Shown here in pieces: positions 1 through 53,763 of a DNA stretch of 53,763 nucleotides. How positions within the stretch are numbered: the first letter of the stretch is position 1; every line of letters begins with the position of its first letter. A program made the translations under genes and the position numbers. The stretch lies in contig CAYRHW010000007.1 in the NCBI GenBank assembly GCA_964424305.1, forward strand, positions 1-53,763, in the 5' to 3' direction. The notes beneath the pieces are model-generated. The model was given only the letters and a program-made list of their open reading frames with translations. It made no database searches and was not told where the DNA came from. The DNA is from an uncultured Candidatus Saccharibacteria bacterium. GTDB lineage: Bacteria; Patescibacteriota; Minisyncoccia; Minisyncoccales; Staskawiczbacteraceae.

Positions 1-52
1 GAGTAGTTCCCTTTTAAGGAAAAAGTTCCGCGTTCGAGTCGCGGCGGGGGCA
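1..52 (+). tRNA. tRNA-Lys(TTT), 5' end cut off by window edge
   Basis: Anticodon arm GTTCC-CTTTTAA-GGAAA, T-arm CCGCG-TTCGAGT-CGCGG, acceptor 3' strand CGGGGGC-A; CCA not encoded. Confidence 0.9.
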
Positions 53-56
53 CAAC

Positions 57-296
57 ATGTTAACACTAGATCTCATATCGCAAATCGGCATAATTGGCTT
101 TGGTTTGTCGGCCGCGTTTCTTGTTGCGCGAAAAAATAAATGGGGCTTTGTGTTAGGACTAGCCTCCGAACCATTTTGGTTTGCTACCTCTATTATAAAC
201 AAACAATGGGGAGTCGTGGCTTTGTCTATTGTCTACACGATAACTTGGACATACGGAGCATATAATTGGTTTATAGCCGATAAAAAGAAACAATAA
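57..296 (+). CDS. Small 3-TM membrane protein, PnuC/nicotinamide-riboside transporter half-repeat-like
   Basis: 79 aa, three hydrophobic segments, L-x-x-x-K-N-K-W-G-F and Y-G-x-Y-N-W motifs resembling a PnuC repeat; followed by a terminator. Confidence 0.6.
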   Translation: MLTLDLISQIGIIGFGLSAAFLVARKNKWGFVLGLASEPFWFATSIINKQWGVVALSIVYTITWTYGAYNWFIADKKKQ

Positions 297-311
297 TTCA
301 CAATGCAAGAG

Positions 312-339
312 AAAAGACCACTGGGTTGTGGTCTTTTTT
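312..339. terminator. Bidirectional intrinsic terminator
   Basis: AAAAGACCAC-TGGGTT-GTGGTCTTTTTT between convergent genes. Confidence 0.8.
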
Positions 340-364
340 AATTCGCCGGGGCGATATTGTCGTG

Positions 365-589
365 TTAATGTGCAACCAATGCGTCGCTATCGACGATTTT
401 GGCGCGGCGTACGCCAATGAGGAGATTCCAAACCGCTACGGGAAGGCCATGTGTCGTTCCCTGAAGGAACCACCAGGGGCTGCCGCGATGGTTTTCTTCC
501 ACCACTTCGTGCACCCCGGGCGCGACGTCAACGCTCTTGCCCGTTCCATATACCTCAACCTTTGTTGGCTCCAACAATTCTAACTGCAT
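365..589 (-). CDS. Hypothetical small protein (74 aa)
   Basis: ATG preceded by GAAGGAG SD and near-consensus promoter; GC-richer than flanks. Confidence 0.7.
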   Translation of the reverse strand: MQLELLEPTKVEVYGTGKSVDVAPGVHEVVEENHRGSPWWFLQGTTHGLPVAVWNLLIGVRRAKIVDSDALVAH

Positions 590-664
590 AACGCTATGCT
601 CCTTCGCGTTTGCCCAAAAAATGGGCGATATGCGGGGAAACCCTTTCCCCGACTGTTAGGGATA

Positions 665-693
665 ATTATAGGCAAAATTTCACTTTAAGTCAA
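665..693 (-). promoter_or_regulatory. sigma70 promoter for 365..589
   Basis: TTGACT-N17-TATAAT on minus strand. Confidence 0.75.
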
Positions 694-766
694 TGGTACA
701 TATAAGCTATTGAAAATTGCCGTAAAATATGTAAAATGATAGCATCTTTGACAAAAGGAGTTCCTC

Positions 767-1486
767 GTGAAAAAAATAGCAGATTTTTTTGTCTATGTTT
801 TTATCACAACTCCCATAGGTGCTATGTTTGGAATATTTTTCTTTATTCTCCGTCTTATCGGTCGAATTAAGGTTTTACACTGGGAAAGATTTCCCCACTG
901 GGAGCGGGAGATACTTGTAATCTCAAACCATCCATCAATGCTCGAAACCGTAATGCTCCCAGCCCTGTTTTTCCATGAATATATGGTAAACCCTTGGTGG
1001 TTTGCCCCAATGAATACTCCTGATTTACACAATTTTTACAAAAGATGGTACTGGGCATGGGCCAGACCAATTTGTGTGCCGATTGATAGAACAAGCCTGA
1101 TTAGTGAAGGCAAGAGCCTTTATCTAATTAGAAAAGCAATTGAGGAAAAAAAGATAGTCATACTCTTTGCCGAAGGTGGCAGAACATTCAGGGGAAAAAC
1201 CTTCCTTCACAGTAAGTCTGGGAAAAAGATGCGAGAACTAAAACGTGGCGTTGGACGATTGGTTGCGCGAACCAATGTAAAAGTTCTCCCGATCTGGATA
1301 GACGGAACCGATACGGTTCTGCTGAATCATTCAACAAAACTTTTCGGAGGTATTAACCCGAAGGGAAAAATTACGATAAGGATCGGCGAGCTGATGGAAT
1401 TTCCCAAAAGCTTGCGCATGGGTAAGGGTGAAGAAATAATTGAAAAGATCGAACAGGCACTTCTTAAGCTTGCAGATGAGGAGTAG
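767..1486 (+). CDS. plsC: 1-acyl-sn-glycerol-3-phosphate/lysophospholipid acyltransferase (PlsC family)
   Basis: NHPSMLE (NHxSxxD-like) and FAEGGRT (FPEGTR-like) motifs; N-terminal TM; GTG start after AAGGAG. Confidence 0.85.
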   Translation: MKKIADFFVYVFITTPIGAMFGIFFFILRLIGRIKVLHWERFPHWEREILVISNHPSMLETVMLPALFFHEYMVNPWWFAPMNTPDLHNFYKRWYWAWARPICVPIDRTSLISEGKSLYLIRKAIEEKKIVILFAEGGRTFRGKTFLHSKSGKKMRELKRGVGRLVARTNVKVLPIWIDGTDTVLLNHSTKLFGGINPKGKITIRIGELMEFPKSLRMGKGEEIIEKIEQALLKLADEE

Positions 1487-1553
1487 GGGACAACCTTACT
1501 CTTTTTTGTTGAATTTATTGAGAAAATAAGTAGAATGAATGTTATTAGTAACT

Positions 1554-1624
1554 GGGCCCATAGTAAATCGGTATTACGGATCAATGGCATTGATCAGGGC
1601 GGGGTTCGATTCCCCGTGGGTCCA
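1554..1624 (+). tRNA. tRNA-Ala(GGC)
   Basis: Full cloverleaf; anticodon loop ATGGCAT (A32-U38 typical of Ala-GGC), G3:U70 alanine identity pair, TTCGATT T-loop; promoter TTGAAT-N16-TAGAAT upstream, terminator downstream. Confidence 0.97.
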
Positions 1625-1674
1625 CAACGAAAAATCACCTTTAAATTGAGGTGGTTTTTTAGTTTCGCTTATAC

Positions 1675-1703
1675 TTGACATAATTCATTTAATTATGTAG
1701 TAT
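1675..1703 (+). promoter_or_regulatory. sigma70 promoter
   Basis: TTGACA-N17-TAGTAT. Confidence 0.65.
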
Positions 1704-1784
1704 CAAAATAGCCCTTTGCACCATTTTGTCGAGGATTGTCCTCGGCATACAAGCATTGTTTCAACGCAAGACAAGGAGAACACC

Positions 1785-2738
1785 ATGCAAAACAAGAAGA
1801 TGTTGAATGAGATCACGGTTGCGGGAGCAATTGGCGGCGCTATCGGCGTAGTAATCGCTATGGCGCTGATTTCGGAGTATGGTTTTTCGCCACTGGCAAC
1901 ACTGATACTCTCGGGCATCTCGTGCGCCGGGATATCGGTCATCAGCTATCGGCCCATGGAGGTCGGCAGTATCTTGCGCCTCGTCGGCGCACGGTTCGGT
2001 CGTGACATCTCACAAACACTCACCGCCGTTGCGTCCGGTGCAGCCAGCCATTCCATCCGGATAAGCCTGACCCGGGTAGCGAAAAACTCTGCACGGCGAA
2101 TCAAAAGTGTGCTGGTTGTTGTTTTTCTGGCGACACTTCTGATCGTCTCAGCGGGTCTGACGCTTGGCTGGTTGGTCAAGCTCATAACGCCCGGCGACAC
2201 ACCGGCGGCGAAGGATGTCGGAGTTTTTGTGACCTATTGCCTGATGCCGCTGTTATCCACCCTTCTATGCACCGTCGTCTCCGCGACTCTCTTTGTGGTT
2301 CTGTTTCTTGCGGACAACAACGGTTGGGGACCGAAAACGTCGTGGTGGTTGCCGCTCATTATGCGTCTGCGTGTTGCGTTTCGAGGAGACGATGGCCCGG
2401 TTGATGTGTGGATGATAAAGATGTGGAAGACCAGAAGGATGGTTTTTCTGTCGCTGATTATGTTGGCGATTCCGCCTGCAATGCCAATAGCCTTGGCCAT
2501 CATGGTTTTGATGTTGGCAATTGATGTCACAATCACAATCATTTTGGCCCTGGCATCGACCGAGCGCCTGGCAGCAATGTGTGGCGGGTTACTCGGCACC
2601 ATTACCGGCACCATCTGCTACCTTAACGGGCTCACTCCCGTGTATGTTGTAGCTATCGGTGGCATCCTCGGAGGTTTCTCCGGGCGATGGCTATACGTTT
2701 TGCGGAACGCCTTGGCACCCAAGCCTCGGACGGCGTGA
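1785..2738 (+). CDS. Hypothetical polytopic membrane protein (GC-rich)
   Basis: ATG at 1785 follows AAGGAG; many hydrophobic Gly-rich helices; terminator at about 2770-2803. Confidence 0.8.
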   Translation: MQNKKMLNEITVAGAIGGAIGVVIAMALISEYGFSPLATLILSGISCAGISVISYRPMEVGSILRLVGARFGRDISQTLTAVASGAASHSIRISLTRVAKNSARRIKSVLVVVFLATLLIVSAGLTLGWLVKLITPGDTPAAKDVGVFVTYCLMPLLSTLLCTVVSATLFVVLFLADNNGWGPKTSWWLPLIMRLRVAFRGDDGPVDVWMIKMWKTRRMVFLSLIMLAIPPAMPIALAIMVLMLAIDVTITIILALASTERLAAMCGGLLGTITGTICYLNGLTPVYVVAIGGILGGFSGRWLYVLRNALAPKPRTA

Positions 2739-2990
2739 ATTTCGACTTCGTCAACGATTGAACAATGCAAGGACCCGTGCTCTTACAGACGGGTTCTTTT
2801 TTTATATATTTCTCAACCCATTCGCCGCGACAGAACTAATTTCGGACTAGTATAGATTCTGCCCAATCTAAAAATCTGAAATCACCGCCTAGGTCTCCCC
2901 AAATTTTTAAAGCCGAACCTCTCCCGCGGTGGTTCATATTTTTCCGATATATGATAAACTAAAATATATTAATAATATTTAAGTGCTAAA

Positions 2991-4859
2991 ATGCCAACAG
3001 AAAAAATTAAAAACATTGCTTACCCAAAAGTTAAAATAAAAAATGTTTTAGCTGCTTTTTGGGAAGGGATACAACCGCAGAGATGGGGGTTATTTGTTGT
3101 CGCGTTTTTTATTGTTTTAGCCAACGTTACAACAATCATTTCTCCGCTTTTGTATAAGCAATTCTTCGATGTCATCTCGGTTGATGGAGATAAATCGCTA
3201 ATAACCCAGAAATTACTAATAATAATCATACAGGTAGCGCTTCTAAATGGATTGGTCTGGCTATTTTACCGCATAGTTACTATCGCCAATAATTCTTATC
3301 AAACGGGCACCATCGCTCGCTTGAAACAACGCGCCTACGGTTGCTTAATGGAGCACTCCTATAGTTTCTTTAGTAATAATTTTACTGGTTCTCTTGTCCA
3401 GCGTGTGAACCGTTTTGCCCGCGCCTTCGAAACTTTAAGCGACAGATTGGTCTGGGACATATTGCCATTGTCTGTGAGGATTGTCTCAGTGGTCATAATC
3501 GTCTTTTTTATAAACAAGTGGATTGCCTTAATAATTCTTGTTTGGATATTAGTATTTCTACTATTCAATATCATTTTTTCCCAATGGAAATTAAAATATG
3601 ATATTTTGATCGCCGAAATTGATTCTAAGACAACGGCCTATCTAGCAGATACGATAACTAATCAAAACGCAGTCCAATTGTTTGGAGGATACAAATTCGA
3701 ATCTGACGGCTACAAGCAAGTAACCGCCGAGCAGGCTAAAATGACGAAGCTCAGCTGGAACCTAGACGCAATAGTTGAAGCAGGTCAATCGTTTTTAGGG
3801 TTTGCCATACAATTCCTCCTATTTTACTTTGCCGTAAAATATTGGGAGCAGGGGATTATAACAATCGGAGTTTTCGTTTTGCTACAGGTATATATAATTG
3901 GTTTAATTGATCAGCTTTGGGGATTTACCAGAGTCATTAAAAACACGTATCAGGCATATGCCGACGCAAAAGAAATGGTTGAGATAATGCTATTGCCATA
4001 CGAGATAAAAGATAAACCGAATGCCCGTGATCTTTCTGTGAAAAAAGGAGGGATCGAGTTTAGAAATTTAAATTTCAGCTTTAGTGAGGAAAAAAAGGTT
4101 TTAGAAAATATTAATTTAACTATTAATCCGGGGGAAAAAGTGGCGCTGATTGGTCCATCGGGCGCTGGTAAGACAACAATAGTAAAATTACTTCTAAGAC
4201 AGCACTCTCCAACGTCGGGGAATATTCTAATTGATGGACAGGATATCTCCGAGGTGACCCAAGAGAGCTTAAGGAATAATATCTCTTTGGTCCCCCAAGA
4301 TCCGATTCTTTTTCATCGAAGCTTAACTCAAAATATTGCTTACAGCAAGCGCGATGCGACCGAGCAAGAGATTAAAGATGCCGTAAGGTTGGCCAATTGC
4401 AACGATTTCTTCGATAAATATGCTAACAATTTCGTAGGGGAGCGTGGAATTAAACTATCAGGAGGGGAACGTCAGAGGGTTGCCATCGCAAGGGCGATAT
4501 TGAAAAATGCGCCAATTCTGGTTTTAGATGAGGCGACATCGAGCCTTGATTCATATTCTGAATCACTTATACAGGATGCTCTTAATAATTTAATGGCCGA
4601 CAGAACGACCATTGTTATAGCCCATAGACTTTCCACCATTCAAAAAATGGACAGGATTATCGTCATTGATGGGGGGAAAATAATAGAGGAAGGGAGCCAC
4701 AGCGAGTTATTAATGAGAGATGGTAGTTTGTATAAAGATCTTTGGACCCTACAAGCTGGCGGGTTTTTGAAGGACGATGATAAAGAAAAAGCCACAGATA
4801 GCGAAGAAGAGGACGAAGACGAAAAAAGTGGGAACGAAGAAGGGGAAAAAAGTTCGTAA
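2991..4859 (+). CDS. ABC exporter, fused permease/ATPase (MsbA/MdlB-like)
   Basis: Multi-TM N-terminal domain, Walker A GPSGAGKT, LSGGERQR signature, LDEATS Walker B; acidic tail. Confidence 0.95.
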   Translation: MPTEKIKNIAYPKVKIKNVLAAFWEGIQPQRWGLFVVAFFIVLANVTTIISPLLYKQFFDVISVDGDKSLITQKLLIIIIQVALLNGLVWLFYRIVTIANNSYQTGTIARLKQRAYGCLMEHSYSFFSNNFTGSLVQRVNRFARAFETLSDRLVWDILPLSVRIVSVVIIVFFINKWIALIILVWILVFLLFNIIFSQWKLKYDILIAEIDSKTTAYLADTITNQNAVQLFGGYKFESDGYKQVTAEQAKMTKLSWNLDAIVEAGQSFLGFAIQFLLFYFAVKYWEQGIITIGVFVLLQVYIIGLIDQLWGFTRVIKNTYQAYADAKEMVEIMLLPYEIKDKPNARDLSVKKGGIEFRNLNFSFSEEKKVLENINLTINPGEKVALIGPSGAGKTTIVKLLLRQHSPTSGNILIDGQDISEVTQESLRNNISLVPQDPILFHRSLTQNIAYSKRDATEQEIKDAVRLANCNDFFDKYANNFVGERGIKLSGGERQRVAIARAILKNAPILVLDEATSSLDSYSESLIQDALNNLMADRTTIVIAHRLSTIQKMDRIIVIDGGKIIEEGSHSELLMRDGSLYKDLWTLQAGGFLKDDDKEKATDSEEEDEDEKSGNEEGEKSS

Positions 4860-4928
4860 AACAATTTCTGTTATTAAATAGGGCCGATGTTTGACCCGAA
4901 ATTTGTTTTATGAGATAATTAGAAAAAT

Positions 4929-6116
4929 ATGATGCCCAATTTAAAAAAACCTCTAATTTCTGTCTTGTTAATTTTGGCATTTGCCGGAGTTTTTAGTAGT
5001 GGAATCTTCCTTGGGCAATTATTAAAGGTTTGTGACACCTGTCAGCCAACGGATGTTAATTTCTCGTTATTCTGGGATGCATATAACCAACTCAAATCTA
5101 AATTTGTTGATTCGTCTAAAATAACTAACGAGGCAGTTTTGTATGGCGCCATTTCTGGGATGGCAAAAAGCTTGGGCGATCCCTATACAACATTCTTTAA
5201 TCCAACAGAGGCAAAGAAATTTACAGATGAGTTAGCCGGGTACTTTGGAGGGATAGGGATAGAGATCGCGATAAAAAAAGCGCAACTTACAGTCGTATCA
5301 CCCCTTGAAAATACTCCTGCCCAAAGGGCTGGCCTAAGAGCCGGAGATGTTATCGTGAAAATAGATGGGAAGGATACTGCCGCCATGACAGACGACGAGG
5401 CTGTAACTCTAATTAGAGGAAATAGTGGCACCAAGGTGGTTTTAACAATATATAGGGCTGGCTGGACGGGAACAAAAGATTTTTCGATCACCAGAGATAC
5501 AATAAAAATTCCATCACTAAAATGGGAATTACTGGAGGGAGACATCGCAGATATAAAATTATTCCAATTTAGCCAAAATCTGAATTCAGATTTCAATAAA
5601 GCCGCCCTTGAGATATTGAATAGCCCCGCGAAGAAAATAATCATTGATTTAAGAAATAACCCCGGAGGATATCTTGAAATAGCCCAAAACATCGCCGGTT
5701 GGTTTATAGAGCATGGCAAAACTGTTGTCATCGAAGACTTCGGAACGCAAAAACCACAAACAATATATAAATCAGAAGGGAACGCTAAGTTTTTAAGCTA
5801 CCCAACCGTAATTTTAATCAACCAAGGATCCGCCTCCGCCTCAGAAATATTGGCAGGAGCCCTACAGGATAACAATGGGACTAAGCTGATCGGCGAGAAA
5901 TCGTTCGGAAAAGGGTCTGTCCAAGAGGGGGTTAATATGACCGATGGATCTTTTCTAAAAATAACGATCGCAAAGTGGCTAACACCCAAGGGAACCTCAA
6001 TTTCTGAGAAAGGACTGGATCCAGATGTTGAAGTTAAATTAACGGATGCAGACTTTGAGCAGGGCCTAGATCCACAACTAAAAAGGGCTATTGAATTATT
6101 AAAAACAATGCAGTAG
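4929..6116 (+). CDS. ctpA: Carboxyl-terminal processing protease, S41 family with PDZ domain
   Basis: GIGI PDZ loop, DLRNNPGG, SASASEI, SFGKGSVQ motifs. Confidence 0.93.
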   Translation: MMPNLKKPLISVLLILAFAGVFSSGIFLGQLLKVCDTCQPTDVNFSLFWDAYNQLKSKFVDSSKITNEAVLYGAISGMAKSLGDPYTTFFNPTEAKKFTDELAGYFGGIGIEIAIKKAQLTVVSPLENTPAQRAGLRAGDVIVKIDGKDTAAMTDDEAVTLIRGNSGTKVVLTIYRAGWTGTKDFSITRDTIKIPSLKWELLEGDIADIKLFQFSQNLNSDFNKAALEILNSPAKKIIIDLRNNPGGYLEIAQNIAGWFIEHGKTVVIEDFGTQKPQTIYKSEGNAKFLSYPTVILINQGSASASEILAGALQDNNGTKLIGEKSFGKGSVQEGVNMTDGSFLKITIAKWLTPKGTSISEKGLDPDVEVKLTDADFEQGLDPQLKRAIELLKTMQ

Positions 6117-6148
6117 AATATAGGGCATACAAAAAGAAAAATAAAAAC

Positions 6149-6598
6149 ATGAAAGTAATTCTCACAAAGGACGTCCCAAGTTTAGGAAAAAAATATGAAA
6201 TCAAAGAAGTAAAGGATGGCTATGCAAGAAATTTTTTATTTCCAAAAAACCTTGTGAAACAAGCTAATAAAGAAAACATGAATTGGTTAACAAAACAAAC
6301 AAAATCGCTTGAAGTTGCTGCCGTAGAAGATCTAAAAAAGACCCAGGAACTTGCCTCTAAGCTTGAAAGCGCCGAAATTAATATTTCTGTAAAAACAGGA
6401 GACGATGGTCAGTTGTTTGAATCCGTGACTGTCACCAAGATAGCAGAAAAACTCAAAGAAGCTGGATTCGAGGTAAGGAAAAACCAGATCAAATTAGATA
6501 AACCGATCAAGGAAGTCGGGGAGTTCAAGGTCAAGCTAAGCCTTGATCACAACCTAGAATCAGAGATCGCAGTAGTCGTAACAGGAGAAAAAGAATAA
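6149..6598 (+). CDS. rplI: 50S ribosomal protein bL9
   Basis: MKVILTKDV...VKDGYARNFLFP signature. Confidence 0.98.
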   Translation: MKVILTKDVPSLGKKYEIKEVKDGYARNFLFPKNLVKQANKENMNWLTKQTKSLEVAAVEDLKKTQELASKLESAEINISVKTGDDGQLFESVTVTKIAEKLKEAGFEVRKNQIKLDKPIKEVGEFKVKLSLDHNLESEIAVVVTGEKE

Positions 6599-6643
6599 TA
6601 AACTTCGAAGCCACTTTAAAGCCAATGTGGCTTTTTTCTAAAC

Positions 6644-8263
6644 ATGCAAAGATTCATATTCGTAGCTGGCGGAGTAATGAGTGGAGTTGGTAAGGGCATA
6701 GCCACTGCCTCAATCGGAAAAGTACTACAAAGCAAGGGGTATTCAGTCACAGCGATGAAAATCGACCCCTATATCAACGTCGACGCTGGAACCATACGGC
6801 CAACCGAACATGGGGAGGTTTTTGTTACCGAAGATGGAACTGAGTGCGACCAGGACCTTGGAAATTACGAGAGATTCCTGAATATCAATATTTATGATAC
6901 AAACTATATAACAACTGGCCGAGTGTATCTCCATGTAATTCAAAAGGAAAGGAATATGGAATACAATGGCGAAGATGTTGAAGTAGTTCCAGATATTCCG
7001 CTAGAAGTTATTAGGAGAATAAAACTGGCCGCAAAAACCACCAAAGCCGACTTTATATTAATTGAGATCGGAGGAACCGTTGGGGAATACCAAAACATAC
7101 TGTTTATTGAAGCAGCTAGAATGTTGCGCATTCAGGAACCTAAAAATGTACTTTTCTTCTTAGTGAGCTATCTTCCAATTCCTAACAAGATTGGCGAGAT
7201 GAAAACTAAACCAACGCAGTATGCCACTAGATCATTAAATGCTACCGGGATCCAACCAGATTTTCTACTTTGTCGTAGTGCGGTCCCAGTTGATCAAAGG
7301 CGCAAAGAAAAACTATCCCTATTTTGTAATATTGAAGAGGAGTGCATTATTTCAGCTCCCGACATCGATTCCATCTACGATGTTCCTGTAAATTTTGACA
7401 ATGAAAAACTGGCCGAGAAAATACTTCGTAAATTTGGAATGAAGGTTAAAAAGAAGGATATGGTAGATTGGAGAAAATTATCGAAAAAAATCAAAAATCT
7501 TAAAAATGAAGTGAAGATAAGCATAGTCGGAAAATATTTTAACACAGGTGATTTTACATTATCCGACTCGTACATCTCGGTCATTGAGGCTATAAAACAT
7601 GCCGCCTGGGCTAATAACAGAAAACCCATTATTAAATGGGTAAATTCGGAAGAATTAGAAAAAAATCCGGAATTATTGAAGGAATTAAAAAAGTCTGACG
7701 GGATAATCGTGCCAGGAGGATTTGGCAATAGGGGAGTGGAGGGGAAAATAAAGGCAATTGAATTTTGTCGTAAAAATAAAATCCCATTTCTAGGATTATG
7801 TCTTGGCCTTCAGCTTGCCGTAATTGAATTTGCGAGAAACGTTGTTGGGATTAAAGACGCAACATCAAGAGAATTTGATAAAAACGCCAAAAATCCTGTA
7901 ATAGATATAATGCCAGAACAAAAGGTTCTGCTAAAGGAGAGGAAGTATGGTGCGACGATGAGATTGGGCGCCTATGATTGTAAACTTAGCCCTAAAACAA
8001 AAAGCTTCAAAGCCTACGGTTCTGCAAATATATCCGAACGTCACAGACACCGCTATGAATTGAACAATGATTATCGAGAAATATTAGAAAAAAAAGGAAT
8101 GACCCTAGCTGGGGTCAATCCTCAAAAAGATTTAGTAGAAATAATAGAGCTACCGAATCATCCTTTTTTCGTAGCTACTCAATTCCATCCAGAATTTAAA
8201 TCTCGCCCACTATCCCCACATCCTTTATTCAGGGAATTTATTAAGGCGAGCTTAAAAAAATAG
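6644..8263 (+). CDS. pyrG: CTP synthase
   Basis: GGVMSGVGKG, KIDPYINVDAGT, GLCLG, ERHRHRYE, QFHPEF. Confidence 0.99.
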   Translation: MQRFIFVAGGVMSGVGKGIATASIGKVLQSKGYSVTAMKIDPYINVDAGTIRPTEHGEVFVTEDGTECDQDLGNYERFLNINIYDTNYITTGRVYLHVIQKERNMEYNGEDVEVVPDIPLEVIRRIKLAAKTTKADFILIEIGGTVGEYQNILFIEAARMLRIQEPKNVLFFLVSYLPIPNKIGEMKTKPTQYATRSLNATGIQPDFLLCRSAVPVDQRRKEKLSLFCNIEEECIISAPDIDSIYDVPVNFDNEKLAEKILRKFGMKVKKKDMVDWRKLSKKIKNLKNEVKISIVGKYFNTGDFTLSDSYISVIEAIKHAAWANNRKPIIKWVNSEELEKNPELLKELKKSDGIIVPGGFGNRGVEGKIKAIEFCRKNKIPFLGLCLGLQLAVIEFARNVVGIKDATSREFDKNAKNPVIDIMPEQKVLLKERKYGATMRLGAYDCKLSPKTKSFKAYGSANISERHRHRYELNNDYREILEKKGMTLAGVNPQKDLVEIIELPNHPFFVATQFHPEFKSRPLSPHPLFREFIKASLKK

Positions 8264-8536
8264 TTACTTTACGTTTACAACGCTCACTACTTTTGTAGAG
8301 CCGTTGAAATTCTTTTTTGTTTTCTTAGTAAAACTAATTATGCCATCTTTCATGGCGTAGATTGTATCGTCTCCCGCTCGCTTTACATTTTTACCAACAG
8401 TAAATTTTGCCCCACGTTGTCGGACAATAATTTCTCCTTTTTTAACTATTTCCCCGGCATAGGACTTAATTCCCAATCTTTGAGAATTAGAATCTCTGCC
8501 CAACCTAGACGAACCCGACGATTTAGATGTTGACAT
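8264..8536 (-). CDS. rpmA: 50S ribosomal protein bL27
   Basis: GRDSNSQRLGIK, IIVRQRG, GDDTIYA motifs. Confidence 0.97.
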   Translation of the reverse strand: MSTSKSSGSSRLGRDSNSQRLGIKSYAGEIVKKGEIIVRQRGAKFTVGKNVKRAGDDTIYAMKDGIISFTKKTKKNFNGSTKVVSVVNVK

Positions 8537-8570
8537 GGTATTATCAGATAAGTATTAATATATAATGTAC

Positions 8571-8732
8571 ATGTTAGCTAAATTTACGGAGATTGTCAAT
8601 AAACACAGGAAAGACGCTACCCTGGGGATTATCGTCTTTTTGCTTATGTTGCTCGCATTCTCAATGGGATATATAACAGCAAAATATCGACCAACCCAAC
8701 CAATTCAATTTATTGATAATCAGAATAAATGA
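8571..8732 (+). CDS. Small single-TM protein (53 aa, not in the ORF track)
   Basis: MLAKFTEIVNKHRKDATLGIIVFLLMLLAFSMGYITAKYRPTQPIQFIDNQNK; TATAAT just upstream; stop overlaps next ATG (ATGA). Confidence 0.7.
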   Translation: MLAKFTEIVNKHRKDATLGIIVFLLMLLAFSMGYITAKYRPTQPIQFIDNQNK

Positions 8733-9667
8733 AAGTAGCAATTATTGGCGCCGGCACCTCTGGGCTATACATCGCCCACAAATTAGCAAAAAAAGGTCAC
8801 GAAGTGACTGTTTTTGAAAAAAACGATTCCATTGGGAATAAAATATGTTCCGGCCTATTCTCCGAGAGAATCTTAGCCTTTGTACCCGAATCAGAACCCC
8901 TTATCCAAAATCGGATAAATTCTGTTTTGATAAACTTTCCCAGAAAATCGATAGAGGTGTCCTTTTCTAAACAGTTTTTGGTAATGGATCACTCGAAACT
9001 TGATCATCTTTTAAGCGATTTATGCCGTAAAGTTGGCGTAAAGATTGTCCTGGGGAATAAGGTTTCAAATATACCCACGGATTTTGACCGGGTAATTGGC
9101 TGTGACGGCGCTGAGTCTGTCACAAGGAAGCAACTAGGGGGTAAGGAGCCTAGTTTACGACTAGGGATACAAGGATTTGTGCCCTTACAGACTTCGGAAA
9201 CTACTCAAGAAAACTTTGTTGAAGCGTGGCCATGTAAAAATGGCTTCCTATGGAAAATTCCTCGGGGCGATAAGTTGGAATATGGCGTAATAACCGATAT
9301 AAATACAGCCCACAGGACATTCGTTGATTTTGTAAAAGAAAAAAACATTTTAGTAAACAATATTAAGGCAAAATTGGTCCCGCAAGGATTAATTATTCCA
9401 GATAATAACAAAATAACACTTTGCGGTGATGCCGCAGGATTAACTAAGCCATGGTCGGGTGGGGGAGTGGTATGGGGATTTAGAGCAGCAGATATTCTAA
9501 TAGAAAATTTTCCGAATTTTAATAGCTATAGGAGAAAAACAAAAAGATTTTTCATAAAAAAAATAATATTTTCTAAAATTGCGGTCACCCTTGTATATTT
9601 AGTTGGATTTACTATTCCTTGGATGCTCCCGAAGAGAGCAAAGATGGAATCTGACTTTTTACTTTAG
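8729..9667 (+). CDS. FAD-dependent oxidoreductase, geranylgeranyl-reductase-like
   Basis: IIGAGTSG Rossmann motif, KICSG, GCDGAES, WKIP, GDAAGLTKPWSGGG. Confidence 0.85.
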   Translation: MKVAIIGAGTSGLYIAHKLAKKGHEVTVFEKNDSIGNKICSGLFSERILAFVPESEPLIQNRINSVLINFPRKSIEVSFSKQFLVMDHSKLDHLLSDLCRKVGVKIVLGNKVSNIPTDFDRVIGCDGAESVTRKQLGGKEPSLRLGIQGFVPLQTSETTQENFVEAWPCKNGFLWKIPRGDKLEYGVITDINTAHRTFVDFVKEKNILVNNIKAKLVPQGLIIPDNNKITLCGDAAGLTKPWSGGGVVWGFRAADILIENFPNFNSYRRKTKRFFIKKIIFSKIAVTLVYLVGFTIPWMLPKRAKMESDFLL

Positions 9668-9731
9668 ATTGACTTAATGTAGTATTATTGTAGAATATAG
9701 TAGGTCCGGTCCTTTGACAGGAGAAACTCCC

Positions 9732-10250
9732 ATGCCAGAACCAACCGTCGCAAGATCGGTTTTTATTGGCCCAGGCAAGATAATACAAGTACATGTCAAC
9801 GGGCATGTATACCCGAGTATCCTTGCCAACGCAGGAAAAACCTGGGTTCTTATCGCCTCACTTTCAACGGGTGAACCTATAACTCTAACGGAATCTTCGC
9901 TTATCTCAATTTTGAAAAAAACCATCGACCCAATGACTACTAATGGATTCCGACACTTCCTTTTCATATTCGGATTAACTCTTCAAGATGTATTCGATGA
10001 TAACCCCGAAAAAACCACGACATTTATTGAAAAGGTTTGTGAAGAGCTATCCGAGAATGTCAAAACGCAAGAGCAAATCGGGCCACACACGCTAAGAAAC
10101 TTGAGCGAATTAGTGGCCTCTCTTGTTTCAGAGGCTAGCCAAGCGTTAAAGAAAGTTATCGAAACAACTATCACGAAATTACAGGGCCTGCCAAAAGGTC
10201 CGCCAATGTCTGCTACGAGACCCAAACAGTCGCGCAAACAAGGCCATTAA
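9732..10250 (+). CDS. Hypothetical protein
   Basis: ATG after AGGAGA; promoter TTGACT-N16-TAGAAT at 9669-9696. Confidence 0.65.
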   Translation: MPEPTVARSVFIGPGKIIQVHVNGHVYPSILANAGKTWVLIASLSTGEPITLTESSLISILKKTIDPMTTNGFRHFLFIFGLTLQDVFDDNPEKTTTFIEKVCEELSENVKTQEQIGPHTLRNLSELVASLVSEASQALKKVIETTITKLQGLPKGPPMSATRPKQSRKQGH

Positions 10251-10281
10251 TAATCAGGCGACACAGGAAGGAGATATGCGG

Positions 10282-10800
10282 ATGCCAAGAATCACCATCT
10301 GCGGAATGAATTCTGTCAGTGCCAAGGCTTTACGTCATCAACTGTTTAGTGATCCAAACCTGTTTTTTGGAAGAAGATGGATTTTCCAGGTTGTTATCGA
10401 GATTTTGGAGAGCAACGTCAGCAGTTTATGTGAGGATCAGCCATTCCTGATCCTAGCAGATACTCCAGGCGACCCGGCCCACGATGAGATAACCGACATT
10501 CTCCGCACAAACGGGTTTGAATTTGAAGAACTAGCGCTGAAAGCATTCAATGCAAAACCAGGAAGACTGAATCGCCAATCGGTCTTTATCGAAATTTGGG
10601 AAAGGCCCCTTGGAGTCACAGAGACTGAATTGGTCACAATACTCGCTGAAAAACTGGGCGATGAAAAAACGAATAAAGTGGCAAGAACTCTACTAAAACG
10701 TTTAGTCGACGATAGGGCGGTCCGGAAAGACCCCGATAATAAGTACAGAGCTGATATAGAGCAACTCCGCATTTTTCTATCGCGGCCACAGCCGCGTTAA
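10282..10800 (+). CDS. Hypothetical protein: possible Pro1 tautomerase-like N-domain plus C-terminal winged helix
   Basis: SD AAGGAG spacing favours MPRITICG start; C-terminal GVTETELVTIL...ARTLLKRLVDDRAVRKDPDNKY is wHTH-like. Confidence 0.6.
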   Translation: MPRITICGMNSVSAKALRHQLFSDPNLFFGRRWIFQVVIEILESNVSSLCEDQPFLILADTPGDPAHDEITDILRTNGFEFEELALKAFNAKPGRLNRQSVFIEIWERPLGVTETELVTILAEKLGDEKTNKVARTLLKRLVDDRAVRKDPDNKYRADIEQLRIFLSRPQPR

Positions 10801-10845
10801 CTAAATTTATAAAGAAAAACCACGCACCACGCGAGGTTTCTTTTT

Positions 10846-11334
10846 TTATAGCGTTCCCGCTAGATCCTGTGCCGCCTTAATCCATTTAGAGTTTCTCGGT
10901 TTATTTTTAAATTTAATTGAGACTTTTTGGATATCTATCAATTTTCGGAAGTCGCCTTTCCCCCAGTCCGAAAAAATCTTGCCTTTGTTTCTAAAAATAA
11001 TTTCTACTCCTTCGGCCCAAAGATCAAAATCCTTCTTTTTATTACCCACTAATTTATTAGAATTGAAATATGGAATTACAGCGTCTTTTAACTCGCCGAT
11101 GTTTTGGACTGAATATCTCGCCTTACTTTTTATTAAATGAATATTTCCACAGCCAAAAATACTTTTCACTTTTTCTAGAATATCTGGGCTATTAATTATT
11201 ACAAATTGCGCCTTCCATCGGTGGTAAATGGGAGAGTTTAATCTATTGCGCTTAACATCCTGTCTAAACTGAAGATCGAAGCATCCGTCTGAATTAATAA
11301 CATTTTTCACATTAATAGTTTCTTTTTTTACCAT
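10846..11334 (-). CDS. Free-standing LAGLIDADG homing-endonuclease-like protein
   Basis: INSDGCF (degenerate LAGLIDADG helix), ILEKVKSIFGCGNI, VIPYF...L.G.KKKDFDLW; start moved to MVKK. Confidence 0.85.
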   Translation of the reverse strand: MVKKETINVKNVINSDGCFDLQFRQDVKRNRLNSPIYHRWKAQFVIINSPDILEKVKSIFGCGNIHLIKSKARYSVQNIGELKDAVIPYFNSNKLVGNKKKDFDLWAEGVEIIFRNKGKIFSDWGKGDFRKLIDIQKVSIKFKNKPRNSKWIKAAQDLAGTL

Positions 11335-11361
11335 AGTATTTATGAATATGTTGCTTATCTT

Positions 11362-11374
11362 ATATTGTGCGACA
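11362..11374 (-). repeat. 13-bp repeat TGTCGCACAATAT, copy A (inverted)
   Basis: Exact intergenic match to copies at 13373 and 13980. Confidence 0.9.
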
Positions 11375-11391
11375 CTTATATTATACCACAA

Positions 11392-12333
11392 TCACTCCTT
11401 TAGAGGATGGTACTTTCTTAAGGATTTTTCAGCATAACGATCAGATGCATGAACATATCTAGTTGTAGTCTCCAACGATTCGTGGCCAAGCAGGATCTGT
11501 ATAGCAGCTGGATTTGCACCGCTTTCGGCTAAATAGGTGGCAAAAGCATGGCGGATTGAATGGCAGGATAGGGGGAGATTAATTCCCAGCAATTCTCGGT
11601 ATTTTTTTACTCTTTCTTGTAAATAATTTGCGGATATATGATGATCTTTACTCGCCATATTTTTCCCCCTATTGGGCACAAATAAATACTGCGACTCATC
11701 TAAACCCCTTATTTCAAGATAATCCTTTATGTGTCGCTCGGCCCTCTTAGTAAGGTAGGCGAATCTTTCCTTTCTGCCCTTACCGCGAATAAAAACTCTC
11801 CCGCTTTTGTCAATCTGTTCTTTTCTTAAATTTAATAACTCTGAGATACGCATTCCCGTAGAAAACAGAATTTCCAACATGGCTCGGTTACGGACAGCCA
11901 CCGTTTTATTTTTTTCAAACCTACTAGGCGACTCGATAAGAGTAATAATTTCAACAAGTTCGGAAATCCGGGGATGCTTTTTGGTAGTTTTTACCAGTTC
12001 GATGCTAGTTGGGGCAATTGGCGAATTGTAATCCATTTTAATCAGAAACTTTAGATATGACCTAAGCGCAGATAGCATTCTATTTATTGAAAAAGTGTTT
12101 AATTTTTTCATTGCTTTTTCTTTCCCCGCCGTTTGCCTATCCTGCGAGATAAGATATGCCTTATAATTTAAAATCGTTTTTTTATCGGCTTTCGCGAATT
12201 CAATGCTTGCATCATTTAAAAAATCCTCAAAAACCCCTAAGTCTCTCTCATAATTATAAATAGTTTCGTCGGAATAATTGTTTGCCCTTAAGTTGAGCAA
12301 ATAATCATCGAGCTGGGGTAGAAATATTTTCAT
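11392..12333 (-). CDS. Tyrosine recombinase, XerC/XerD family, catalytically intact
   Basis: N-terminal SAM-like domain; R (TGMRISE), K (GKGRKER), HSIRH, LGH, Y (TTRY) all present. Confidence 0.96.
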   Translation of the reverse strand: MKIFLPQLDDYLLNLRANNYSDETIYNYERDLGVFEDFLNDASIEFAKADKKTILNYKAYLISQDRQTAGKEKAMKKLNTFSINRMLSALRSYLKFLIKMDYNSPIAPTSIELVKTTKKHPRISELVEIITLIESPSRFEKNKTVAVRNRAMLEILFSTGMRISELLNLRKEQIDKSGRVFIRGKGRKERFAYLTKRAERHIKDYLEIRGLDESQYLFVPNRGKNMASKDHHISANYLQERVKKYRELLGINLPLSCHSIRHAFATYLAESGANPAAIQILLGHESLETTTRYVHASDRYAEKSLRKYHPLKE

Positions 12334-12404
12334 ATATTATGTTTCGAGTTTAATAATGATGTTGTTATTTGGGATTAAAAGAAAAACACAATTTCTCATT
12401 GTCA

Positions 12405-13031
12405 TTAAATTATACCAAACCTTAAATAATGATACGGTGCCAAGCTGTCAGATCTCTTTTCGAGATACTCGTTGATAGGGGAATATATATTTTCGGGTAG
12501 TTCATGCAGACAGCCCTTATTTAGACCACATATTCGACGAACCTTAAAGCCAGTTGAAATTATTACGTTTAAAATGGCCCTATCTCTTAACCCAATTATA
12601 TTGCTGGAATCTGGGGCACCTAAGAGCGACTGGATACCCTTACCATCTAAATACAGGTCGCTTTTGGGGCATTTATTGACCCTAGGAAGGGTTATTTTAC
12701 TAGGAACGAGGGAAACTATCCCCTGGACCCCAAAATAGCCCAAAAGGGCCCTCAAAACGATCAAATAGTAGTGCTGGGTGTTCGGCTTAAGAAATTTGCC
12801 CGTGTTATGGTTAAGAGTAGGGGATAGTAAGTAATTCTTATAATCTGCGATGTGTTTTTCATTTAATTCGTGAGGTTTTAAATCTTCTAAATTATTTTGC
12901 TTCAACCAAACTAAAAATTTTTCTAAAAATCTTTTATAATTTTCTTGTGTTGCGCTAGAAAGACCCACTGCACGACAATAGGCGATAAAGTTTGGAAGGC
13001 TCTCTATAATCGTCTTATTAGATTGGTTCAT
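12405..13031 (-). CDS. Truncated Xer-like protein (core-binding domain only, catalytically dead) or pseudogene
   Basis: GLSSATQENY, LIVLRALLGY, LRDRAIL; catalytic R replaced (STGFK); ends before HxxR, H and Y. Confidence 0.8.
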   Translation of the reverse strand: MNQSNKTIIESLPNFIAYCRAVGLSSATQENYKRFLEKFLVWLKQNNLEDLKPHELNEKHIADYKNYLLSPTLNHNTGKFLKPNTQHYYLIVLRALLGYFGVQGIVSLVPSKITLPRVNKCPKSDLYLDGKGIQSLLGAPDSSNIIGLRDRAILNVIISTGFKVRRICGLNKGCLHELPENIYSPINEYLEKRSDSLAPYHYLRFGII

Positions 13032-13372
13032 GTATATAAACTGAGTGTAAGAGTTATTATACTCATATTACTATATTAATAATAAACCTCTTAAATGTGG
13101 TGTCAAGAGACTTCTCCGGGCGATACGGGCCAGCCCACATTCTTCCTTTCTTTTATTATGGATATATTATTAAAAATATTTTTATTATAATCCCCTATAG
13201 AATATAAAATATTTATTTAAAATATTTCTTATTTTCCCTGCATCCTTGCCCACTCTTCATAACCACTCCCCTAACGAATTATGTCAGTATTTCCAAAAGG
13301 GACTAAAAACAGCCTTTTGGCTGGTTTGAGGGTATTAGGGATCGGTTTAACCACGCTGTGGGACCCTTTATT

Positions 13373-13385
13373 TGTCGCACAATAT
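13373..13385 (+). repeat. 13-bp repeat TGTCGCACAATAT, copy B
   Basis: Exact intergenic copy. Confidence 0.9.
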
Positions 13386-13461
13386 CAATATATTACCATT
13401 TAATTAAACGGAAAGGGCGGCCATTGCTGACCGCCCCGAGGTTCCGATAGATAGAACCCCC

Positions 13462-13887
13462 TTAGTACTGAGGCCCGAGAGCCGCTTTCCGTCGCACTTG
13501 TTGAAAGCGCGTCTCCCAGTCCTTCCAGACCTGCCATTTGATCGGCGTGCCGTCTGGAGCACGTTCGACGACGTTGGCCGTGTTGGCCTTGATGACCTCT
13601 ACGGACTTACCTGTCATCTCGGCAATGACATAATTCAGGGTCCCGTCGAATTCCTCGTCGACGAAAGTCACCCGATCATGTCCCCAATGTCCCACAACGG
13701 TGAAGTCCAGGTGCCCCGGAAAGCTGCTCTTCGCCTCTTCGGCGAAGACCCGCACGGGTTTGTTGTCCTGGTCAAATGCCTTCTCCGCTTGAGCAGTCTT
13801 CTGAGATGCCTTCCTCATGACGACACCGCAGATAGTCCCCACCACGATCACGAACGCGATGGTCGTTACTTTCCTACTCATCTTCAT
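13462..13887 (-). CDS. Hypothetical membrane-anchored or exported protein (GC-rich cargo gene)
   Basis: N-terminal TM, DEEFDG loop; own consensus promoter and terminator (about 13411-13438); lies between repeat copies B and C. Confidence 0.8.
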   Translation of the reverse strand: MKMSRKVTTIAFVIVVGTICGVVMRKASQKTAQAEKAFDQDNKPVRVFAEEAKSSFPGHLDFTVVGHWGHDRVTFVDEEFDGTLNYVIAEMTGKSVEVIKANTANVVERAPDGTPIKWQVWKDWETRFQQVRRKAALGPQY

Positions 13888-13946
13888 AATTCTTCCCTTT
13901 CAAAAGAAGATCGGCCAGTAAACATCTTAATTTTAACGATGCACAT

Positions 13947-13975
13947 ATTATATCACTGTTGTCTTATTGTGTCAA
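13947..13975 (-). promoter_or_regulatory. Consensus sigma70 promoter of the cargo gene
   Basis: TTGACA-N17-TATAAT on minus strand. Confidence 0.8.
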
Positions 13976-13979
13976 CATA

Positions 13980-13992
13980 TGTCGCACAATAT
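13980..13992 (+). repeat. 13-bp repeat TGTCGCACAATAT, copy C
   Basis: Exact intergenic copy, 4 nt from the cargo gene -35 box. Confidence 0.9.
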
Positions 13993-14046
13993 TAAATAAC
14001 TAAAAAGCGACTGCTAATAGTCGCCTCATTCACAATCAATAACAGC

Positions 14047-14382
14047 TTATGGGGTAACCTCAGGTGGCTTACTGCCCAGTATGCTATTAAAAATCCCGGA
14101 GAAATAATTCTTTGTTTTCTGCCAGATGTTAAGGGTTGCTTCCTTCGCCTGCCCTTTTATTTCCTCCTTAGCTATATTCTGCCTTTTCTCTATTTCTGAT
14201 GTAACTGATTTAAAAATATGTTTATTCCAGAAATCTACACACTGATTCCAAATGCCGATCCCCCACCCCTCTATCTTCTGCCACATATCTCTCCCGAGTT
14301 TTTCGAAAAACGGTTGTTGTCCCAAAACTAATACTAAAAATACAAGAATGATAAAAATAACGTATTTTAATGCTCCGAACAT
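14047..14382 (-). CDS. Hypothetical membrane-anchored protein
   Basis: N-terminal TM plus amphipathic helices; last gene of the gltX-mur block. Confidence 0.75.
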   Translation of the reverse strand: MFGALKYVIFIILVFLVLVLGQQPFFEKLGRDMWQKIEGWGIGIWNQCVDFWNKHIFKSVTSEIEKRQNIAKEEIKGQAKEATLNIWQKTKNYFSGIFNSILGSKPPEVTP

Positions 14383-14386
14383 ATTA

Positions 14387-15910
14387 TTATTTAATTAATT
14401 CTTTAGCTTCTCGGATTCTTTGAAGGGTCAATCCCCTACCTAAAATCTCGGCAATTTCAAATGGACCTGCAGAAAACTCTTTCCCGGTTAAGGCCACCCT
14501 TAACGGCCATAGTAGGTATCCTTTATTCGGCATCTGTTCAGATTCCATTAGTAAAACATTTTGTAAATTTTTTAAATCCCAGTTTTTATCTTCAACACCA
14601 CCCAAAACAACCTCTAATTTGTCGAGAGCATCGGACAAATCTTTTTCGGTTGTTTTCTGCCATTTCAAAAGCTCTTTCGGATAATTGAGCCTTCCCTTAA
14701 AGAAAAAATCTACAAGCGGAACAATCTCGTCTAGTCTCTTAAGCCTTTCTTGGTATAAACTAATTATCTTTTCTATCGTCCCAAATGACATTTTTTCTTC
14801 TGTGTCTATCACACGATAGCTTTTAAGCACCTTTTCTTGCGAACCATTAAAATCGATTAAACCACCCGTAACTAAATATGGGATACAAATCTCAGTTAAG
14901 GCGCTCAAGGGTTTTTGTCTTAAGTAAAATCCGTTTAGAAAATCTAATTTCTTCTGATCAAATATGGCCCCTCCTTTTTGGATTTTTTCTAGAGAAAATT
15001 CCTTAACTAATTGCTCTAAAGAGAAAAATTCTTTTTCTGTTCCAGGATTCCACCCCAAAAATGCTAGGAAGTTAATTATCGCCTCTGGCAGATATCCCGC
15101 ATTTTTATATTCAATGGCTGAAACAGCACCATGCCTTTTCGAGAGCTTACTTCTATCCGGAGCTAATATTAGGGGTATGTGCCCATAAATTGGTTTTTTA
15201 AACCCCAGGGCCTCCTGTATCAGTATTTGCTTTGGTGTATTAGAAATATGTTCTTCCCCCCTTATTACATGGGTGATGGCCATTTCGTGATCATCTATCG
15301 CCCCTGCTAGGTAAAACAATGGCGTAGATAGGTTCTTGGCGATAACGAAGTCCCCTATCGTGCCCAAATCAACCTCAATTTTTCCACGGATTACATCCTC
15401 AAAATGCATCTTTTTTTCCGGAGTTCTTAACCGAATAACACATCTGATATTTTTCTTTAAATTATCTTCTATCTCCTCAACTGATAATGAGGAGCATTTC
15501 CTATCATATTTTGGGGCTGATCCCCTGCTCATCTGGTCCTGACGCTTGGCTTCTAGCTCCTCAGCAGAGCAGAAGCAATAATATGCCTTTCCCTCTTTTA
15601 GCAACTGTTCTAAATATTTTTTGTAAATCTCTGTTCTTTCAGTTTGACGGTAGGGTCCATATTTTCCCTCAATATCTGGCCCTTCATCCCAATTAATTCC
15701 CAACCACTTTAAACTTTCGAAAATTCCACCCTCAAACTCTCTTTTAGACCTTTCTAAATCTGTATCCTCGATTCTTAAAACAAAAGTCCCTTTATTCTGC
15801 TTTGCAAAAAGGTAGTTAAAGAGCGCGGTCCTTACTCCGCCAATATGCAAAAAACCCGTTGGTGAAGGAGCAAACCTTGTTCTTACTTTAATTTTTTTTG
15901 AAACTGCCAT
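14387..15910 (-). CDS. gltX: Glutamate--tRNA ligase
   Basis: RFAPSPTGFLHIGG, KLSKR. Confidence 0.99.
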   Translation of the reverse strand: MAVSKKIKVRTRFAPSPTGFLHIGGVRTALFNYLFAKQNKGTFVLRIEDTDLERSKREFEGGIFESLKWLGINWDEGPDIEGKYGPYRQTERTEIYKKYLEQLLKEGKAYYCFCSAEELEAKRQDQMSRGSAPKYDRKCSSLSVEEIEDNLKKNIRCVIRLRTPEKKMHFEDVIRGKIEVDLGTIGDFVIAKNLSTPLFYLAGAIDDHEMAITHVIRGEEHISNTPKQILIQEALGFKKPIYGHIPLILAPDRSKLSKRHGAVSAIEYKNAGYLPEAIINFLAFLGWNPGTEKEFFSLEQLVKEFSLEKIQKGGAIFDQKKLDFLNGFYLRQKPLSALTEICIPYLVTGGLIDFNGSQEKVLKSYRVIDTEEKMSFGTIEKIISLYQERLKRLDEIVPLVDFFFKGRLNYPKELLKWQKTTEKDLSDALDKLEVVLGGVEDKNWDLKNLQNVLLMESEQMPNKGYLLWPLRVALTGKEFSAGPFEIAEILGRGLTLQRIREAKELIK

Positions 15911-15915
15911 AAGGG

Positions 15916-17040
15916 TTATTTGCTAGGAGTTACCATTAAATATTCTAATATCTCTCGGGCAATAACTTTGGCGGCCAAAGGTTTTGAAAATTTCAAGGCT
16001 TGATTTTTCATTTCCTCCAAGTCTAATGGTCGGGCGAACACAGAATGTATTTTTTCTAAGAAAAAGTTTTGCGTAAGATTGTCCTGTTCTATAACAACAG
16101 CTGCCCCTGTTTGCGCATAGGCATAGGCGTTCTTGGCCTGGTGGTTTGCAGCTGCTCCGGGTAGTGGCACCAAAATACTTGGCGCGCCGATAGCGGCGAT
16201 TTCAAAAATAGTACCAGCACCTGCCCTTGAAATGATGAAATCTGAAACCCTGTACACATGCTTCAGCTTTTCTTCATCTAAAAACGAGAAAAGATGGTAG
16301 TACGGTTCGAGTTCTTTCTTTATTGTTACTTGGACCTCTGATTGCACTTGTTTTAGATTGGCATTACCACAGATATGGACTACTTCAAACTCCTCAAGTA
16401 AAATATTTAACGCACTTAGGACAAAATCATTAATAAACTCAGCGCCCTGGGAGCCCCCAAAGAAAAAAAGTACTGGTTTTTCTAGGCTAATATCAAAAAG
16501 ATCTTTGGCTTGTTGTTCGGTTCCTTCTAAAATCTCTGCTCTAATTGGATTTCCAACTAGAGTTGTTAGTGCTGGGTCTAAATATTCTGTTTTCGGAAAG
16601 GAGATATATACCTTCCTCGCCCATTTACTAGAAATTCTATTAACTCGTCCAGGAACAACGTCCGACTCGTGTATAAAAATTGGAAGACCAAATAGCTTAG
16701 CACACAAAAGAACTGGTAGAGCCCCATATCCTCCCTTTGAAAAAACTAAATGTGGCTCAATTTTTGCCAGCAAAAAGAAGGATTGAATAATCCCCCAAGG
16801 AATTTTAAATAGAATGTCTGTTATATTTTGAAAAGAAAAATAGTTCCTTACTTTTCCAGCCGAAATTATTCTAATTTTTACGTCCTCTTGGGCTAATAGA
16901 ATGGAACCATATTCGTCTTGCGGACCCATATAGAAAAACTCCAAATCTGGTTTAGGATAAAGCTTTCTTATCTCTCTTATAATGGCGATCAGCGGGAAAA
17001 CATGTCCACCCGTTCCCCCACCAGTAAATAATATACGCAT
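15916..17040 (-). CDS. murG: Lipid II GlcNAc transferase
   Basis: GGGTGGHVFP, GNPIR, GGSQGA, SRAGA, HQAKNA. Confidence 0.98.
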   Translation of the reverse strand: MRILFTGGGTGGHVFPLIAIIREIRKLYPKPDLEFFYMGPQDEYGSILLAQEDVKIRIISAGKVRNYFSFQNITDILFKIPWGIIQSFFLLAKIEPHLVFSKGGYGALPVLLCAKLFGLPIFIHESDVVPGRVNRISSKWARKVYISFPKTEYLDPALTTLVGNPIRAEILEGTEQQAKDLFDISLEKPVLFFFGGSQGAEFINDFVLSALNILLEEFEVVHICGNANLKQVQSEVQVTIKKELEPYYHLFSFLDEEKLKHVYRVSDFIISRAGAGTIFEIAAIGAPSILVPLPGAAANHQAKNAYAYAQTGAAVVIEQDNLTQNFFLEKIHSVFARPLDLEEMKNQALKFSKPLAAKVIAREILEYLMVTPSK

Positions 17041-17051
17041 TTTAAAAAATA

Positions 17052-18185
17052 TTAATCCTTAGAATGTCTAGCAATATTTAATAGCAAACCGATACCAATC
17101 AATTCCGCAATAAGATGAGACCCTCCATAACTAATAAATGGCAGGGGCACTCCGCTTATTGGAAACAGCCCGATCATTGAACTTATATTAACAAATCCCT
17201 GGAAAAGTATCCAGAAAGTAACCCCCAGCGCCACCAGTTGGTAAAACTTATCGTCAGCCCGGCGGGCTATGGCGAAACCAGCCCATAATAGCATTAGGAA
17301 TAATGAAATCAGTATTGAACACCCGACAAAACCCGTCTCTTCCGCATAGACAGCGAAGGTAGAGTCTGACATTGATTGTGGCAGGGATCCGAATTTTTGG
17401 CTAGACATGCCCAAGCCTTTTCCCCCAAGCCCACCCGAACCTACGGCAATTAGCGCTTGCGTAATTTGGAAGCCCTTACCCTGCGGGTCGTCGTTGGGGT
17501 TAAACATTGTTGTTATTCTGGAAAAACGATACGGCTCCTGAACAATCAATAGGGCAAAAACCAAAATGGTCATAAAAATTATCAGCAATACTTGCCACTT
17601 CGGAACACCGGAAGCAAAGTAGATTGCAATTGAAGTTGCTCCAACAATAAATAATGTGGTAGCATCTTTTTGAAAAAAGAAAATTAATCCAATAACCATC
17701 AAGAAAACACAGAATGGAATGAAAATCTTCGTAAGCCCCCTTCTTCCAGAACTGTTTGCCGTTGGGAGCATCCTGTTGGTTGGCTGAAGCCTATTTCTTA
17801 GCCAACTTGCGAGATATATGATACTAAATATTTTTATAAACTCCGATGGCTGAAAAGAAATGCCGCCAATACTTAACCAACGGCTCGCCCCCCAAAAACT
17901 AACACCCAACGCTGGTAAAAAAACTAGGACTAGGGCAATAATATTTCCCAACATTAAAAGCGGTCCCATTTTTTTTGTAAAACTCAATGGCACGATAAAA
18001 GCGACCAGGCAAAGAAATAGCCCCGGTAGAATTCCATAGATAAATTGATGAATCCAATAATGGTTTGTTGTTCCAAACCGATTCATGGAGGCTGGGGCGG
18101 AAATTGTAGCAAGGAAAGAAAGCCCTAGGATCAAAAGCAAGGAGACAATCAGCACAACAAAATAGTCTAGATGCTTAATCTTCAT
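17052..18185 (-). CDS. ftsW: SEDS peptidoglycan glycosyltransferase FtsW
   Basis: GASRW, FQPSEF, GGLGGKG, GVPLPFISYGGS; located between murD and murG. Confidence 0.92.
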   Translation of the reverse strand: MKIKHLDYFVVLIVSLLLILGLSFLATISAPASMNRFGTTNHYWIHQFIYGILPGLFLCLVAFIVPLSFTKKMGPLLMLGNIIALVLVFLPALGVSFWGASRWLSIGGISFQPSEFIKIFSIIYLASWLRNRLQPTNRMLPTANSSGRRGLTKIFIPFCVFLMVIGLIFFFQKDATTLFIVGATSIAIYFASGVPKWQVLLIIFMTILVFALLIVQEPYRFSRITTMFNPNDDPQGKGFQITQALIAVGSGGLGGKGLGMSSQKFGSLPQSMSDSTFAVYAEETGFVGCSILISLFLMLLWAGFAIARRADDKFYQLVALGVTFWILFQGFVNISSMIGLFPISGVPLPFISYGGSHLIAELIGIGLLLNIARHSKD

Positions 18186-19588
18186 TGTTTTAAGCGCCTT
18201 ACAACTTGAATAAATTGATCTCCCCTATCAAATTCGTTTTTAAAGATATTAAAACTTGCTGCTGCGGGAGAAAGCAACACTATATCGCCATTATGAGCCT
18301 GTACCGAAGCGGCCTTCACGGCCTCTTGCATTGATTCCACTGGAATTATCTCAATGGTTGATTTAATTACCGCCAATTCCTTTCTCATTTTTTCTGATGC
18401 TGTCCCCGGTAATAGTATGATCTTCTTTACTTTAGCGACGATCTCGCTGACCAAATCTTTGTATTCCAACTTTTTATCTTGCCCACCCGCAATTAAAATA
18501 ATGCCTGCCTGTGGAAATTCCTCTTTCATGGTTCGTAGAGCATGGATTACGGCATCGGGCATTGTGGCGGTTGTGTCATTAACATATCTTACTCCCCTCT
18601 TTTGAGCAATTAATTGCTGCCTATTCACTATCCCTCCGAATTTTATGACTGCTTTTCTTATAATATTATTTGGGACATTTAATACCTTCGCGACGGTGAC
18701 TGCTGCCATAAGATTTAAAACATTATTCGTCCCAAACAACTTGAAATCTTTCATATTAAAAATAGGATCAATTTCTGCCCCAAATAGAACCCTCCCATCC
18801 TCTATAAAACAACCACACCTATCCCCCACTCTTCGCAGATGGAACTCATTGGAAAAAAAATAAACTTTTGATTGGGCGCTTCGCGCAAGGTCTCGTGTTT
18901 GGGGATTTTCGTAGTTCAAAACCAAATAATCATTGGGATTTTGATATTTGAAAATCAACTTCTTTGATTCTATGTATTTCTCATAGGAGTCATATCTATC
19001 TAGATGATCGGGATAGATTGCGGTGACGACAGCTATCTGGGGACTTTTTGTAATATCGTCTAATTCAAAGCTAGATAACTCTAGTATTACTCTTGTCCAG
19101 TTATTTATTTTACCCAAAAACTCAAGAGGAGAAACGCCGATGTTCCCAGCCAAAATAACATTCCTATTCTTACGCCTTAAAATCTCATAAATAATCGTAG
19201 CGGTCGTTGATTTTCCTTTAGTGCCAGTCACTCCAATAATCGGCGCCTTGCACAATTTGAAAAACAGGTTTATATCCGTTTCTATCGGGACATTATTTTG
19301 TCTAGCAACTTCCAGATATCTAGAAGTAGGTGGAACTGCTGGGTTTTTAATTAATAAGTCTGTGTTAATAAAATCCTCCTCTTTGTGTTCCCCCAAAGTA
19401 TATCTAATCTTAAATCTCCTAAGCTTTTTTAAAGATTTCTCCAGTTGCTTTCTCGTTTTCAAATCCGTGACCAAAACCTCCGCGCCTTGCTCGCAGAAAA
19501 ATTTAGCGACCCCGACACCACCACCGTTCAGGCCAAGACCCATAATAGTAACTCTTTTGTTTGGAAATAGTTTTTCCTTTTTAAACAT
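18182..19588 (-). CDS. murD: UDP-MurNAc-L-Ala--D-Glu ligase
   Basis: GLGLNGGG, GTKGKSTT, GNIG, ELSSF, DHLDRY, SPAAASF. Confidence 0.97.
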   Translation of the reverse strand: MFKKEKLFPNKRVTIMGLGLNGGGVGVAKFFCEQGAEVLVTDLKTRKQLEKSLKKLRRFKIRYTLGEHKEEDFINTDLLIKNPAVPPTSRYLEVARQNNVPIETDINLFFKLCKAPIIGVTGTKGKSTTATIIYEILRRKNRNVILAGNIGVSPLEFLGKINNWTRVILELSSFELDDITKSPQIAVVTAIYPDHLDRYDSYEKYIESKKLIFKYQNPNDYLVLNYENPQTRDLARSAQSKVYFFSNEFHLRRVGDRCGCFIEDGRVLFGAEIDPIFNMKDFKLFGTNNVLNLMAAVTVAKVLNVPNNIIRKAVIKFGGIVNRQQLIAQKRGVRYVNDTTATMPDAVIHALRTMKEEFPQAGIILIAGGQDKKLEYKDLVSEIVAKVKKIILLPGTASEKMRKELAVIKSTIEIIPVESMQEAVKAASVQAHNGDIVLLSPAAASFNIFKNEFDRGDQFIQVVRRLKQ

Positions 19589-19592
19589 AGAA

Positions 19593-20390
19593 TCAATTGT
19601 TAAACGGATCAATAATTTTGGGCTTTATTTTTTTATTGAAGCAGAGCCGGCTTATTTTTCCGAAATTATACGGCTCATCAGAAAAATAAAACTTATGATC
19701 AAACCCTTTTTTAATCCTTTCCCCTATTTTTGTATTTTCTTCTAGATACTTTTTCAAATCTTTGATTATTGCTTTTGCCGGATTAATAACACGCACTTTA
19801 TCACCTACTGTTTTCTTGATTAAATTTTCTAGCAAAGGATAGTGGGTACAACCCAATATTAAGGTGTCTATGTCCTTCCCCTTCAGACTCCTCAAATATC
19901 TTTCCAACACCTCCTCTGTTATTTTCCCCTCGGTCCAACCTTCTTCAACCAATGGCACCAATAAGGGGCAACTTTCCGAAAATATTCTCAATCCCTTGTT
20001 TATCTTTAGAAGCTTTTTATTATAAACTCCGCTTTTTATTGTTCCAGGGGTGCCAATAATCCCAATCTTTTTATTCTTGGTTGCTAAAAAGGCCTCCTTC
20101 GCCGCAGGAGCTATCATCTCAAAAATGGGAACACCCTTAAATTCCTCTTTTAGGGAGTCTGCTGCCCACGCAGAAGATGTATTACAAGCAACAACAATGA
20201 CCCTAGCCCCCTTTTTTAGAAGCCACTTTGTTATCTTCCCGGAATACCTTTTAACAAAATCGGCACCCTTGGTGCCATAGGGAAGTCTTGCCGTATCACC
20301 AAAATATATTATTTGATGCCCTGGTAGATATTTAAAAATTTCCTTTACAACCGTTAATCCACCAACGCCAGAATCGAATACGCCTATCAT
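19593..20390 (-). CDS. murI: Glutamate racemase
   Basis: MIGVFDSGVGGL, ACNT, LGCTHYP; start corrected to 20390. Confidence 0.98.
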   Translation of the reverse strand: MIGVFDSGVGGLTVVKEIFKYLPGHQIIYFGDTARLPYGTKGADFVKRYSGKITKWLLKKGARVIVVACNTSSAWAADSLKEEFKGVPIFEMIAPAAKEAFLATKNKKIGIIGTPGTIKSGVYNKKLLKINKGLRIFSESCPLLVPLVEEGWTEGKITEEVLERYLRSLKGKDIDTLILGCTHYPLLENLIKKTVGDKVRVINPAKAIIKDLKKYLEENTKIGERIKKGFDHKFYFSDEPYNFGKISRLCFNKKIKPKIIDPFNN

Positions 20391-20476
20391 ATTTTTCTTC
20401 AGTATAGCAAAAACTAACCCACAGTTAAAGACGTCTTTTAGAGAGAGATATATAAGTAAATGGCTTCCTTGTTTAA

Positions 20477-21577
20477 TCACCCAAGTAGCCTTACCGCGAC
20501 CCCGATTACTGCTAATACAATTCCAATGATCCAAAACCTCATCGTCACCTTATAGGCTGGCCATCCAATTGCTTCAAAATGATGATGAATCGGCGTGGAA
20601 AGCCATATCTTCTTTTTCCTAATCTTTTTCGATAGTAGTTGCAAAATAACAGAGCCAGATTCCATTACGAGCAAACCAGCGATTATTGGTAAAACGAAAA
20701 GTGAATCAGTTAAAAAAGCCACAACACCCATTGTCATTGTTAACCCCAACATCCCAGTCTCGCCCATATAGAATCTGGCGGGTGGAATATTAAACCATAA
20801 AAATGCCAATATCGAGCCAAATATGACTGCGCAGAAAGCTGCTAAATCGTCTTTTCCCTGAGATAGGGCGATTACCGTAAATGCTCCGAATATGGACAAA
20901 AAGGCCCCGCCAGCTAAGCCATCTAACCCATCAATTACCCCGCCCGACCAACAAGCCAACATTACGATGATAAATAGTGGTATATACCACAATCCAATAA
21001 TAAAATGTCCTACAAGGGGGATATAAATTGTATTCCACCCTAGTTTATAATAAAACCACAAACCACCAATCAGGCCTATTAAAACAACCACGATAAACCT
21101 TCTTTTGAAAGACATTCCTCCCCCAATATATGAACCCTTTAATTCCAGTGTCTTTTGTTTTAAAAATTTAAAAGAAGATCCGAAAACAACTAAAATATCA
21201 TCTAACAATCCAACCACAGAAGCAGCGACTAGGGTAAATAATGGAAGCCAGGTTTGACCTCTAGATAAAAAATTATAATTTCCGAACCAGAATCCATCGA
21301 AGATTAAACCAAGGACATAAAAAATGAAAATTATGACAACCGTAGTAACCCATATTAACAATCCCCCGAATCTTGGAACAGTCACTTCCCTGTCCTTATG
21401 CAAACTATTAAATATCGGAGCATCTTCCCCGCTTATGGCTTTCCGCCTAGCTTCCTTCTTCCATAATTTATTTTTATATAAATAACGCGTTAAGGCCGGA
21501 CACCATAGAACCGCCAACACCAATGAAACCGCGGCTAAGCTGAAAATTTTGAATACGTTAAAGGTGAATAATGTCAT
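20477..21577 (-). CDS. mraY: Phospho-MurNAc-pentapeptide transferase
   Basis: GLLDD, DGLDGLA, FNIPPARFYMGETG, PIHHHFE. Confidence 0.97.
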   Translation of the reverse strand: MTLFTFNVFKIFSLAAVSLVLAVLWCPALTRYLYKNKLWKKEARRKAISGEDAPIFNSLHKDREVTVPRFGGLLIWVTTVVIIFIFYVLGLIFDGFWFGNYNFLSRGQTWLPLFTLVAASVVGLLDDILVVFGSSFKFLKQKTLELKGSYIGGGMSFKRRFIVVVLIGLIGGLWFYYKLGWNTIYIPLVGHFIIGLWYIPLFIIVMLACWSGGVIDGLDGLAGGAFLSIFGAFTVIALSQGKDDLAAFCAVIFGSILAFLWFNIPPARFYMGETGMLGLTMTMGVVAFLTDSLFVLPIIAGLLVMESGSVILQLLSKKIRKKKIWLSTPIHHHFEAIGWPAYKVTMRFWIIGIVLAVIGVAVRLLG

Positions 21578-21582
21578 GCTAA

Positions 21583-22548
21583 TTACTGCTTATAGGCTGT
21601 TTCCACCCAATTAATTAGACTGCGCATTTCGCCGAATCTATCAGTGGATCCAAGTATAATATAAATTAAATTATCCTGATTTTGTTGATTTTTTATAATC
21701 AACAATAAACATCCCTTAGCCTCCAGAGTTTGACCAGTTTTTCCTCCCACAATATTTGGGATTTCCCCTATAAGTTCATTTGTATTCGTGGCTACGTGGT
21801 GCACCTTTCCTTCAGGAGTTAAAACCTTATAGCTTCCTTGTGAAAGGATTCCCCAAATCTCCGGATGATTATCTAAAATATATTTAGTAAGTTTTACTAA
21901 ATCTTGAACCGTAGAATAATTATCGGCATCGAGCCCCGCTGGATCTTTAAAGTTTGTGTCCAAAAGACCAAGTTCATTCGCCCTAAGGTTCATTAATTTA
22001 ACAAATTCCTCTGTTCCCATAACTTCGGACAACGAATAGATGGCATCGTTGCTGGATTCGATCAACGCGATATGGAGTAAACTATCTAATGACAAAAACT
22101 CTCCTTCGGTTAAGGAGCCCTGAGTACCAGATTTATCCACCGCCTCTTTGCTGATGATGGTAATTTTCTGTAAATCGTAATTTTCCAGGACGATTAAAGC
22201 CGACATTAATTTTGACAAACTGGCAACTGGTAATTTTTCTTTATCATTCTCGCGAAAAAGAATTCTGTCATTTCTGTTATTCGAGACCTCTACGCAGATT
22301 GCTGCCTTTGCAGCAAGCTGATAGTCTGGAACCATCCAATCACGCGCTGGTTTTAAATTTTGTGGTATTTCCGTGGGTTGAGCTGATGTCTGACTGCTAT
22401 CCAATAAACTAGCTTGAAGGCGATTCCCGCTAAAAACAATACTCCTTAACTCTTGTCCAGTTTTACTAATCGTTATCCATAAAACCAGGCCCACAAGTGT
22501 GGCGATAAGTATGCAAACTAATATTTTCTTGAGTAGCCTTGTGTTCAC
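21583..22548 (-). CDS. D-Ala-D-Ala carboxypeptidase (peptidase S11)
   Basis: SLSK (SxxK), SSN, KTG motifs; N-terminal TM. Confidence 0.93.
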   Translation of the reverse strand: MNTRLLKKILVCILIATLVGLVLWITISKTGQELRSIVFSGNRLQASLLDSSQTSAQPTEIPQNLKPARDWMVPDYQLAAKAAICVEVSNNRNDRILFRENDKEKLPVASLSKLMSALIVLENYDLQKITIISKEAVDKSGTQGSLTEGEFLSLDSLLHIALIESSNDAIYSLSEVMGTEEFVKLMNLRANELGLLDTNFKDPAGLDADNYSTVQDLVKLTKYILDNHPEIWGILSQGSYKVLTPEGKVHHVATNTNELIGEIPNIVGGKTGQTLEAKGCLLLIIKNQQNQDNLIYIILGSTDRFGEMRSLINWVETAYKQ

Positions 22549-23987
22549 TTTGTTTTAATTATCTTTTTCTTTTTTGTTTTAACTATCTTGCCCGTCTCTT
22601 TTGCTATGCCGATCCCCAACTCTTTTAACTGCTTGGCCGAGATAATATCGGGGCTACCCATCATTAGGTCTCGGCCTTCTCCCGTTTTCGGGAAAGCAAT
22701 TACCTCACGAATATTTGGCTCATTTTGAAGGATCATAACAACACGATCTATCCCCGGGGCAAATCCTCCATGGGGAGGAGCCCCATAGGTAAACGCCTCG
22801 AGCATATGTCCGAACCTTCTCTCTTGATCTACCTTTGAAATATTTAAAATCTCAAACACCTTTTGTTGAACATCTCTTTCGTGTATACGGATGCTTCCAG
22901 AACTCAGCTCATATCCATTTAAAACCAAGTCGTAACTTTGCGCTCGTATTGAGAAGATATCCTCTCCCCTCATAAATTTATCCTTATCCTCATCATTTAT
23001 TAAACAGAATGGATGGTGAGCAGCTTGCACGTTCCCCTCTTCGTCTTTTTCAAACATTGGGAAATCAAGCACCCAGACAAAAGCAAGCTCGTTTGGGTTG
23101 TCTTTGTCTTTCCGAATATCTGGTTTATCATTCCCATATTTCTCCATCGACTGCTTGTATGTCATACGAGGAAATGGTATTTCCGTGAAGCTCTTCTCGG
23201 GATACAAAGTTTTTACTAATTCAATAAACATAGCTTCTGTATATTGCAAAATTTCCTCCTGCGTTACAAATGACATTTCGAAATCAAGTTGAGTAAATTC
23301 CGGCTGACGATCTCCGCGCAGGTCCTCATCTCTCATGCAGCGAGCTATTTGGAAATATCGCTCAAAACCAGCCACCATTGAAAGTTGCTTAAACTGCTGT
23401 GGAGATTGAGGAAGTGCGTAGAACTTTCCGTTCTCAAGTCTTGATGGAACCACATATTCCCGCGACCCTTCTGGCGTTCCCTTCATAAGCATCGGAGTTT
23501 CTATCTCCACAAAATTATTTCTATGCATATATCCTCGGAAAAAAGAGATGACAGCATCTCTCGCTCGTATATTCTTCTGGAGCCGCTCGCGTCGTAAGTC
23601 TAAATAGCGATATTTTAATCGTATTTCCTCGTTTACCTCATAGCCAGTTGTCCCGATATCGAAGGGGACAGTTTTCGCTTCGGCTAGAATCTCTAAATTC
23701 TTTGCGGCCAGCTCAACCTTACCAGTTACTATTTTCTCGTTGACCATCTTTTCCGGCCTGGCAACAACATCCCCCGTGATAGAAACTACCCATTCTGGTC
23801 TCACATTTTTTACCTTTTCGTAAATACCAGTTTCTTGTGGCAAAAAAACTACCTGTAGTAGTCCGGTGCGATCCCGTAGATCGATGAATAAGATTTTACC
23901 GTGTGCTCTAACGACGTTGACCCAACCCGAAACCGTTACTGTTTGCCCAACAAAGTTTGTAGTCTCTGAGATTAAGGTTCTCTTCAT
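22545..23987 (-). CDS. aspS: Aspartate--tRNA ligase (short bacterial type)
   Basis: RLKYRYLDLRR, LPQSPQQFKQ, DRQPEFTQ, GAPPHGG; 480 aa. Confidence 0.97.
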   Translation of the reverse strand: MKRTLISETTNFVGQTVTVSGWVNVVRAHGKILFIDLRDRTGLLQVVFLPQETGIYEKVKNVRPEWVVSITGDVVARPEKMVNEKIVTGKVELAAKNLEILAEAKTVPFDIGTTGYEVNEEIRLKYRYLDLRRERLQKNIRARDAVISFFRGYMHRNNFVEIETPMLMKGTPEGSREYVVPSRLENGKFYALPQSPQQFKQLSMVAGFERYFQIARCMRDEDLRGDRQPEFTQLDFEMSFVTQEEILQYTEAMFIELVKTLYPEKSFTEIPFPRMTYKQSMEKYGNDKPDIRKDKDNPNELAFVWVLDFPMFEKDEEGNVQAAHHPFCLINDEDKDKFMRGEDIFSIRAQSYDLVLNGYELSSGSIRIHERDVQQKVFEILNISKVDQERRFGHMLEAFTYGAPPHGGFAPGIDRVVMILQNEPNIREVIAFPKTGEGRDLMMGSPDIISAKQLKELGIGIAKETGKIVKTKKKKIIKTK

Positions 23988-23991
23988 GTTT

Positions 23992-25200
23992 TTACTTTTT
24001 TATTCTTATGAATTTTCTGCCCGAACGAATTACCATTTGATCCTTCGTCTCTATTTCTTCCCGCCAATCCTGAACCTTTCTTTTTTCCTCCCCCATCTGT
24101 ACTTCTACCCCGCCACCAGTTACCAACCTTTGAGCCTCACCTTTTGAAGTGGCCAATCCCGCGTCTAACAATAAATCCGTAATTTTGTATTTATCTTTTT
24201 TCACATTAAAAACAGCAACATCCGTTGGTAACCCTTTGTCCCGGAAAACCTTATCGAACTCTTCCCCAGCTTTCCTTGCCTCTTTCTCACCATGGAATAT
24301 CTTAACAATTTCAAAGGATAGCCTGGCTTTCGCGTCTCTTGGATTTCCGGCAACTATCTTTTTAATCTCATCCAGCGATAGATATGTGTTGTTAGTAAAC
24401 AAAATCTCTACCATTTCGTCTGGCTGAGCCATAATCTGAGCATACATTTCGTTCGGTTTTACATTCAAGAAAACCCCAGTTCCTTTGCTCTTCGACATAA
24501 GCTCACCTGTTTTCGGATTTTCCATCAGTGTTACTGTCACAACAAACTTGTTCTTATTCTTAATCTTTTGAAGTAAATCTCTTCCAACTAAAGCATTGAA
24601 GGTTTGATCAGTCCCGCAAACCTCAACATCCACATCCATTACTACGGAATCGTAGCCCTGCATCAGTGGATACAAAAATTCTTGCAATGAGATTGTTTTT
24701 CCCTCCTTCAGCCTTTTTTGGAACATGTCCCTCTCGAGCATCCTCGGAACCGTAACCTTACTAGCCAAGCTTAATAAATCCTCCATTTTTAGCTTTGATA
24801 GCCAATCATTGTTGTACTTTATCTTCGGTGGATTTCTCAAATCCCCAAAATTCATCAAAGGTTTTATCAATCGCTTCCATATTTTAACATTGCTCACAAC
24901 ATCCTGGCGCGATAACTGCTTTCTGGTAGAGGTTTCTCCTGTTGGATCTCCAATTCTTGCCGTAAAATCACCGAAAAGAATAATCACTTCGTGTCCAAGC
25001 TTTCTGAACTTCTCCATCAACATAATATTCTTCGCGTGACTTAAATGCAAAGTCGGCGAAGTTGCGTCAAACCCGATATATAGCCTGAGCTTTTTCCCAC
25101 TTAGCAGTTGCTCGCGAAATTGCTCTTTCGTAGGCAAAATTTCTACGATTGTGCCTCGATTTAAAATTTCGTCTATTTTTTGTGGGTCTGTATTTATCAT
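23992..25200 (-). CDS. tyrS: Tyrosine--tRNA ligase
   Basis: GFDATSPTLHLSH, YPLMQGYD, GTDQ, LMSKS, C-terminal S4 domain. Confidence 0.97.
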   Translation of the reverse strand: MINTDPQKIDEILNRGTIVEILPTKEQFREQLLSGKKLRLYIGFDATSPTLHLSHAKNIMLMEKFRKLGHEVIILFGDFTARIGDPTGETSTRKQLSRQDVVSNVKIWKRLIKPLMNFGDLRNPPKIKYNNDWLSKLKMEDLLSLASKVTVPRMLERDMFQKRLKEGKTISLQEFLYPLMQGYDSVVMDVDVEVCGTDQTFNALVGRDLLQKIKNKNKFVVTVTLMENPKTGELMSKSKGTGVFLNVKPNEMYAQIMAQPDEMVEILFTNNTYLSLDEIKKIVAGNPRDAKARLSFEIVKIFHGEKEARKAGEEFDKVFRDKGLPTDVAVFNVKKDKYKITDLLLDAGLATSKGEAQRLVTGGGVEVQMGEEKRKVQDWREEIETKDQMVIRSGRKFIRIKK

Positions 25201-25316
25201 ATAAATTATTTTATTATACCCGTTCTATAAAAAATTGGAAGCACTGATTTTGTGAGGAACCCGGACATGCAAAAACTACGCCCTAGCGTAGTTTTTAATA
25301 TCTAAAATTAATTTTA

Positions 25317-25475
25317 CTAGCTTAATGATCCATCGTCATCATCATCGGCCGGATCGATGGGCACCTCTTTCCCCTCTTTAATTGTCTCCTGTGATTCTCC
25401 TTTCTTAACACCGATTATATAGATGGCGACGGCAAGAACAAGAACTAACGTTAAAATTATAAATAGAATACTCAT
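25317..25475 (-). CDS. Small single-TM protein with acidic tail (52 aa, not in the ORF track)
   Basis: MSILFIILTLVLVLAVAIYIIGVKKGESQETIKEGKEVPIDPADDDDDGSLS; TGGTATAAT upstream, terminator at about 25272-25297 downstream. Confidence 0.7.
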   Translation of the reverse strand: MSILFIILTLVLVLAVAIYIIGVKKGESQETIKEGKEVPIDPADDDDDGSLS

Positions 25476-25528
25476 AATTTAATTTTGTTATTTTACTTAG
25501 CCTATCTATATTATACCACCAAATAAAC

Positions 25529-26836
25529 TTAAAGCTCTCTATTTATATTATAGATATCCCCAGCCCCCATTAATAGCAAAACGTTCCCCTCCTCGAGCCT
25601 CTTATACAAAAACTGTTTTATCTTGTTTTTAGATAAAAATGAAACATTCTCCCTATTTATTGCATCAACCAATTTTTTTGAAGTTACTTTCTTTTTAATG
25701 GCTGCCTTCTCTCTCCCGGCCACACTGTAAATATCGGTAATTGCAATCTGGTCGATTTGAGCCTTTCTAAAAGTTTCTACAAAATCATCAAAAAGATTAA
25801 AAGTTCTTTGATATTGGTGTGGCTGAAAAACACACCAAATTTTCTTATTTGGAAACTTCTCTCTGACTGCTTTTAAGGTCACCCGCACCTCAGTGGGATG
25901 ATGCCCATAGTCGTTAATTAAAGTTATATTCTTTCCATTAATATTCTTCTGACTTTCGTCAAATCTTCTCCACACGCCGCCATATTCTGAAAGAGATTTG
26001 TATGCATTATCATCTGGAATATTTAAAATTCTCGAAACGGCCAATGCCGCCAGGGCGTTGGAAACATTGTGCTCACCAGGCACCTTTAGTAGGTTTTTTA
26101 TTATTTTGGCCTCATCTTGCTCTAGGGAATAGCCTTTGACCTGATATTTTTCCTTGCCTAAAATTTTAAGGTTATTATCAATATCCTTATTCACCACTAA
26201 AATTCCTTCGGCGGGCAAATGCCCAACATACTCTCTAAATGTTTTCAGAATATGGTCTAGGTCTTTATAGTAATCCAAATGTTCTCTCTCGATGTTTGTC
26301 AAAACAATTATTTTGGGCCAATAATTCAAAAATGAAGCCTTCCATTCATCGGCCTCGATAACAAGGTATTTACTTTTCCCCAATCTAAAATTTGTATTAC
26401 CAAATTCCTTAATTTTAGTACCTATGATCACACTTGGATCCAACCCTGCTTTGGTTAGAATTAGGGAGATCATCGCGGTTGTTGTGCTCTTGCCGTGGGC
26501 ACCGGAGACGGCAATTGTAAAATATTCTTTTGTTAACTCCCCAAGTGCCTCCGGATAACTTACACATTTAATCCCTAACTTTCTTGCCTCCTTAAATTCT
26601 GGATTATTTTGCTCCACTGCCGGGCTGAATATAACTAAATCTGCATCTTTGGTTACATTCTTTGGGTTATGTTTTCCAATAATGACTTTTGCCCCTTTGC
26701 TACCCAATAATTCAATGATCTCCGAAGAAACTAAGTCAGACCCAGAAACCTCAGCACCTTTCGCTAAATAGTATTGCGCCAACGCGCTAACCCCTATTCC
26801 ACCGATTCCAATAAAATATACTTTATTTTCCTTCAT
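25529..26836 (-). CDS. murC: UDP-MurNAc--L-Ala ligase
   Basis: GIGGIGVS, GAHGKSTT, EADE, DYGHHPTE, FQPH. Confidence 0.98.
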   Translation of the reverse strand: MKENKVYFIGIGGIGVSALAQYYLAKGAEVSGSDLVSSEIIELLGSKGAKVIIGKHNPKNVTKDADLVIFSPAVEQNNPEFKEARKLGIKCVSYPEALGELTKEYFTIAVSGAHGKSTTTAMISLILTKAGLDPSVIIGTKIKEFGNTNFRLGKSKYLVIEADEWKASFLNYWPKIIVLTNIEREHLDYYKDLDHILKTFREYVGHLPAEGILVVNKDIDNNLKILGKEKYQVKGYSLEQDEAKIIKNLLKVPGEHNVSNALAALAVSRILNIPDDNAYKSLSEYGGVWRRFDESQKNINGKNITLINDYGHHPTEVRVTLKAVREKFPNKKIWCVFQPHQYQRTFNLFDDFVETFRKAQIDQIAITDIYSVAGREKAAIKKKVTSKKLVDAINRENVSFLSKNKIKQFLYKRLEEGNVLLLMGAGDIYNINREL

Positions 26837-27509
26837 GTCTTATTTTATTATTTTTCATTGCTTCAATATATTTTCTGTGTATTTCGGGACTAGTCCTTTT
26901 CACAAAATCTGACCATACTCTTCCCTGTTCCATTTCGCTTCGCCAGTTGTCTGCCGACAAAGTCGGCGAAGAAAACAACATTTCATCACTTTCTCTTACT
27001 TCATCTGGCAGTGTAGATAAATCGAGCTTTTCCCTTTTCCCCACGAAAGCCTCGGCCGCTGTTTTTGGTATTCCGAAAGCACGGCCTATGGCCTCATTAT
27101 CCCCAGCTTCTATGGCTCGCATTAATGTATCGAGCCCCTCCGCGCTTCTCGCAATAAAAAATTTCTGAACAGCCAAGCTGGCCTTAAACTTTCTGCCGGG
27201 TTTATCCTTATCATCCTGCCAATCTTCCACGACTTCTCTTTTATTGACCTTGTATGCTAATCCAGTCCCCTCGATCAATGCATGGTGTTCGTTCACCCTA
27301 TCTTCCGAGACAACATCGAAGTTTTCAAACCTGCCTCGGCCAACTGTAAGATCCAATTCAGAGGCTGGCTTTAATCCCCCCAATGTAAGGATCAAATTTA
27401 CTTTATCATCAGCCTTAAAGTCTGATTTTTCAATCTCTTCTATTAATTCAGGGGAAATCTCTTGCTCAACTAATGGCTCCCCTTGATCCCCCATTGGCTC
27501 TTTCTCCAT
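26823..27509 (-). CDS. Hypothetical protein
   Basis: 228-aa ORF co-oriented with and overlapping murC start; GLKP and IGRAFGIP motifs. Confidence 0.75.
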   Translation of the reverse strand: MEKEPMGDQGEPLVEQEISPELIEEIEKSDFKADDKVNLILTLGGLKPASELDLTVGRGRFENFDVVSEDRVNEHHALIEGTGLAYKVNKREVVEDWQDDKDKPGRKFKASLAVQKFFIARSAEGLDTLMRAIEAGDNEAIGRAFGIPKTAAEAFVGKREKLDLSTLPDEVRESDEMLFSSPTLSADNWRSEMEQGRVWSDFVKRTSPEIHRKYIEAMKNNKIRHEGK

Positions 27510-27513
27510 AGTA

Positions 27514-28104
27514 TTAATTTAATTTATAGCTTTCTAAAATTTTGTACTCTGGACCAGTTTTCTTCAAAATACTTTCCATTAATTCAACTGATCCAACCTC
27601 AAAAGAATGTTCTATACTCTCTTCCACTTCGGGTCTTTCTTCGGGTTCAATTCTCCGCCATTCTAACTCCTTAATTCTTGCTAGGGTGATATGAGGAATA
27701 ATTTCTCGGTTCTCGGCCCTAATCTTCACCCCCGATAGATTTGCCAATGTTTTACAAAGATTGTCGCACAATGTGATAAACTCTTTGTTGCTTTCTCCGC
27801 TCGCCCAAATCATTCTCGGAATGCTATTCACTTTAATCCCCCCCTTCCCCAAATTAGAAAAATTGTAGCCAATACTTTTTACCCCGATATTAAATCGTTT
27901 GTAACCTTTTGTAGCCCTTTCAATTGTTTTATGAAGCAGCGGTAAGTTATTATCATCGGCATCTCCGATAAAGACCGCGGTAATGTGTAAATTCTCTCTG
28001 GGAACCCATTTTGCTGGCACATCTTGATGATTATTCTGATAATCTAACAATGTTTCCTTAATATCCTCGGGAAGATTTATCGCAATAAAAATTCTATGCT
28101 TCAT
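27514..28104 (-). CDS. thpR: RNA 2',3'-cyclic phosphodiesterase (2H family)
   Basis: RIFIAI, NLHIT and PHITLAR motifs. Confidence 0.93.
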   Translation of the reverse strand: MKHRIFIAINLPEDIKETLLDYQNNHQDVPAKWVPRENLHITAVFIGDADDNNLPLLHKTIERATKGYKRFNIGVKSIGYNFSNLGKGGIKVNSIPRMIWASGESNKEFITLCDNLCKTLANLSGVKIRAENREIIPHITLARIKELEWRRIEPEERPEVEESIEHSFEVGSVELMESILKKTGPEYKILESYKLN

Positions 28105-28235
28105 ATTAATTATCCTACCAAAAAATTCTAAGCTAAACAATAATTGACAAATCCAAATTAATACCGTAGAAATAAGATAGGACGTTCACATTTTCATATT
28201 TTCTAAATACTCAAAGATATCAGAATGGAGGTACC

Positions 28236-28613
28236 ATGAACGGTAACGATATTAAAAAGGGATCACTTGTAATCGTCATCGACAGAGAAAGCACACCGCC
28301 TCGCTTTTGCTGGGGTTTAGTGCTCACACGATTTCCAAGTGGTGACAATTACGATGTACAGACTGGGGAATCCCCGAAACAGAAAAACATTTTCTCAGGA
28401 GACAAATTAATCCTTGTTATCCAAACTGAAAAAAACTTCGCAAACCCACTTGAGGCGGTTGAACATTACAAAAACGATATTCTTCTCGAAATCACCCTCA
28501 TTGCTTTCACCAGCCGAGAGCTCGCCGAACTAAAGCGTCTAAAAACGCGGATAGAGCGGAAGCGCAGAAGCTGGCTTGCAAGAGGTGTATCAAGATTACT
28601 CCGCCGAGTTTAA
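28236..28613 (+). CDS. Hypothetical protein (SH3/KOW-like N-terminus, helical C-terminus)
   Basis: GGAGG SD, TTGACA upstream, terminator at about 28615-28637. Confidence 0.65.
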   Translation: MNGNDIKKGSLVIVIDRESTPPRFCWGLVLTRFPSGDNYDVQTGESPKQKNIFSGDKLILVIQTEKNFANPLEAVEHYKNDILLEITLIAFTSRELAELKRLKTRIERKRRSWLARGVSRLLRRV

Positions 28614-28658
28614 GGGCCCAACACGTTGGGCTTTTTTCATTAGAGTGATAATATATAG

Positions 28659-29333
28659 ATGCCTATGATAAATACAAACCTTGCTAAAATCTTTAAGGAG
28701 ATCGCCGATCTTCTAGAATTGAAGGGAACACCATTTAAGCCCTCTGCCTATAAAAAGGTGGTTCGTATTTTAGAAAACTCAGAGGTTGATATCTACCAAT
28801 TATATAAAGAAAAAGGGATCAAGGGCGTTCGATCCATAAAAGGAATCGGCCCAAGCATTGCGAAAAAAATTGAGGAATATGTTAAGAAAGGAAGAATTAA
28901 ATACCACGAGGAATTGAAAGAAGAAACTGCCATAAGACAAATTGTTACCTATTACTTCGAAACCAAGGGACTGTCCTTGCAAGAATTAAAAGAAAATGCT
29001 AAAAAAAGAAACATTATCTACTCTCGGTTTACAAAACCAGCCAAGCAATTATTAGAACTAGCTGGTTCTGTAGAAAAAGCCAAGAGGGCGATGAAAACAG
29101 TAGCCGAATGGGCAAATACTCGGAAGCTAGACTACACAATTGAAACAGTCTTTAAAAAATGGCTTGAACTAGACCGACTAAAACCCAAAGAAGTTGTTAA
29201 AAAACCATTCTATAAAAACGACCCAATGGTCTGGTCAGAAAACAAAAAAAAGTGGTACGTAATAAACAAGTACAGCGAGTGGCTAGAATATTGCGGCAAA
29301 GAAGCAGAAATAGAATGGAGAGAAATTAAATAA
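28659..29333 (+). CDS. DNA polymerase X N-terminal HhH domain fused to an unknown domain
   Basis: N..LAKIFKEIADLLELKG.PFK..AY and IKGIGPSIAKKIEEY..G; no polymerase palm follows. Confidence 0.85.
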   Translation: MPMINTNLAKIFKEIADLLELKGTPFKPSAYKKVVRILENSEVDIYQLYKEKGIKGVRSIKGIGPSIAKKIEEYVKKGRIKYHEELKEETAIRQIVTYYFETKGLSLQELKENAKKRNIIYSRFTKPAKQLLELAGSVEKAKRAMKTVAEWANTRKLDYTIETVFKKWLELDRLKPKEVVKKPFYKNDPMVWSENKKKWYVINKYSEWLEYCGKEAEIEWREIK

Positions 29334-29347
29334 GATAATATAAAAAC

Positions 29348-29917
29348 ATGTTAACACACTCAGACTTAAGACCTGGTACAAGATTTATACTTGATAACCA
29401 GCCATACGAGGTTTTAGAAGCCATGGCGATGAAAATGGCTCAACGCAGGCCAGTAATTCAAAGTAAAATAAAAAACTTGATTACAGGAAACGTTTTAGAA
29501 AGGAACTTCCAACAGGGAGATGTTTTCGACGAGGCCGAATTAGTGAAGATCGGCGTTAAATACCTATACAACAACAAAGGGAACTATTTCTTCTGCGAAG
29601 AGAAAGATCCATCGAAACGATTTTCCTTAAGCGAATCCCAGACTGGCGTGGGGGCAAGATTTTTAAAACCAAACGAAGTTATCGACGGAATATATTTCGA
29701 CGAAAAGATTATTAATGTATCTGTACCAATAAAGGCACAACTAAAAGTTAAGCAATCCCCACCAGGAATTAAGGGTGATAGGGCCCAGGGTGGAACAAAA
29801 GCGGTTGTCCTAGATGGTGGCGCAGAAGTTAACGTGCCACTATTCATTGAGGAAGGAGATGTGGTGGAGATAAACACGGAACTTGGGCAATATGTGAAGA
29901 GGGTTGAAAAAGAATAA
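29348..29917 (+). CDS. efp: Elongation factor P
   Basis: DLRPG, KIKNLITG, PGIKGD, VPLFIEEGD...NTELGQYVKR. Confidence 0.96.
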   Translation: MLTHSDLRPGTRFILDNQPYEVLEAMAMKMAQRRPVIQSKIKNLITGNVLERNFQQGDVFDEAELVKIGVKYLYNNKGNYFFCEEKDPSKRFSLSESQTGVGARFLKPNEVIDGIYFDEKIINVSVPIKAQLKVKQSPPGIKGDRAQGGTKAVVLDGGAEVNVPLFIEEGDVVEINTELGQYVKRVEKE

Positions 29918-29985
29918 AGACATTACACAAAAGACGCCCGGGGGTGTCTTTTGTGTTGTTTGAGCAACTAGTTAATAGAATGGGA

Positions 29986-32900
29986 TTAAAAACTTTTCCC
30001 AATTATCTCATTCAATTTAACCCTCGTCCCGTTGCCAACGAATCCCGTACTCTTAATGGTATAGCCAGTAATAGCCGAAATTGCTGCTTTGTATTTGTCC
30101 TGGAAACATTTTACTCCTGCCAGGGTAGACGGCCCGAAATAGTTAGTGTTACCTAGCCCAGAGACACAACCCTCTGAGGCCAATATGATTTTAAGTTGGA
30201 TCACGTCAGCATGCCTCATTCCGAAGTAGAGATTTTTCAAAAATATAAACAGGCCAGAGTTATCCGAGTTGTCTATTATTGATGATCCTTTGTTAAATGT
30301 GATTGTGTCCAATACAATCGAGGAAGATTGTCCGTATTGGGTATAGAATTTGGCATAGACTGTTTTTGTCCCACTACCTGCCGATAGCGTCCAGTCCTTT
30401 GTAGTAACATATGGTTCTTGGATAGCGTTTTGAAAATCTGCATTATTCGATAGAACCATTCGTACGGTATCTACCCCACCCCTAAGGGTTAAAACAACAT
30501 TCTGAATACTAGTTGTTGGTGTACCACCATTGATTATCACGCCGAATCCACCGCTGGGAGTGATTGGAGGCATATATGCCCCAGTTGGAAGGCCTCCACC
30601 GCACGAACCGCCGAAACTAGCTGAAACAGAAATATTTGTTGTCACATTTGTGTCTGTTCTTGGGTTTTGAGTAGAATTGTCGCTCCACTTAACAAAAGAA
30701 AAACAACTATTAGGCACAGCTGTTACTGATGTGCCACTATTGCCCGAACCGACGGTTTGGGAAGACGAACCGGAGATAGATCCGTTGGAATCGGATGAAT
30801 ATGTAAGAGAATATATGTTCACGCCAATCGTGTATGTTTTTGTTGTTGTATCCTGTGCTGTAACTACAACGGTAACTGTATTTGACCCGACGCTCAGTGG
30901 TATTGAACCAGATGCTGAACCGGAACTAACTGTCGTGCCGTTAACCGTGACTGTCGCATTGGCCTGGTTAACTGTCGGGGTTACGGTGATGCTGGTGACT
31001 CCATTACCAACGCTATCGGTATAGGAAGTGGTTGCTGATGAAAATGTGGGGCTCAAGGTGCCCGAGCTTACTGCAAGATTGCTGAGGGTGGCGTCGGAGC
31101 TCAGGGTGGTAGCTAATGTATACGTCGCTCTATCAAAAAGGTATCCTGTTGAAGAGTTATCTCTGGCTTCAATTGTGACACTTGTTGTTGTGGCTGTTGT
31201 CGGTGTTCCGGAGATAACGCCAGTTGAAGTATTTAATGACAGCCCCGATGGCAAAGAACCAGAATAAATACTGTATGCTTGGTTTAATCCCTGAGTGCGT
31301 GTAACGCTGATCGGCTGAGAATAGGATGCTCCGATCATACCCGAAGGAAAAGATGCTGTGGTTATGTGGATGAAATTAAATTGCAGAACGCGATACTGAC
31401 GCAACTCATAGTTATACATTACGTTATTAACTGGGTCAAAGGCGTGTGGAGATTCAAGACGATAAAACGAGCTTTGCGAGGTGCCCGATCCATTACTGGT
31501 CCAGTCGGCCTGACCAATTACCTCTCTTGCTGGAGCATAATTAAATGAACTTGTAGCGCCAGCTGGAACGTCCCAAATCATAACCCTGTGGCCGTCCATA
31601 TCACCAGCAAAAAGCTGATTTGTGGCCGAGTTATAATTTAGGTCGTCTATACTACCAGTTCCACTTTGAGTGGTCAACACACCAGATGAAGTAAAGTCTG
31701 GCTGGCCGAGAACGAATATTGCGTTTCTTCCGTTGGCGTTGTCGCCATTCGGAACACTGTAGGCCGTTATCCTATCACCGCTCCAGGAGCTAACAAATAA
31801 TCTTGAATTTACATGGTCATATGCTATGCCAACGACGGCTCCATAAAACCCGCTTTGCGTTTGGGCAGATGCTTTTGAAGTAAAATTTGTTTGGCCAATA
31901 ACAAAAAGTGCGCTTCTACCATTAGTAACATTATCGCTGTTTGAGACATTAAAAGCCAATACCCGTCTATTGTTTTGGTCGGCAACAAACAGGCGTTGAT
32001 TTATCGAGTCATAATCCATATTATCTGGGGCGGTAAATCCACTCTGCGTGGTGGCGGAATTATATGAAGTAAATGCTGTTGGACCAGCGGGCTGCCCAAT
32101 CTCAAACATTGCCGCTTCACCATTTACAATCGTAGTTGGATTAACATTAAATACCAAAATACGGTTTTCGTTGCCAAGAGCAACAAAAAGTCTTGAATTA
32201 TCACTATCGTAAGCAAGATTGACGGTGCCCGTGAATGTACTAGAGGTTGTTGTTCCTGGCCCCGCAGAGTTTATGTCACTGGCCCCAAGAACATTTATTG
32301 GCGTACGCGAAGCAATATTATTAAAGGAATCCAGTTGGAAAATGAGAATACGACGGTTGTTTTCCTCAGAAACAAACAATCTATGATTGACGGTATCTAG
32401 AGCAATACTATTTAAATAGTCGAACCCGGCTGAATTAACGCCAAACGCCCCGTTCGCCGTCGTATTTAGAAACGTAGAGGTTGAAAGCGCGCCGGTGATA
32501 TCATAGTGACCAAAAACATAGGAGGCGTTTTCTCCATTGATGCTTGATGTGGCAGTTGCGGAAACGGGAAAAACCATAATACGATTGTACAGAGTATCGG
32601 CAACAAAAAGATGTAAATTTACTGAGTCATAGGCTAAGCCACTGCTTTTGGTCGTAGCGATGTCACAAAGATTTATTGCATTATTAAGATCGGCATTGCC
32701 CCCTGAAGTAAAGTCTGCTTGCCCGAGTTCGAATATCGCGTTCTCTCCGTTAATCTCAACCCCTGCTCCGGCCGGAACACTGAAGGCCATTACACGGTTG
32801 ACATCATCTGAATTAGAATCAGAAACAAATAACCGGGAATTAGCTGAATCATAAGTTGTACCTATCACAAAAGATAATCCATTTTGAGTTGTATTTTGAT

Positions 32901-33816
32901 CAGCGGTAATAAAGTCTGGTTGACCGAGGACAAAAATGGCATACCTGTAAAGGGCGTTATCATTATTCGGTACGCTGAAGGCCATCACCCGATAATTAAA
33001 TCCGTCACCAACAAAAAGACGAGAGTTGGTTTGGTCATAGGCTAAACCCATCGGACGATAAAGATCCCTCTGGGTGGTGCCAGAGATTTTGTTGGTCCAT
33101 GTTGATTGACCGATTTCAAAAAGAGCGTTCTCTCCGTTAATCTCAACCCCTGCTCCAGCTGGAACACTGAAAGCCACCACACGGTGATTACCGAAGTCGG
33201 CAACAAAAAGCCGCGAATTTGTTACATCATAGGCGATGCCGAGCGGTAGAAAAAGGGTACTTTGAGTATGGCCTCCAGCAATAGAATTAAAATCTGTTTC
33301 ACCGAGAACGAAAATGGCGCTTCTTCCGTTGGCGTTATCTCCGTTGGCAACATTAAAAGCTAATACACGACTGGCATTGTAATCAGAAACAAATAACCGG
33401 GAGTTAGCTGAATCATAGGCTACGCTAGCAGGATAATAAAGTCCACTTGGGCCAACGCTCTGTCCACTTGAGGTAAAATCTGTTTGACCAATAACAAATA
33501 GCGGAGTATTTGAAACAATGTTGTCATTTGAATCAATGGAATATACTAATACACGATTATTGTTGCTGTCGACAACAAACAACCGATGATTTATTGAATC
33601 GTAGGCTACGTCGCTCGGGCCATTAAACCCGGAACCGCTGACACCGGGTCCGTTGTTTGGAGCGCTCTTTGTCCAAACGACATTACCACTAGCGTCTGTC
33701 TGCCCTAGAAGGTTTGTGGCGTTGTAAAGAGTGGCGTGAGCTGGAACGGCAAAAACAAAAAACGCGAAGAAGATTGCGAGGAAAAGAAATATTGTTTTGT
33801 TTAAAATTGAAAACAT
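29986..33816 (-). CDS. Large secreted surface protein: NHL/beta-propeller repeats, Ig-like and cadherin-like domains, C-terminal peptidoglycan-binding-like domain
   Basis: Signal peptide, repeated AYD...RLFV.D..N.RV and (VL/I)GQ.DFT, LPSGLSL...TGVISGTPT, SSDATLS.L...L.P.F, YFGP.T...V..FQ. Confidence 0.9.
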   Translation of the reverse strand: MFSILNKTIFLFLAIFFAFFVFAVPAHATLYNATNLLGQTDASGNVVWTKSAPNNGPGVSGSGFNGPSDVAYDSINHRLFVVDSNNNRVLVYSIDSNDNIVSNTPLFVIGQTDFTSSGQSVGPSGLYYPASVAYDSANSRLFVSDYNASRVLAFNVANGDNANGRSAIFVLGETDFNSIAGGHTQSTLFLPLGIAYDVTNSRLFVADFGNHRVVAFSVPAGAGVEINGENALFEIGQSTWTNKISGTTQRDLYRPMGLAYDQTNSRLFVGDGFNYRVMAFSVPNNDNALYRYAIFVLGQPDFITADQNTTQNGLSFVIGTTYDSANSRLFVSDSNSDDVNRVMAFSVPAGAGVEINGENAIFELGQADFTSGGNADLNNAINLCDIATTKSSGLAYDSVNLHLFVADTLYNRIMVFPVSATATSSINGENASYVFGHYDITGALSTSTFLNTTANGAFGVNSAGFDYLNSIALDTVNHRLFVSEENNRRILIFQLDSFNNIASRTPINVLGASDINSAGPGTTTSSTFTGTVNLAYDSDNSRLFVALGNENRILVFNVNPTTIVNGEAAMFEIGQPAGPTAFTSYNSATTQSGFTAPDNMDYDSINQRLFVADQNNRRVLAFNVSNSDNVTNGRSALFVIGQTNFTSKASAQTQSGFYGAVVGIAYDHVNSRLFVSSWSGDRITAYSVPNGDNANGRNAIFVLGQPDFTSSGVLTTQSGTGSIDDLNYNSATNQLFAGDMDGHRVMIWDVPAGATSSFNYAPAREVIGQADWTSNGSGTSQSSFYRLESPHAFDPVNNVMYNYELRQYRVLQFNFIHITTASFPSGMIGASYSQPISVTRTQGLNQAYSIYSGSLPSGLSLNTSTGVISGTPTTATTTSVTIEARDNSSTGYLFDRATYTLATTLSSDATLSNLAVSSGTLSPTFSSATTSYTDSVGNGVTSITVTPTVNQANATVTVNGTTVSSGSASGSIPLSVGSNTVTVVVTAQDTTTKTYTIGVNIYSLTYSSDSNGSISGSSSQTVGSGNSGTSVTAVPNSCFSFVKWSDNSTQNPRTDTNVTTNISVSASFGGSCGGGLPTGAYMPPITPSGGFGVIINGGTPTTSIQNVVLTLRGGVDTVRMVLSNNADFQNAIQEPYVTTKDWTLSAGSGTKTVYAKFYTQYGQSSSIVLDTITFNKGSSIIDNSDNSGLFIFLKNLYFGMRHADVIQLKIILASEGCVSGLGNTNYFGPSTLAGVKCFQDKYKAAISAITGYTIKSTGFVGNGTRVKLNEIIGKSF

Positions 33817-33918
33817 AGACTTATTGTTTAGATATTATTGCACTATCCTATGCTAAATTAACATTTTTTCGCAATATCTTCATGTAAAAATAAAATACAC
33901 CCCATCGCGAGGTGCATT

Positions 33919-36357
33919 TTATACAATCGCTATCGCAGATCGCCTAGCCATCTCCGCTTCTACCTCTTTTTTCTCCCTTCCATACTTTAGCCGAGAAAGT
34001 TTTCTTATGGGATCGATGATTTTAGGATTTCCCTCTTGCGCCCTAGATACTAATAATCTAAACGGAGTAGAAATCTTGTTATTAATCATCATTTTTACAA
34101 TCATATTGTAGTTATCAAGATTCACAATATCGAACTGGGAAAACTCCGGGGCAAACTGTTTCTCTAAAAACTCGGCGTCTTCTGCCCCGACACGGAAGGA
34201 AGCGATCGTTCCCACATTACCCAACACTGCATTTTTTATCTCTGGTGTTAACTGTGGTATATATTGATGGGCTAAAATTAACGCTAAACGATACTTTCTT
34301 GCCTCCGAAAGAATTGTAGCAATGCTATCTGTAGTAAAATTCTGAAACTCATCGATATACAAATAAAAATCTTTCCTTTGCTCTTGAGGTATCCTAGCTC
34401 GCCGCATAGCTGCCATTTGGATCTTTGATACCAGGATAAGACCTAAAAGAGAACTATTAACTTCTCCTGTTAGCCCTTTCGAAAGATTTACTAAAAATAT
34501 CTTTTTGTTATCCATTATGTCCGACAGATTGAACCCCGACTTGCTCTGTCCGATTACGTTCCTCATCATTTCATTTTCAATAAATCTTCCAATTTTTGAA
34601 ACCACATAGCCCAACATATCTGATCTAGTAGAGCCTGTTGTTTGCTTCCATTCCTTCTGCCAAAATTCTCTGACCACGGGATCAGTAACTTTCTTTAATC
34701 GTTCCTCCATAAAAATGGGGTCTGTGAACATTTTAGGAATTTCCACCAATGTTCCTGGATTATTCTGATCGGCCATCAAGGCTAGCATTGCATTTCTCAT
34801 ATAGTGCTCGAACATCGGCCCAATCATTTCTGGGGGAAAAAGTTTATAGAAAATGGCGATCATTTCTTGGATTGCAAAATCTTTCTGCTCTGGGGTATCA
34901 TACTCCAACATGTTTAATCCCACTGGCCTTTCAACGTCTGATGGTTCGAATAAAACAACGTCCTCTGCCCGTTCCTTTGGTATATTGGCTAAAGTATCCT
35001 CTATTAAATCTCCGTGAGGATCAATCACGGCCACTCCCTGGCCGCTCTGTATATCCTGTCTAATCATTTCACGCAATAAGTTACTCTTACCGGTACCAGT
35101 CTGCCCAATAACATAGAAATGCCTTACCCTGTCGTTCGGTGAAGCAAGATAAACCTTCTTTTCCTCTCCTCTAAATAATACGCTTCCGATAAGATTAGAC
35201 CCACTTTCTGGAAGATCTTGCGGAGGCGCAGACGAAACACTCTTTGTTGATTTAATATACGGAGTCTCGGTAAAGTGTGTTGGGAAATGATAGACACTAG
35301 TTAATTCTTCTATGTTTAAAATATTTGCTTGGCTAGGATTAAAATTCCTGAAACTAAAATCATAGATAAACTTTGTGGCTTCGTTCTTCTTTAACCTTAC
35401 GGGCTCTAAACTATTAATAGACGAAAGAGCAAACTGTCCAAAAGCACCTTCTAAATGGGCAAGAATCTCCTCTGCTCTCTGCCCAGATTGAGCAGAAGCC
35501 ACTAGCCGAATATTTGTTTCAAATGCTTGTTTCTGTATTTTCCCCTGGATTGAATCAAAGCTTCTTTGATCAATTACTTGTTCCTTCTTTTTCGGTTCGA
35601 TCTGTCCCTTGTCTTTCTTTGTTGGATTAAACATCTCCGAAATCCCCTTGTTCATTTCCTTAACAACCTTGCCACCACCAGCCAGGGCGATAGCAGTTTT
35701 TGCGGTATTCCCCTCTTGCATCTTCACCAAAACTTTCTCCCCTAATTTCCGCCAGTTGGTATTGGTTACTGGCCGTATGACAACCTGCATTGCAGCGCCC
35801 TCGTTAGCCTCTATTTTATTCAAAGCATTGGTAATCGCCGAAAGAGGATCTTTCTCTAGGTTTTTATAGGTATTAATGGGAAAGATAGAATTTTCCCTTA
35901 ATTTCATATATGAAGCAACTGTTTTCCCTCCTGGTTCAAAAACCGTATAATCCTGAGGAACGCCCTCTACCAGTGCTCTCGGGAAAACTCCGTGAATATA
36001 TTTTTCCAAAGCAGTGGCCAGATAGTTGGGCACTGCTACATAAAATGAAATATCTTGGCTACCAATTTGAGAAGCAATCTCAAGGGTTATACGAGGGAGC
36101 TCTTTTACCTTTTGGTCGGTATTTTTAACATACAAAAAGTTTGTAAAAACCTGCTCCATTCTTGTTATTAAGGATTTTTCGTCAGGCTGCCCTCCCTCCG
36201 TGCTCGTTGCTTCGTGCTTCGGCATCATTACCAGGAAAAGAGAAACATTAAGGGAATCTGGAAAGTTCACTTTGCCTTTTTTTTCAAAATAAAAGGCAAC
36301 AATAACTGCTGCCACTAAAATAATGAAAATTGAGAACAAACCGATAAATATCTCCAT
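33919..36357 (-). CDS. VirD4/TraG/HerA(DUF87)-type P-loop ATPase, type IV secretion coupling-protein-like
   Basis: HFYVIGQTGTGKS, IDPHGD, YIDEFQNF, EARKY, AHQY; N-terminal TM. Confidence 0.9.
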   Translation of the reverse strand: MEIFIGLFSIFIILVAAVIVAFYFEKKGKVNFPDSLNVSLFLVMMPKHEATSTEGGQPDEKSLITRMEQVFTNFLYVKNTDQKVKELPRITLEIASQIGSQDISFYVAVPNYLATALEKYIHGVFPRALVEGVPQDYTVFEPGGKTVASYMKLRENSIFPINTYKNLEKDPLSAITNALNKIEANEGAAMQVVIRPVTNTNWRKLGEKVLVKMQEGNTAKTAIALAGGGKVVKEMNKGISEMFNPTKKDKGQIEPKKKEQVIDQRSFDSIQGKIQKQAFETNIRLVASAQSGQRAEEILAHLEGAFGQFALSSINSLEPVRLKKNEATKFIYDFSFRNFNPSQANILNIEELTSVYHFPTHFTETPYIKSTKSVSSAPPQDLPESGSNLIGSVLFRGEEKKVYLASPNDRVRHFYVIGQTGTGKSNLLREMIRQDIQSGQGVAVIDPHGDLIEDTLANIPKERAEDVVLFEPSDVERPVGLNMLEYDTPEQKDFAIQEMIAIFYKLFPPEMIGPMFEHYMRNAMLALMADQNNPGTLVEIPKMFTDPIFMEERLKKVTDPVVREFWQKEWKQTTGSTRSDMLGYVVSKIGRFIENEMMRNVIGQSKSGFNLSDIMDNKKIFLVNLSKGLTGEVNSSLLGLILVSKIQMAAMRRARIPQEQRKDFYLYIDEFQNFTTDSIATILSEARKYRLALILAHQYIPQLTPEIKNAVLGNVGTIASFRVGAEDAEFLEKQFAPEFSQFDIVNLDNYNMIVKMMINNKISTPFRLLVSRAQEGNPKIIDPIRKLSRLKYGREKKEVEAEMARRSAIAIV

Positions 36358-36362
36358 ACTTA

Positions 36363-36767
36363 CTATTGTTTTAAAAATCTTTTGTAAAAACTTTCTTTTC
36401 CTAAAATATCATGAAAAACGTCTAGGATATATGGATCGTGCATTTCCTTTGCTACCTTTATGGCAAAAGCCAAGCCCTGTTCCCGAGCCATGGCAAGCAA
36501 ATGTTCGATCTTTTCTTGCTCCCCCAAAAACTCTATTTTACTTGCTTTCTTTTTTGCATCACCCTCCAACCCTGGATCTAGCTGCATTTTTTCAAGCTCT
36601 AACCTTATTTGTCTTCCAACTAACTCCTTGTCCATCTGCGCAATATTTTGTTTTTCTGCTTCTGCTATCTTTTCGGCCGAAAGTCTCGGTTGGGCTGTTT
36701 CTGGCCTACCTACTTTCTCCTGGGTAATTTCTTTTTTTCCGTTTGTTTCCTTCGATGGTTCTACCAT
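36363..36767 (-). CDS. Hypothetical protein
   Basis: Tightly linked upstream of the ATPase; PYILDVFHD motif. Confidence 0.8.
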   Translation of the reverse strand: MVEPSKETNGKKEITQEKVGRPETAQPRLSAEKIAEAEKQNIAQMDKELVGRQIRLELEKMQLDPGLEGDAKKKASKIEFLGEQEKIEHLLAMAREQGLAFAIKVAKEMHDPYILDVFHDILGKESFYKRFLKQ

Positions 36768-36769
36768 AC

Positions 36770-37366
36770 TTACGGCATTAATTTAATATCTATCAACGCC
36801 TCATCTCGATCTACCGAAGATCCATTTTTATAAACGAAAACTTTAACTTTTAAATCCTTGGAAACTTTCGCTACTTCATATATCTTTGTGCAAGGTATTG
36901 GCTCAAAGCTCGGCGCCAAGACCGCTCCACATAATTCCTCTTGGGGTAACCAAGTTCGTACGTCTTGGGTGGTGGGTATAAAGTTTCTCCCCTCGCTGTC
37001 TACAATTTCGCCAATATCCCATACCCTTCGCTCAGTATTTACCTTCCCGACATTCTGGGCACCAACTATTAACTCAATAAATCTTTCTGTAGTTTTAACA
37101 TCCTTCTGCCATTCTGGATTATTACTCTTTGCTCCCGTTAGGGTGCTTCCCTTATCGGTTGCTTCAAGAAAAACAAACCTTACATCCCCTATTGTTGTTT
37201 CATAAACTGGCAATGGCACATCAGGGATGTCATCCACTGGGACAACCACTGGCCTTGTCCTACTGACTACTATATATGCGATACCCATGGCCACTAAAAC
37301 GAGAACCGCTAGGGCCAATAGAACCCTTGCTATTTGTCCCGATGATTTGTTTATATTCTTCCACAT
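36770..37366 (-). CDS. Membrane-anchored extracytoplasmic beta-sandwich protein (DUF4352-like)
   Basis: N-terminal TM; FI...V...N.GK, IVDSEGRNF, L.P. Confidence 0.65.
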   Translation of the reverse strand: MWKNINKSSGQIARVLLALAVLVLVAMGIAYIVVSRTRPVVVPVDDIPDVPLPVYETTIGDVRFVFLEATDKGSTLTGAKSNNPEWQKDVKTTERFIELIVGAQNVGKVNTERRVWDIGEIVDSEGRNFIPTTQDVRTWLPQEELCGAVLAPSFEPIPCTKIYEVAKVSKDLKVKVFVYKNGSSVDRDEALIDIKLMP

Positions 37367-37426
37367 AGTAATAGAATTTTATTAATTATATTATTTTACT
37401 TCTTTAATCATAGCAAATCAACATTT

Positions 37427-38113
37427 CTAATTATATCTCTTCGCTCCTTTGAACCAATTAGCAAACTTACAATCCTGGCTATGGCTGGGTGGAATATCCT
37501 TTCTCAGAGTTTGAACTGCTTCTTTGAATAAATCGTACACATCCCCCGGGTTAGTATCAATCTCATGAATTTCTTTTTTAAAAGGAAGCCTATCTTCAAA
37601 CCCGTTGGTTTTGTCGACGATATAGAAAGCGAGATATCCTTTCCTAGTTGTTTCGAATCCATTCTTCTCTAATAAATATGTGTAGATATCTAGTTGTATC
37701 TGGAATCTGTCATAAACATTGGCTACTTTACTCCCCGTTGATTTATAATCCAAAACAGCTAACTTCTCACCCGTAAACTCTAAAACATCGTCAACGGCGC
37801 CAAAAAGCGTGGCATCTAACTCAGGATGGAAATACCTTATGCCAGAAAAGTTGCTTCTCCATTGATCTAATAGCTTTTGATTAGAGAATAGCAATGCTGG
37901 AATATTGTTTTCTATAAGCAACGGGTGGGCAATGCCCTTGGCCCGGTAACCATCAAACTCTTCTTTTAAGAGCCCATCTACTGCTGAATTTAAAGCATAG
38001 GGATATGGAGGTGGTCTTTTAATCCCCTTCTTCTTATCTAACCAAAAACAATGAGGGCATTCGAGGTACAAATTTATTGAGTTTGGAGATAATTGAAACT
38101 TTTCTTGCTCCAT
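37427..38113 (-). CDS. PD-(D/E)XK nuclease (RecB/AddB/Cas4-like)
   Basis: LSPNSI...CPHCF, GAVDD, LDYKS, QLDIY. Confidence 0.9.
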   Translation of the reverse strand: MEQEKFQLSPNSINLYLECPHCFWLDKKKGIKRPPPYPYALNSAVDGLLKEEFDGYRAKGIAHPLLIENNIPALLFSNQKLLDQWRSNFSGIRYFHPELDATLFGAVDDVLEFTGEKLAVLDYKSTGSKVANVYDRFQIQLDIYTYLLEKNGFETTRKGYLAFYIVDKTNGFEDRLPFKKEIHEIDTNPGDVYDLFKEAVQTLRKDIPPSHSQDCKFANWFKGAKRYN

Positions 38114-38184
38114 ATTATTAATTAATCTTATCAAAAAATGGAACAAGAAAAAAGGCCCCATTTCTGAGGCTTTCATTTCGCGCT

Positions 38185-39666
38185 TTAATCGTTGAGTATT
38201 TTGGCGTAGAGCTTATTCTCTCCATCCAACCTATCAACTATTGAAAACACCTTTTCCCAGCCAGCAACATTTTCCGGCTTGGAGAAAAATTCCTTCAATA
38301 ACTCATTCCATAAATGGACCATCCCCTCCTCAACATCCAAATCCGGGATGACCATCAATATACCGCTCTGAATGATCTCTTTGATAGACACCGACCGGTA
38401 ATCATCGGCAGCAATGCGACCGAGCCAGGTCGTCGATTCCTCGAAAGATTTTGCTGGGCTGCTACGCAGGCCTGCGCCTATTCCACTCGGAGAATGCGCC
38501 ATGAAAGCTGCCATTTGGACGATTCTGTAGGCATGGTCCACAGTAACCCCGAGTGATGCCAAGTGCTCCCTCAAGAACTCTTTGGCTTCTCCCGCGGCAT
38601 AGCATCCACGAGAATCGATGATTTCACGGATCATGTTATCGGGATAAACCTGGAGCCCCGAGATTACCGAGCTCATAACCTTGAATGAATGCAGCACAAC
38701 GTGGAAAAGATCGGGCCAAGCGACTCGCTCAACGCATGACTGCTCGATTGCCCTCTCTTCCCAAGTAGCAATGTTCTGAACAATCATCAACAGATATCCC
38801 TGAGCCATCCTGGCCATTCCCTCAACTTGCTCTGTCTTGATTGTATTTTTTTTATGAGGCATCCGAGAGGAGCCTTTTTGCTTTTTGCCAAATGGCTCTT
38901 GGTAAATTGGCCTACCTGATCTTGCCCCGAGCCTGATTGCCGTAGCAATCTTGTTCAGGGTCATTACCATCTGACAAAGCGCTTGAGCCAAAGGAACATA
39001 CAGCTCCCGTGGCATAATCTGAGTCGCCCCATAAAATGGCTTCAGACCAAGTTGAGCTAAGGCTGCCACCTCAAGCTCGGGCGTTATCCCGCCATAGTTG
39101 CCGATGGCACCGGAAAGTTTTGAATACTTTAAGTTTTGCTGAGCCCTGAGAAGGTTCTCTTTATCCACCTCGAGGTCAGCCAGCCATGAAAGGAAACGCT
39201 TACCGAGGGTCTGAACCTCGGCCCCTTGGCCGTGGGTCTTGCCCATCATGATTGTGAAACGATGCTTTCTCGCCAATTCGACCAAGTTTGAAATCAATTC
39301 AGAATATACATCGACAACGCAATCAACAGACATTCTGAGTATCATTGCGAAAGCTGCTTCTTCGGTATCATACGAAGTCATCCCTTGGTGAAAAATTGGT
39401 TGCGCAGTGGGAGATAGGAACCTGACCCTTTCGTCGATAAACGCTTGAAGGTCATGGCCATTTTCTTTTTCCCGCGTCTTCCACCAATCAAGGACAACTG
39501 GGGTTCTCAACAAGGCAGTAGAAATTTCATTCGCGACATCGGCTGGCAAAGTTCCCATAAGGTAGCGTGCCTTGATTACAGCCAATTCGACTTTCTGCCA
39601 CATGAGCACCTTAGTCTGATCACTCCATAAATCTTCAATTTTCGGACTTCTGTAGCGGCTTATCAT
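38185..39666 (-). CDS. purB: Adenylosuccinate lyase
   Basis: MISRY, H.GMTSYD, GKTHGQ, GSSRMPHKKN; SD AAGGAGG. Confidence 0.95.
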   Translation of the reverse strand: MISRYRSPKIEDLWSDQTKVLMWQKVELAVIKARYLMGTLPADVANEISTALLRTPVVLDWWKTREKENGHDLQAFIDERVRFLSPTAQPIFHQGMTSYDTEEAAFAMILRMSVDCVVDVYSELISNLVELARKHRFTIMMGKTHGQGAEVQTLGKRFLSWLADLEVDKENLLRAQQNLKYSKLSGAIGNYGGITPELEVAALAQLGLKPFYGATQIMPRELYVPLAQALCQMVMTLNKIATAIRLGARSGRPIYQEPFGKKQKGSSRMPHKKNTIKTEQVEGMARMAQGYLLMIVQNIATWEERAIEQSCVERVAWPDLFHVVLHSFKVMSSVISGLQVYPDNMIREIIDSRGCYAAGEAKEFLREHLASLGVTVDHAYRIVQMAAFMAHSPSGIGAGLRSSPAKSFEESTTWLGRIAADDYRSVSIKEIIQSGILMVIPDLDVEEGMVHLWNELLKEFFSKPENVAGWEKVFSIVDRLDGENKLYAKILND

Positions 39667-39839
39667 AACCGCCTCCTTTCGCCTCTCGGGTAGAATCAGA
39701 TTATTTTCCAAAAAAGTTTTAAATGTACATTGCTATATTGCAATAAATATTTGAATTAGTCAACCCTGCACATACCTATTTTTCTATTAGAATTTACAAC
39801 AAAAATCCGCATACTTTTGCGGAATTTTGTTTAAATTGA

Positions 39840-40679
39840 TTAGTTTACAGAGCAGATATTGGCTTTTATCTTGAATTCACTTTTGAGCCAGGCCTTAACG
39901 TCATCTATATTCCCCACCTCATCAATCAATCCCTTTGTTTTAGCCTCCTGGGCGGTCATTATGGAGCCGTCAGCCACTTCTACGGTCTTCTTCCTGTCTA
40001 GATTCCTATTCTTGCTGACTAGGTCTATGAAAGAGCTGTTAAGCTGATCTATATACCCAATCAATAAATCTCTTTCCTCTTGGGTAAGGGCTTTATCTGG
40101 ATTAGCGATATCTTTAAATTTACCAGATGATATCTCTTGGTAGACCACTCCCCCACTTTCATTTTGTTGAGAATAATCTAAGTAAGACATCGTAACCCCA
40201 ATATTCCCTACCTCAGAAAAAGAAGTTGCATATATTTTTCTTGCTCCAGTTGAGGCCATATAGGCTGCTGAATCCCCTGCTCCTCGTATAAGGGCGACCG
40301 TTGGTTTCTTAGAATTCTTTATGGCATCGGCTATCTCCTCTCCAGCAACTGGTGATCCTCCAAATGAATCGACATCGATAATAATTGCCTTTATTCTTCC
40401 GATATTATTGATTTGATTGATATAATCAGAAATTTCTTCCGAAGACGTGATTACTGTTTTATCATCTAGGTTCTCTCTGTATGTCACCATACTTCCATGA
40501 ACTTTTATAAGGGCGACATTTCCTCCATTCTCGCAAGCTTCCTCAACTACATTCCTATTTCCGAAAACATTTCCGATACTGCCCAGGGCAATGATGAGGA
40601 CGAAAATTACCGCGATTGTAATTAGTGTAATTTTTACACTCATTAATAACCTGTATCTTTTGTAGCTAGGAGAAGCCAT
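39840..40679 (-). CDS. sppA: Signal peptide peptidase SppA (S49)
   Basis: DSFGGS, SAAY, GNIGV, SGKFKD. Confidence 0.9.
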   Translation of the reverse strand: MASPSYKRYRLLMSVKITLITIAVIFVLIIALGSIGNVFGNRNVVEEACENGGNVALIKVHGSMVTYRENLDDKTVITSSEEISDYINQINNIGRIKAIIIDVDSFGGSPVAGEEIADAIKNSKKPTVALIRGAGDSAAYMASTGARKIYATSFSEVGNIGVTMSYLDYSQQNESGGVVYQEISSGKFKDIANPDKALTQEERDLLIGYIDQLNSSFIDLVSKNRNLDRKKTVEVADGSIMTAQEAKTKGLIDEVGNIDDVKAWLKSEFKIKANICSVN

Positions 40680-40718
40680 AATTTTGAAAAATATTATTAT
40701 TAATGTATTTTACTACAT

Positions 40719-41471
40719 CTAGTTATTAATTGTAAGATATCTCCATTTATTGAACTGATCTTTATTAAATTTGTAACTACTGTAATTTAAATGTTTTAAC
40801 AATTTCTCCAATCCCCTCTTCTGTAGATAATCGAACTCCATATATATTTTCCCACCGACATTCAAAAAACTTCGGGCATCAGTTAAAAATTTCTTTATAT
40901 AATAAAAACCATCTTCCCCGCCGAACAACGCATTCCTTGGTTCAAAAACTAAAACAGACTTTTGAATTCTATTCTTCCTGGTTGTCGCGATATATGGAGG
41001 GTTGGCCAATATATAATCATATTTCTCCTTAACACCCGACAGAATATCGGACTGGATTATTTTATACCTGCTCTTTTTTATTTTATCTAATCCCAGGTTT
41101 ATCTCGATCTGTTTTAAAAATTTCTTTGCCTTCTCTGAAAAATGCACCGTCGCACAATCTACTTTCGAAAGAATTGCTAACCCGATGCAACCAGAGCCCG
41201 CAAAGATGTCTAAAACCTTTAAACTCGGCCGACGAGATAAGTCGTTTTTTATTTCTTCAATCGCCTTTTCAACCCAAAACTCCGTTTCTTGCCTAGGAAT
41301 TAATGGTTTTTTCGACAAATCAATCTTACAACCTAAAAAACTGGTAAAACCAATGACATAATCTATTGGCTCACCAGCCTTGAGTCTCTTAACATCTTTT
41401 TCTGTTTCTTTTGTTGGCTTACCCTTATATTTTTCCTTTATAAGCCAGCCTATCTCTTTGTTTAAATTCAT
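40719..41471 (-). CDS. prmC: Release-factor glutamine methyltransferase (HemK)
   Basis: GEPIDY, LIPRQETE, DIFAGSGCIG, NPPY. Confidence 0.95.
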   Translation of the reverse strand: MNLNKEIGWLIKEKYKGKPTKETEKDVKRLKAGEPIDYVIGFTSFLGCKIDLSKKPLIPRQETEFWVEKAIEEIKNDLSRRPSLKVLDIFAGSGCIGLAILSKVDCATVHFSEKAKKFLKQIEINLGLDKIKKSRYKIIQSDILSGVKEKYDYILANPPYIATTRKNRIQKSVLVFEPRNALFGGEDGFYYIKKFLTDARSFLNVGGKIYMEFDYLQKRGLEKLLKHLNYSSYKFNKDQFNKWRYLTINN

Positions 41472-42082
41472 TTCAATATTTCTTCTAGTTCTTTTACGTT
41501 GTGCACCAAAAAGTCAGGATTCATTTTCGCCAATCTATCCTCGCCAACCAGTCCCCATGTTACTGCACAGGTTTTAATGCCAATTTTCTTACCGACCTCT
41601 ACCTCACAATTTGAGTCTCCGATAAAAATAGTTTCGTCTAAGTTAAAACTGTTTTTGATCATTAATTCTCTCACTGCTGGCTCCTTTGTTTCAACGTCAG
41701 CGATAACCTCGCTAAAAACACCGGCCAACCCATACTTTTCGATTTCTGGTATAAGCGTGTCCGACAAGTCAGAACTAACTACAATTAATATTCTGCCTAA
41801 ATCTTTCAAGCTCTTTATTAAATCAATGATGCCAGGGGTGGCATCTGGCGTTTTCTCTTCGAGAATAAATTTCCTATACAATGCGGCTTGTTCTTTTGCA
41901 TTTATCTCTGGCAAATATTTATTATAAAAATCCATATGTGGCTGTTCCCAAGTATTTTGCATCTCTTCCAATGAAATTTCCCTACGACCATAAACCACAA
42001 AGATCTTGTTTATTAAAACAAGCTGCTGCTTGGCTGCATCTTTAATAACCCCGCACCAATCGAAGATTATGTTCTTAATCAT
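41468..42082 (-). CDS. HAD-superfamily hydrolase
   Basis: FDWCGV (DxD variant), VVSS, KEP, IGDS. Confidence 0.88.
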   Translation of the reverse strand: MIKNIIFDWCGVIKDAAKQQLVLINKIFVVYGRREISLEEMQNTWEQPHMDFYNKYLPEINAKEQAALYRKFILEEKTPDATPGIIDLIKSLKDLGRILIVVSSDLSDTLIPEIEKYGLAGVFSEVIADVETKEPAVRELMIKNSFNLDETIFIGDSNCEVEVGKKIGIKTCAVTWGLVGEDRLAKMNPDFLVHNVKELEEILK

Positions 42083-42083
42083 A

Positions 42084-42680
42084 TTAATTAGGAGAAAAAC
42101 CCTTAGCGACAATATAGAATTCCTTACTATGTTTAATAACGGCCATTGGTCTTACTCTTTTAAGTACTCTGAAATCTTTTTCTACGATCTTAATGAAAGC
42201 ATCCACTCCTTCTCCCTCAAAAATCTTAGAAATGAAATGCCCCCCTCTTCTCAAGGTAAACTTTGCAATGTCAAAAGCTTTTTCAGAAAGCTCCAAGGAT
42301 TTACCGACATCAGTCGAAATTACGCCAGAGGTTTTTGGCGCTAAATCAGCAGACACAACATCGCATTTCCCCTTTATCCTGAATAAATCCGCCTCGGTTA
42401 ATTCAAAAATATCTTTTTTCACAAAATCCACATTTGCTCTTTCTGGCATGTTGGCATCTTCAATATCAATGGCGAAAACTCTACCCTGCTGGCCGACTTT
42501 ATCAGACAGGTACAAAACCCAAGATCCTGGGCTTGAACCCAAATCTAAAACAAAATCACCCTTCTTGATAAGGCGATGCTTTTCGTCTATTTCCTTCAAC
42601 TTGTAAATAGACCGGGCAGGATATCCCTCTTCCCTTGCTTTGCGGGTATAGAATTCGTCTTTATTGTCTTTTCGATACAT
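42084..42680 (-). CDS. rlmE: 23S rRNA Um2552 methyltransferase
   Basis: ARSIYKL, DLGSSPGSW, DLAP, KIF, SKEFY (K-D-K-E tetrad). Confidence 0.93.
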   Translation of the reverse strand: MYRKDNKDEFYTRKAREEGYPARSIYKLKEIDEKHRLIKKGDFVLDLGSSPGSWVLYLSDKVGQQGRVFAIDIEDANMPERANVDFVKKDIFELTEADLFRIKGKCDVVSADLAPKTSGVISTDVGKSLELSEKAFDIAKFTLRRGGHFISKIFEGEGVDAFIKIVEKDFRVLKRVRPMAVIKHSKEFYIVAKGFSPN

Positions 42681-42747
42681 AATATGAATCTATCATTTTT
42701 TTTGGAAAGAAAAAAGCCCTTTGGGGCTTTGAATTCGATTGGAGTAA

Positions 42748-43692
42748 TTAGGTTAACAGCATCTTTAGCAATGCCATACGAGTGAATAGTCCCGCATCAA
42801 TTTGATCCGTAAGATAGGCCGCTCTCGGGTCTTTGTCCACCTCAAGGGTTATTTCTTCATTCCTCGGCAACGGATGCATAATGACGGATTCGGGTTTCAT
42901 CAACTCGAGCACAGATTCATCCACCATAAAGAATCCCTGGCTACTATCAGACCTATCAAGGTCACTCCCTCGCTCTCTCTGGGTGCGAGTTTGGTAGATG
43001 ACATCTACCATACGAGCGACTTCCCTCAAATCAGTTTCTTCAAAAAAAGTTACTCCGTGCTTTCTCAAATGAGTTTTGATGTCCTCTTTAATCATCGACG
43101 CTGGTGGCGCCACAAAGTAAAACTTCACACCTGGATATTTGGCCAGTAGATAGGTTAAGGATCTCACTGTCCTACCATTCTTCAAATCCCCCACCATAGC
43201 CACGCTGATTTCCGCAATGCGCCCAAGACGCTTATGGATGGTGTACACATCCAGCAAAGCTTGAGTTGGGTGCTGACCAGTTCCATCTCCAGCGTTAATG
43301 ATTGAAGCTGCATTGGCTCCAATTTCCGAAGAAACTTCTTCGGCGATCCTTGCTCCACCTTCTTCGTGATAACGCAGGATAATAACATGCGGACGATACC
43401 GATTCAAAACCAAAATAGTATCTCGCAAACTTTCACCTTTAACCACCGAAGAGAACTGTCGAGCATTCTCAGTAGAAAAAACCACCTCTCCACCAAGAAA
43501 TCTCATTGCGCTTTCAAAAGAGGCCCGCGTTCTTGTGCTTGGCTCATAAAAAAACACTGCCATTCTCTTGCCGCGAAGAATATCAGTTGGTTTATCACAA
43601 TCCACAAGTTTTCCCATTTCATCGGCCAGCGGGAAGAATTTCCCCTCCAGCCAATCTATATCAAACTGCTGCGCTTCTATAATGTGTTTCAT
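42748..43692 (-). CDS. pyrB: Aspartate carbamoyltransferase catalytic subunit
   Basis: FYEPSTRT, NAGDG.GQHPTQ, GDLKNGRTVRSL, TRTQRER, MHPLPR. Confidence 0.97.
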   Translation of the reverse strand: MKHIIEAQQFDIDWLEGKFFPLADEMGKLVDCDKPTDILRGKRMAVFFYEPSTRTRASFESAMRFLGGEVVFSTENARQFSSVVKGESLRDTILVLNRYRPHVIILRYHEEGGARIAEEVSSEIGANAASIINAGDGTGQHPTQALLDVYTIHKRLGRIAEISVAMVGDLKNGRTVRSLTYLLAKYPGVKFYFVAPPASMIKEDIKTHLRKHGVTFFEETDLREVARMVDVIYQTRTQRERGSDLDRSDSSQGFFMVDESVLELMKPESVIMHPLPRNEEITLEVDKDPRAAYLTDQIDAGLFTRMALLKMLLT

Positions 43693-43745
43693 TCCGCTAC
43701 TCCTTCCTTATAATTTAAAGAGCTATTAAAAAACTAGTTTTTCAA

Positions 43746-44057
43746 CTAGTTTTTAATTTCGGTAATTTCAATCTCTGTAAGCAACTGTCTATGTCCCATT
43801 TTCTTCTGATACCTTTTCTTTGGTTTGTATTTGATAATGGTAATTTTATCTCCTTTGGCTTGTTTAATAATCTTTGCCTCTACTACGGCGCCTTTTACAA
43901 AGGGGGCTCCAATTTCTACCTTTTCATCTTTTTCAACCAATAAAACCTCGGAGAATTTGATTATATCTCCTTCGTTTCCCTCTATTTTCTCTATTTCTAA
44001 TTTGTCTCCTGGAGAAACCTTGTATTGTTTCCCACCTGTTTTTATTATTGCTAACAT
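43746..44057 (-). CDS. rplU: 50S ribosomal protein bL21
   Basis: AIIKTGGKQYKV, GHRQ. Confidence 0.98.
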   Translation of the reverse strand: MLAIIKTGGKQYKVSPGDKLEIEKIEGNEGDIIKFSEVLLVEKDEKVEIGAPFVKGAVVEAKIIKQAKGDKITIIKYKPKKRYQKKMGHRQLLTEIEITEIKN

Positions 44058-44078
44058 GTTGTATATACTATACTATTT

Positions 44079-45122
44079 TTATTCTTCTATCAAGGGCTGA
44101 TCGACCTCATCTATCGTTTTTATGCCCATTTCTTTCCCCGTTATTTTTACCACATCTTTGTCCACTTTTGCAAGCTCTTTAGAGGCTTTATTGTAAATAC
44201 TCACCGTTGTCCCCAAATGCCCCCCTATTTTCTTCATATATTCACTGTAGCCCGCCATATGCTTCCCCAGCCTCTCGACATCCTTAATAATTGCATGGGC
44301 AGTCTCGGATATCGTCTGGTTCCTTAATCCCTGTAAGACTGTCTGCAAATATGCCAGAAAAGAAGTCGGCGAGACAATCACTACTTTCTTTTTCCCTGCA
44401 TGGTAGATAAGATTATTGGTGTCTTCGGTAACCGCCCCTATCTTATTAATCAACAGATCGTAATAGACTGCTTCGGATGGAATGAACATAAAAGCGAAAT
44501 CCATTGTATCCTCTTCTGGCTTCACATATTTTGATGTTTCTTCTATCCTAAGCTTTAAATCATTAATAAAGGCTGCTTCATATCTCTTCTTATCATCGGG
44601 ATTCTTGGCTTCTAGAATCCTGTTATAGTTCTCCAAACTAAACTTTGAATCAATGGGTATAATCCTTTTACCAATAAAGACCACCGCGTCCACGATTACC
44701 CCATCCTTAAAAGGATACTGCATCTGATAGGATCCTGGCGGTAAAACATTTTTTAAAACTGTTTCTAAATAGTATTCTCCAAGTATTCCCCTTTGTTTAG
44801 GGTTCTTCAAAATGTCCTGTAAGCTTTGAAGCTGATCAGCGAAACCAACCACCTGCTTGTTTGTCTCGTCTAGTCTTGTTAATTTTTCTGTTACATTTCT
44901 AATGATAGTGGCACTCTGACTAAACTGTGATTGCATTACCTTCGTGGACTCCGAAAGTTTGCTGTCCAAAACCTGGCTGATATGATTCAACTGTTGCTGT
45001 AACATTAAAAGTGCATTATTCGACTGATCTGGTTTTTTTCTGAAGATAAAATAAATAGCCAGGGTGAAACCCGCTACTAACAAGACTGAAACAATGGTTA
45101 GTGATTCTAAAGATATTTGCAT
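44079..45122 (-). CDS. rmuC: DNA recombination protein RmuC
   Basis: PKQRGILGE, IDSKF, MFIPSE, SPTS; start moved to MQISL. Confidence 0.93.
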   Translation of the reverse strand: MQISLESLTIVSVLLVAGFTLAIYFIFRKKPDQSNNALLMLQQQLNHISQVLDSKLSESTKVMQSQFSQSATIIRNVTEKLTRLDETNKQVVGFADQLQSLQDILKNPKQRGILGEYYLETVLKNVLPPGSYQMQYPFKDGVIVDAVVFIGKRIIPIDSKFSLENYNRILEAKNPDDKKRYEAAFINDLKLRIEETSKYVKPEEDTMDFAFMFIPSEAVYYDLLINKIGAVTEDTNNLIYHAGKKKVVIVSPTSFLAYLQTVLQGLRNQTISETAHAIIKDVERLGKHMAGYSEYMKKIGGHLGTTVSIYNKASKELAKVDKDVVKITGKEMGIKTIDEVDQPLIEE

Positions 45123-45126
45123 ATAT

Positions 45127-46125
45127 TTATCGAAATAGAAATCCAAATCCGCTACTAAGCATGGCGTCCTTAAAAAATATTTCTGTGAGAAGAAAGACAA
45201 TATATATCCCCAATAAGAATAGGGCTTCTTTCTTCCCAATTGACTTTCCACTTCGTACAAAAATTGGAAAAGACAAAGCAGCAATAACAATAAAGATCCT
45301 AACAAGTGCCAAAGAGGAGAAATTATTAATATGTATCGGGGAGATTAATGTCACTATTCCCAGGACCAACGTTGAGGGAATAATTATTGCCCCCATTAAA
45401 TCCCCAAGAATCATCCAACTCTGCCCCTTCAATGCCGAAACACCGTCAAAATATATTTCAGGCAGTGTGCTACCCAAACCAGTTATTAATATACCGACTA
45501 ATAAAATTGACATATTGAAGCTACTAGCAAACACCTGGGCAGAGATAACCACGCCCTGAGCGGCAGCGACGAAAATAATTAATCCGAGCACGACCTTAAT
45601 TAAATCCCTTAGGAAATTCTTAAACCCATTAATTGGGTTTTCCTTACGGCCAACGTATTTTTTTGTAAATCGTTCTTTCTTAGAAAATAGCCACCAAACA
45701 TAGACGACAAAAAATGTAATTAGAATAATGCCATCAAATCGGGAAAGGGTTCTATCTAAAATTAATATCAGGGGTAAAAGGGCCGATCCTGTCACAAAAA
45801 GTGCGCTTGTTCTTATGGTTCTACTCTCGGCTGGGACTGATCCCTTAGACAATAAAACAGCTATTGCTACTGCAATAGTTAAAGCCGCTAAGTTATTTCC
45901 AGAAACATCTCCAAAGGAAAGCTCTGGAATTCCACGAAAGGCGGCCGAGAGCCCAACTATTAGATTAGGCAAAGAAGCTGCTGAGGCCATTACAAAAAAA
46001 GCCACCACAAACTCCCTCCACCCTAAAAATTTAGCTATTCTTACTAGGCCATCGACAACTAACTTACCTGCGATGTAAAAAAGGATGCAGGAGAGTAGAA
46101 AAAGACCGATATATAGAATAAGCAT
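45127..46125 (-). CDS. Ca2+/Na+ antiporter (CaCA, YrbG-like)
   Basis: Two alpha-repeats ASLPN and GSTLPE; polytopic. Confidence 0.9.
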   Translation of the reverse strand: MLILYIGLFLLSCILFYIAGKLVVDGLVRIAKFLGWREFVVAFFVMASAASLPNLIVGLSAAFRGIPELSFGDVSGNNLAALTIAVAIAVLLSKGSVPAESRTIRTSALFVTGSALLPLILILDRTLSRFDGIILITFFVVYVWWLFSKKERFTKKYVGRKENPINGFKNFLRDLIKVVLGLIIFVAAAQGVVISAQVFASSFNMSILLVGILITGLGSTLPEIYFDGVSALKGQSWMILGDLMGAIIIPSTLVLGIVTLISPIHINNFSSLALVRIFIVIAALSFPIFVRSGKSIGKKEALFLLGIYIVFLLTEIFFKDAMLSSGFGFLFR

Positions 46126-46128
46126 TTG

Positions 46129-47247
46129 TTAGAAAAAATAAATAAGTTCGTAAATAATTCCTAATGCAAAAATTAAAATCACGGAATACGTAAGCAATTT
46201 ACTGCTCGAGTACTCAACCCTTCTATGCATCAAAGCGATCAAGATTCCATCAACCGCGAGAGAAACTCCTCCGATAAGCCCAATGATACCAATAAAATTA
46301 TTAAATCCTGCTAGAAATAAGACAAAGGGCACAGAACAGGTCAAAATCCACGCCAATCTCTCTGACAATTTCATATCATACCATAAAACCTTCTTCAAAT
46401 TAAGGCCGACTGCAACAAAAGAAGTAAATGTTGCCAACAAACCAGCTAGGAATAAAGCACTTATTACCTTCGACCCTAAAACTCCTTGTAATCCAGAAAT
46501 GGCTTCTTGGCTCGTCTGGGCTCCAGAAATCCCCAGGACTAATAGTATAAAAAATATGAAGCAACCAGCTGATATCAGCGTACTTATGGTTATCACCATA
46601 TGCAATTTCTTCTTATCATCCCCCAGCATCTCCTCTAGCTCGGGAATCATTGATGCGCCCCAGAGAGCGAACAACAACGGCCCATATGGTAAAAACCACG
46701 ACCCCCAATTAGACATATTAAAGGACAAACTAGTAAAGTGCCAAAAGCTGATTCCTTGAAATAAGACAACCAGAAGGGCGACAAAAAACAAACTAATTCC
46801 CCAAAACTCTATTTTAGAAATTGCTTTTGAGCCCATGTAAATATACATGGCCCCAACGATGAAATATATAAGGGGGAATAAAATATCACTCCCACCCATT
46901 ATTGGCTTTAACAAGCCACCAAGAAATCCACCACCGACAATAGTATAAACCAACAATGTTCCAACGGATCCTAAAATGGCAGAGACGACAGCTATTGTTT
47001 TCCACACCTTACCCAAATGCATTTTTGCATAGCCCGGTAGGCGCAGAAAATCTGGAGTTTTCAAGGCAACATCGCAATACATATAATTTACCAGTAGAAC
47101 CATGGCGGTGATGATAATCAAATACAAAACCATTGTCCACAGTCCAACCTGCAGCGCGATATATGGCAAAGCAAAAATACCGACGCCGATAATAAGACCA
47201 GTCAAAGTCGCTACAGCTAAAATAATTTTCTTGATATCTTTCACCAT
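46129..47247 (-). CDS. Aromatic amino acid permease family transporter
   Basis: GLIIGVGIFALP, ATFTSF; many TMs. Confidence 0.88.
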   Translation of the reverse strand: MVKDIKKIILAVATLTGLIIGVGIFALPYIALQVGLWTMVLYLIIITAMVLLVNYMYCDVALKTPDFLRLPGYAKMHLGKVWKTIAVVSAILGSVGTLLVYTIVGGGFLGGLLKPIMGGSDILFPLIYFIVGAMYIYMGSKAISKIEFWGISLFFVALLVVLFQGISFWHFTSLSFNMSNWGSWFLPYGPLLFALWGASMIPELEEMLGDDKKKLHMVITISTLISAGCFIFFILLVLGISGAQTSQEAISGLQGVLGSKVISALFLAGLLATFTSFVAVGLNLKKVLWYDMKLSERLAWILTCSVPFVLFLAGFNNFIGIIGLIGGVSLAVDGILIALMHRRVEYSSSKLLTYSVILIFALGIIYELIYFF

Positions 47248-47337
47248 GTAATTAATATATTCTACCAAAAAATCGCCGTGAAAGCGATTATATCTTATCT
47301 ACCAGCGAGAAATGAAAAACGCCGACATGGATCGGCG

Positions 47338-47919
47338 TCAAAAACGTTTCTCAGAACGGAAAACTTTACAGTAAAGAGCGAATGCTTCCTCAGACATCTC
47401 TTCATGTGCAAGCTTTATTTCCTTTGCAAGGGCTGAATAGTGAACGATTTGCTTATTCAAAATCACGTATAGCATCCTCAGTGCAGCAACGGTCGATTGG
47501 TCATTGTCATCAATAACCACAAAGGGCCCATCGGAATAATACATTGCTACTAAGTACTTAGCATCGTCCAAAAATGATTCAAAAGTATTCTCTGGTTTTT
47601 CTGCACTAGTAAAAACCTTCCCCTCACAGTATTCATGATAAACCGTATAGCGCAGATATGGGTCACGACCTGTGACAAAAATTATGGGAACCAGTCTTTT
47701 GATTTTGAATAAGTTGAACAATCTTCTCACAACACAGACATGACCCTTTGATAAACTACCGGTTAACCAAAAGTATACAAAGGTGGGCAATTTAATGTAC
47801 TTAATTTGTACGCCACGGACAACCTCAAGTCGCCTTGGCAGAATCCACCATAATGATATTGAAATAAAATTAGAAAGTTCTTTGTATAACCTCCTAAAAA
47901 GTTTTACTATCCACTTCAT
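47338..47919 (-). CDS. Hypothetical protein with HExxE...H putative metal motif
   Basis: SD AAGGAG; YHEYCEG and distal VHYSALAKE; terminator at about 47314-47338. Confidence 0.7.
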   Translation of the reverse strand: MKWIVKLFRRLYKELSNFISISLWWILPRRLEVVRGVQIKYIKLPTFVYFWLTGSLSKGHVCVVRRLFNLFKIKRLVPIIFVTGRDPYLRYTVYHEYCEGKVFTSAEKPENTFESFLDDAKYLVAMYYSDGPFVVIDDNDQSTVAALRMLYVILNKQIVHYSALAKEIKLAHEEMSEEAFALYCKVFRSEKRF

Positions 47920-48373
47920 TGCCCTCTCCTTTATAGCCCAGATTTCCTATTAATAACGTGTAAAAAGGACTATCAGCAGTATACGTCTTTGGCCCTGCTC
48001 CCGTCAACAAGTCAGAAAAACAATAAAAATGGAGCACTTCCCGGGGGTCGTGCTCCTTTGCCAGTTTGGGATTTTTCACCCGATTCACGAGACGACTGGC
48101 TCGCCCATGGTCGAAGACCATCTGTTGTTTTCCATCTCTGGACGGTATGAATCCGTTCTTTGGGGGAACAACAGCAATTCCCAAAAAGCAACTGTGTGGT
48201 CGCGCATCTATTCCCACCGGTCTACGGGCATCAACGCGACAGTTACTTTCAAAGAACGTTGTCCACAACTCGCATAGGTTGCCCTTATTAACCCGGATAG
48301 GGACCCATCGTGGACTGCTCAGGCCGGGAATTACCGGGTACGTCTGCGGCGTTTGTGTTTCGCCACGGCACAC
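47894..48373 (-). CDS. Hypothetical protein, start uncertain (possible frameshift)
   Basis: Overlaps downstream gene start; the well-spaced SD serves a different frame (see findings). Confidence 0.5.
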   Translation of the reverse strand: MCRGETQTPQTYPVIPGLSSPRWVPIRVNKGNLCELWTTFFESNCRVDARRPVGIDARPHSCFLGIAVVPPKNGFIPSRDGKQQMVFDHGRASRLVNRVKNPKLAKEHDPREVLHFYCFSDLLTGAGPKTYTADSPFYTLLIGNLGYKGEGNEVDSKTF

Positions 48374-48470
48374 CTCCTTTCTTCATATTAAATAACTTTA
48401 TAAAAAAAGCACCTTAATGTAAAGGTGCTTTTTTACATGGAAAAAGCGCTAACCTTTTGAGAAAGCGCTC

Positions 48471-50060
48471 TTATGTGAAAATTCTTTTATCTCGGCTTGC
48501 TATAAGCCTTTTTTTCATTATCTCATTCCGACAGAAAACATCTAGGTTGTATAGGAAAACTCGGTAGGGTTTTTGTTCCCTGAGTATCTGCTGAATGTCC
48601 CAAGACTCAAAGGGGCATGCGACAGAAAATGGGATCACTCTACCCTTGGTTAAAACATTAAAGTTCGAAGAAGAATTTCCCGAAGGATTTGGATGTACGT
48701 CCAAACAAGTCATAGTCCCCCGCTCCTTCTGGGCTATTTGTCTTTCAAACCGTAATGCTTCCTCCGCCGTTTCAAATAATTCTACTCTCGGGTTCTCGTT
48801 GCCAACCATTTCCCCAACCACGTACTCTGGGACACCCAATGCCTGAGAAAGAAGGGCAAAAAGCTGATGGTCCTGCATTTCCAGCAGGTTATCTTTTGTT
48901 AGAATCCCGTCTTCGTACAAGAAACGAGCAATTTGCGTCAGGTACCCAGCTTCGGCAAACCTTGCAGCAGCATTAAAATACAGCGCCTTAAACATTAGAG
49001 CCCGAATTCGTAAAAAATCAGCCAACCTCTCGGCGTCCGTAAGGACCAACTGCCCGTCGACAACCCTAGCGCATTCCCATACCGAACATGGGGAGGGGTT
49101 AGCATTAAGAAGCGAGATCATTCGGTCGTAAATCATCGGAAAATTGAGCCAAAAATCTTCTCCTCTGCGATTTTTGCAAATAAACATCCACAAATCCCGC
49201 CCTGTATATGATATCTTATCCGCTAAATCAAGGATCCTACCCAGGAGACCCTTTCCCAAAACGGTATCGACCATTTTTTGTTCAGAAAGTCCGTAACGAT
49301 CACGAAAGTTCTCCCACCCAGGGCGACGAAAAACTTCCCGATAATTAGCGTCTTCATCCAAGCCGATTGGGTCAATCCGCTTAATCGCGTCTCCACCGGC
49401 TGGAGTCATCACGTCGTGAGTGAAGCCACATATTTTCAATGTAGCTAAGTCATTCTTTGAAAGTTGGCAATTAGTTCCGATTAAAACACTAACGGCGCAT
49501 GTATCCAAAGAGTGTTCAAACCGAGTATTCCTAAACGGTTGTGGGCACACTTTAATTGGGCTATCATTGACCGTTGGATCCGTTAAACCAGAAAGCTGCC
49601 TAATGCCAGAAAGTCTTGGAACTCCAAATATTCTGCTTATATCAAAAACATCTTCATCCTCTAGAACCACGTAACCAAACCCCGCATAGGGAAGCTGGGG
49701 AACAATTACATATTGATCGAAAGATTGTCCATGAATAGCGAGTTGGAACTCAAGGAAACGGACGAACTCTCTGGGAATGCGTGAAAGCCACTCCGGAGAG
49801 GATCCTGTGTCCCTAATTCTTACATACACATCGACAAGCACCTGCACGTGCGCCATCGATCGGAACATACTGGTCTCAGCATCGCCAGAAATTTCATTAA
49901 TCCCGAATCCATTAAGATATGACTTAAACCATTCCTGGGATCCAAGCCATTCACCAAAAACATGGATGCTCTCGTTATCAAAATCTTTTGATCTAAAGAA
50001 TATCAAATCCCCAACCCTGACAGAGCAGGGATTTATGTCTAACGATCTTAGGATAATCAT
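48471..50060 (-). CDS. HD-domain phosphohydrolase, SAMHD1/dGTPase-like
   Basis: RLSGIRQLS, TRFEHS, HD, DLADKISY, LY; SD GGAAGGAG. Confidence 0.88.
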   Translation of the reverse strand: MIILRSLDINPCSVRVGDLIFFRSKDFDNESIHVFGEWLGSQEWFKSYLNGFGINEISGDAETSMFRSMAHVQVLVDVYVRIRDTGSSPEWLSRIPREFVRFLEFQLAIHGQSFDQYVIVPQLPYAGFGYVVLEDEDVFDISRIFGVPRLSGIRQLSGLTDPTVNDSPIKVCPQPFRNTRFEHSLDTCAVSVLIGTNCQLSKNDLATLKICGFTHDVMTPAGGDAIKRIDPIGLDEDANYREVFRRPGWENFRDRYGLSEQKMVDTVLGKGLLGRILDLADKISYTGRDLWMFICKNRRGEDFWLNFPMIYDRMISLLNANPSPCSVWECARVVDGQLVLTDAERLADFLRIRALMFKALYFNAAARFAEAGYLTQIARFLYEDGILTKDNLLEMQDHQLFALLSQALGVPEYVVGEMVGNENPRVELFETAEEALRFERQIAQKERGTMTCLDVHPNPSGNSSSNFNVLTKGRVIPFSVACPFESWDIQQILREQKPYRVFLYNLDVFCRNEIMKKRLIASRDKRIFT

Positions 50061-50300
50061 CTCTGCTCCTTCCTGTGTTGTCTGTTGTATTTCAAAGGAC
50101 TTTCAATGTTAGATGCGCACACTAAACATTACAACACTATTCAGAAAAATCAAGTTGATTAGATTAACACAGATTCCATCACGCCACGCCTAGCCCCATC
50201 TAGCTAAAGACCGCTTTAGCTAAAAAGTGGTTTTTTGAAAATGCGCTTCCCTGGAATTGATATTTGCATAGATAAGTATTACATTTAAATAGATTATATT

Positions 50301-51200
50301 ATGAATGAAGGATCACGAGCAGAAGAAAACTCGCCAGAAATTAGAATGGATATAAGGGGAGAAGACATCCATCCCGAAATACCAGAAAATGGAGGGACGG
50401 TTTTGGTTTTACAGAGAAATGCAAGAGACGATAGAAGCGATCCTAGTTCCCCAGAGTATGGTGCTTTGGTGCCAGAAGCCGCAGAAGAGGCAGAGAAAAC
50501 GGCAGAAAATTTCTTTAATGAAATTTTTGACGACCTTAGCGAAGACGAAAAAGGAAAAGTCGCTATAATTGTTTTTGCTAGCGATGCGGCCCTTACTACG
50601 CCCTCTGGCGCAAACAGCCTTCATAAAAGAGCCTTTGAAACGGGAGAAAGGGTTTTGGGGGGAATAAAAGAATCAATGGCTCGGAACGGTATCTCGCCAA
50701 AGCAGTTGCTCAATAACTCTCCCTCGGGTAAGGGCGAACCAGTCGGAGCGACTGGCTTGGTGGATCTAACAATGTTTAAAGAATCTCCAGCGTTCGTTAA
50801 ACATATGCTTGAAAAGTACGGGCCTGATAAGGAATTTTGGCTGGAATATGAAGACGACACCGAGATAGACGCAAGAGAGAAATTGGGAGCCGAAGGACCA
50901 GTCGAGATAGCAATTAGGATGCGAGAGGCACTAACGCGTTTAACTCAGGATGTTGCTACAAGCTACCACAAATCCAATCCCGACTCGTTATTATATATCT
51001 GGGCAGTCAGTCATTATGATTCCATAAGCCCCTGGCTAAAGGGGTATGTTTACCAAGCAGACCCTACAAAGCTATATGCACCCGTAGAACAGGGTGGCGG
51101 CATAACCATAAAGATTGATAAAGAAAATAAAAGCGCCGAAACTACAATCGGCGGCGAAACCTTCAAAATTCCCTCTCTTTTGGCTAAGCCTAAAAAATAA
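50301..51200 (+). CDS. Histidine-phosphatase-fold protein lacking the catalytic His
   Basis: LVLQRNA (RHG-like), RAFET, AVSHYD. Confidence 0.6.
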   Translation: MNEGSRAEENSPEIRMDIRGEDIHPEIPENGGTVLVLQRNARDDRSDPSSPEYGALVPEAAEEAEKTAENFFNEIFDDLSEDEKGKVAIIVFASDAALTTPSGANSLHKRAFETGERVLGGIKESMARNGISPKQLLNNSPSGKGEPVGATGLVDLTMFKESPAFVKHMLEKYGPDKEFWLEYEDDTEIDAREKLGAEGPVEIAIRMREALTRLTQDVATSYHKSNPDSLLYIWAVSHYDSISPWLKGYVYQADPTKLYAPVEQGGGITIKIDKENKSAETTIGGETFKIPSLLAKPKK

Positions 51201-51764
51201 CTATTTTTCCGAAGCCGTTAAGTAATTGACGGCTTTTTCGATAGAATCGAATTTTGGTACTCCCTTTTTTCTCCAAGCTAATATTTGTTTTCGATGTGCC
51301 TTAAGTTGAGCTAATGATTTTGGGTCAGACTTGGCTCCTCCATCATAGTTTAATTCCCTCTTTTTTATGAGATTAACATGCGCCTTCCATTTCGGGATAA
51401 CAATGGCGTCGGGCTTAAGCCAATTGCACGAAGCCCCCATCATCCAAAACCCCAATTTGCGAGCTTGCAGAGTGATTATGTCACATTGTTGATCCACTTG
51501 ATCTATCAATTCTACTTTTTCCCACCATGCCCCTTTCGGCATTGCTTTTGCCCAACGCCAAAGACGGTCAGCGTCAATCCAATTTTGCTTTCCCTCCTTC
51601 TGATTTTTACAAAAGTATGTTTTGCCAGAACCAGATGGTGCAAACACAAAAAAACCTTTTTTGTGAGATATATACTCCTCCGCTAATTTTTTATAAAATT
51701 CGGTTCCATCTGTAAATATAAGCGGCGTCTCTGGATCTAATAAATTATCTTGGTCTTGAAGCAT
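51201..51764 (-). CDS. Small P-loop NTPase, nucleoside/nucleotide-kinase-like
   Basis: APSGSGKT, WIDAD, KKR lid. Confidence 0.75.
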   Translation of the reverse strand: MLQDQDNLLDPETPLIFTDGTEFYKKLAEEYISHKKGFFVFAPSGSGKTYFCKNQKEGKQNWIDADRLWRWAKAMPKGAWWEKVELIDQVDQQCDIITLQARKLGFWMMGASCNWLKPDAIVIPKWKAHVNLIKKRELNYDGGAKSDPKSLAQLKAHRKQILAWRKKGVPKFDSIEKAVNYLTASEK

Positions 51765-51768
51765 ACTT

Positions 51769-52323
51769 TTATTTTTTAATATTATTGGTCAACTCCTTTT
51801 TTATTTGTAAATACTCTAAACGAACGTCGTCAGCCCTCTTTAGCATCGCCTCCTTGTCCCAGATATATGGGTTATAATCATCACCCTCTATTACTCTATC
51901 AATTTCAGCAGGTTTTAAGAAACTCTCTGTTACCACTTCAATTGATCTTCCATCATCTGTAATCGCATTGCCGTACGCCCTCTCCTGGCATCCAAAATCT
52001 ACTAGTTCCCAATTTTCAACAAGCTCCAACTCCTCTGGGGTAATATACCAGATGGTCCCATAAGCCACCCCCTTGGGATTTGGTCTTGACGTGAACATCT
52101 CAAATTCTGTTCCCCATCCGCTTAAAATGAGATCCTTCGCAGATTTTGTAGGGTTTGGACTAGTTAGAGGAATTTCATTCCTGAATTGGCTAGCCTTTTG
52201 AATTGTGATTTCATAACCAATAAGCTTGGCGTGCTCCCCCTTTATACTCTTGCGACCTATCATGTGCTCCATCATCTCTGGGTCGCGATTAGTTCCAAAA
52301 CCAAAATAGTTTATTGTTTCCAT
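51769..52323 (-). CDS. Gamma-glutamylcyclotransferase (AIG2-like) family protein
   Basis: YFGFGTN, AKLIGY, AYGTIW.ITPEEL..V..WE. Confidence 0.75.
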   Translation of the reverse strand: METINYFGFGTNRDPEMMEHMIGRKSIKGEHAKLIGYEITIQKASQFRNEIPLTSPNPTKSAKDLILSGWGTEFEMFTSRPNPKGVAYGTIWYITPEELELVENWELVDFGCQERAYGNAITDDGRSIEVVTESFLKPAEIDRVIEGDDYNPYIWDKEAMLKRADDVRLEYLQIKKELTNNIKK

Positions 52324-52457
52324 GTTTATTATTTTACCACAGAGCAAAGACTGACTAAATAGTAACTTTATTTCTGGAATGCTTTATCCCTTGGAAAATG
52401 ACCCTATCTCAGAAGTGATAAAAAAACAGACACTTTTTAGGTGTCTGTTCTCTAAAG

Positions 52458-52533
52458 CGCCGCCTGTGGGATTTGAACCCACGGTCTTCTCGTTGAGAAC
52501 GAGACGTCCTAAGCCGGGCTAGACGAAGGCGGC
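52458..52533 (-). tRNA. tRNA-Glu(CTC)
   Basis: Acceptor GCCGCCT/AGGCGGC, anticodon arm TCTCG-TTCTCAA-CGAGA, T-arm GTGGG-TTCAAAT-CCCAC; terminator downstream at about 52420-52450. Confidence 0.97.
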
Positions 52534-52541
52534 ATATATAA

Positions 52542-53210
52542 TTAATTTTCAGATAAAGCTAGAACAAACCCCTTAAGCCTGCAAAGATTTTTCGTGTCAC
52601 AGATTCTAATTCTTAGTGTTCCTTTATAAAGAACATTATGCATCTTTCCAGTACTACTTTTCGGTGGTTTCACATAAACCTTATTAAATTGAGAGAGTGG
52701 AACCCCAGCAAGAGAAGACCAATAGTTTAAAGCCTCTTCTTTGTTTAGTCCTGGGTGCAAAATTAATCCACATTTAAATTTACTTTCCTCAATATTTAAT
52801 ATCTCCCGGAAAAATCTCATCATTAGCAGTATGGCTGCTGGGTCAGAATTGACAAACTCAATCGCGTTTCTTTCTCTCTTGCTTCCTTCCCCCCAAAACA
52901 GAGCGGACCCAGCAATAGTTAAATCTCTCTTATCTATTTTACCAATTTCTTTTTTACCCTCCAAAATAGTCCTACGTGCATTCTCAATTGCTTCCTGGTG
53001 TTTTCTTTCATTATATCTGATAAATTTTACCTGCCCCTTCAGTTTCTCATTTAATATTCTTTTTTCTTGTTCATTGGTGAGGGCGATATCCTCCACCCAC
53101 CTACTTATCGTCCCCTTAGCCAAAAATGGAAACTTTGTCAAAATCTCTTTAAAAGTACGGCCATCGCCCCTAAGTTCTCTTACATTTTTTCTAACGGCCG
53201 GTTCATACAT
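52542..53210 (-). CDS. HTH plus LAGLIDADG-like protein
   Basis: N-terminal LR..G.T..EI...KGTISRW; GSALFWGEGSK, FVNSD, YWS...GVP..QF. Confidence 0.8.
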   Translation of the reverse strand: MYEPAVRKNVRELRGDGRTFKEILTKFPFLAKGTISRWVEDIALTNEQEKRILNEKLKGQVKFIRYNERKHQEAIENARRTILEGKKEIGKIDKRDLTIAGSALFWGEGSKRERNAIEFVNSDPAAILLMMRFFREILNIEESKFKCGLILHPGLNKEEALNYWSSLAGVPLSQFNKVYVKPPKSSTGKMHNVLYKGTLRIRICDTKNLCRLKGFVLALSEN

Positions 53211-53297
53211 GTTTTTTTAATTTATCATAATAATTTCCTTTTGTCGATAAAAGAAAACCACCCTTGGGGGGTGGTATTTTGTAAAAAGGCCTAAGCC

Positions 53298-53474
53298 CTA
53301 GCACATGTCAAGCTTGTCGCCCTTGATAATCGGCAGAAAACCGCCGTGTACCTCAGAACAATACATCGGAGGAGTCTCTTCGCCCAGACCACTCCAATTA
53401 TTCCGGATCTTTCTCCTTGGTCTTCTCGGTCTCAAAATCCGACTCTTCCTACGTGTCCTTCTGCTTCTCAGCAT
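53298..53474 (-). CDS. Arg-rich small protein (58 aa, not in the ORF track)
   Basis: MLRSRRTRRKSRILRPRRPRRKIRNNWSGLGEETPPMYCSEVHGGFLPIIKGDKLDMC; SD AGGAAGGAG; terminator at about 53249-53280. Confidence 0.7.
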   Translation of the reverse strand: MLRSRRTRRKSRILRPRRPRRKIRNNWSGLGEETPPMYCSEVHGGFLPIIKGDKLDMC

Positions 53475-53535
53475 GGCACAACTCCTTCCTTGGTTTCCCG
53501 ACGTTTAGAATTGTTAACGAGCCGCTTTGACCAAC

Positions 53536-53666
53536 AAAAAGCCGATCCTTTAGAGATCGGCTGAGTTTTCACTATTGTCCTCTTATTCTTTAAAAACTCA
53601 GCCCATCTCTTGATCGGCAGATTTAATAATGACTACGAATAAGCTGTTTGTTATTGCTCTTTGCAT
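53536..53666 (-). promoter_or_regulatory. Leader-peptide transcription attenuator
   Basis: Leader MQRAITNSLFVVIIKSADQEMG (53598-53666); mutually exclusive 16/17-bp antiterminator and GCCGATC/GATCGGC-T5 terminator. Confidence 0.7.
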
Positions 53667-53763
53667 CGTATTACAGTGATGACGCGGTAGAACTTAATCT
53701 ATTACACATCGTATTAAATCATCTAAAATCTGACTATACGGGTATCAGTTAAATCATCGGATT

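Follow-up and report, generated by a model that had tools for sequence, protein, structure and literature searches.

Three exact copies of the 13-mer TGTCGCACAATAT beside a xer gene in the window, the whole 53,763-nucleotide stretch of DNA analysed here, are local members of a lineage-wide polar array of sites centred on the replication terminus, an assignment we regard as nearly certain. The sites are probably read by a conserved LAGLIDADG-fold protein encoded beside xer (10846-11334, minus strand), and on balance we favour a joint, orientation-dependent action of array and reader. More tentatively, the protein-site complexes might be orientation-dependent barriers, forming a fork trap that fixes termination at xer/dif.

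The initial annotation had placed three exact, intergenic 13-mers here, and an exact-match search and the open reading frame list agree with it. Copy A lies at 11362-11374 on the minus strand, and copies B and C lie at 13373-13385 and 13980-13992 on the plus strand. Copy A is the innermost member of a left-hand, minus-oriented group, and B and C are the first and second members of a right-hand, plus-oriented group. A fourth copy, of the 11-mer core TGTCGCACAAT, belongs to the right-hand group at 27762-27772 (plus strand), an orientation consistent with the negative GC skew around it. Within the 672-kb genome, the exact 13-mer is found at these three places only, and the core has three further copies (window position 27762, C4:1133 and C5:9284) that differ from it at positions 12-13. 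The resulting total of six core copies is at the low end of the family range, and the 8-mer TGTCGCAC always falls within the 11-mer (6/6). Allowing up to two mismatches, the window has six matches, whereas 100 shuffled versions average 1.10 and none of the 100 reaches six.

Copy A is placed between two genes, 17 nt past the xer stop (11392) and in the 5' region of the LAGLIDADG-like gene, whose likely ATG is at 11334. It is 5 nt downstream of that gene's predicted extended -10, TGGTATAAT (11380-11388, minus strand), a consensus match present as originally described. Copy B is located 3' of the hairpin of a GC-rich ORF, and copy C lies 4 nt from the minus-strand TTGACA-17-TATAAT promoter facing that ORF, where it abuts the -35 (13970-13975), as had also been seen. 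The flanks of B and C are unrelated in sequence. A logo of 128 sites depicts a single asymmetric element of ~15 bp, wT-TGTCGCA(C/T)AAT-AAA, with no partner arm within 40 nt. The motif contains a partial dyad, TTGT-N3-ACAA, which would suit a putative homodimeric reader.

The core is present in 78 of the 79 family genomes, with 938 copies against 6 reversed-control matches, and the variant TGTCGCATAAT adds 349 copies against 12 control matches. Elsewhere in the order, 6 of 16 genomes have the 11-mer, at 1-4 copies each. Family copies are concentrated terminus-proximally, with density peaking at xer, and are both intergenic and within housekeeping genes; ORFs of at least 80 aa contain 26 of 62 sampled sites, 22 of them antisense to the gene. 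The scan of the genome and its relatives, which the initial annotation had proposed as a check, returns a motif that is lineage-wide, terminus-proximal and also intragenic.

Orientation follows position relative to xer. Of 107 exact copies in 16 genomes, all on contigs that carry xer, 104 are '-' to the left and '+' to the right of it, and T-variant arrays are equally polar (11/11 in G023, 15/15 in G045:C9 and 11/11 in G017:C1). At 64 loci reached via the LAGLIDADG gene, a set overlapping the 107 copies of the 16 genomes, all 36 left-hand copies are '-', and the right-hand copies comprise 92 '+' and 8 '-'. The flip is at xer in every genome where it can be checked, which bears out the earlier tie between motif and xer locus, and xer orthologs are located at the flip in 5/5 relatives examined. 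Because the strand of the sites switches from '-' to '+' across xer, a fork travelling from origin to terminus meets the same face on each replichore. Among 30 family loci, 23 have a same-orientation copy 20-125 nt after xer, and 19 have an opposite-orientation copy at most 1.5 kb upstream. The inverted arrangement of A and B and the direct arrangement of B and C are therefore real geometry that belongs to a universal polarity flip rather than to any local peculiarity.

The polarity flip coincides with the GC-skew maximum, i.e. the replication terminus. In G022:C1 (737,971 bp), the cumulative G-C maximum at 195,386 falls within xer (194,572-195,438), and the innermost opposed copies flank it at 194,491 (-) and 196,089 (+). 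The skew minimum of this contig is at 550,669 and dnaA at 578.6 kb, and all 13 exact copies fall between 159.7 and 319.8 kb. In the window, GC-skew sign change and converging gene orientation delimit a replication-terminus zone at 8000-13400: skew stays positive up to ~9 kb and is negative beyond ~10 kb, changing sign at ~9-11 kb, and '+' genes run to 10800, with '-' genes starting at 10846. The cumulative skew, an earlier suggested check, likewise puts the terminus at the xer locus, with a window maximum at 9,723 and a plateau to ~13.4 kb.

The LAGLIDADG-like gene encodes a protein of 162 aa from the ATG at 11334 and matches Pfam LAGLIDADG_1 (E 3.2e-12). Its AF2 model (pLDDT 87.8) has I-LtrI, I-OnuI, I-TnaI, I-CreI variants and I-Vdi141I as top Foldseek matches. 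The gene adjoins xer, with a match at E<=1e-10 in 72/79 family genomes, and the order gltX - ORF111 - xer - LAGLIDADG-like gene - uppS is fixed across 15/16 genera, gltX and uppS being identified by Pfam in relatives. The synteny marker ORF111, a conserved 111-aa ORF at 14047-14382 (minus strand), has blastp matches at 16 relatives' loci, where an ORF of ~100-140 aa lies upstream of xer. Of 69 orthologs of the LAGLIDADG-like protein, 18 lack the catalytic acid, as do 7 of 18 in a smaller set, while 28 columns are invariant; the 51/69 orthologs that keep it may nick or cleave DNA. At 16 of 18 loci, a same-orientation copy of the motif (exact or with one mismatch) lies 33-125 nt upstream of the ATG, usually as motif-N8-TGnTATAAT, overlapping the -35.

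Copy number varies with the presence of this gene. The 69 genomes that carry it hold 5-37 copies (median 16), and five genomes with an assembled xer locus and no such gene hold 5, 2, 3, 4 and 0, a difference (Mann-Whitney p = 2.8e-5) computed over kin that are not independent. A pseudogene case has two motif copies, and losses are spread over four genera. In four genomes the gene is undetected and copies are many (23 in G094, 16 in G072, 10 in G020 and 9 in G056); we set these aside as assembly gaps, and any true loss among them would weaken the correlation. In G020 and G056 xer was likewise not found, in G072 the LAGLIDADG-like gene is cut by the contig end, and the G094 contig stops 5.96 kb beyond xer, just past a tandem copy pair. 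Counting against the fork-trap reading, a median of 16 and up to 37 sites exceeds the number in known fork traps, and the density towards the terminus resembles that of guidance signals.

Of the two xer-like genes originally reported, one is a complete tyrosine recombinase and the other a remnant. The complete gene (11392-12333, minus strand; 313 aa; Pfam Phage_integrase, E 1e-37) has E. coli XerD as its best solved relative (E 2.8e-25) and sits at the polarity flip and GC-skew switch. The remnant (12405-13031, minus strand; 208 aa), in which Pfam finds N-terminal SAM-like domains only, derives from a longer integrase-like gene; it aligns to residues 11-207 of a 438-aa protein of the same-genus relative G002, with ~195 internal residues missing. 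Full-length versions of 431-456 aa occur in G002, G009 and G006 and precede xer in the nearest relatives.

A candidate dif with an 11-6-11 layout, ACTGAGTGTAA GAGTTA TTATACTCATA, lies at 13040-13067, between copies A and B and 9 nt ahead of the start codon of the remnant. The genome has no second such site when up to 7 substitutions are allowed, and the element is conserved in place in G002 (3 differences), G009 (4) and G006 (6); short pieces of other organisms' contigs match 13034-13065 only. Its TAA-N6-TTA architecture is one described for archaeal dif (PMC11840125). This element is more likely than A, B or C to be the recombination site of the local Xer. In most relatives a different element occupies the leader of xer, between promoter and start codon, where a one-mismatch variant of the motif, ~12 nt past the xer -10, forms the conserved left half in 18/25 'typical' loci, and neighbouring families have the exact 11-mer at this position. 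The recombinase-arm likeness noted initially consequently has substance at the leader, although the scattered sites lack a partner arm. The leader variant is present even in genomes and neighbouring families without the LAGLIDADG gene, so another factor, perhaps Xer itself, would read at least that copy.

The mechanism we propose would begin with a homing endonuclease ancestor that became a domesticated, largely non-catalytic LAGLIDADG DNA-binding protein. This protein would repress its own promoter through the motif copy there and, bound to the polar sites, would block forks in one orientation, so that termination is held at xer/dif. Under this model, the inverted A/B pair in the window would be the array's flip and the direct B/C pair two right-hand members, and Xer would act at the separate 28-bp element at 13040-13067. 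The reader is assigned from how gene and motif co-occur, are positioned and are lost across related genomes, which are not independent.

Segregation guidance of the KOPS type is the foremost alternative, though an unlikely one, in which FtsK, directly or via a LAGLIDADG adaptor, is steered or stopped to reach xer/dif, or in which the sites mark the dif-active zone. The exact flip of polarity at xer and the dif candidate and the climb in site density towards xer agree with such a role, as does an FtsK with a gamma domain encoded in the genome (102 bits), and sites numbering 16 at the median are more in keeping with guidance than with a trap. Against this, the conserved unit is 11-15 bp rather than an 8-mer, and its subwords are absent on their own; the exact copies of G022:C1 are terminus-proximal only instead of extending over both replichores. 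Furthermore, copy number tracks the LAGLIDADG-like gene, with no such variation shown for FtsK, and a site in the reader's own promoter is a hallmark of Tus and RTP as described in PMC10331603.

A second alternative, which we consider improbable, is that Xer monomers occupy the scattered copies as half-sites without recombination, either in a manner akin to SMC unloading or concentrating Xer near dif. The invariant left half of the leader element in typical loci, the exact 11-mer at the leader in neighbouring families and the fit of an 11-bp unit to one recombinase arm all speak for it, and there is a precedent in XerD, which is reported to unload SMC at the terminus in a sequence-specific manner (PMC12322038, PMC11840125). 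However, an SMC hinge was found in 0/21 family genomes, which leaves nothing to unload, and genomes with xer and without the LAGLIDADG-like gene hold only 0-5 copies. In addition, the same motif is kept in G009 and in the genome studied here, although their Xer shares 30-35% identity with the typical form and their dif candidate also differs; G009, despite its other Xer type, has 16 copies and the LAGLIDADG-like gene.

Two further explanations account for parts of the data. In an ordinary regulon, the motif would be a repressor operator, bound by the LAGLIDADG-like protein or another, for xer, the repressor's own gene and other promoters, with no role in replication or segregation. Copies overlapping the LAGLIDADG-like -35 in most loci, or lying just past the -10 in the window, fit this reading, as do the variant after the xer -10 and the abutment of copy C on a -35, and the operator role first kept as a fallback suits copy A, placed in a promoter/5' region as in the 16/18 orthologous loci. 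As a full explanation it is very unlikely, because many sites are intragenic and mostly antisense there, because replichore rather than neighbouring gene sets orientation, and because terminus-proximal confinement and the flip at the skew maximum are left unexplained. We give equally little credence to a selfish element, in which an active free-standing homing endonuclease has the copies as targets or cleavage-resistant variants, with no host benefit. Its fold, the catalytic acid kept in most orthologs, its constant place beside a copy of the presumed target and its bracketing by inverted copies in some loci (4 of the 8 exceptions in the 64-locus polarity set) speak for this reading, but its fixed syntenic position and strong conservation despite catalytic residue loss speak against it, with 5-37 targets on the chromosome an active enzyme would be self-destructive, and polarity is unexplained.

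The weakest proposal is the original one, that A, B and C are Xer half-sites driving A x B inversion of the xer segment or B x C excision or capture of a cassette. The GC-rich gene between B and C is as first described: a 141-aa ORFan (13462-13887, minus strand) whose GC content is 55.9% (window, 40.5%) and which has its own promoter (13947-13975; -10 at 13947-13952) and hairpin terminator (13417-13441). It has no Pfam family, finds only itself among 5.8 billion proteins, does not align with G002 over its stretch, and is not part of the array. Although the full 13-mer is confined to A, B and C among the six genomic copies, B and C flank a 594-bp GC-richer stretch absent from G002, and their unrelated flanks are expected for crossover inside a short core, this system is most improbable, because the same geometry surrounds xer in nearly all family genomes whatever the cargo, the sites lack a second arm, hundreds of terminus-proximal copies are found within or between housekeeping genes, there is a separate site with the full 11-6-11 layout, and contigs of X1 and X2, the two runs in which this stretch is present, contain only the reference arrangement and no A/B/C joint, a weak test since contigs drop rare forms.

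KOPS are 8-bp words, and KOPS and AIMS are spread over whole replichores. KOPS direct FtsK to dif (PMC10331603), and AIMS are defined as 8-bp sequences (PMC5993296). The array resembles both in its replichore-tied orientation, its switch at dif/xer, its rising density towards the terminus and the presence of the FtsK gamma domain; unlike them, its unit is 11-15 bp and terminus-proximal, and its copy number goes with the presence of a separate protein gene. XerD-binding sites at the B. subtilis terminus reportedly unload SMC (Karaboja et al. 2021). The array is similar in having extra recombinase-type sites scattered in the terminus region beside dif and a motif resembling the strong half of the xer leader element, and differs in the missing SMC hinge, in persisting with a different Xer and in decaying upon loss of the LAGLIDADG-like gene.

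As with XerS/difSL, XerH/difH and archaeal XerA/dif, the terminus xer is directly beside a candidate site, the element at 13040-13067 in the window and the leader element in relatives being the ones likened to Xer modules. XerS is genetically linked to difSL (PMC2731167), and the 11-6-11 and TAA-N6-TTA layout of the candidate is like that of archaeal dif as described in PMC11840125. Unlike these single-recombinase modules, the locus, whose candidate is a putative recombination site, has a polar array and a LAGLIDADG partner. A precedent for such a partner is WhiA, a LAGLIDADG scaffold domesticated as a transcription factor (PMC3781837, PMC3240954, PMC3384342) and described as a homing-endonuclease domain joined to an HTH domain (PMC11701221). 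WhiA shows a homing-endonuclease fold retained by bacteria for DNA binding instead of cleavage, as would be the case here; unlike WhiA, the present protein consists of one LAGLIDADG domain (162 aa), Pfam detecting nothing else in it, and the polar sites attributed to it centre on the terminus.

The closest parallels are Tus-Ter of Escherichia coli and RTP-Ter of Bacillus subtilis, whose proteins arose convergently, each acting on two opposed clusters of polar sites, and are both autoregulated via a ter site in their own promoter (PMC10331603). The array shares with them polar sites in two opposed clusters around the terminus, a putative reader gene that is located within the terminus region and carries one of the sites in its promoter, and a site number of the same order (tens). 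It differs in having more sites (median 16, up to 37, in genomes of rounded 0.4-1.0 Mb), in an innermost pair that brackets xer within ~1.6-2 kb and in the LAGLIDADG fold of its proposed reader, no Tus or RTP Pfam match being found in the five genomes searched; fork arrest is putative. A polar array with a tamed homing-endonuclease-like reader would be a kind of terminus system not previously described, and the fork trap, if true, would be a third, convergent analogue of Tus-Ter and RTP-Ter.

In the family Staskawiczbacteraceae, a short oriented DNA motif forms a polar array centred on the replication terminus, and its strand switches at the gene for the Xer-type tyrosine recombinase (xer). 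In every genome represented by long contigs, the 11-mer core of the motif changes strand at one point only, with minus-strand copies on one flank and plus-strand copies on the other, and that point is xer. In 16 genomes, the contigs that carry xer hold 107 exact copies, of which 104 keep this rule; the three exceptions all lie <1 kb from xer, two of them 53-63 nt past the stop of a neighbouring LAGLIDADG-like gene. Arrays of a variant with T at motif position 8 are polar too (11/11 in G023, 15/15 on G045:C9 and 11/11 on G017:C1, where G handles denote genomes and C handles their contigs). On contig G022:C1, analysed at its full length of 737,971 bp, the cumulative G-C maximum at 195,386 falls within xer (194,572-195,438) and is flanked by the innermost copies of opposite orientation, 194,491 (-) and 196,089 (+), while the cumulative minimum is at 550,669 and dnaA, at 578.6 kb, lies roughly opposite xer. 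All 13 exact copies on this contig are found within 159.7-319.8 kb of 738 kb, and nine of its 11 one-mismatch copies are concordant with the polarity. Two-mismatch variants, considered as further members, have no polarity here (77 versus 74) and are therefore background. The flip point matches both the skew maximum and xer within a few hundred bases, in a clean polar array.

The window, contig C7 of a host genome of 672 kb in nine contigs with ~40% GC, follows the same pattern. Cumulative GC skew, proposed in the initial annotation as a guide to the terminus, places it in both sequences: in the window, skew stays positive over the first ~9 kb and is negative beyond ~10 kb, with the sign change at ~9-11 kb, a cumulative maximum at 9,723 and a plateau to ~13.4 kb, and the G022:C1 maximum lies inside xer. 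Gene orientation in the window converges at 10.8 kb. A positive-GC-skew island at 28000-33000 interrupts the negative skew of the right arm; this block may have been inverted or may be transcribed in the opposite direction. Exact-match search confirms three copies of the 13-mer TGTCGCACAATAT, here A, B and C, at 11362-11374 (-), 13373-13385 (+) and 13980-13992 (+), and the ORF list and sequence bear out that all three are intergenic. With up to two mismatches, the window holds six matches against 1.10 expected, a number reached by 0 of 100 shuffles. Since polarity flips at xer, the inverted pair A/B is the flip of the array, and the direct pair B/C represents two right-hand members. Two copies on other contigs of the same genome are on the plus strand in negative-skew DNA, as in the right arm of the window.

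The motif is a feature of the family. A search of the host genome and its relatives, also proposed initially, finds six copies of the 11-mer in the host genome, to which the 8-mer TGTCGCAC is confined. Among 40 relatives, the 11-mer occurs in all 24 same-family genomes (sizes rounded to 0.5-0.8 Mb), with at most 23 copies each and none for the reversed control; in other families of the order it is found in only six of 16 genomes, at 1-4 copies each. Across the family, 78 of 79 genomes (own included; roughly 0.4-1.0 Mb, rounded, and most of them fragmented MAGs) hold 938 copies versus six reversed-control matches, and the variant with T at position 8 adds a further 349 copies versus 12. A logo of 128 distinct exact sites describes a unit of approximately wT-TGTCGCACAAT-AAA, 11-15 bp long. 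Of 62 sites sampled with their flanks, 36 are intergenic and 26 lie inside ORFs of at least 80 aa, 22 of these 26 antisense to the gene; the hosting genes include release-factor-like and enolase-like ones, named by reading translations. Position 8 is C in most genera, and in genomes of genera g14 and g16 the array as a whole uses T; T outnumbers C by 18 to 2 in G045, 20 to 2 in G073 and 13 to 2 in G068.

Several local arrangements accompany these arrays. At locus L015 (G014:C2:1309-1351), TGTCGCACAATATAAT is repeated three times as head-to-tail motif copies with a 16-bp period, and pairs 19-60 bp apart are common beside xer (G014:C11:870/889/949, G012:C6:7593/7627 and G094:C14:16275/16310). 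In two genera, a copy abuts the 3' end of a putative tRNA on the opposite strand (G000:C4:1133-1143 in the host genome, loci L023/L037; and locus L026, G017:C1:70788); given this abutment, read by eye, the tRNA strand runs on as ...GGCTCA-TTGTGCGACA. As identities for the motif, DnaA boxes or parS, and LexA, NrdR or other regulator boxes, were set aside on consensus sequence only; origin-type sites are excluded because the array lies at the terminus and not at the origin, and a DNA uptake sequence because the copies are polar and far too few.

The surroundings of xer are syntenic in the order gltX, an ORF of ~100-140 aa (14047-14382 in the window), xer, the LAGLIDADG-like gene and a convergent uppS. 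Among 30 family loci, 23 have a same-orientation motif copy 20-125 nt past xer, and 19 have an opposite-orientation copy no more than 1.5 kb upstream of it. The family contains two Xer types. The typical one, found in most genera, is 30-35% identical to the window Xer, and its promoter (TTGACA-17-TATTAT-like) is followed ~12 nt on by YGTCGCAAAATGTWGGTAAA and then variable bases at 18 of 25 loci. This leader carries A at motif position 8, and neighbouring-family genomes have the exact 11-mer at the leader position. In four loci (L079, L080, L096 and L010), the variable right half of the leader (GGTAAA-SCGNN) can pair with a partner further downstream, the paired bases differing between genomes, which yields a long hairpin in the xer 5' UTR. 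Rfam gives 0 matches at E<=0.1 for 13 loci (47,946 bases). The hairpin could be an uncharacterised RNA element controlling xer.

The window carries the second Xer type, which is 72-90% identical in G002, G001, G009 and G006 and lacks the typical leader; the 19-nt leader core has no match with up to three substitutions in the host genome, and three four-substitution matches look random. Two xer-like genes had been annotated initially. One is a complete recombinase (11392-12333, minus strand; Pfam Phage_integrase, E 1e-37, with a SAM-like domain at the N-terminus), whose best solved relatives are XerD (E 2.8e-25), a XerC-like protein, XerA and XerH. The other (12405-13031, minus strand) is a 208-aa remnant with N-terminal integrase domains only (Pfam), left from a 431-456-aa integrase-like gene that precedes xer in G002, G009 and G006; ~195 internal residues are lost. 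The long protein (e.g., locus L134, G002:C16 8142-9461) has a sub-threshold catalytic-domain match (25.6 bits versus a cut-off of 27.1) and a ~170-aa C-terminal extension without a Pfam family. Nine nucleotides upstream of this gene or its remnant, at 13040-13067 (no strand assigned), is a 28-bp sequence with an 11-6-11 layout and eight of 11 arm positions inverted. It occurs once in the genome and at the same place in G002, G009 and G006, with 3, 4 and 6 differences, respectively; the candidate alone is matched by short pieces of other organisms' contigs. It shares the TAA-N6-TTA layout reported for archaeal dif in PMC11840125. This element, located between A and B at the flip, is a moderately probable dif candidate for the window's Xer type. 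As for Xer/dif dimer resolution, a Xer-type recombinase is present, and xer and the candidate site both lie at the replication terminus.

The LAGLIDADG-like gene (10846-11334 in the window, minus strand; Pfam LAGLIDADG_1) is free-standing, holds a fixed syntenic position near xer and is matched at E<=1e-10 in 72 of 79 family genomes (70 strongly) and 15 of 16 genera. Of 18 loci, 16 have a same-orientation motif copy 33-125 nt ahead of its ATG, usually as motif-N8-TGnTATAAT with the motif covering the -35; in the window, copy A lies 5 nt after the -10. The stretch 9714-10800 holds two ORFs of 178 and 174 aa without a Pfam family, located between the last plus-strand conserved gene and the LAGLIDADG-like gene; this stretch is unalignable to the same-genus relative G002, and both flanks of xer are therefore variable. 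Copy number, compared among genomes that are related and so not independent, is 5-37 (C and T copies together, median 16) in the 69 genomes with the gene, 5, 2, 3, 4 and 0 in G002, G006, G004, G042 and G074, where xer was found and the gene was not, and 2 in G001, where a stop breaks the gene. The 20 kb around xer in G074 contain no motif copy with any of the four bases at position 8. The comparison leaves out four genomes without a detected gene and with 9-23 copies as unresolved assemblies: G020 and G056, in which xer was likewise not found; G072, in which a contig end cuts the gene; and G094, whose contig ends 5.96 kb past xer, right after a tandem motif pair like those in the gene's promoter. 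G009 has the second Xer type, as in the window, together with its dif candidate, and still keeps 16 copies and the gene; the array therefore tracks the LAGLIDADG-like gene and not the Xer type.

All functions proposed here are read from sequence. The promoter sites and copy numbers point to the LAGLIDADG-like protein as the candidate reader of the motif, which would bind the sites and repress or otherwise regulate its own gene. The resulting complexes would act on something that moves along DNA in a fixed direction on each replichore, and the orientation of the sites would matter through that direction of travel. Our first choice for such a mechanism is a fork trap, because the sites form two opposed clusters, the putative reader is encoded at the terminus and has a site in its promoter, and it is unrelated to either known terminator protein: Ter (PF05472) and RTP (PF02334) give 0 matches in five genomes each, with controls matching in E. 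coli and B. subtilis. The main rival is guidance of FtsK by the motif in the manner of KOPS. An FtsK gamma domain (PF09397) is present in a 739-aa frame on contig C2 of the host genome (102 bits), and the number and density of sites suit such a role. KOPS, however, is a short, skewed 8-bp word spread over both replichores, whereas the unit here spans 11-15 bp, its 8-mer occurs only within the 11-mer, and the exact copies on G022:C1 are confined to the terminus-proximal interval rather than being replichore-wide.

A different reading, put forward in the initial annotation, takes the 13-mers as arms of recombination sites in a cassette, inversion or excision system. Its tie to Xer and its alternative of an operator site are partly right, but the recombination system is not supported. 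The logo of 128 sites has no conserved second arm within 40 nt of the motif, and the dif candidate is unrelated in sequence. An integron- or pdif-type platform would carry differing cargo at the same sites; these are single arms in and between conserved housekeeping genes, and only B-C flanks lineage-specific DNA. The inverted geometry is universal in the family. Read evidence comes from Logan contigs of four sequencing runs: one X1 contig spans the stretch and three X2 contigs tile it, so that these two runs may be where this DNA came from, and X3 and X4 cover parts only, their absent cover over 13099-13824 carrying no weight. The X1 and X2 contigs show one arrangement with no joints at A or B, although contigs cannot reveal minority forms. 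Two joints (11484 to 13042 and 12267 to 13040), with 24-26-nt sides and unlike letters between, were rejected as rearrangements and are read as other organisms sharing short conserved pieces.

What survives of this proposal is a residual point, a possible capture of DNA in one event at a motif copy. In its favour, A, B and C agree at positions 12-13 (AT), where the other three genomic copies differ, and B and C border lineage-specific, GC-richer DNA. This 594-bp stretch (13386-13979) has 51% GC, compared with 40.5% for the window, is missing from G002 and was probably acquired recently within the terminus zone. It holds an ORFan of 141 aa (13462-13887, minus strand; 55.9% GC) with a hydrophobic N-terminal segment, a consensus TTGACA-17-TATAAT promoter and a hairpin terminator; a search of 5.8 billion proteins for homologues at near lengths returned only the ORFan itself.

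A third reading would make the LAGLIDADG-like protein an active, mobile homing endonuclease. The fold itself is consistent with this: the 162-aa, single-domain protein matches only LAGLIDADG_1 in Pfam, its AlphaFold2 model (pLDDT 87.8) has one alpha-beta-beta-alpha-beta-beta-alpha core, and Foldseek against the PDB supports a LAGLIDADG fold. The acidic catalytic residue that ends the LAGLIDADG helix, however, is not invariant. It is replaced in seven of 18 orthologs of a first set; among 69 parsed orthologs of a larger one (seven of 76 were unparsed), 51 have D/E, as does the window protein with D, and 18 have Y, S, G, A, V, N, T, I or Q. Nor is the distribution sporadic or intron- or intein-borne, given the fixed position across the family. 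The alignment has 28 invariant columns, and loci that keep or lose the acid have similar numbers of local sites (2.1 versus 2.06 per locus). This pattern fits a domesticated DNA-binding protein. A modelled homodimer of two copies scored 0.01 versus a mark of 0.42 and is counted neither for nor against. One column, in the beta3-beta4 turn, is D in 0 of 12 T-dominant versus 29 of 39 C-dominant loci, which is only a lead since these groups are probably clades. At locus L077 (G019:C104), two tandem LAGLIDADG genes lie 3' of xer. One belongs to the conserved terminus type, and its neighbour, with a canonical VDGEG motif and an additional insertion, may be a paralogue that is still active. A further alternative, unloading of SMC at XerD sites, is unlikely because the SMC hinge (PF06470) has 0 matches in 21 family genomes, with 10 of 14 controls matching.

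Returning to the fork trap, the strong half of the xer leader is the motif itself, also where the LAGLIDADG gene is absent, which suggests, as an evolutionary argument only, descent from a homing endonuclease whose target was this conserved leader sequence. Tentatively, and with considerable doubt, the array may represent a third independent bacterial fork trap. An ancestral endonuclease would have targeted a conserved xer-leader/dif sequence; an ultra-small Patescibacteria lineage would have domesticated it into a terminator protein and spread 5-37 copies of the target on either side of xer/dif, as two groups facing opposite ways; and in these genomes without SMC, Tus or RTP, the two groups would keep fork fusion at the site of dimer resolution. 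If true, the joint switch from C to T at motif position 8 seen in some genera would record the co-evolution of a protein and its set of sites.

To our knowledge, polar terminus systems described in molecular detail comprise only two unrelated cases, Tus-Ter and RTP-Ter, and the LAGLIDADG fold has never been linked to this task. Among the matches listed, no publication joins LAGLIDADG, the replication terminus and Xer, and none concerns dif or Xer in the Candidate Phyla Radiation. An uncultivated lineage here offers a clean, sequence-defined polar array together with a candidate reader of unexpected fold, and the hypothesis is open to culture-free tests with purified protein and plasmids. The motif also provides a cheap means to find and orient terminus-proximal contigs in fragmented assemblies of the group. 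The protein is apparently the second case, after WhiA, of a homing-endonuclease scaffold adopted by its host. In WhiA, which serves as the precedent for such domestication, a homing-endonuclease domain is joined to a C-terminal HTH, whereas the protein here is a single domain whose only Pfam match is LAGLIDADG_1. Tus-Ter and RTP-Ter are treated as convergent in PMC10331603, which gives as their hallmarks two opposed polar clusters and a terminus-located reader gene whose promoter holds a site. The array has in common with them polar sites that flank the terminus as two opposed clusters (by the concordance of its exact copies) and, if the LAGLIDADG-like protein is the reader, a reader gene near the terminus under a promoter that contains a site. 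Functionally, the array is a variant of polar terminus systems already known; its components are new.

Follow-up and report, generated by a model that had tools for sequence, protein, structure and literature searches.

The question raised by this locus is whether an ultra-small bacterium without the capacity to synthesise Ile or Val may use the logic of leader-peptide attenuation to control a tiny protein, and whether its relatives use sister switches of the same design. Leader-peptide attenuation is a textbook device; to our knowledge, the organisms in which it is known synthesise their own amino acids, and the genes behind it are nearly always those of the matching biosynthesis. In the literature searched, no report linked leader peptides or attenuation with Patescibacteria; within that scope, this family of attenuators, which combines two terminators with a micro-protein target outside biosynthesis, is previously unreported for the phylum. 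The preliminary description of this DNA placed a classical four-segment attenuator with a Val/Ile leader peptide on the minus strand at 53536–53666 of the window (the whole stretch of 53,763 nucleotides that was analysed), and all of its elements were found at that place.

The attenuator locus and its upstream surroundings

The window is the entire contig C7 of a 672-kb genome, which is assembled in 9 contigs and is 95% complete. The attenuator lies on the minus strand, 97–230 nt from the contig end, and is followed on that strand by a 58-aa ORF, a terminator, a 222-aa ORF without family and a tRNA-Glu(CUC) gene. Upstream of it, 53709–53763 (minus strand) comprises the final 55 nt of a conserved non-coding module of ~150 nt, which consists of a hairpin and two tandem ~35-nt units ending in TAATACG. 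Contig C7 stops at 53763 because these last 55 nt exactly repeat the end of contig C3, and the similarity to C3 continues to 53670. The depth of the repeat in Logan contigs was about 4x, and these contigs suggest that it extends over at least 1.3 kb, is present in two copies and has a further upstream part that is missing from the assembly. The module occurs in many Patescibacteria, and in most of the 47 loci fetched the promoter of a differing gene follows 3–6 nt after it. The module of the relatives had no match in Rfam. A gene end, an IS element and a CRISPR-like array were considered as identities of the 55-nt repeat and rejected, as inspection by eye revealed stop codons in every frame and neither spacers nor a neighbouring transposase.

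A promoter-like motif, TGTAAT-N16-CGTC, is located at 53681–53706 (minus strand), with 14 nt between the end of the CGTC and the leader AUG. It is common to the paralogous site in C3, where it precedes a DUF5667 gene, and to eight relatives. The motif may be a candidate for an ECF-sigma promoter, with which it seems to share some resemblance. Genome-wide, TGTAAY-N16-17-CGTC was not enriched (4 sites found vs 8.45 expected). Among the copies read, TGTAAY-N16-CGTC was present in 9 of 17 rows besides the C3 site and a TTGACA/TATAAT-type promoter was found otherwise, either of them ending 5–20 nt before the AUG. The −10-like stretch of the window is CATCAC, where the relatives have CATAAT, and this counts against the main reading. 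Since the leader has no Shine-Dalgarno (SD) sequence, which is missing before the leader AUG in every copy, and the promoter-like motif lies just upstream, the mRNA would be leaderless or nearly so, provided that transcription starts at the predicted position. The stretch from the terminator of the attenuator to the 58-aa ORF contained no predicted promoter-like site.

The leader ORF and the pairing segments

The leader ORF, MQRAITNSLFVVIIKSADQEMG, occupies 53598–53666 on the minus strand and consists of 22 codons and a UGA stop; homologous ORFs were found in L082, L075 and G128. Its stop codon (53600–53598) lies inside segment 2 (53610–53593), where the preliminary description had put the end of the leader, and segment 1 coincides with codons 17–19. 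The proposed regulatory codons, GTA GTC ATT ATT for Val-Val-Ile-Ile, are at 53625–53636 (minus strand) after Leu-Phe, and the position of this run is kept in the relatives. In a post-hoc test, an Ile/Val run of at least four residues is expected in 0.8% of random 21-residue stretches at genome composition. Between the hydrophobic run and segment 1 there is an AAA Lys codon (53622–53624, minus strand), which is present in 13/13 aligned members. Another candidate reading frame, a 34-codon GTG ORF that starts in the loop of the 2:3 helix after the SD-like AAGAGGA, was discarded, having no conservation in L082 or L075.

All the pairing segments are on the minus strand. Segment 1, GCCGATC (53612–53618), pairs with segment 4 in all seven positions (7/7), or weakly with segment 2. 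Segment 2, AGAGATGGGCTGAGTTTT (53593–53610), which contains the leader stop UGA, is separated by the stretch at 53570–53592, the loop of the 2:3 helix, from segment 3, AAAACTCAGCCGATCTCT (53552–53569), which is the partner either of segment 2, forming the antiterminator core, or, via its 3′ half, of segment 4. The latter, GATCGGC (53547–53541), forms the intrinsic terminator (53533–53547) together with the U-tract TTTTTGTT (53540–53533). The 2:3 antiterminator, described earlier as 16 of 17 bp, has arms of 18 nt that are 94% complementary. The 3:4 terminator with its T-run was likewise recovered: the hairpin AGCCGATC/GATCGGCT has eight perfect pairs, is followed directly by the U-tract and was also called by the terminator scan, which returned 4 terminator-like sites vs 1.0 expected from shuffles.

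The computed energies were −9.8 kcal/mol for 1:2, −27.7 for 2:3, −14.1 for 3:4 and −38.9 for 1:4 and 2:3 together. Thus, the 1:2 pairing of the preliminary description is present but weak, and it is conserved at only 67% in the 13-member alignment treated below. The proposed pairing scheme held for 1:2, 2:3 and 3:4, but it had missed the 1:4 pairing, which is predicted to terminate the untranslated RNA. As segment 1 pairs perfectly with segment 4, the minimum-energy fold of the free RNA is a single long hairpin (1:4 and 2:3) right before the U-tract. The fold of the 201-nt region has −53.2 kcal/mol (z = −3.29), and none of 200 shuffles (0/200) folded as well.

The effect of a ribosome was sketched thermodynamically by moving a 28-nt mask codon by codon along the RNAs of 12 members. 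A stem beside the U-tract formed in the free RNA and at nearly all mask positions. In this model, segment 4 was freed in 11/12 members only when the A site was at the last hydrophobic codon, at the AAA or at the next 1–2 codons. The remaining member, G009, had no release window, its segment 4 being paired at every mask position. In the window the release was partial, with 3–4 of the 7 nt still paired, and it took place at I14, K15, S16 and A17; the two Val codons fell outside. Among the other 11 members, most had a clear release window.

Copies of the element in related genomes

A scan of metagenome contigs for the inner 2:3 arms recovered the sequence of the window (L072) together with L082 and L075, two genuine relatives that are 78% identical to the window over 122 nt. 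In their leaders, MERAFVINSVVVIKTDHKMG and MERAFIINSVVVIKTDHKMG, respectively, start and stop codons are retained along with the Val/Ile run and the Lys codon, and insertions or deletions comprise entire codons. The outer part of the 2:3 helix shows two compensatory double changes between the window and these relatives (AGAGAU:AUCUCU vs CAAGAU:AUCUUG).

A covariance model (R1) was built from the window, L082 and L075. In the family it matched 10 other genomes of 78, and five of the matches proved on inspection to have a leader and all four segments (G009, G089, G084, G057 and G078, the last with insertions). The R1 matches L088, L091, L092, L093 and L094 were dismissed, as they turned out to be plain terminators or to lie inside an ORF. 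In the order, R1 matched 12/150 sampled genomes, 11 of them with a leader ORF, from which it follows that the element is sporadic, occurring in about 1 genome in 12 within one order. R1 found no element in the two genomes of the same genus, and in G218 the 5′ half of the element is replaced by a tRNA gene, leaving a remnant. At class level, a model R2 gave one weak match in 150 sampled genomes, which was rejected as a plain terminator. In a DNA search of 514 nt against 40 relatives, the upstream module alone was matched, the attenuator part giving one 19-nt match at chance level. Rfam had no match to 53474–53700 at E up to 10, and elsewhere in the window it gave only tRNA and chance matches.

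Conservation of the leader in relatives had been named as a check in the preliminary description. An ATG ORF of 17–31 codons ends inside the structure in 16/17 copies, and 13 of these stop at the same UGA in segment 2; the probability of an open frame with shuffled composition was 0.11–0.37 per row. Leader ORFs of 19–23 codons differ in length by whole codons, and the leader-like ORF of G128 is longer (46 codons). The position of the codon run is conserved and its residues vary: the runs are LFVVII in the window and VVVI, SIILITLVSIL, IIINIII and LFFFF in other copies, and Y-F-I-F-like mixes are found in other families. In the leaders of these other families of the order Tyr, Phe, Ile and Leu are mixed and the leaders are conserved as peptides. 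Over the first 13 codons, the leaders of four families differ by 2–4 synonymous, 1–5 conservative and 0–2 radical changes. This conservation at the peptide level counts against the main reading, because a pure codon counter would not need it.

Covariation of the competing helices

Pairs were counted on a 13-member alignment (A6), from which G089, G084, G201, G128, G057, G078 and G218 were left out, either because MAFFT could not align their stems or because the copies are disrupted; G089 and G084 were unalignable in alignment A5. In the long hairpin 88.6% of the cells were paired, with changes on both sides at 10 pairs (30 cells), and controls in which the arms were slid gave 25–55%. The competing 3:4 hairpin, in which segment 3 again takes part through its 3′ half, had 92.3% of its cells paired and five pairs (12 cells) changed on both sides, the slid controls giving 15–47%. 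Both values are above all slid controls, and none of 500 shuffles (0/500) reached 88.6% or 92.3%; covariation in relatives, another check suggested beforehand, was thus found for both helices. Many of the pairs are G-U, which makes the structure specific to RNA from the attenuator strand. Segment 1 matches the 3′ half of segment 3 exactly, and this identity is kept through covarying changes in all four segments (for example, GCC/GGC vs GCU/AGC), which is a mark of alternative structures, since a plain hairpin needs no such identity. In all 13 members the full fold is closed by 1:4, and 2:3 has the more favourable energy (−15 to −31 kcal/mol, vs −6 to −15 kcal/mol for 3:4); the terminator stem and the U-tract are retained in 13/13 aligned members.

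Aromatic-run leaders before DAHP synthase

The copy in G057, with the leader MKNVACAKNWFYFSFFKKEVGLNVLN, precedes a DAHP-synthase gene (PF00793, 5.8e-73). Genes for DAHP synthase were present in 7/79 genomes of the family, and six of the loci were read, G071 being left out; in one of the six, G044, only 88 nt of contig precede the gene. Wherever the upstream DNA was readable, at five loci (G013, G087, G081, G082 and G057; 5/5), there were a promoter, an ORF without SD that carries a Phe/Tyr/Trp run, and the four-segment design. In the mask model, the release window was on or beside the aromatic run in 4/5 of them, G057 being folded as a shortened RNA. Aromatic-run leaders before DAHP synthase indicate that codon-run attenuation with a matched target is in use in this family, which makes charged tRNA-Ile/Val the favoured signal for the window. 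The MNQ start of the DAHP-synthase leaders recurs in the leaders of G089, with an Ile run, and G084, with a Phe run, and these two sequences look as if the codon run had been swapped.

The downstream ORF

The single ORF between the attenuator and the next terminator encodes 58 amino acids with an Arg-rich N-terminus, as the preliminary description had it. This basic orphan is encoded at 53298–53474 (minus strand; 53474–53298 in the direction of reading), is preceded by a strong SD, GGAAGGAG (53482–53489, minus strand), which is kept in L082 and L075, and is followed by the unit-ending terminator ACCACCCCCCAAGGGTGG with a T-run (53249–53275, minus strand). The 5′ part of the ORF has a tandem duplication of ~41 nt comprising the SD/start region. 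Among 5.8 billion proteins only the 58-aa protein itself was found, and it had no Pfam, PHROG or NCBIfam family and no Atlas match. Against L075, 12 C-terminal residues match (E 0.006), and the proteins of the window, L082 and L075 share just this kind of short C-terminal motif. In BLASTP against L089 there was no significant similarity (E 0.69); given this value and a match of only 12 residues to L075, we do not claim the protein as a relative of the zinc-ribbon proteins described below. In the window, L082 and L075 alike, an ORF extends over the interval between the SD and the conserved terminator, and the frame of the L082 ORF differs from that of the window over homologous DNA.

An ORF of at least 30 aa, led by an SD and located within 420 nt downstream, was found in 17/20 copies scanned. 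As to the remaining 3/20, G128 has none, the contig ends in G103, and the real start in G084 falls outside the SD filter. In the other copies the first or second downstream ORF usually encodes a basic protein of 45–70 aa with two CxxC motifs, which gives sub-threshold matches to generic zinc ribbons. The proteins of G089 and G078 are 46% identical, and their family consists of 14 clusters in 1.8 billion representatives. Among the downstream ORFs scanned in the window and its relatives, only DAHP synthase was above the Pfam cut-off, besides a borderline GCS2 match at cut-off level, and no resistance-type gene (methyltransferase, ABC-F or efflux) was present downstream of any copy examined. The target had been proposed to be non-biosynthetic, and this agrees both with the orphan nature of the 58-aa ORF and with the host genome, 95% complete, in which neither IlvD nor KARI (IlvC) was found. 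As these enzymes were not found, the switch cannot feed back on branched-chain synthesis, and it counts against the main reading that sensing of Ile/Val offers an auxotroph no evident feedback.

Proposed mechanism and alternative explanations

Judging from the sequence data, we put the chance at roughly six in ten that the element of the window is a ribosome-mediated leader-peptide transcription attenuator, with shortage of charged tRNA-Ile/Val as the most likely cause of stalling. Transcription would start a few bases upstream of the SD-less AUG, to which the conserved promoter-like motif points, and the 22-codon leader would be translated while RNA polymerase makes segments 1–4. With no ribosome on the RNA, the 2:3 helix would be closed by 1:4 into one long hairpin at the U-tract, and transcription would terminate; a ribosome reaching the UGA would cover segment 2, 3:4 would pair, and termination would again be the outcome. 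Only a ribosome held at the end of Leu-Phe-Val-Val-Ile-Ile, with its A site at about codons 14–17, would mask segment 1 and spare segment 2. The 2:3 helix would then form and segment 4 would be left unpartnered, allowing read-through into the 58-aa ORF, which presumably encodes a functional protein. Such stalling would most likely be caused by too little charged tRNA-Ile or tRNA-Val in a cell unable to make either amino acid. A translated leader that governs a choice between terminator and antiterminator, the central claim of the preliminary description, gains support from the ORF kept in frame in the relatives, from the covariation of both helices and from the aromatic-run sister leaders before DAHP synthase. 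Further observations speak against the main reading: the missing SD before the leader AUG in every copy, the partial release in the window with the two Val codons outside it, the lack of a release window in G009, the orphan nature of the target and its different frame in L082, and the negative result in the two genomes of the same genus.

The element could also be a ribosome-dependent attenuator in which the ribosome is stalled by the nascent peptide in combination with a translation inhibitor or small molecule, as with the arrest peptides of the erm, mef/mel and ABC-F type; we consider this unlikely. The peptide-level conservation in other families keeps such a mechanism in consideration: the leaders of the four families retain ME.LIS[KR].Y...K, their changes being mostly synonymous or conservative, the leaders of the window and G128 share AITNS..LFV.II despite five synonymous codon differences, and most runs have mixed hydrophobic residues. 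The targets are non-biosynthetic, and transcription attenuation is reported for macrolide-inducible genes (PMC4335068). On the other hand, runs of a single amino acid (IIINIII, FFFF and VVV) occur in the window's own family, the aromatic runs at all five readable DAHP-synthase loci are the signature of charged-tRNA sensing, and the copies examined lack a downstream resistance-type gene.

It is a different and quite improbable explanation that the main product is the short terminated RNA (~135 nt with the long hairpin, in which pairing between the A-rich 5′ end and the 3′ U-tract is possible), the 22-aa peptide or both, acting in trans, and that control of the 58-aa ORF is secondary or has been lost here. 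Termination is indeed the default in every scenario but one, and the 5′ GCAAAGAGC is able to pair with GCUUUUUG, with one C-G to G-C exchange between the window and L082. Moreover, the 58-aa ORF is an orphan, its start region is duplicated and its frame is not retained in L082, G128 has a leader-like ORF and the hairpin with no SD-led ORF within 420 nt, and trans-acting attenuator RNAs and leader peptides are reported for Sinorhizobium (PMC7968998, PMC7298713). A stable sRNA, however, would not need the 3:4 hairpin, which is conserved and covarying, and the SD-led ORF follows in 17 of the 20 copies. Finally, the structure might be a palindromic site in the DNA, or simply the intrinsic terminator at the end of an upstream transcription unit, and the ORF that overlaps it might have arisen by chance. 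The window stops 97 nt upstream of the leader ORF, leaving the upstream gene outside, a 295-aa gene in L082 ends 41 nt before the leader, and a long inverted repeat with a small palindrome in its arm automatically gives 1:2, 2:3, 3:4 and 1:4. Nevertheless, the frame is open in 16 of the 17 copies, the copies read have the promoter-like motif or TTGACA/TATAAT directly upstream, segment 1 stays identical with the 3′ half of segment 3 through covarying changes, and the G-U pairs make the structure strand-specific, so that we regard a chance overlap as highly improbable.

If the attenuator reading with Ile/Val-tRNA shortage is correct, the leaders would give a direct read-out of the nutrients that limit uncultivated symbionts and would define a set of starvation-induced micro-proteins to study, and the 1:4 clamp would represent a design variant in which only the stalled state escapes termination. 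A broader proposal, which we put forward only tentatively and hold to be rather doubtful, is that ultra-small, host-dependent Patescibacteria possess a portable family of amino-acid-specific leader switches, which would turn on retained biosynthetic genes and tiny basic or zinc-ribbon proteins when a host-supplied amino acid, in the window Ile/Val, runs short. In that case, attenuators and micro-proteins would constitute an amino-acid-by-amino-acid starvation response that could replace or add to a stringent response, in organisms with no means of meeting a shortage by their own synthesis.

Comparison with known attenuation systems

Leader-peptide attenuators precede the enterobacterial trp, his, phe, thr, leu, ilvGMEDA and ilvBN operons, and ilv leaders are known from actinobacteria and staphylococci. 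Like the attenuators of amino-acid operons, the element in the window has a short ORF with a codon run just before or in segment 1 and a stop in segment 2, mutually exclusive 2:3 and 3:4 pairings, a U-tract terminator, and termination as the predicted default without translation or with unhindered translation; its run mixes Val, Ile and Leu as the runs of ilv leaders do. It differs from these attenuators in having no sequence homology to them (no Rfam match at E up to 10), in its predicted untranslated state, which is 1:4 with 2:3 and not a stable 1:2 hairpin, and in its leader, which has no SD and little or no 5′ UTR. Unlike ilv-type attenuators, this family of switches is followed by tiny orphan or zinc-ribbon ORFs and not by an operon of branched-chain synthesis, and the host belongs to the Patescibacteria (CPR) and is an auxotroph.

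With T-box riboswitches the element shares the sensing of amino-acid supply for translation via a choice between terminator and antiterminator, but neither a T-box sequence nor a specifier structure is present (no Rfam match), and sensing would use the ribosome rather than binding between tRNA and RNA. The leaders of erm, mef/mel and ABC-F genes are antibiotic-responsive attenuators that depend on ribosome stalling. As in those leaders, a leader ORF appears to govern the terminator of a non-biosynthetic gene and a hydrophobic leader is conserved as a peptide; unlike in those systems, no resistance gene lies downstream, and the relatives have amino-acid-specific runs. The closest counterparts are the DAHP-synthase leaders of the same family, from which the window differs in having a Val/Ile run and a target with no known link to it, where those leaders combine a Phe/Tyr/Trp run with the first enzyme of aromatic synthesis, and with which it has in common the promoter, the short SD-less ORF, the four segments with 1:4 closure, the U-tract and the SD-led gene.

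A repeated module upstream of the attenuator

The minus strand of the window enters the attenuator region through part of a conserved noncoding module of approximately 150 nt (53709–53763), which is also present in the metagenome contig carrying the window's own sequence (L072:1653–1759), at the end of contig C3 of the same genome (G000) and in the stretches L020–L066 from other Patescibacteria. The module comprises a promoter-like TTGACT..TAAAAT, a hairpin, AAAATGA(A/G)GT..ACTCATTTT, and two tandem units of about 35 nt with TAATACG at their end, and at most of the 47 loci compared the −35 box of a gene, a different one from site to site, is located 3–6 nt downstream of it. Its identity between genera is 88–94%, and it occurs in seven copies in G020, four in G019 and two in the window's genome; in some genomes the contigs are broken at the multicopy module. 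The module had no match in Rfam. It may be a gene for an RNA, an array of protein-binding sites or a mobile cassette placed upstream of promoters.

The repeat end on C3 that is paralogous to the window's contig end (G000:C3:94359–95953, L002) carries the same GTAATA-N17-CGTCATCACTGTAAT motif as the window, immediately 5′ of a DUF5667 gene, whose start codon overlaps the end of the motif. Members of the DUF5667 family are frequent companions of sigma factors.

Attenuator copies and flanking genes

A tandem duplication of about 41 nt (53413–53498, minus strand) spans the SD and start codon of the 58-aa ORF, and its second unit retains the SD-like AGGAAGAG and an in-frame TTG. The GTG start of the ORF in L082, a metagenome contig with one of the closest attenuator copies, aligns with this TTG. 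A conserved, apparently structured noncoding stretch, which reads gagggtaagagg...ccctctc and is followed by a terminator, lies 3′ of the small-ORF unit in L082 (1750–1940) and at the equivalent place in L075.

Two relatives carry altered attenuator copies. In G218 (L103:1501–1623), a tRNA gene 3′-end stands in place of the leader half, and the leftover C-terminal leader codons (..GDQEMG) match the window leader. In G078 (L089:1210–1400), a long perfect-palindrome, MITE-like insertion separates the attenuator from its zinc-ribbon gene, and another insertion lies between the Ile-rich leader and the hairpins.

Farther along the window, a 222-aa ORF (52542–53210, minus strand) without a family in Pfam, PHROGs or NCBIfam lies immediately 5′ of tRNA-Glu(CUC) (52457–52533, minus strand). 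The five ORFs on the far side of this tRNA gene (47338–52347) gave no family above the cut-off, and the next one (46129–47268) weakly matched an aromatic amino-acid transporter. Variable, accessory sequence seems to make up this end of the contig.

Aromatic leaders before DAHP synthase

Within the window's Patescibacteria family, the DAHP synthase gene was directly preceded by a leader ORF with a Phe/Tyr/Trp run and a terminator switch at all five readable loci (G013, G087, G081, G082 and G057; L110–L114, L090). These leaders look like classical aromatic attenuators.
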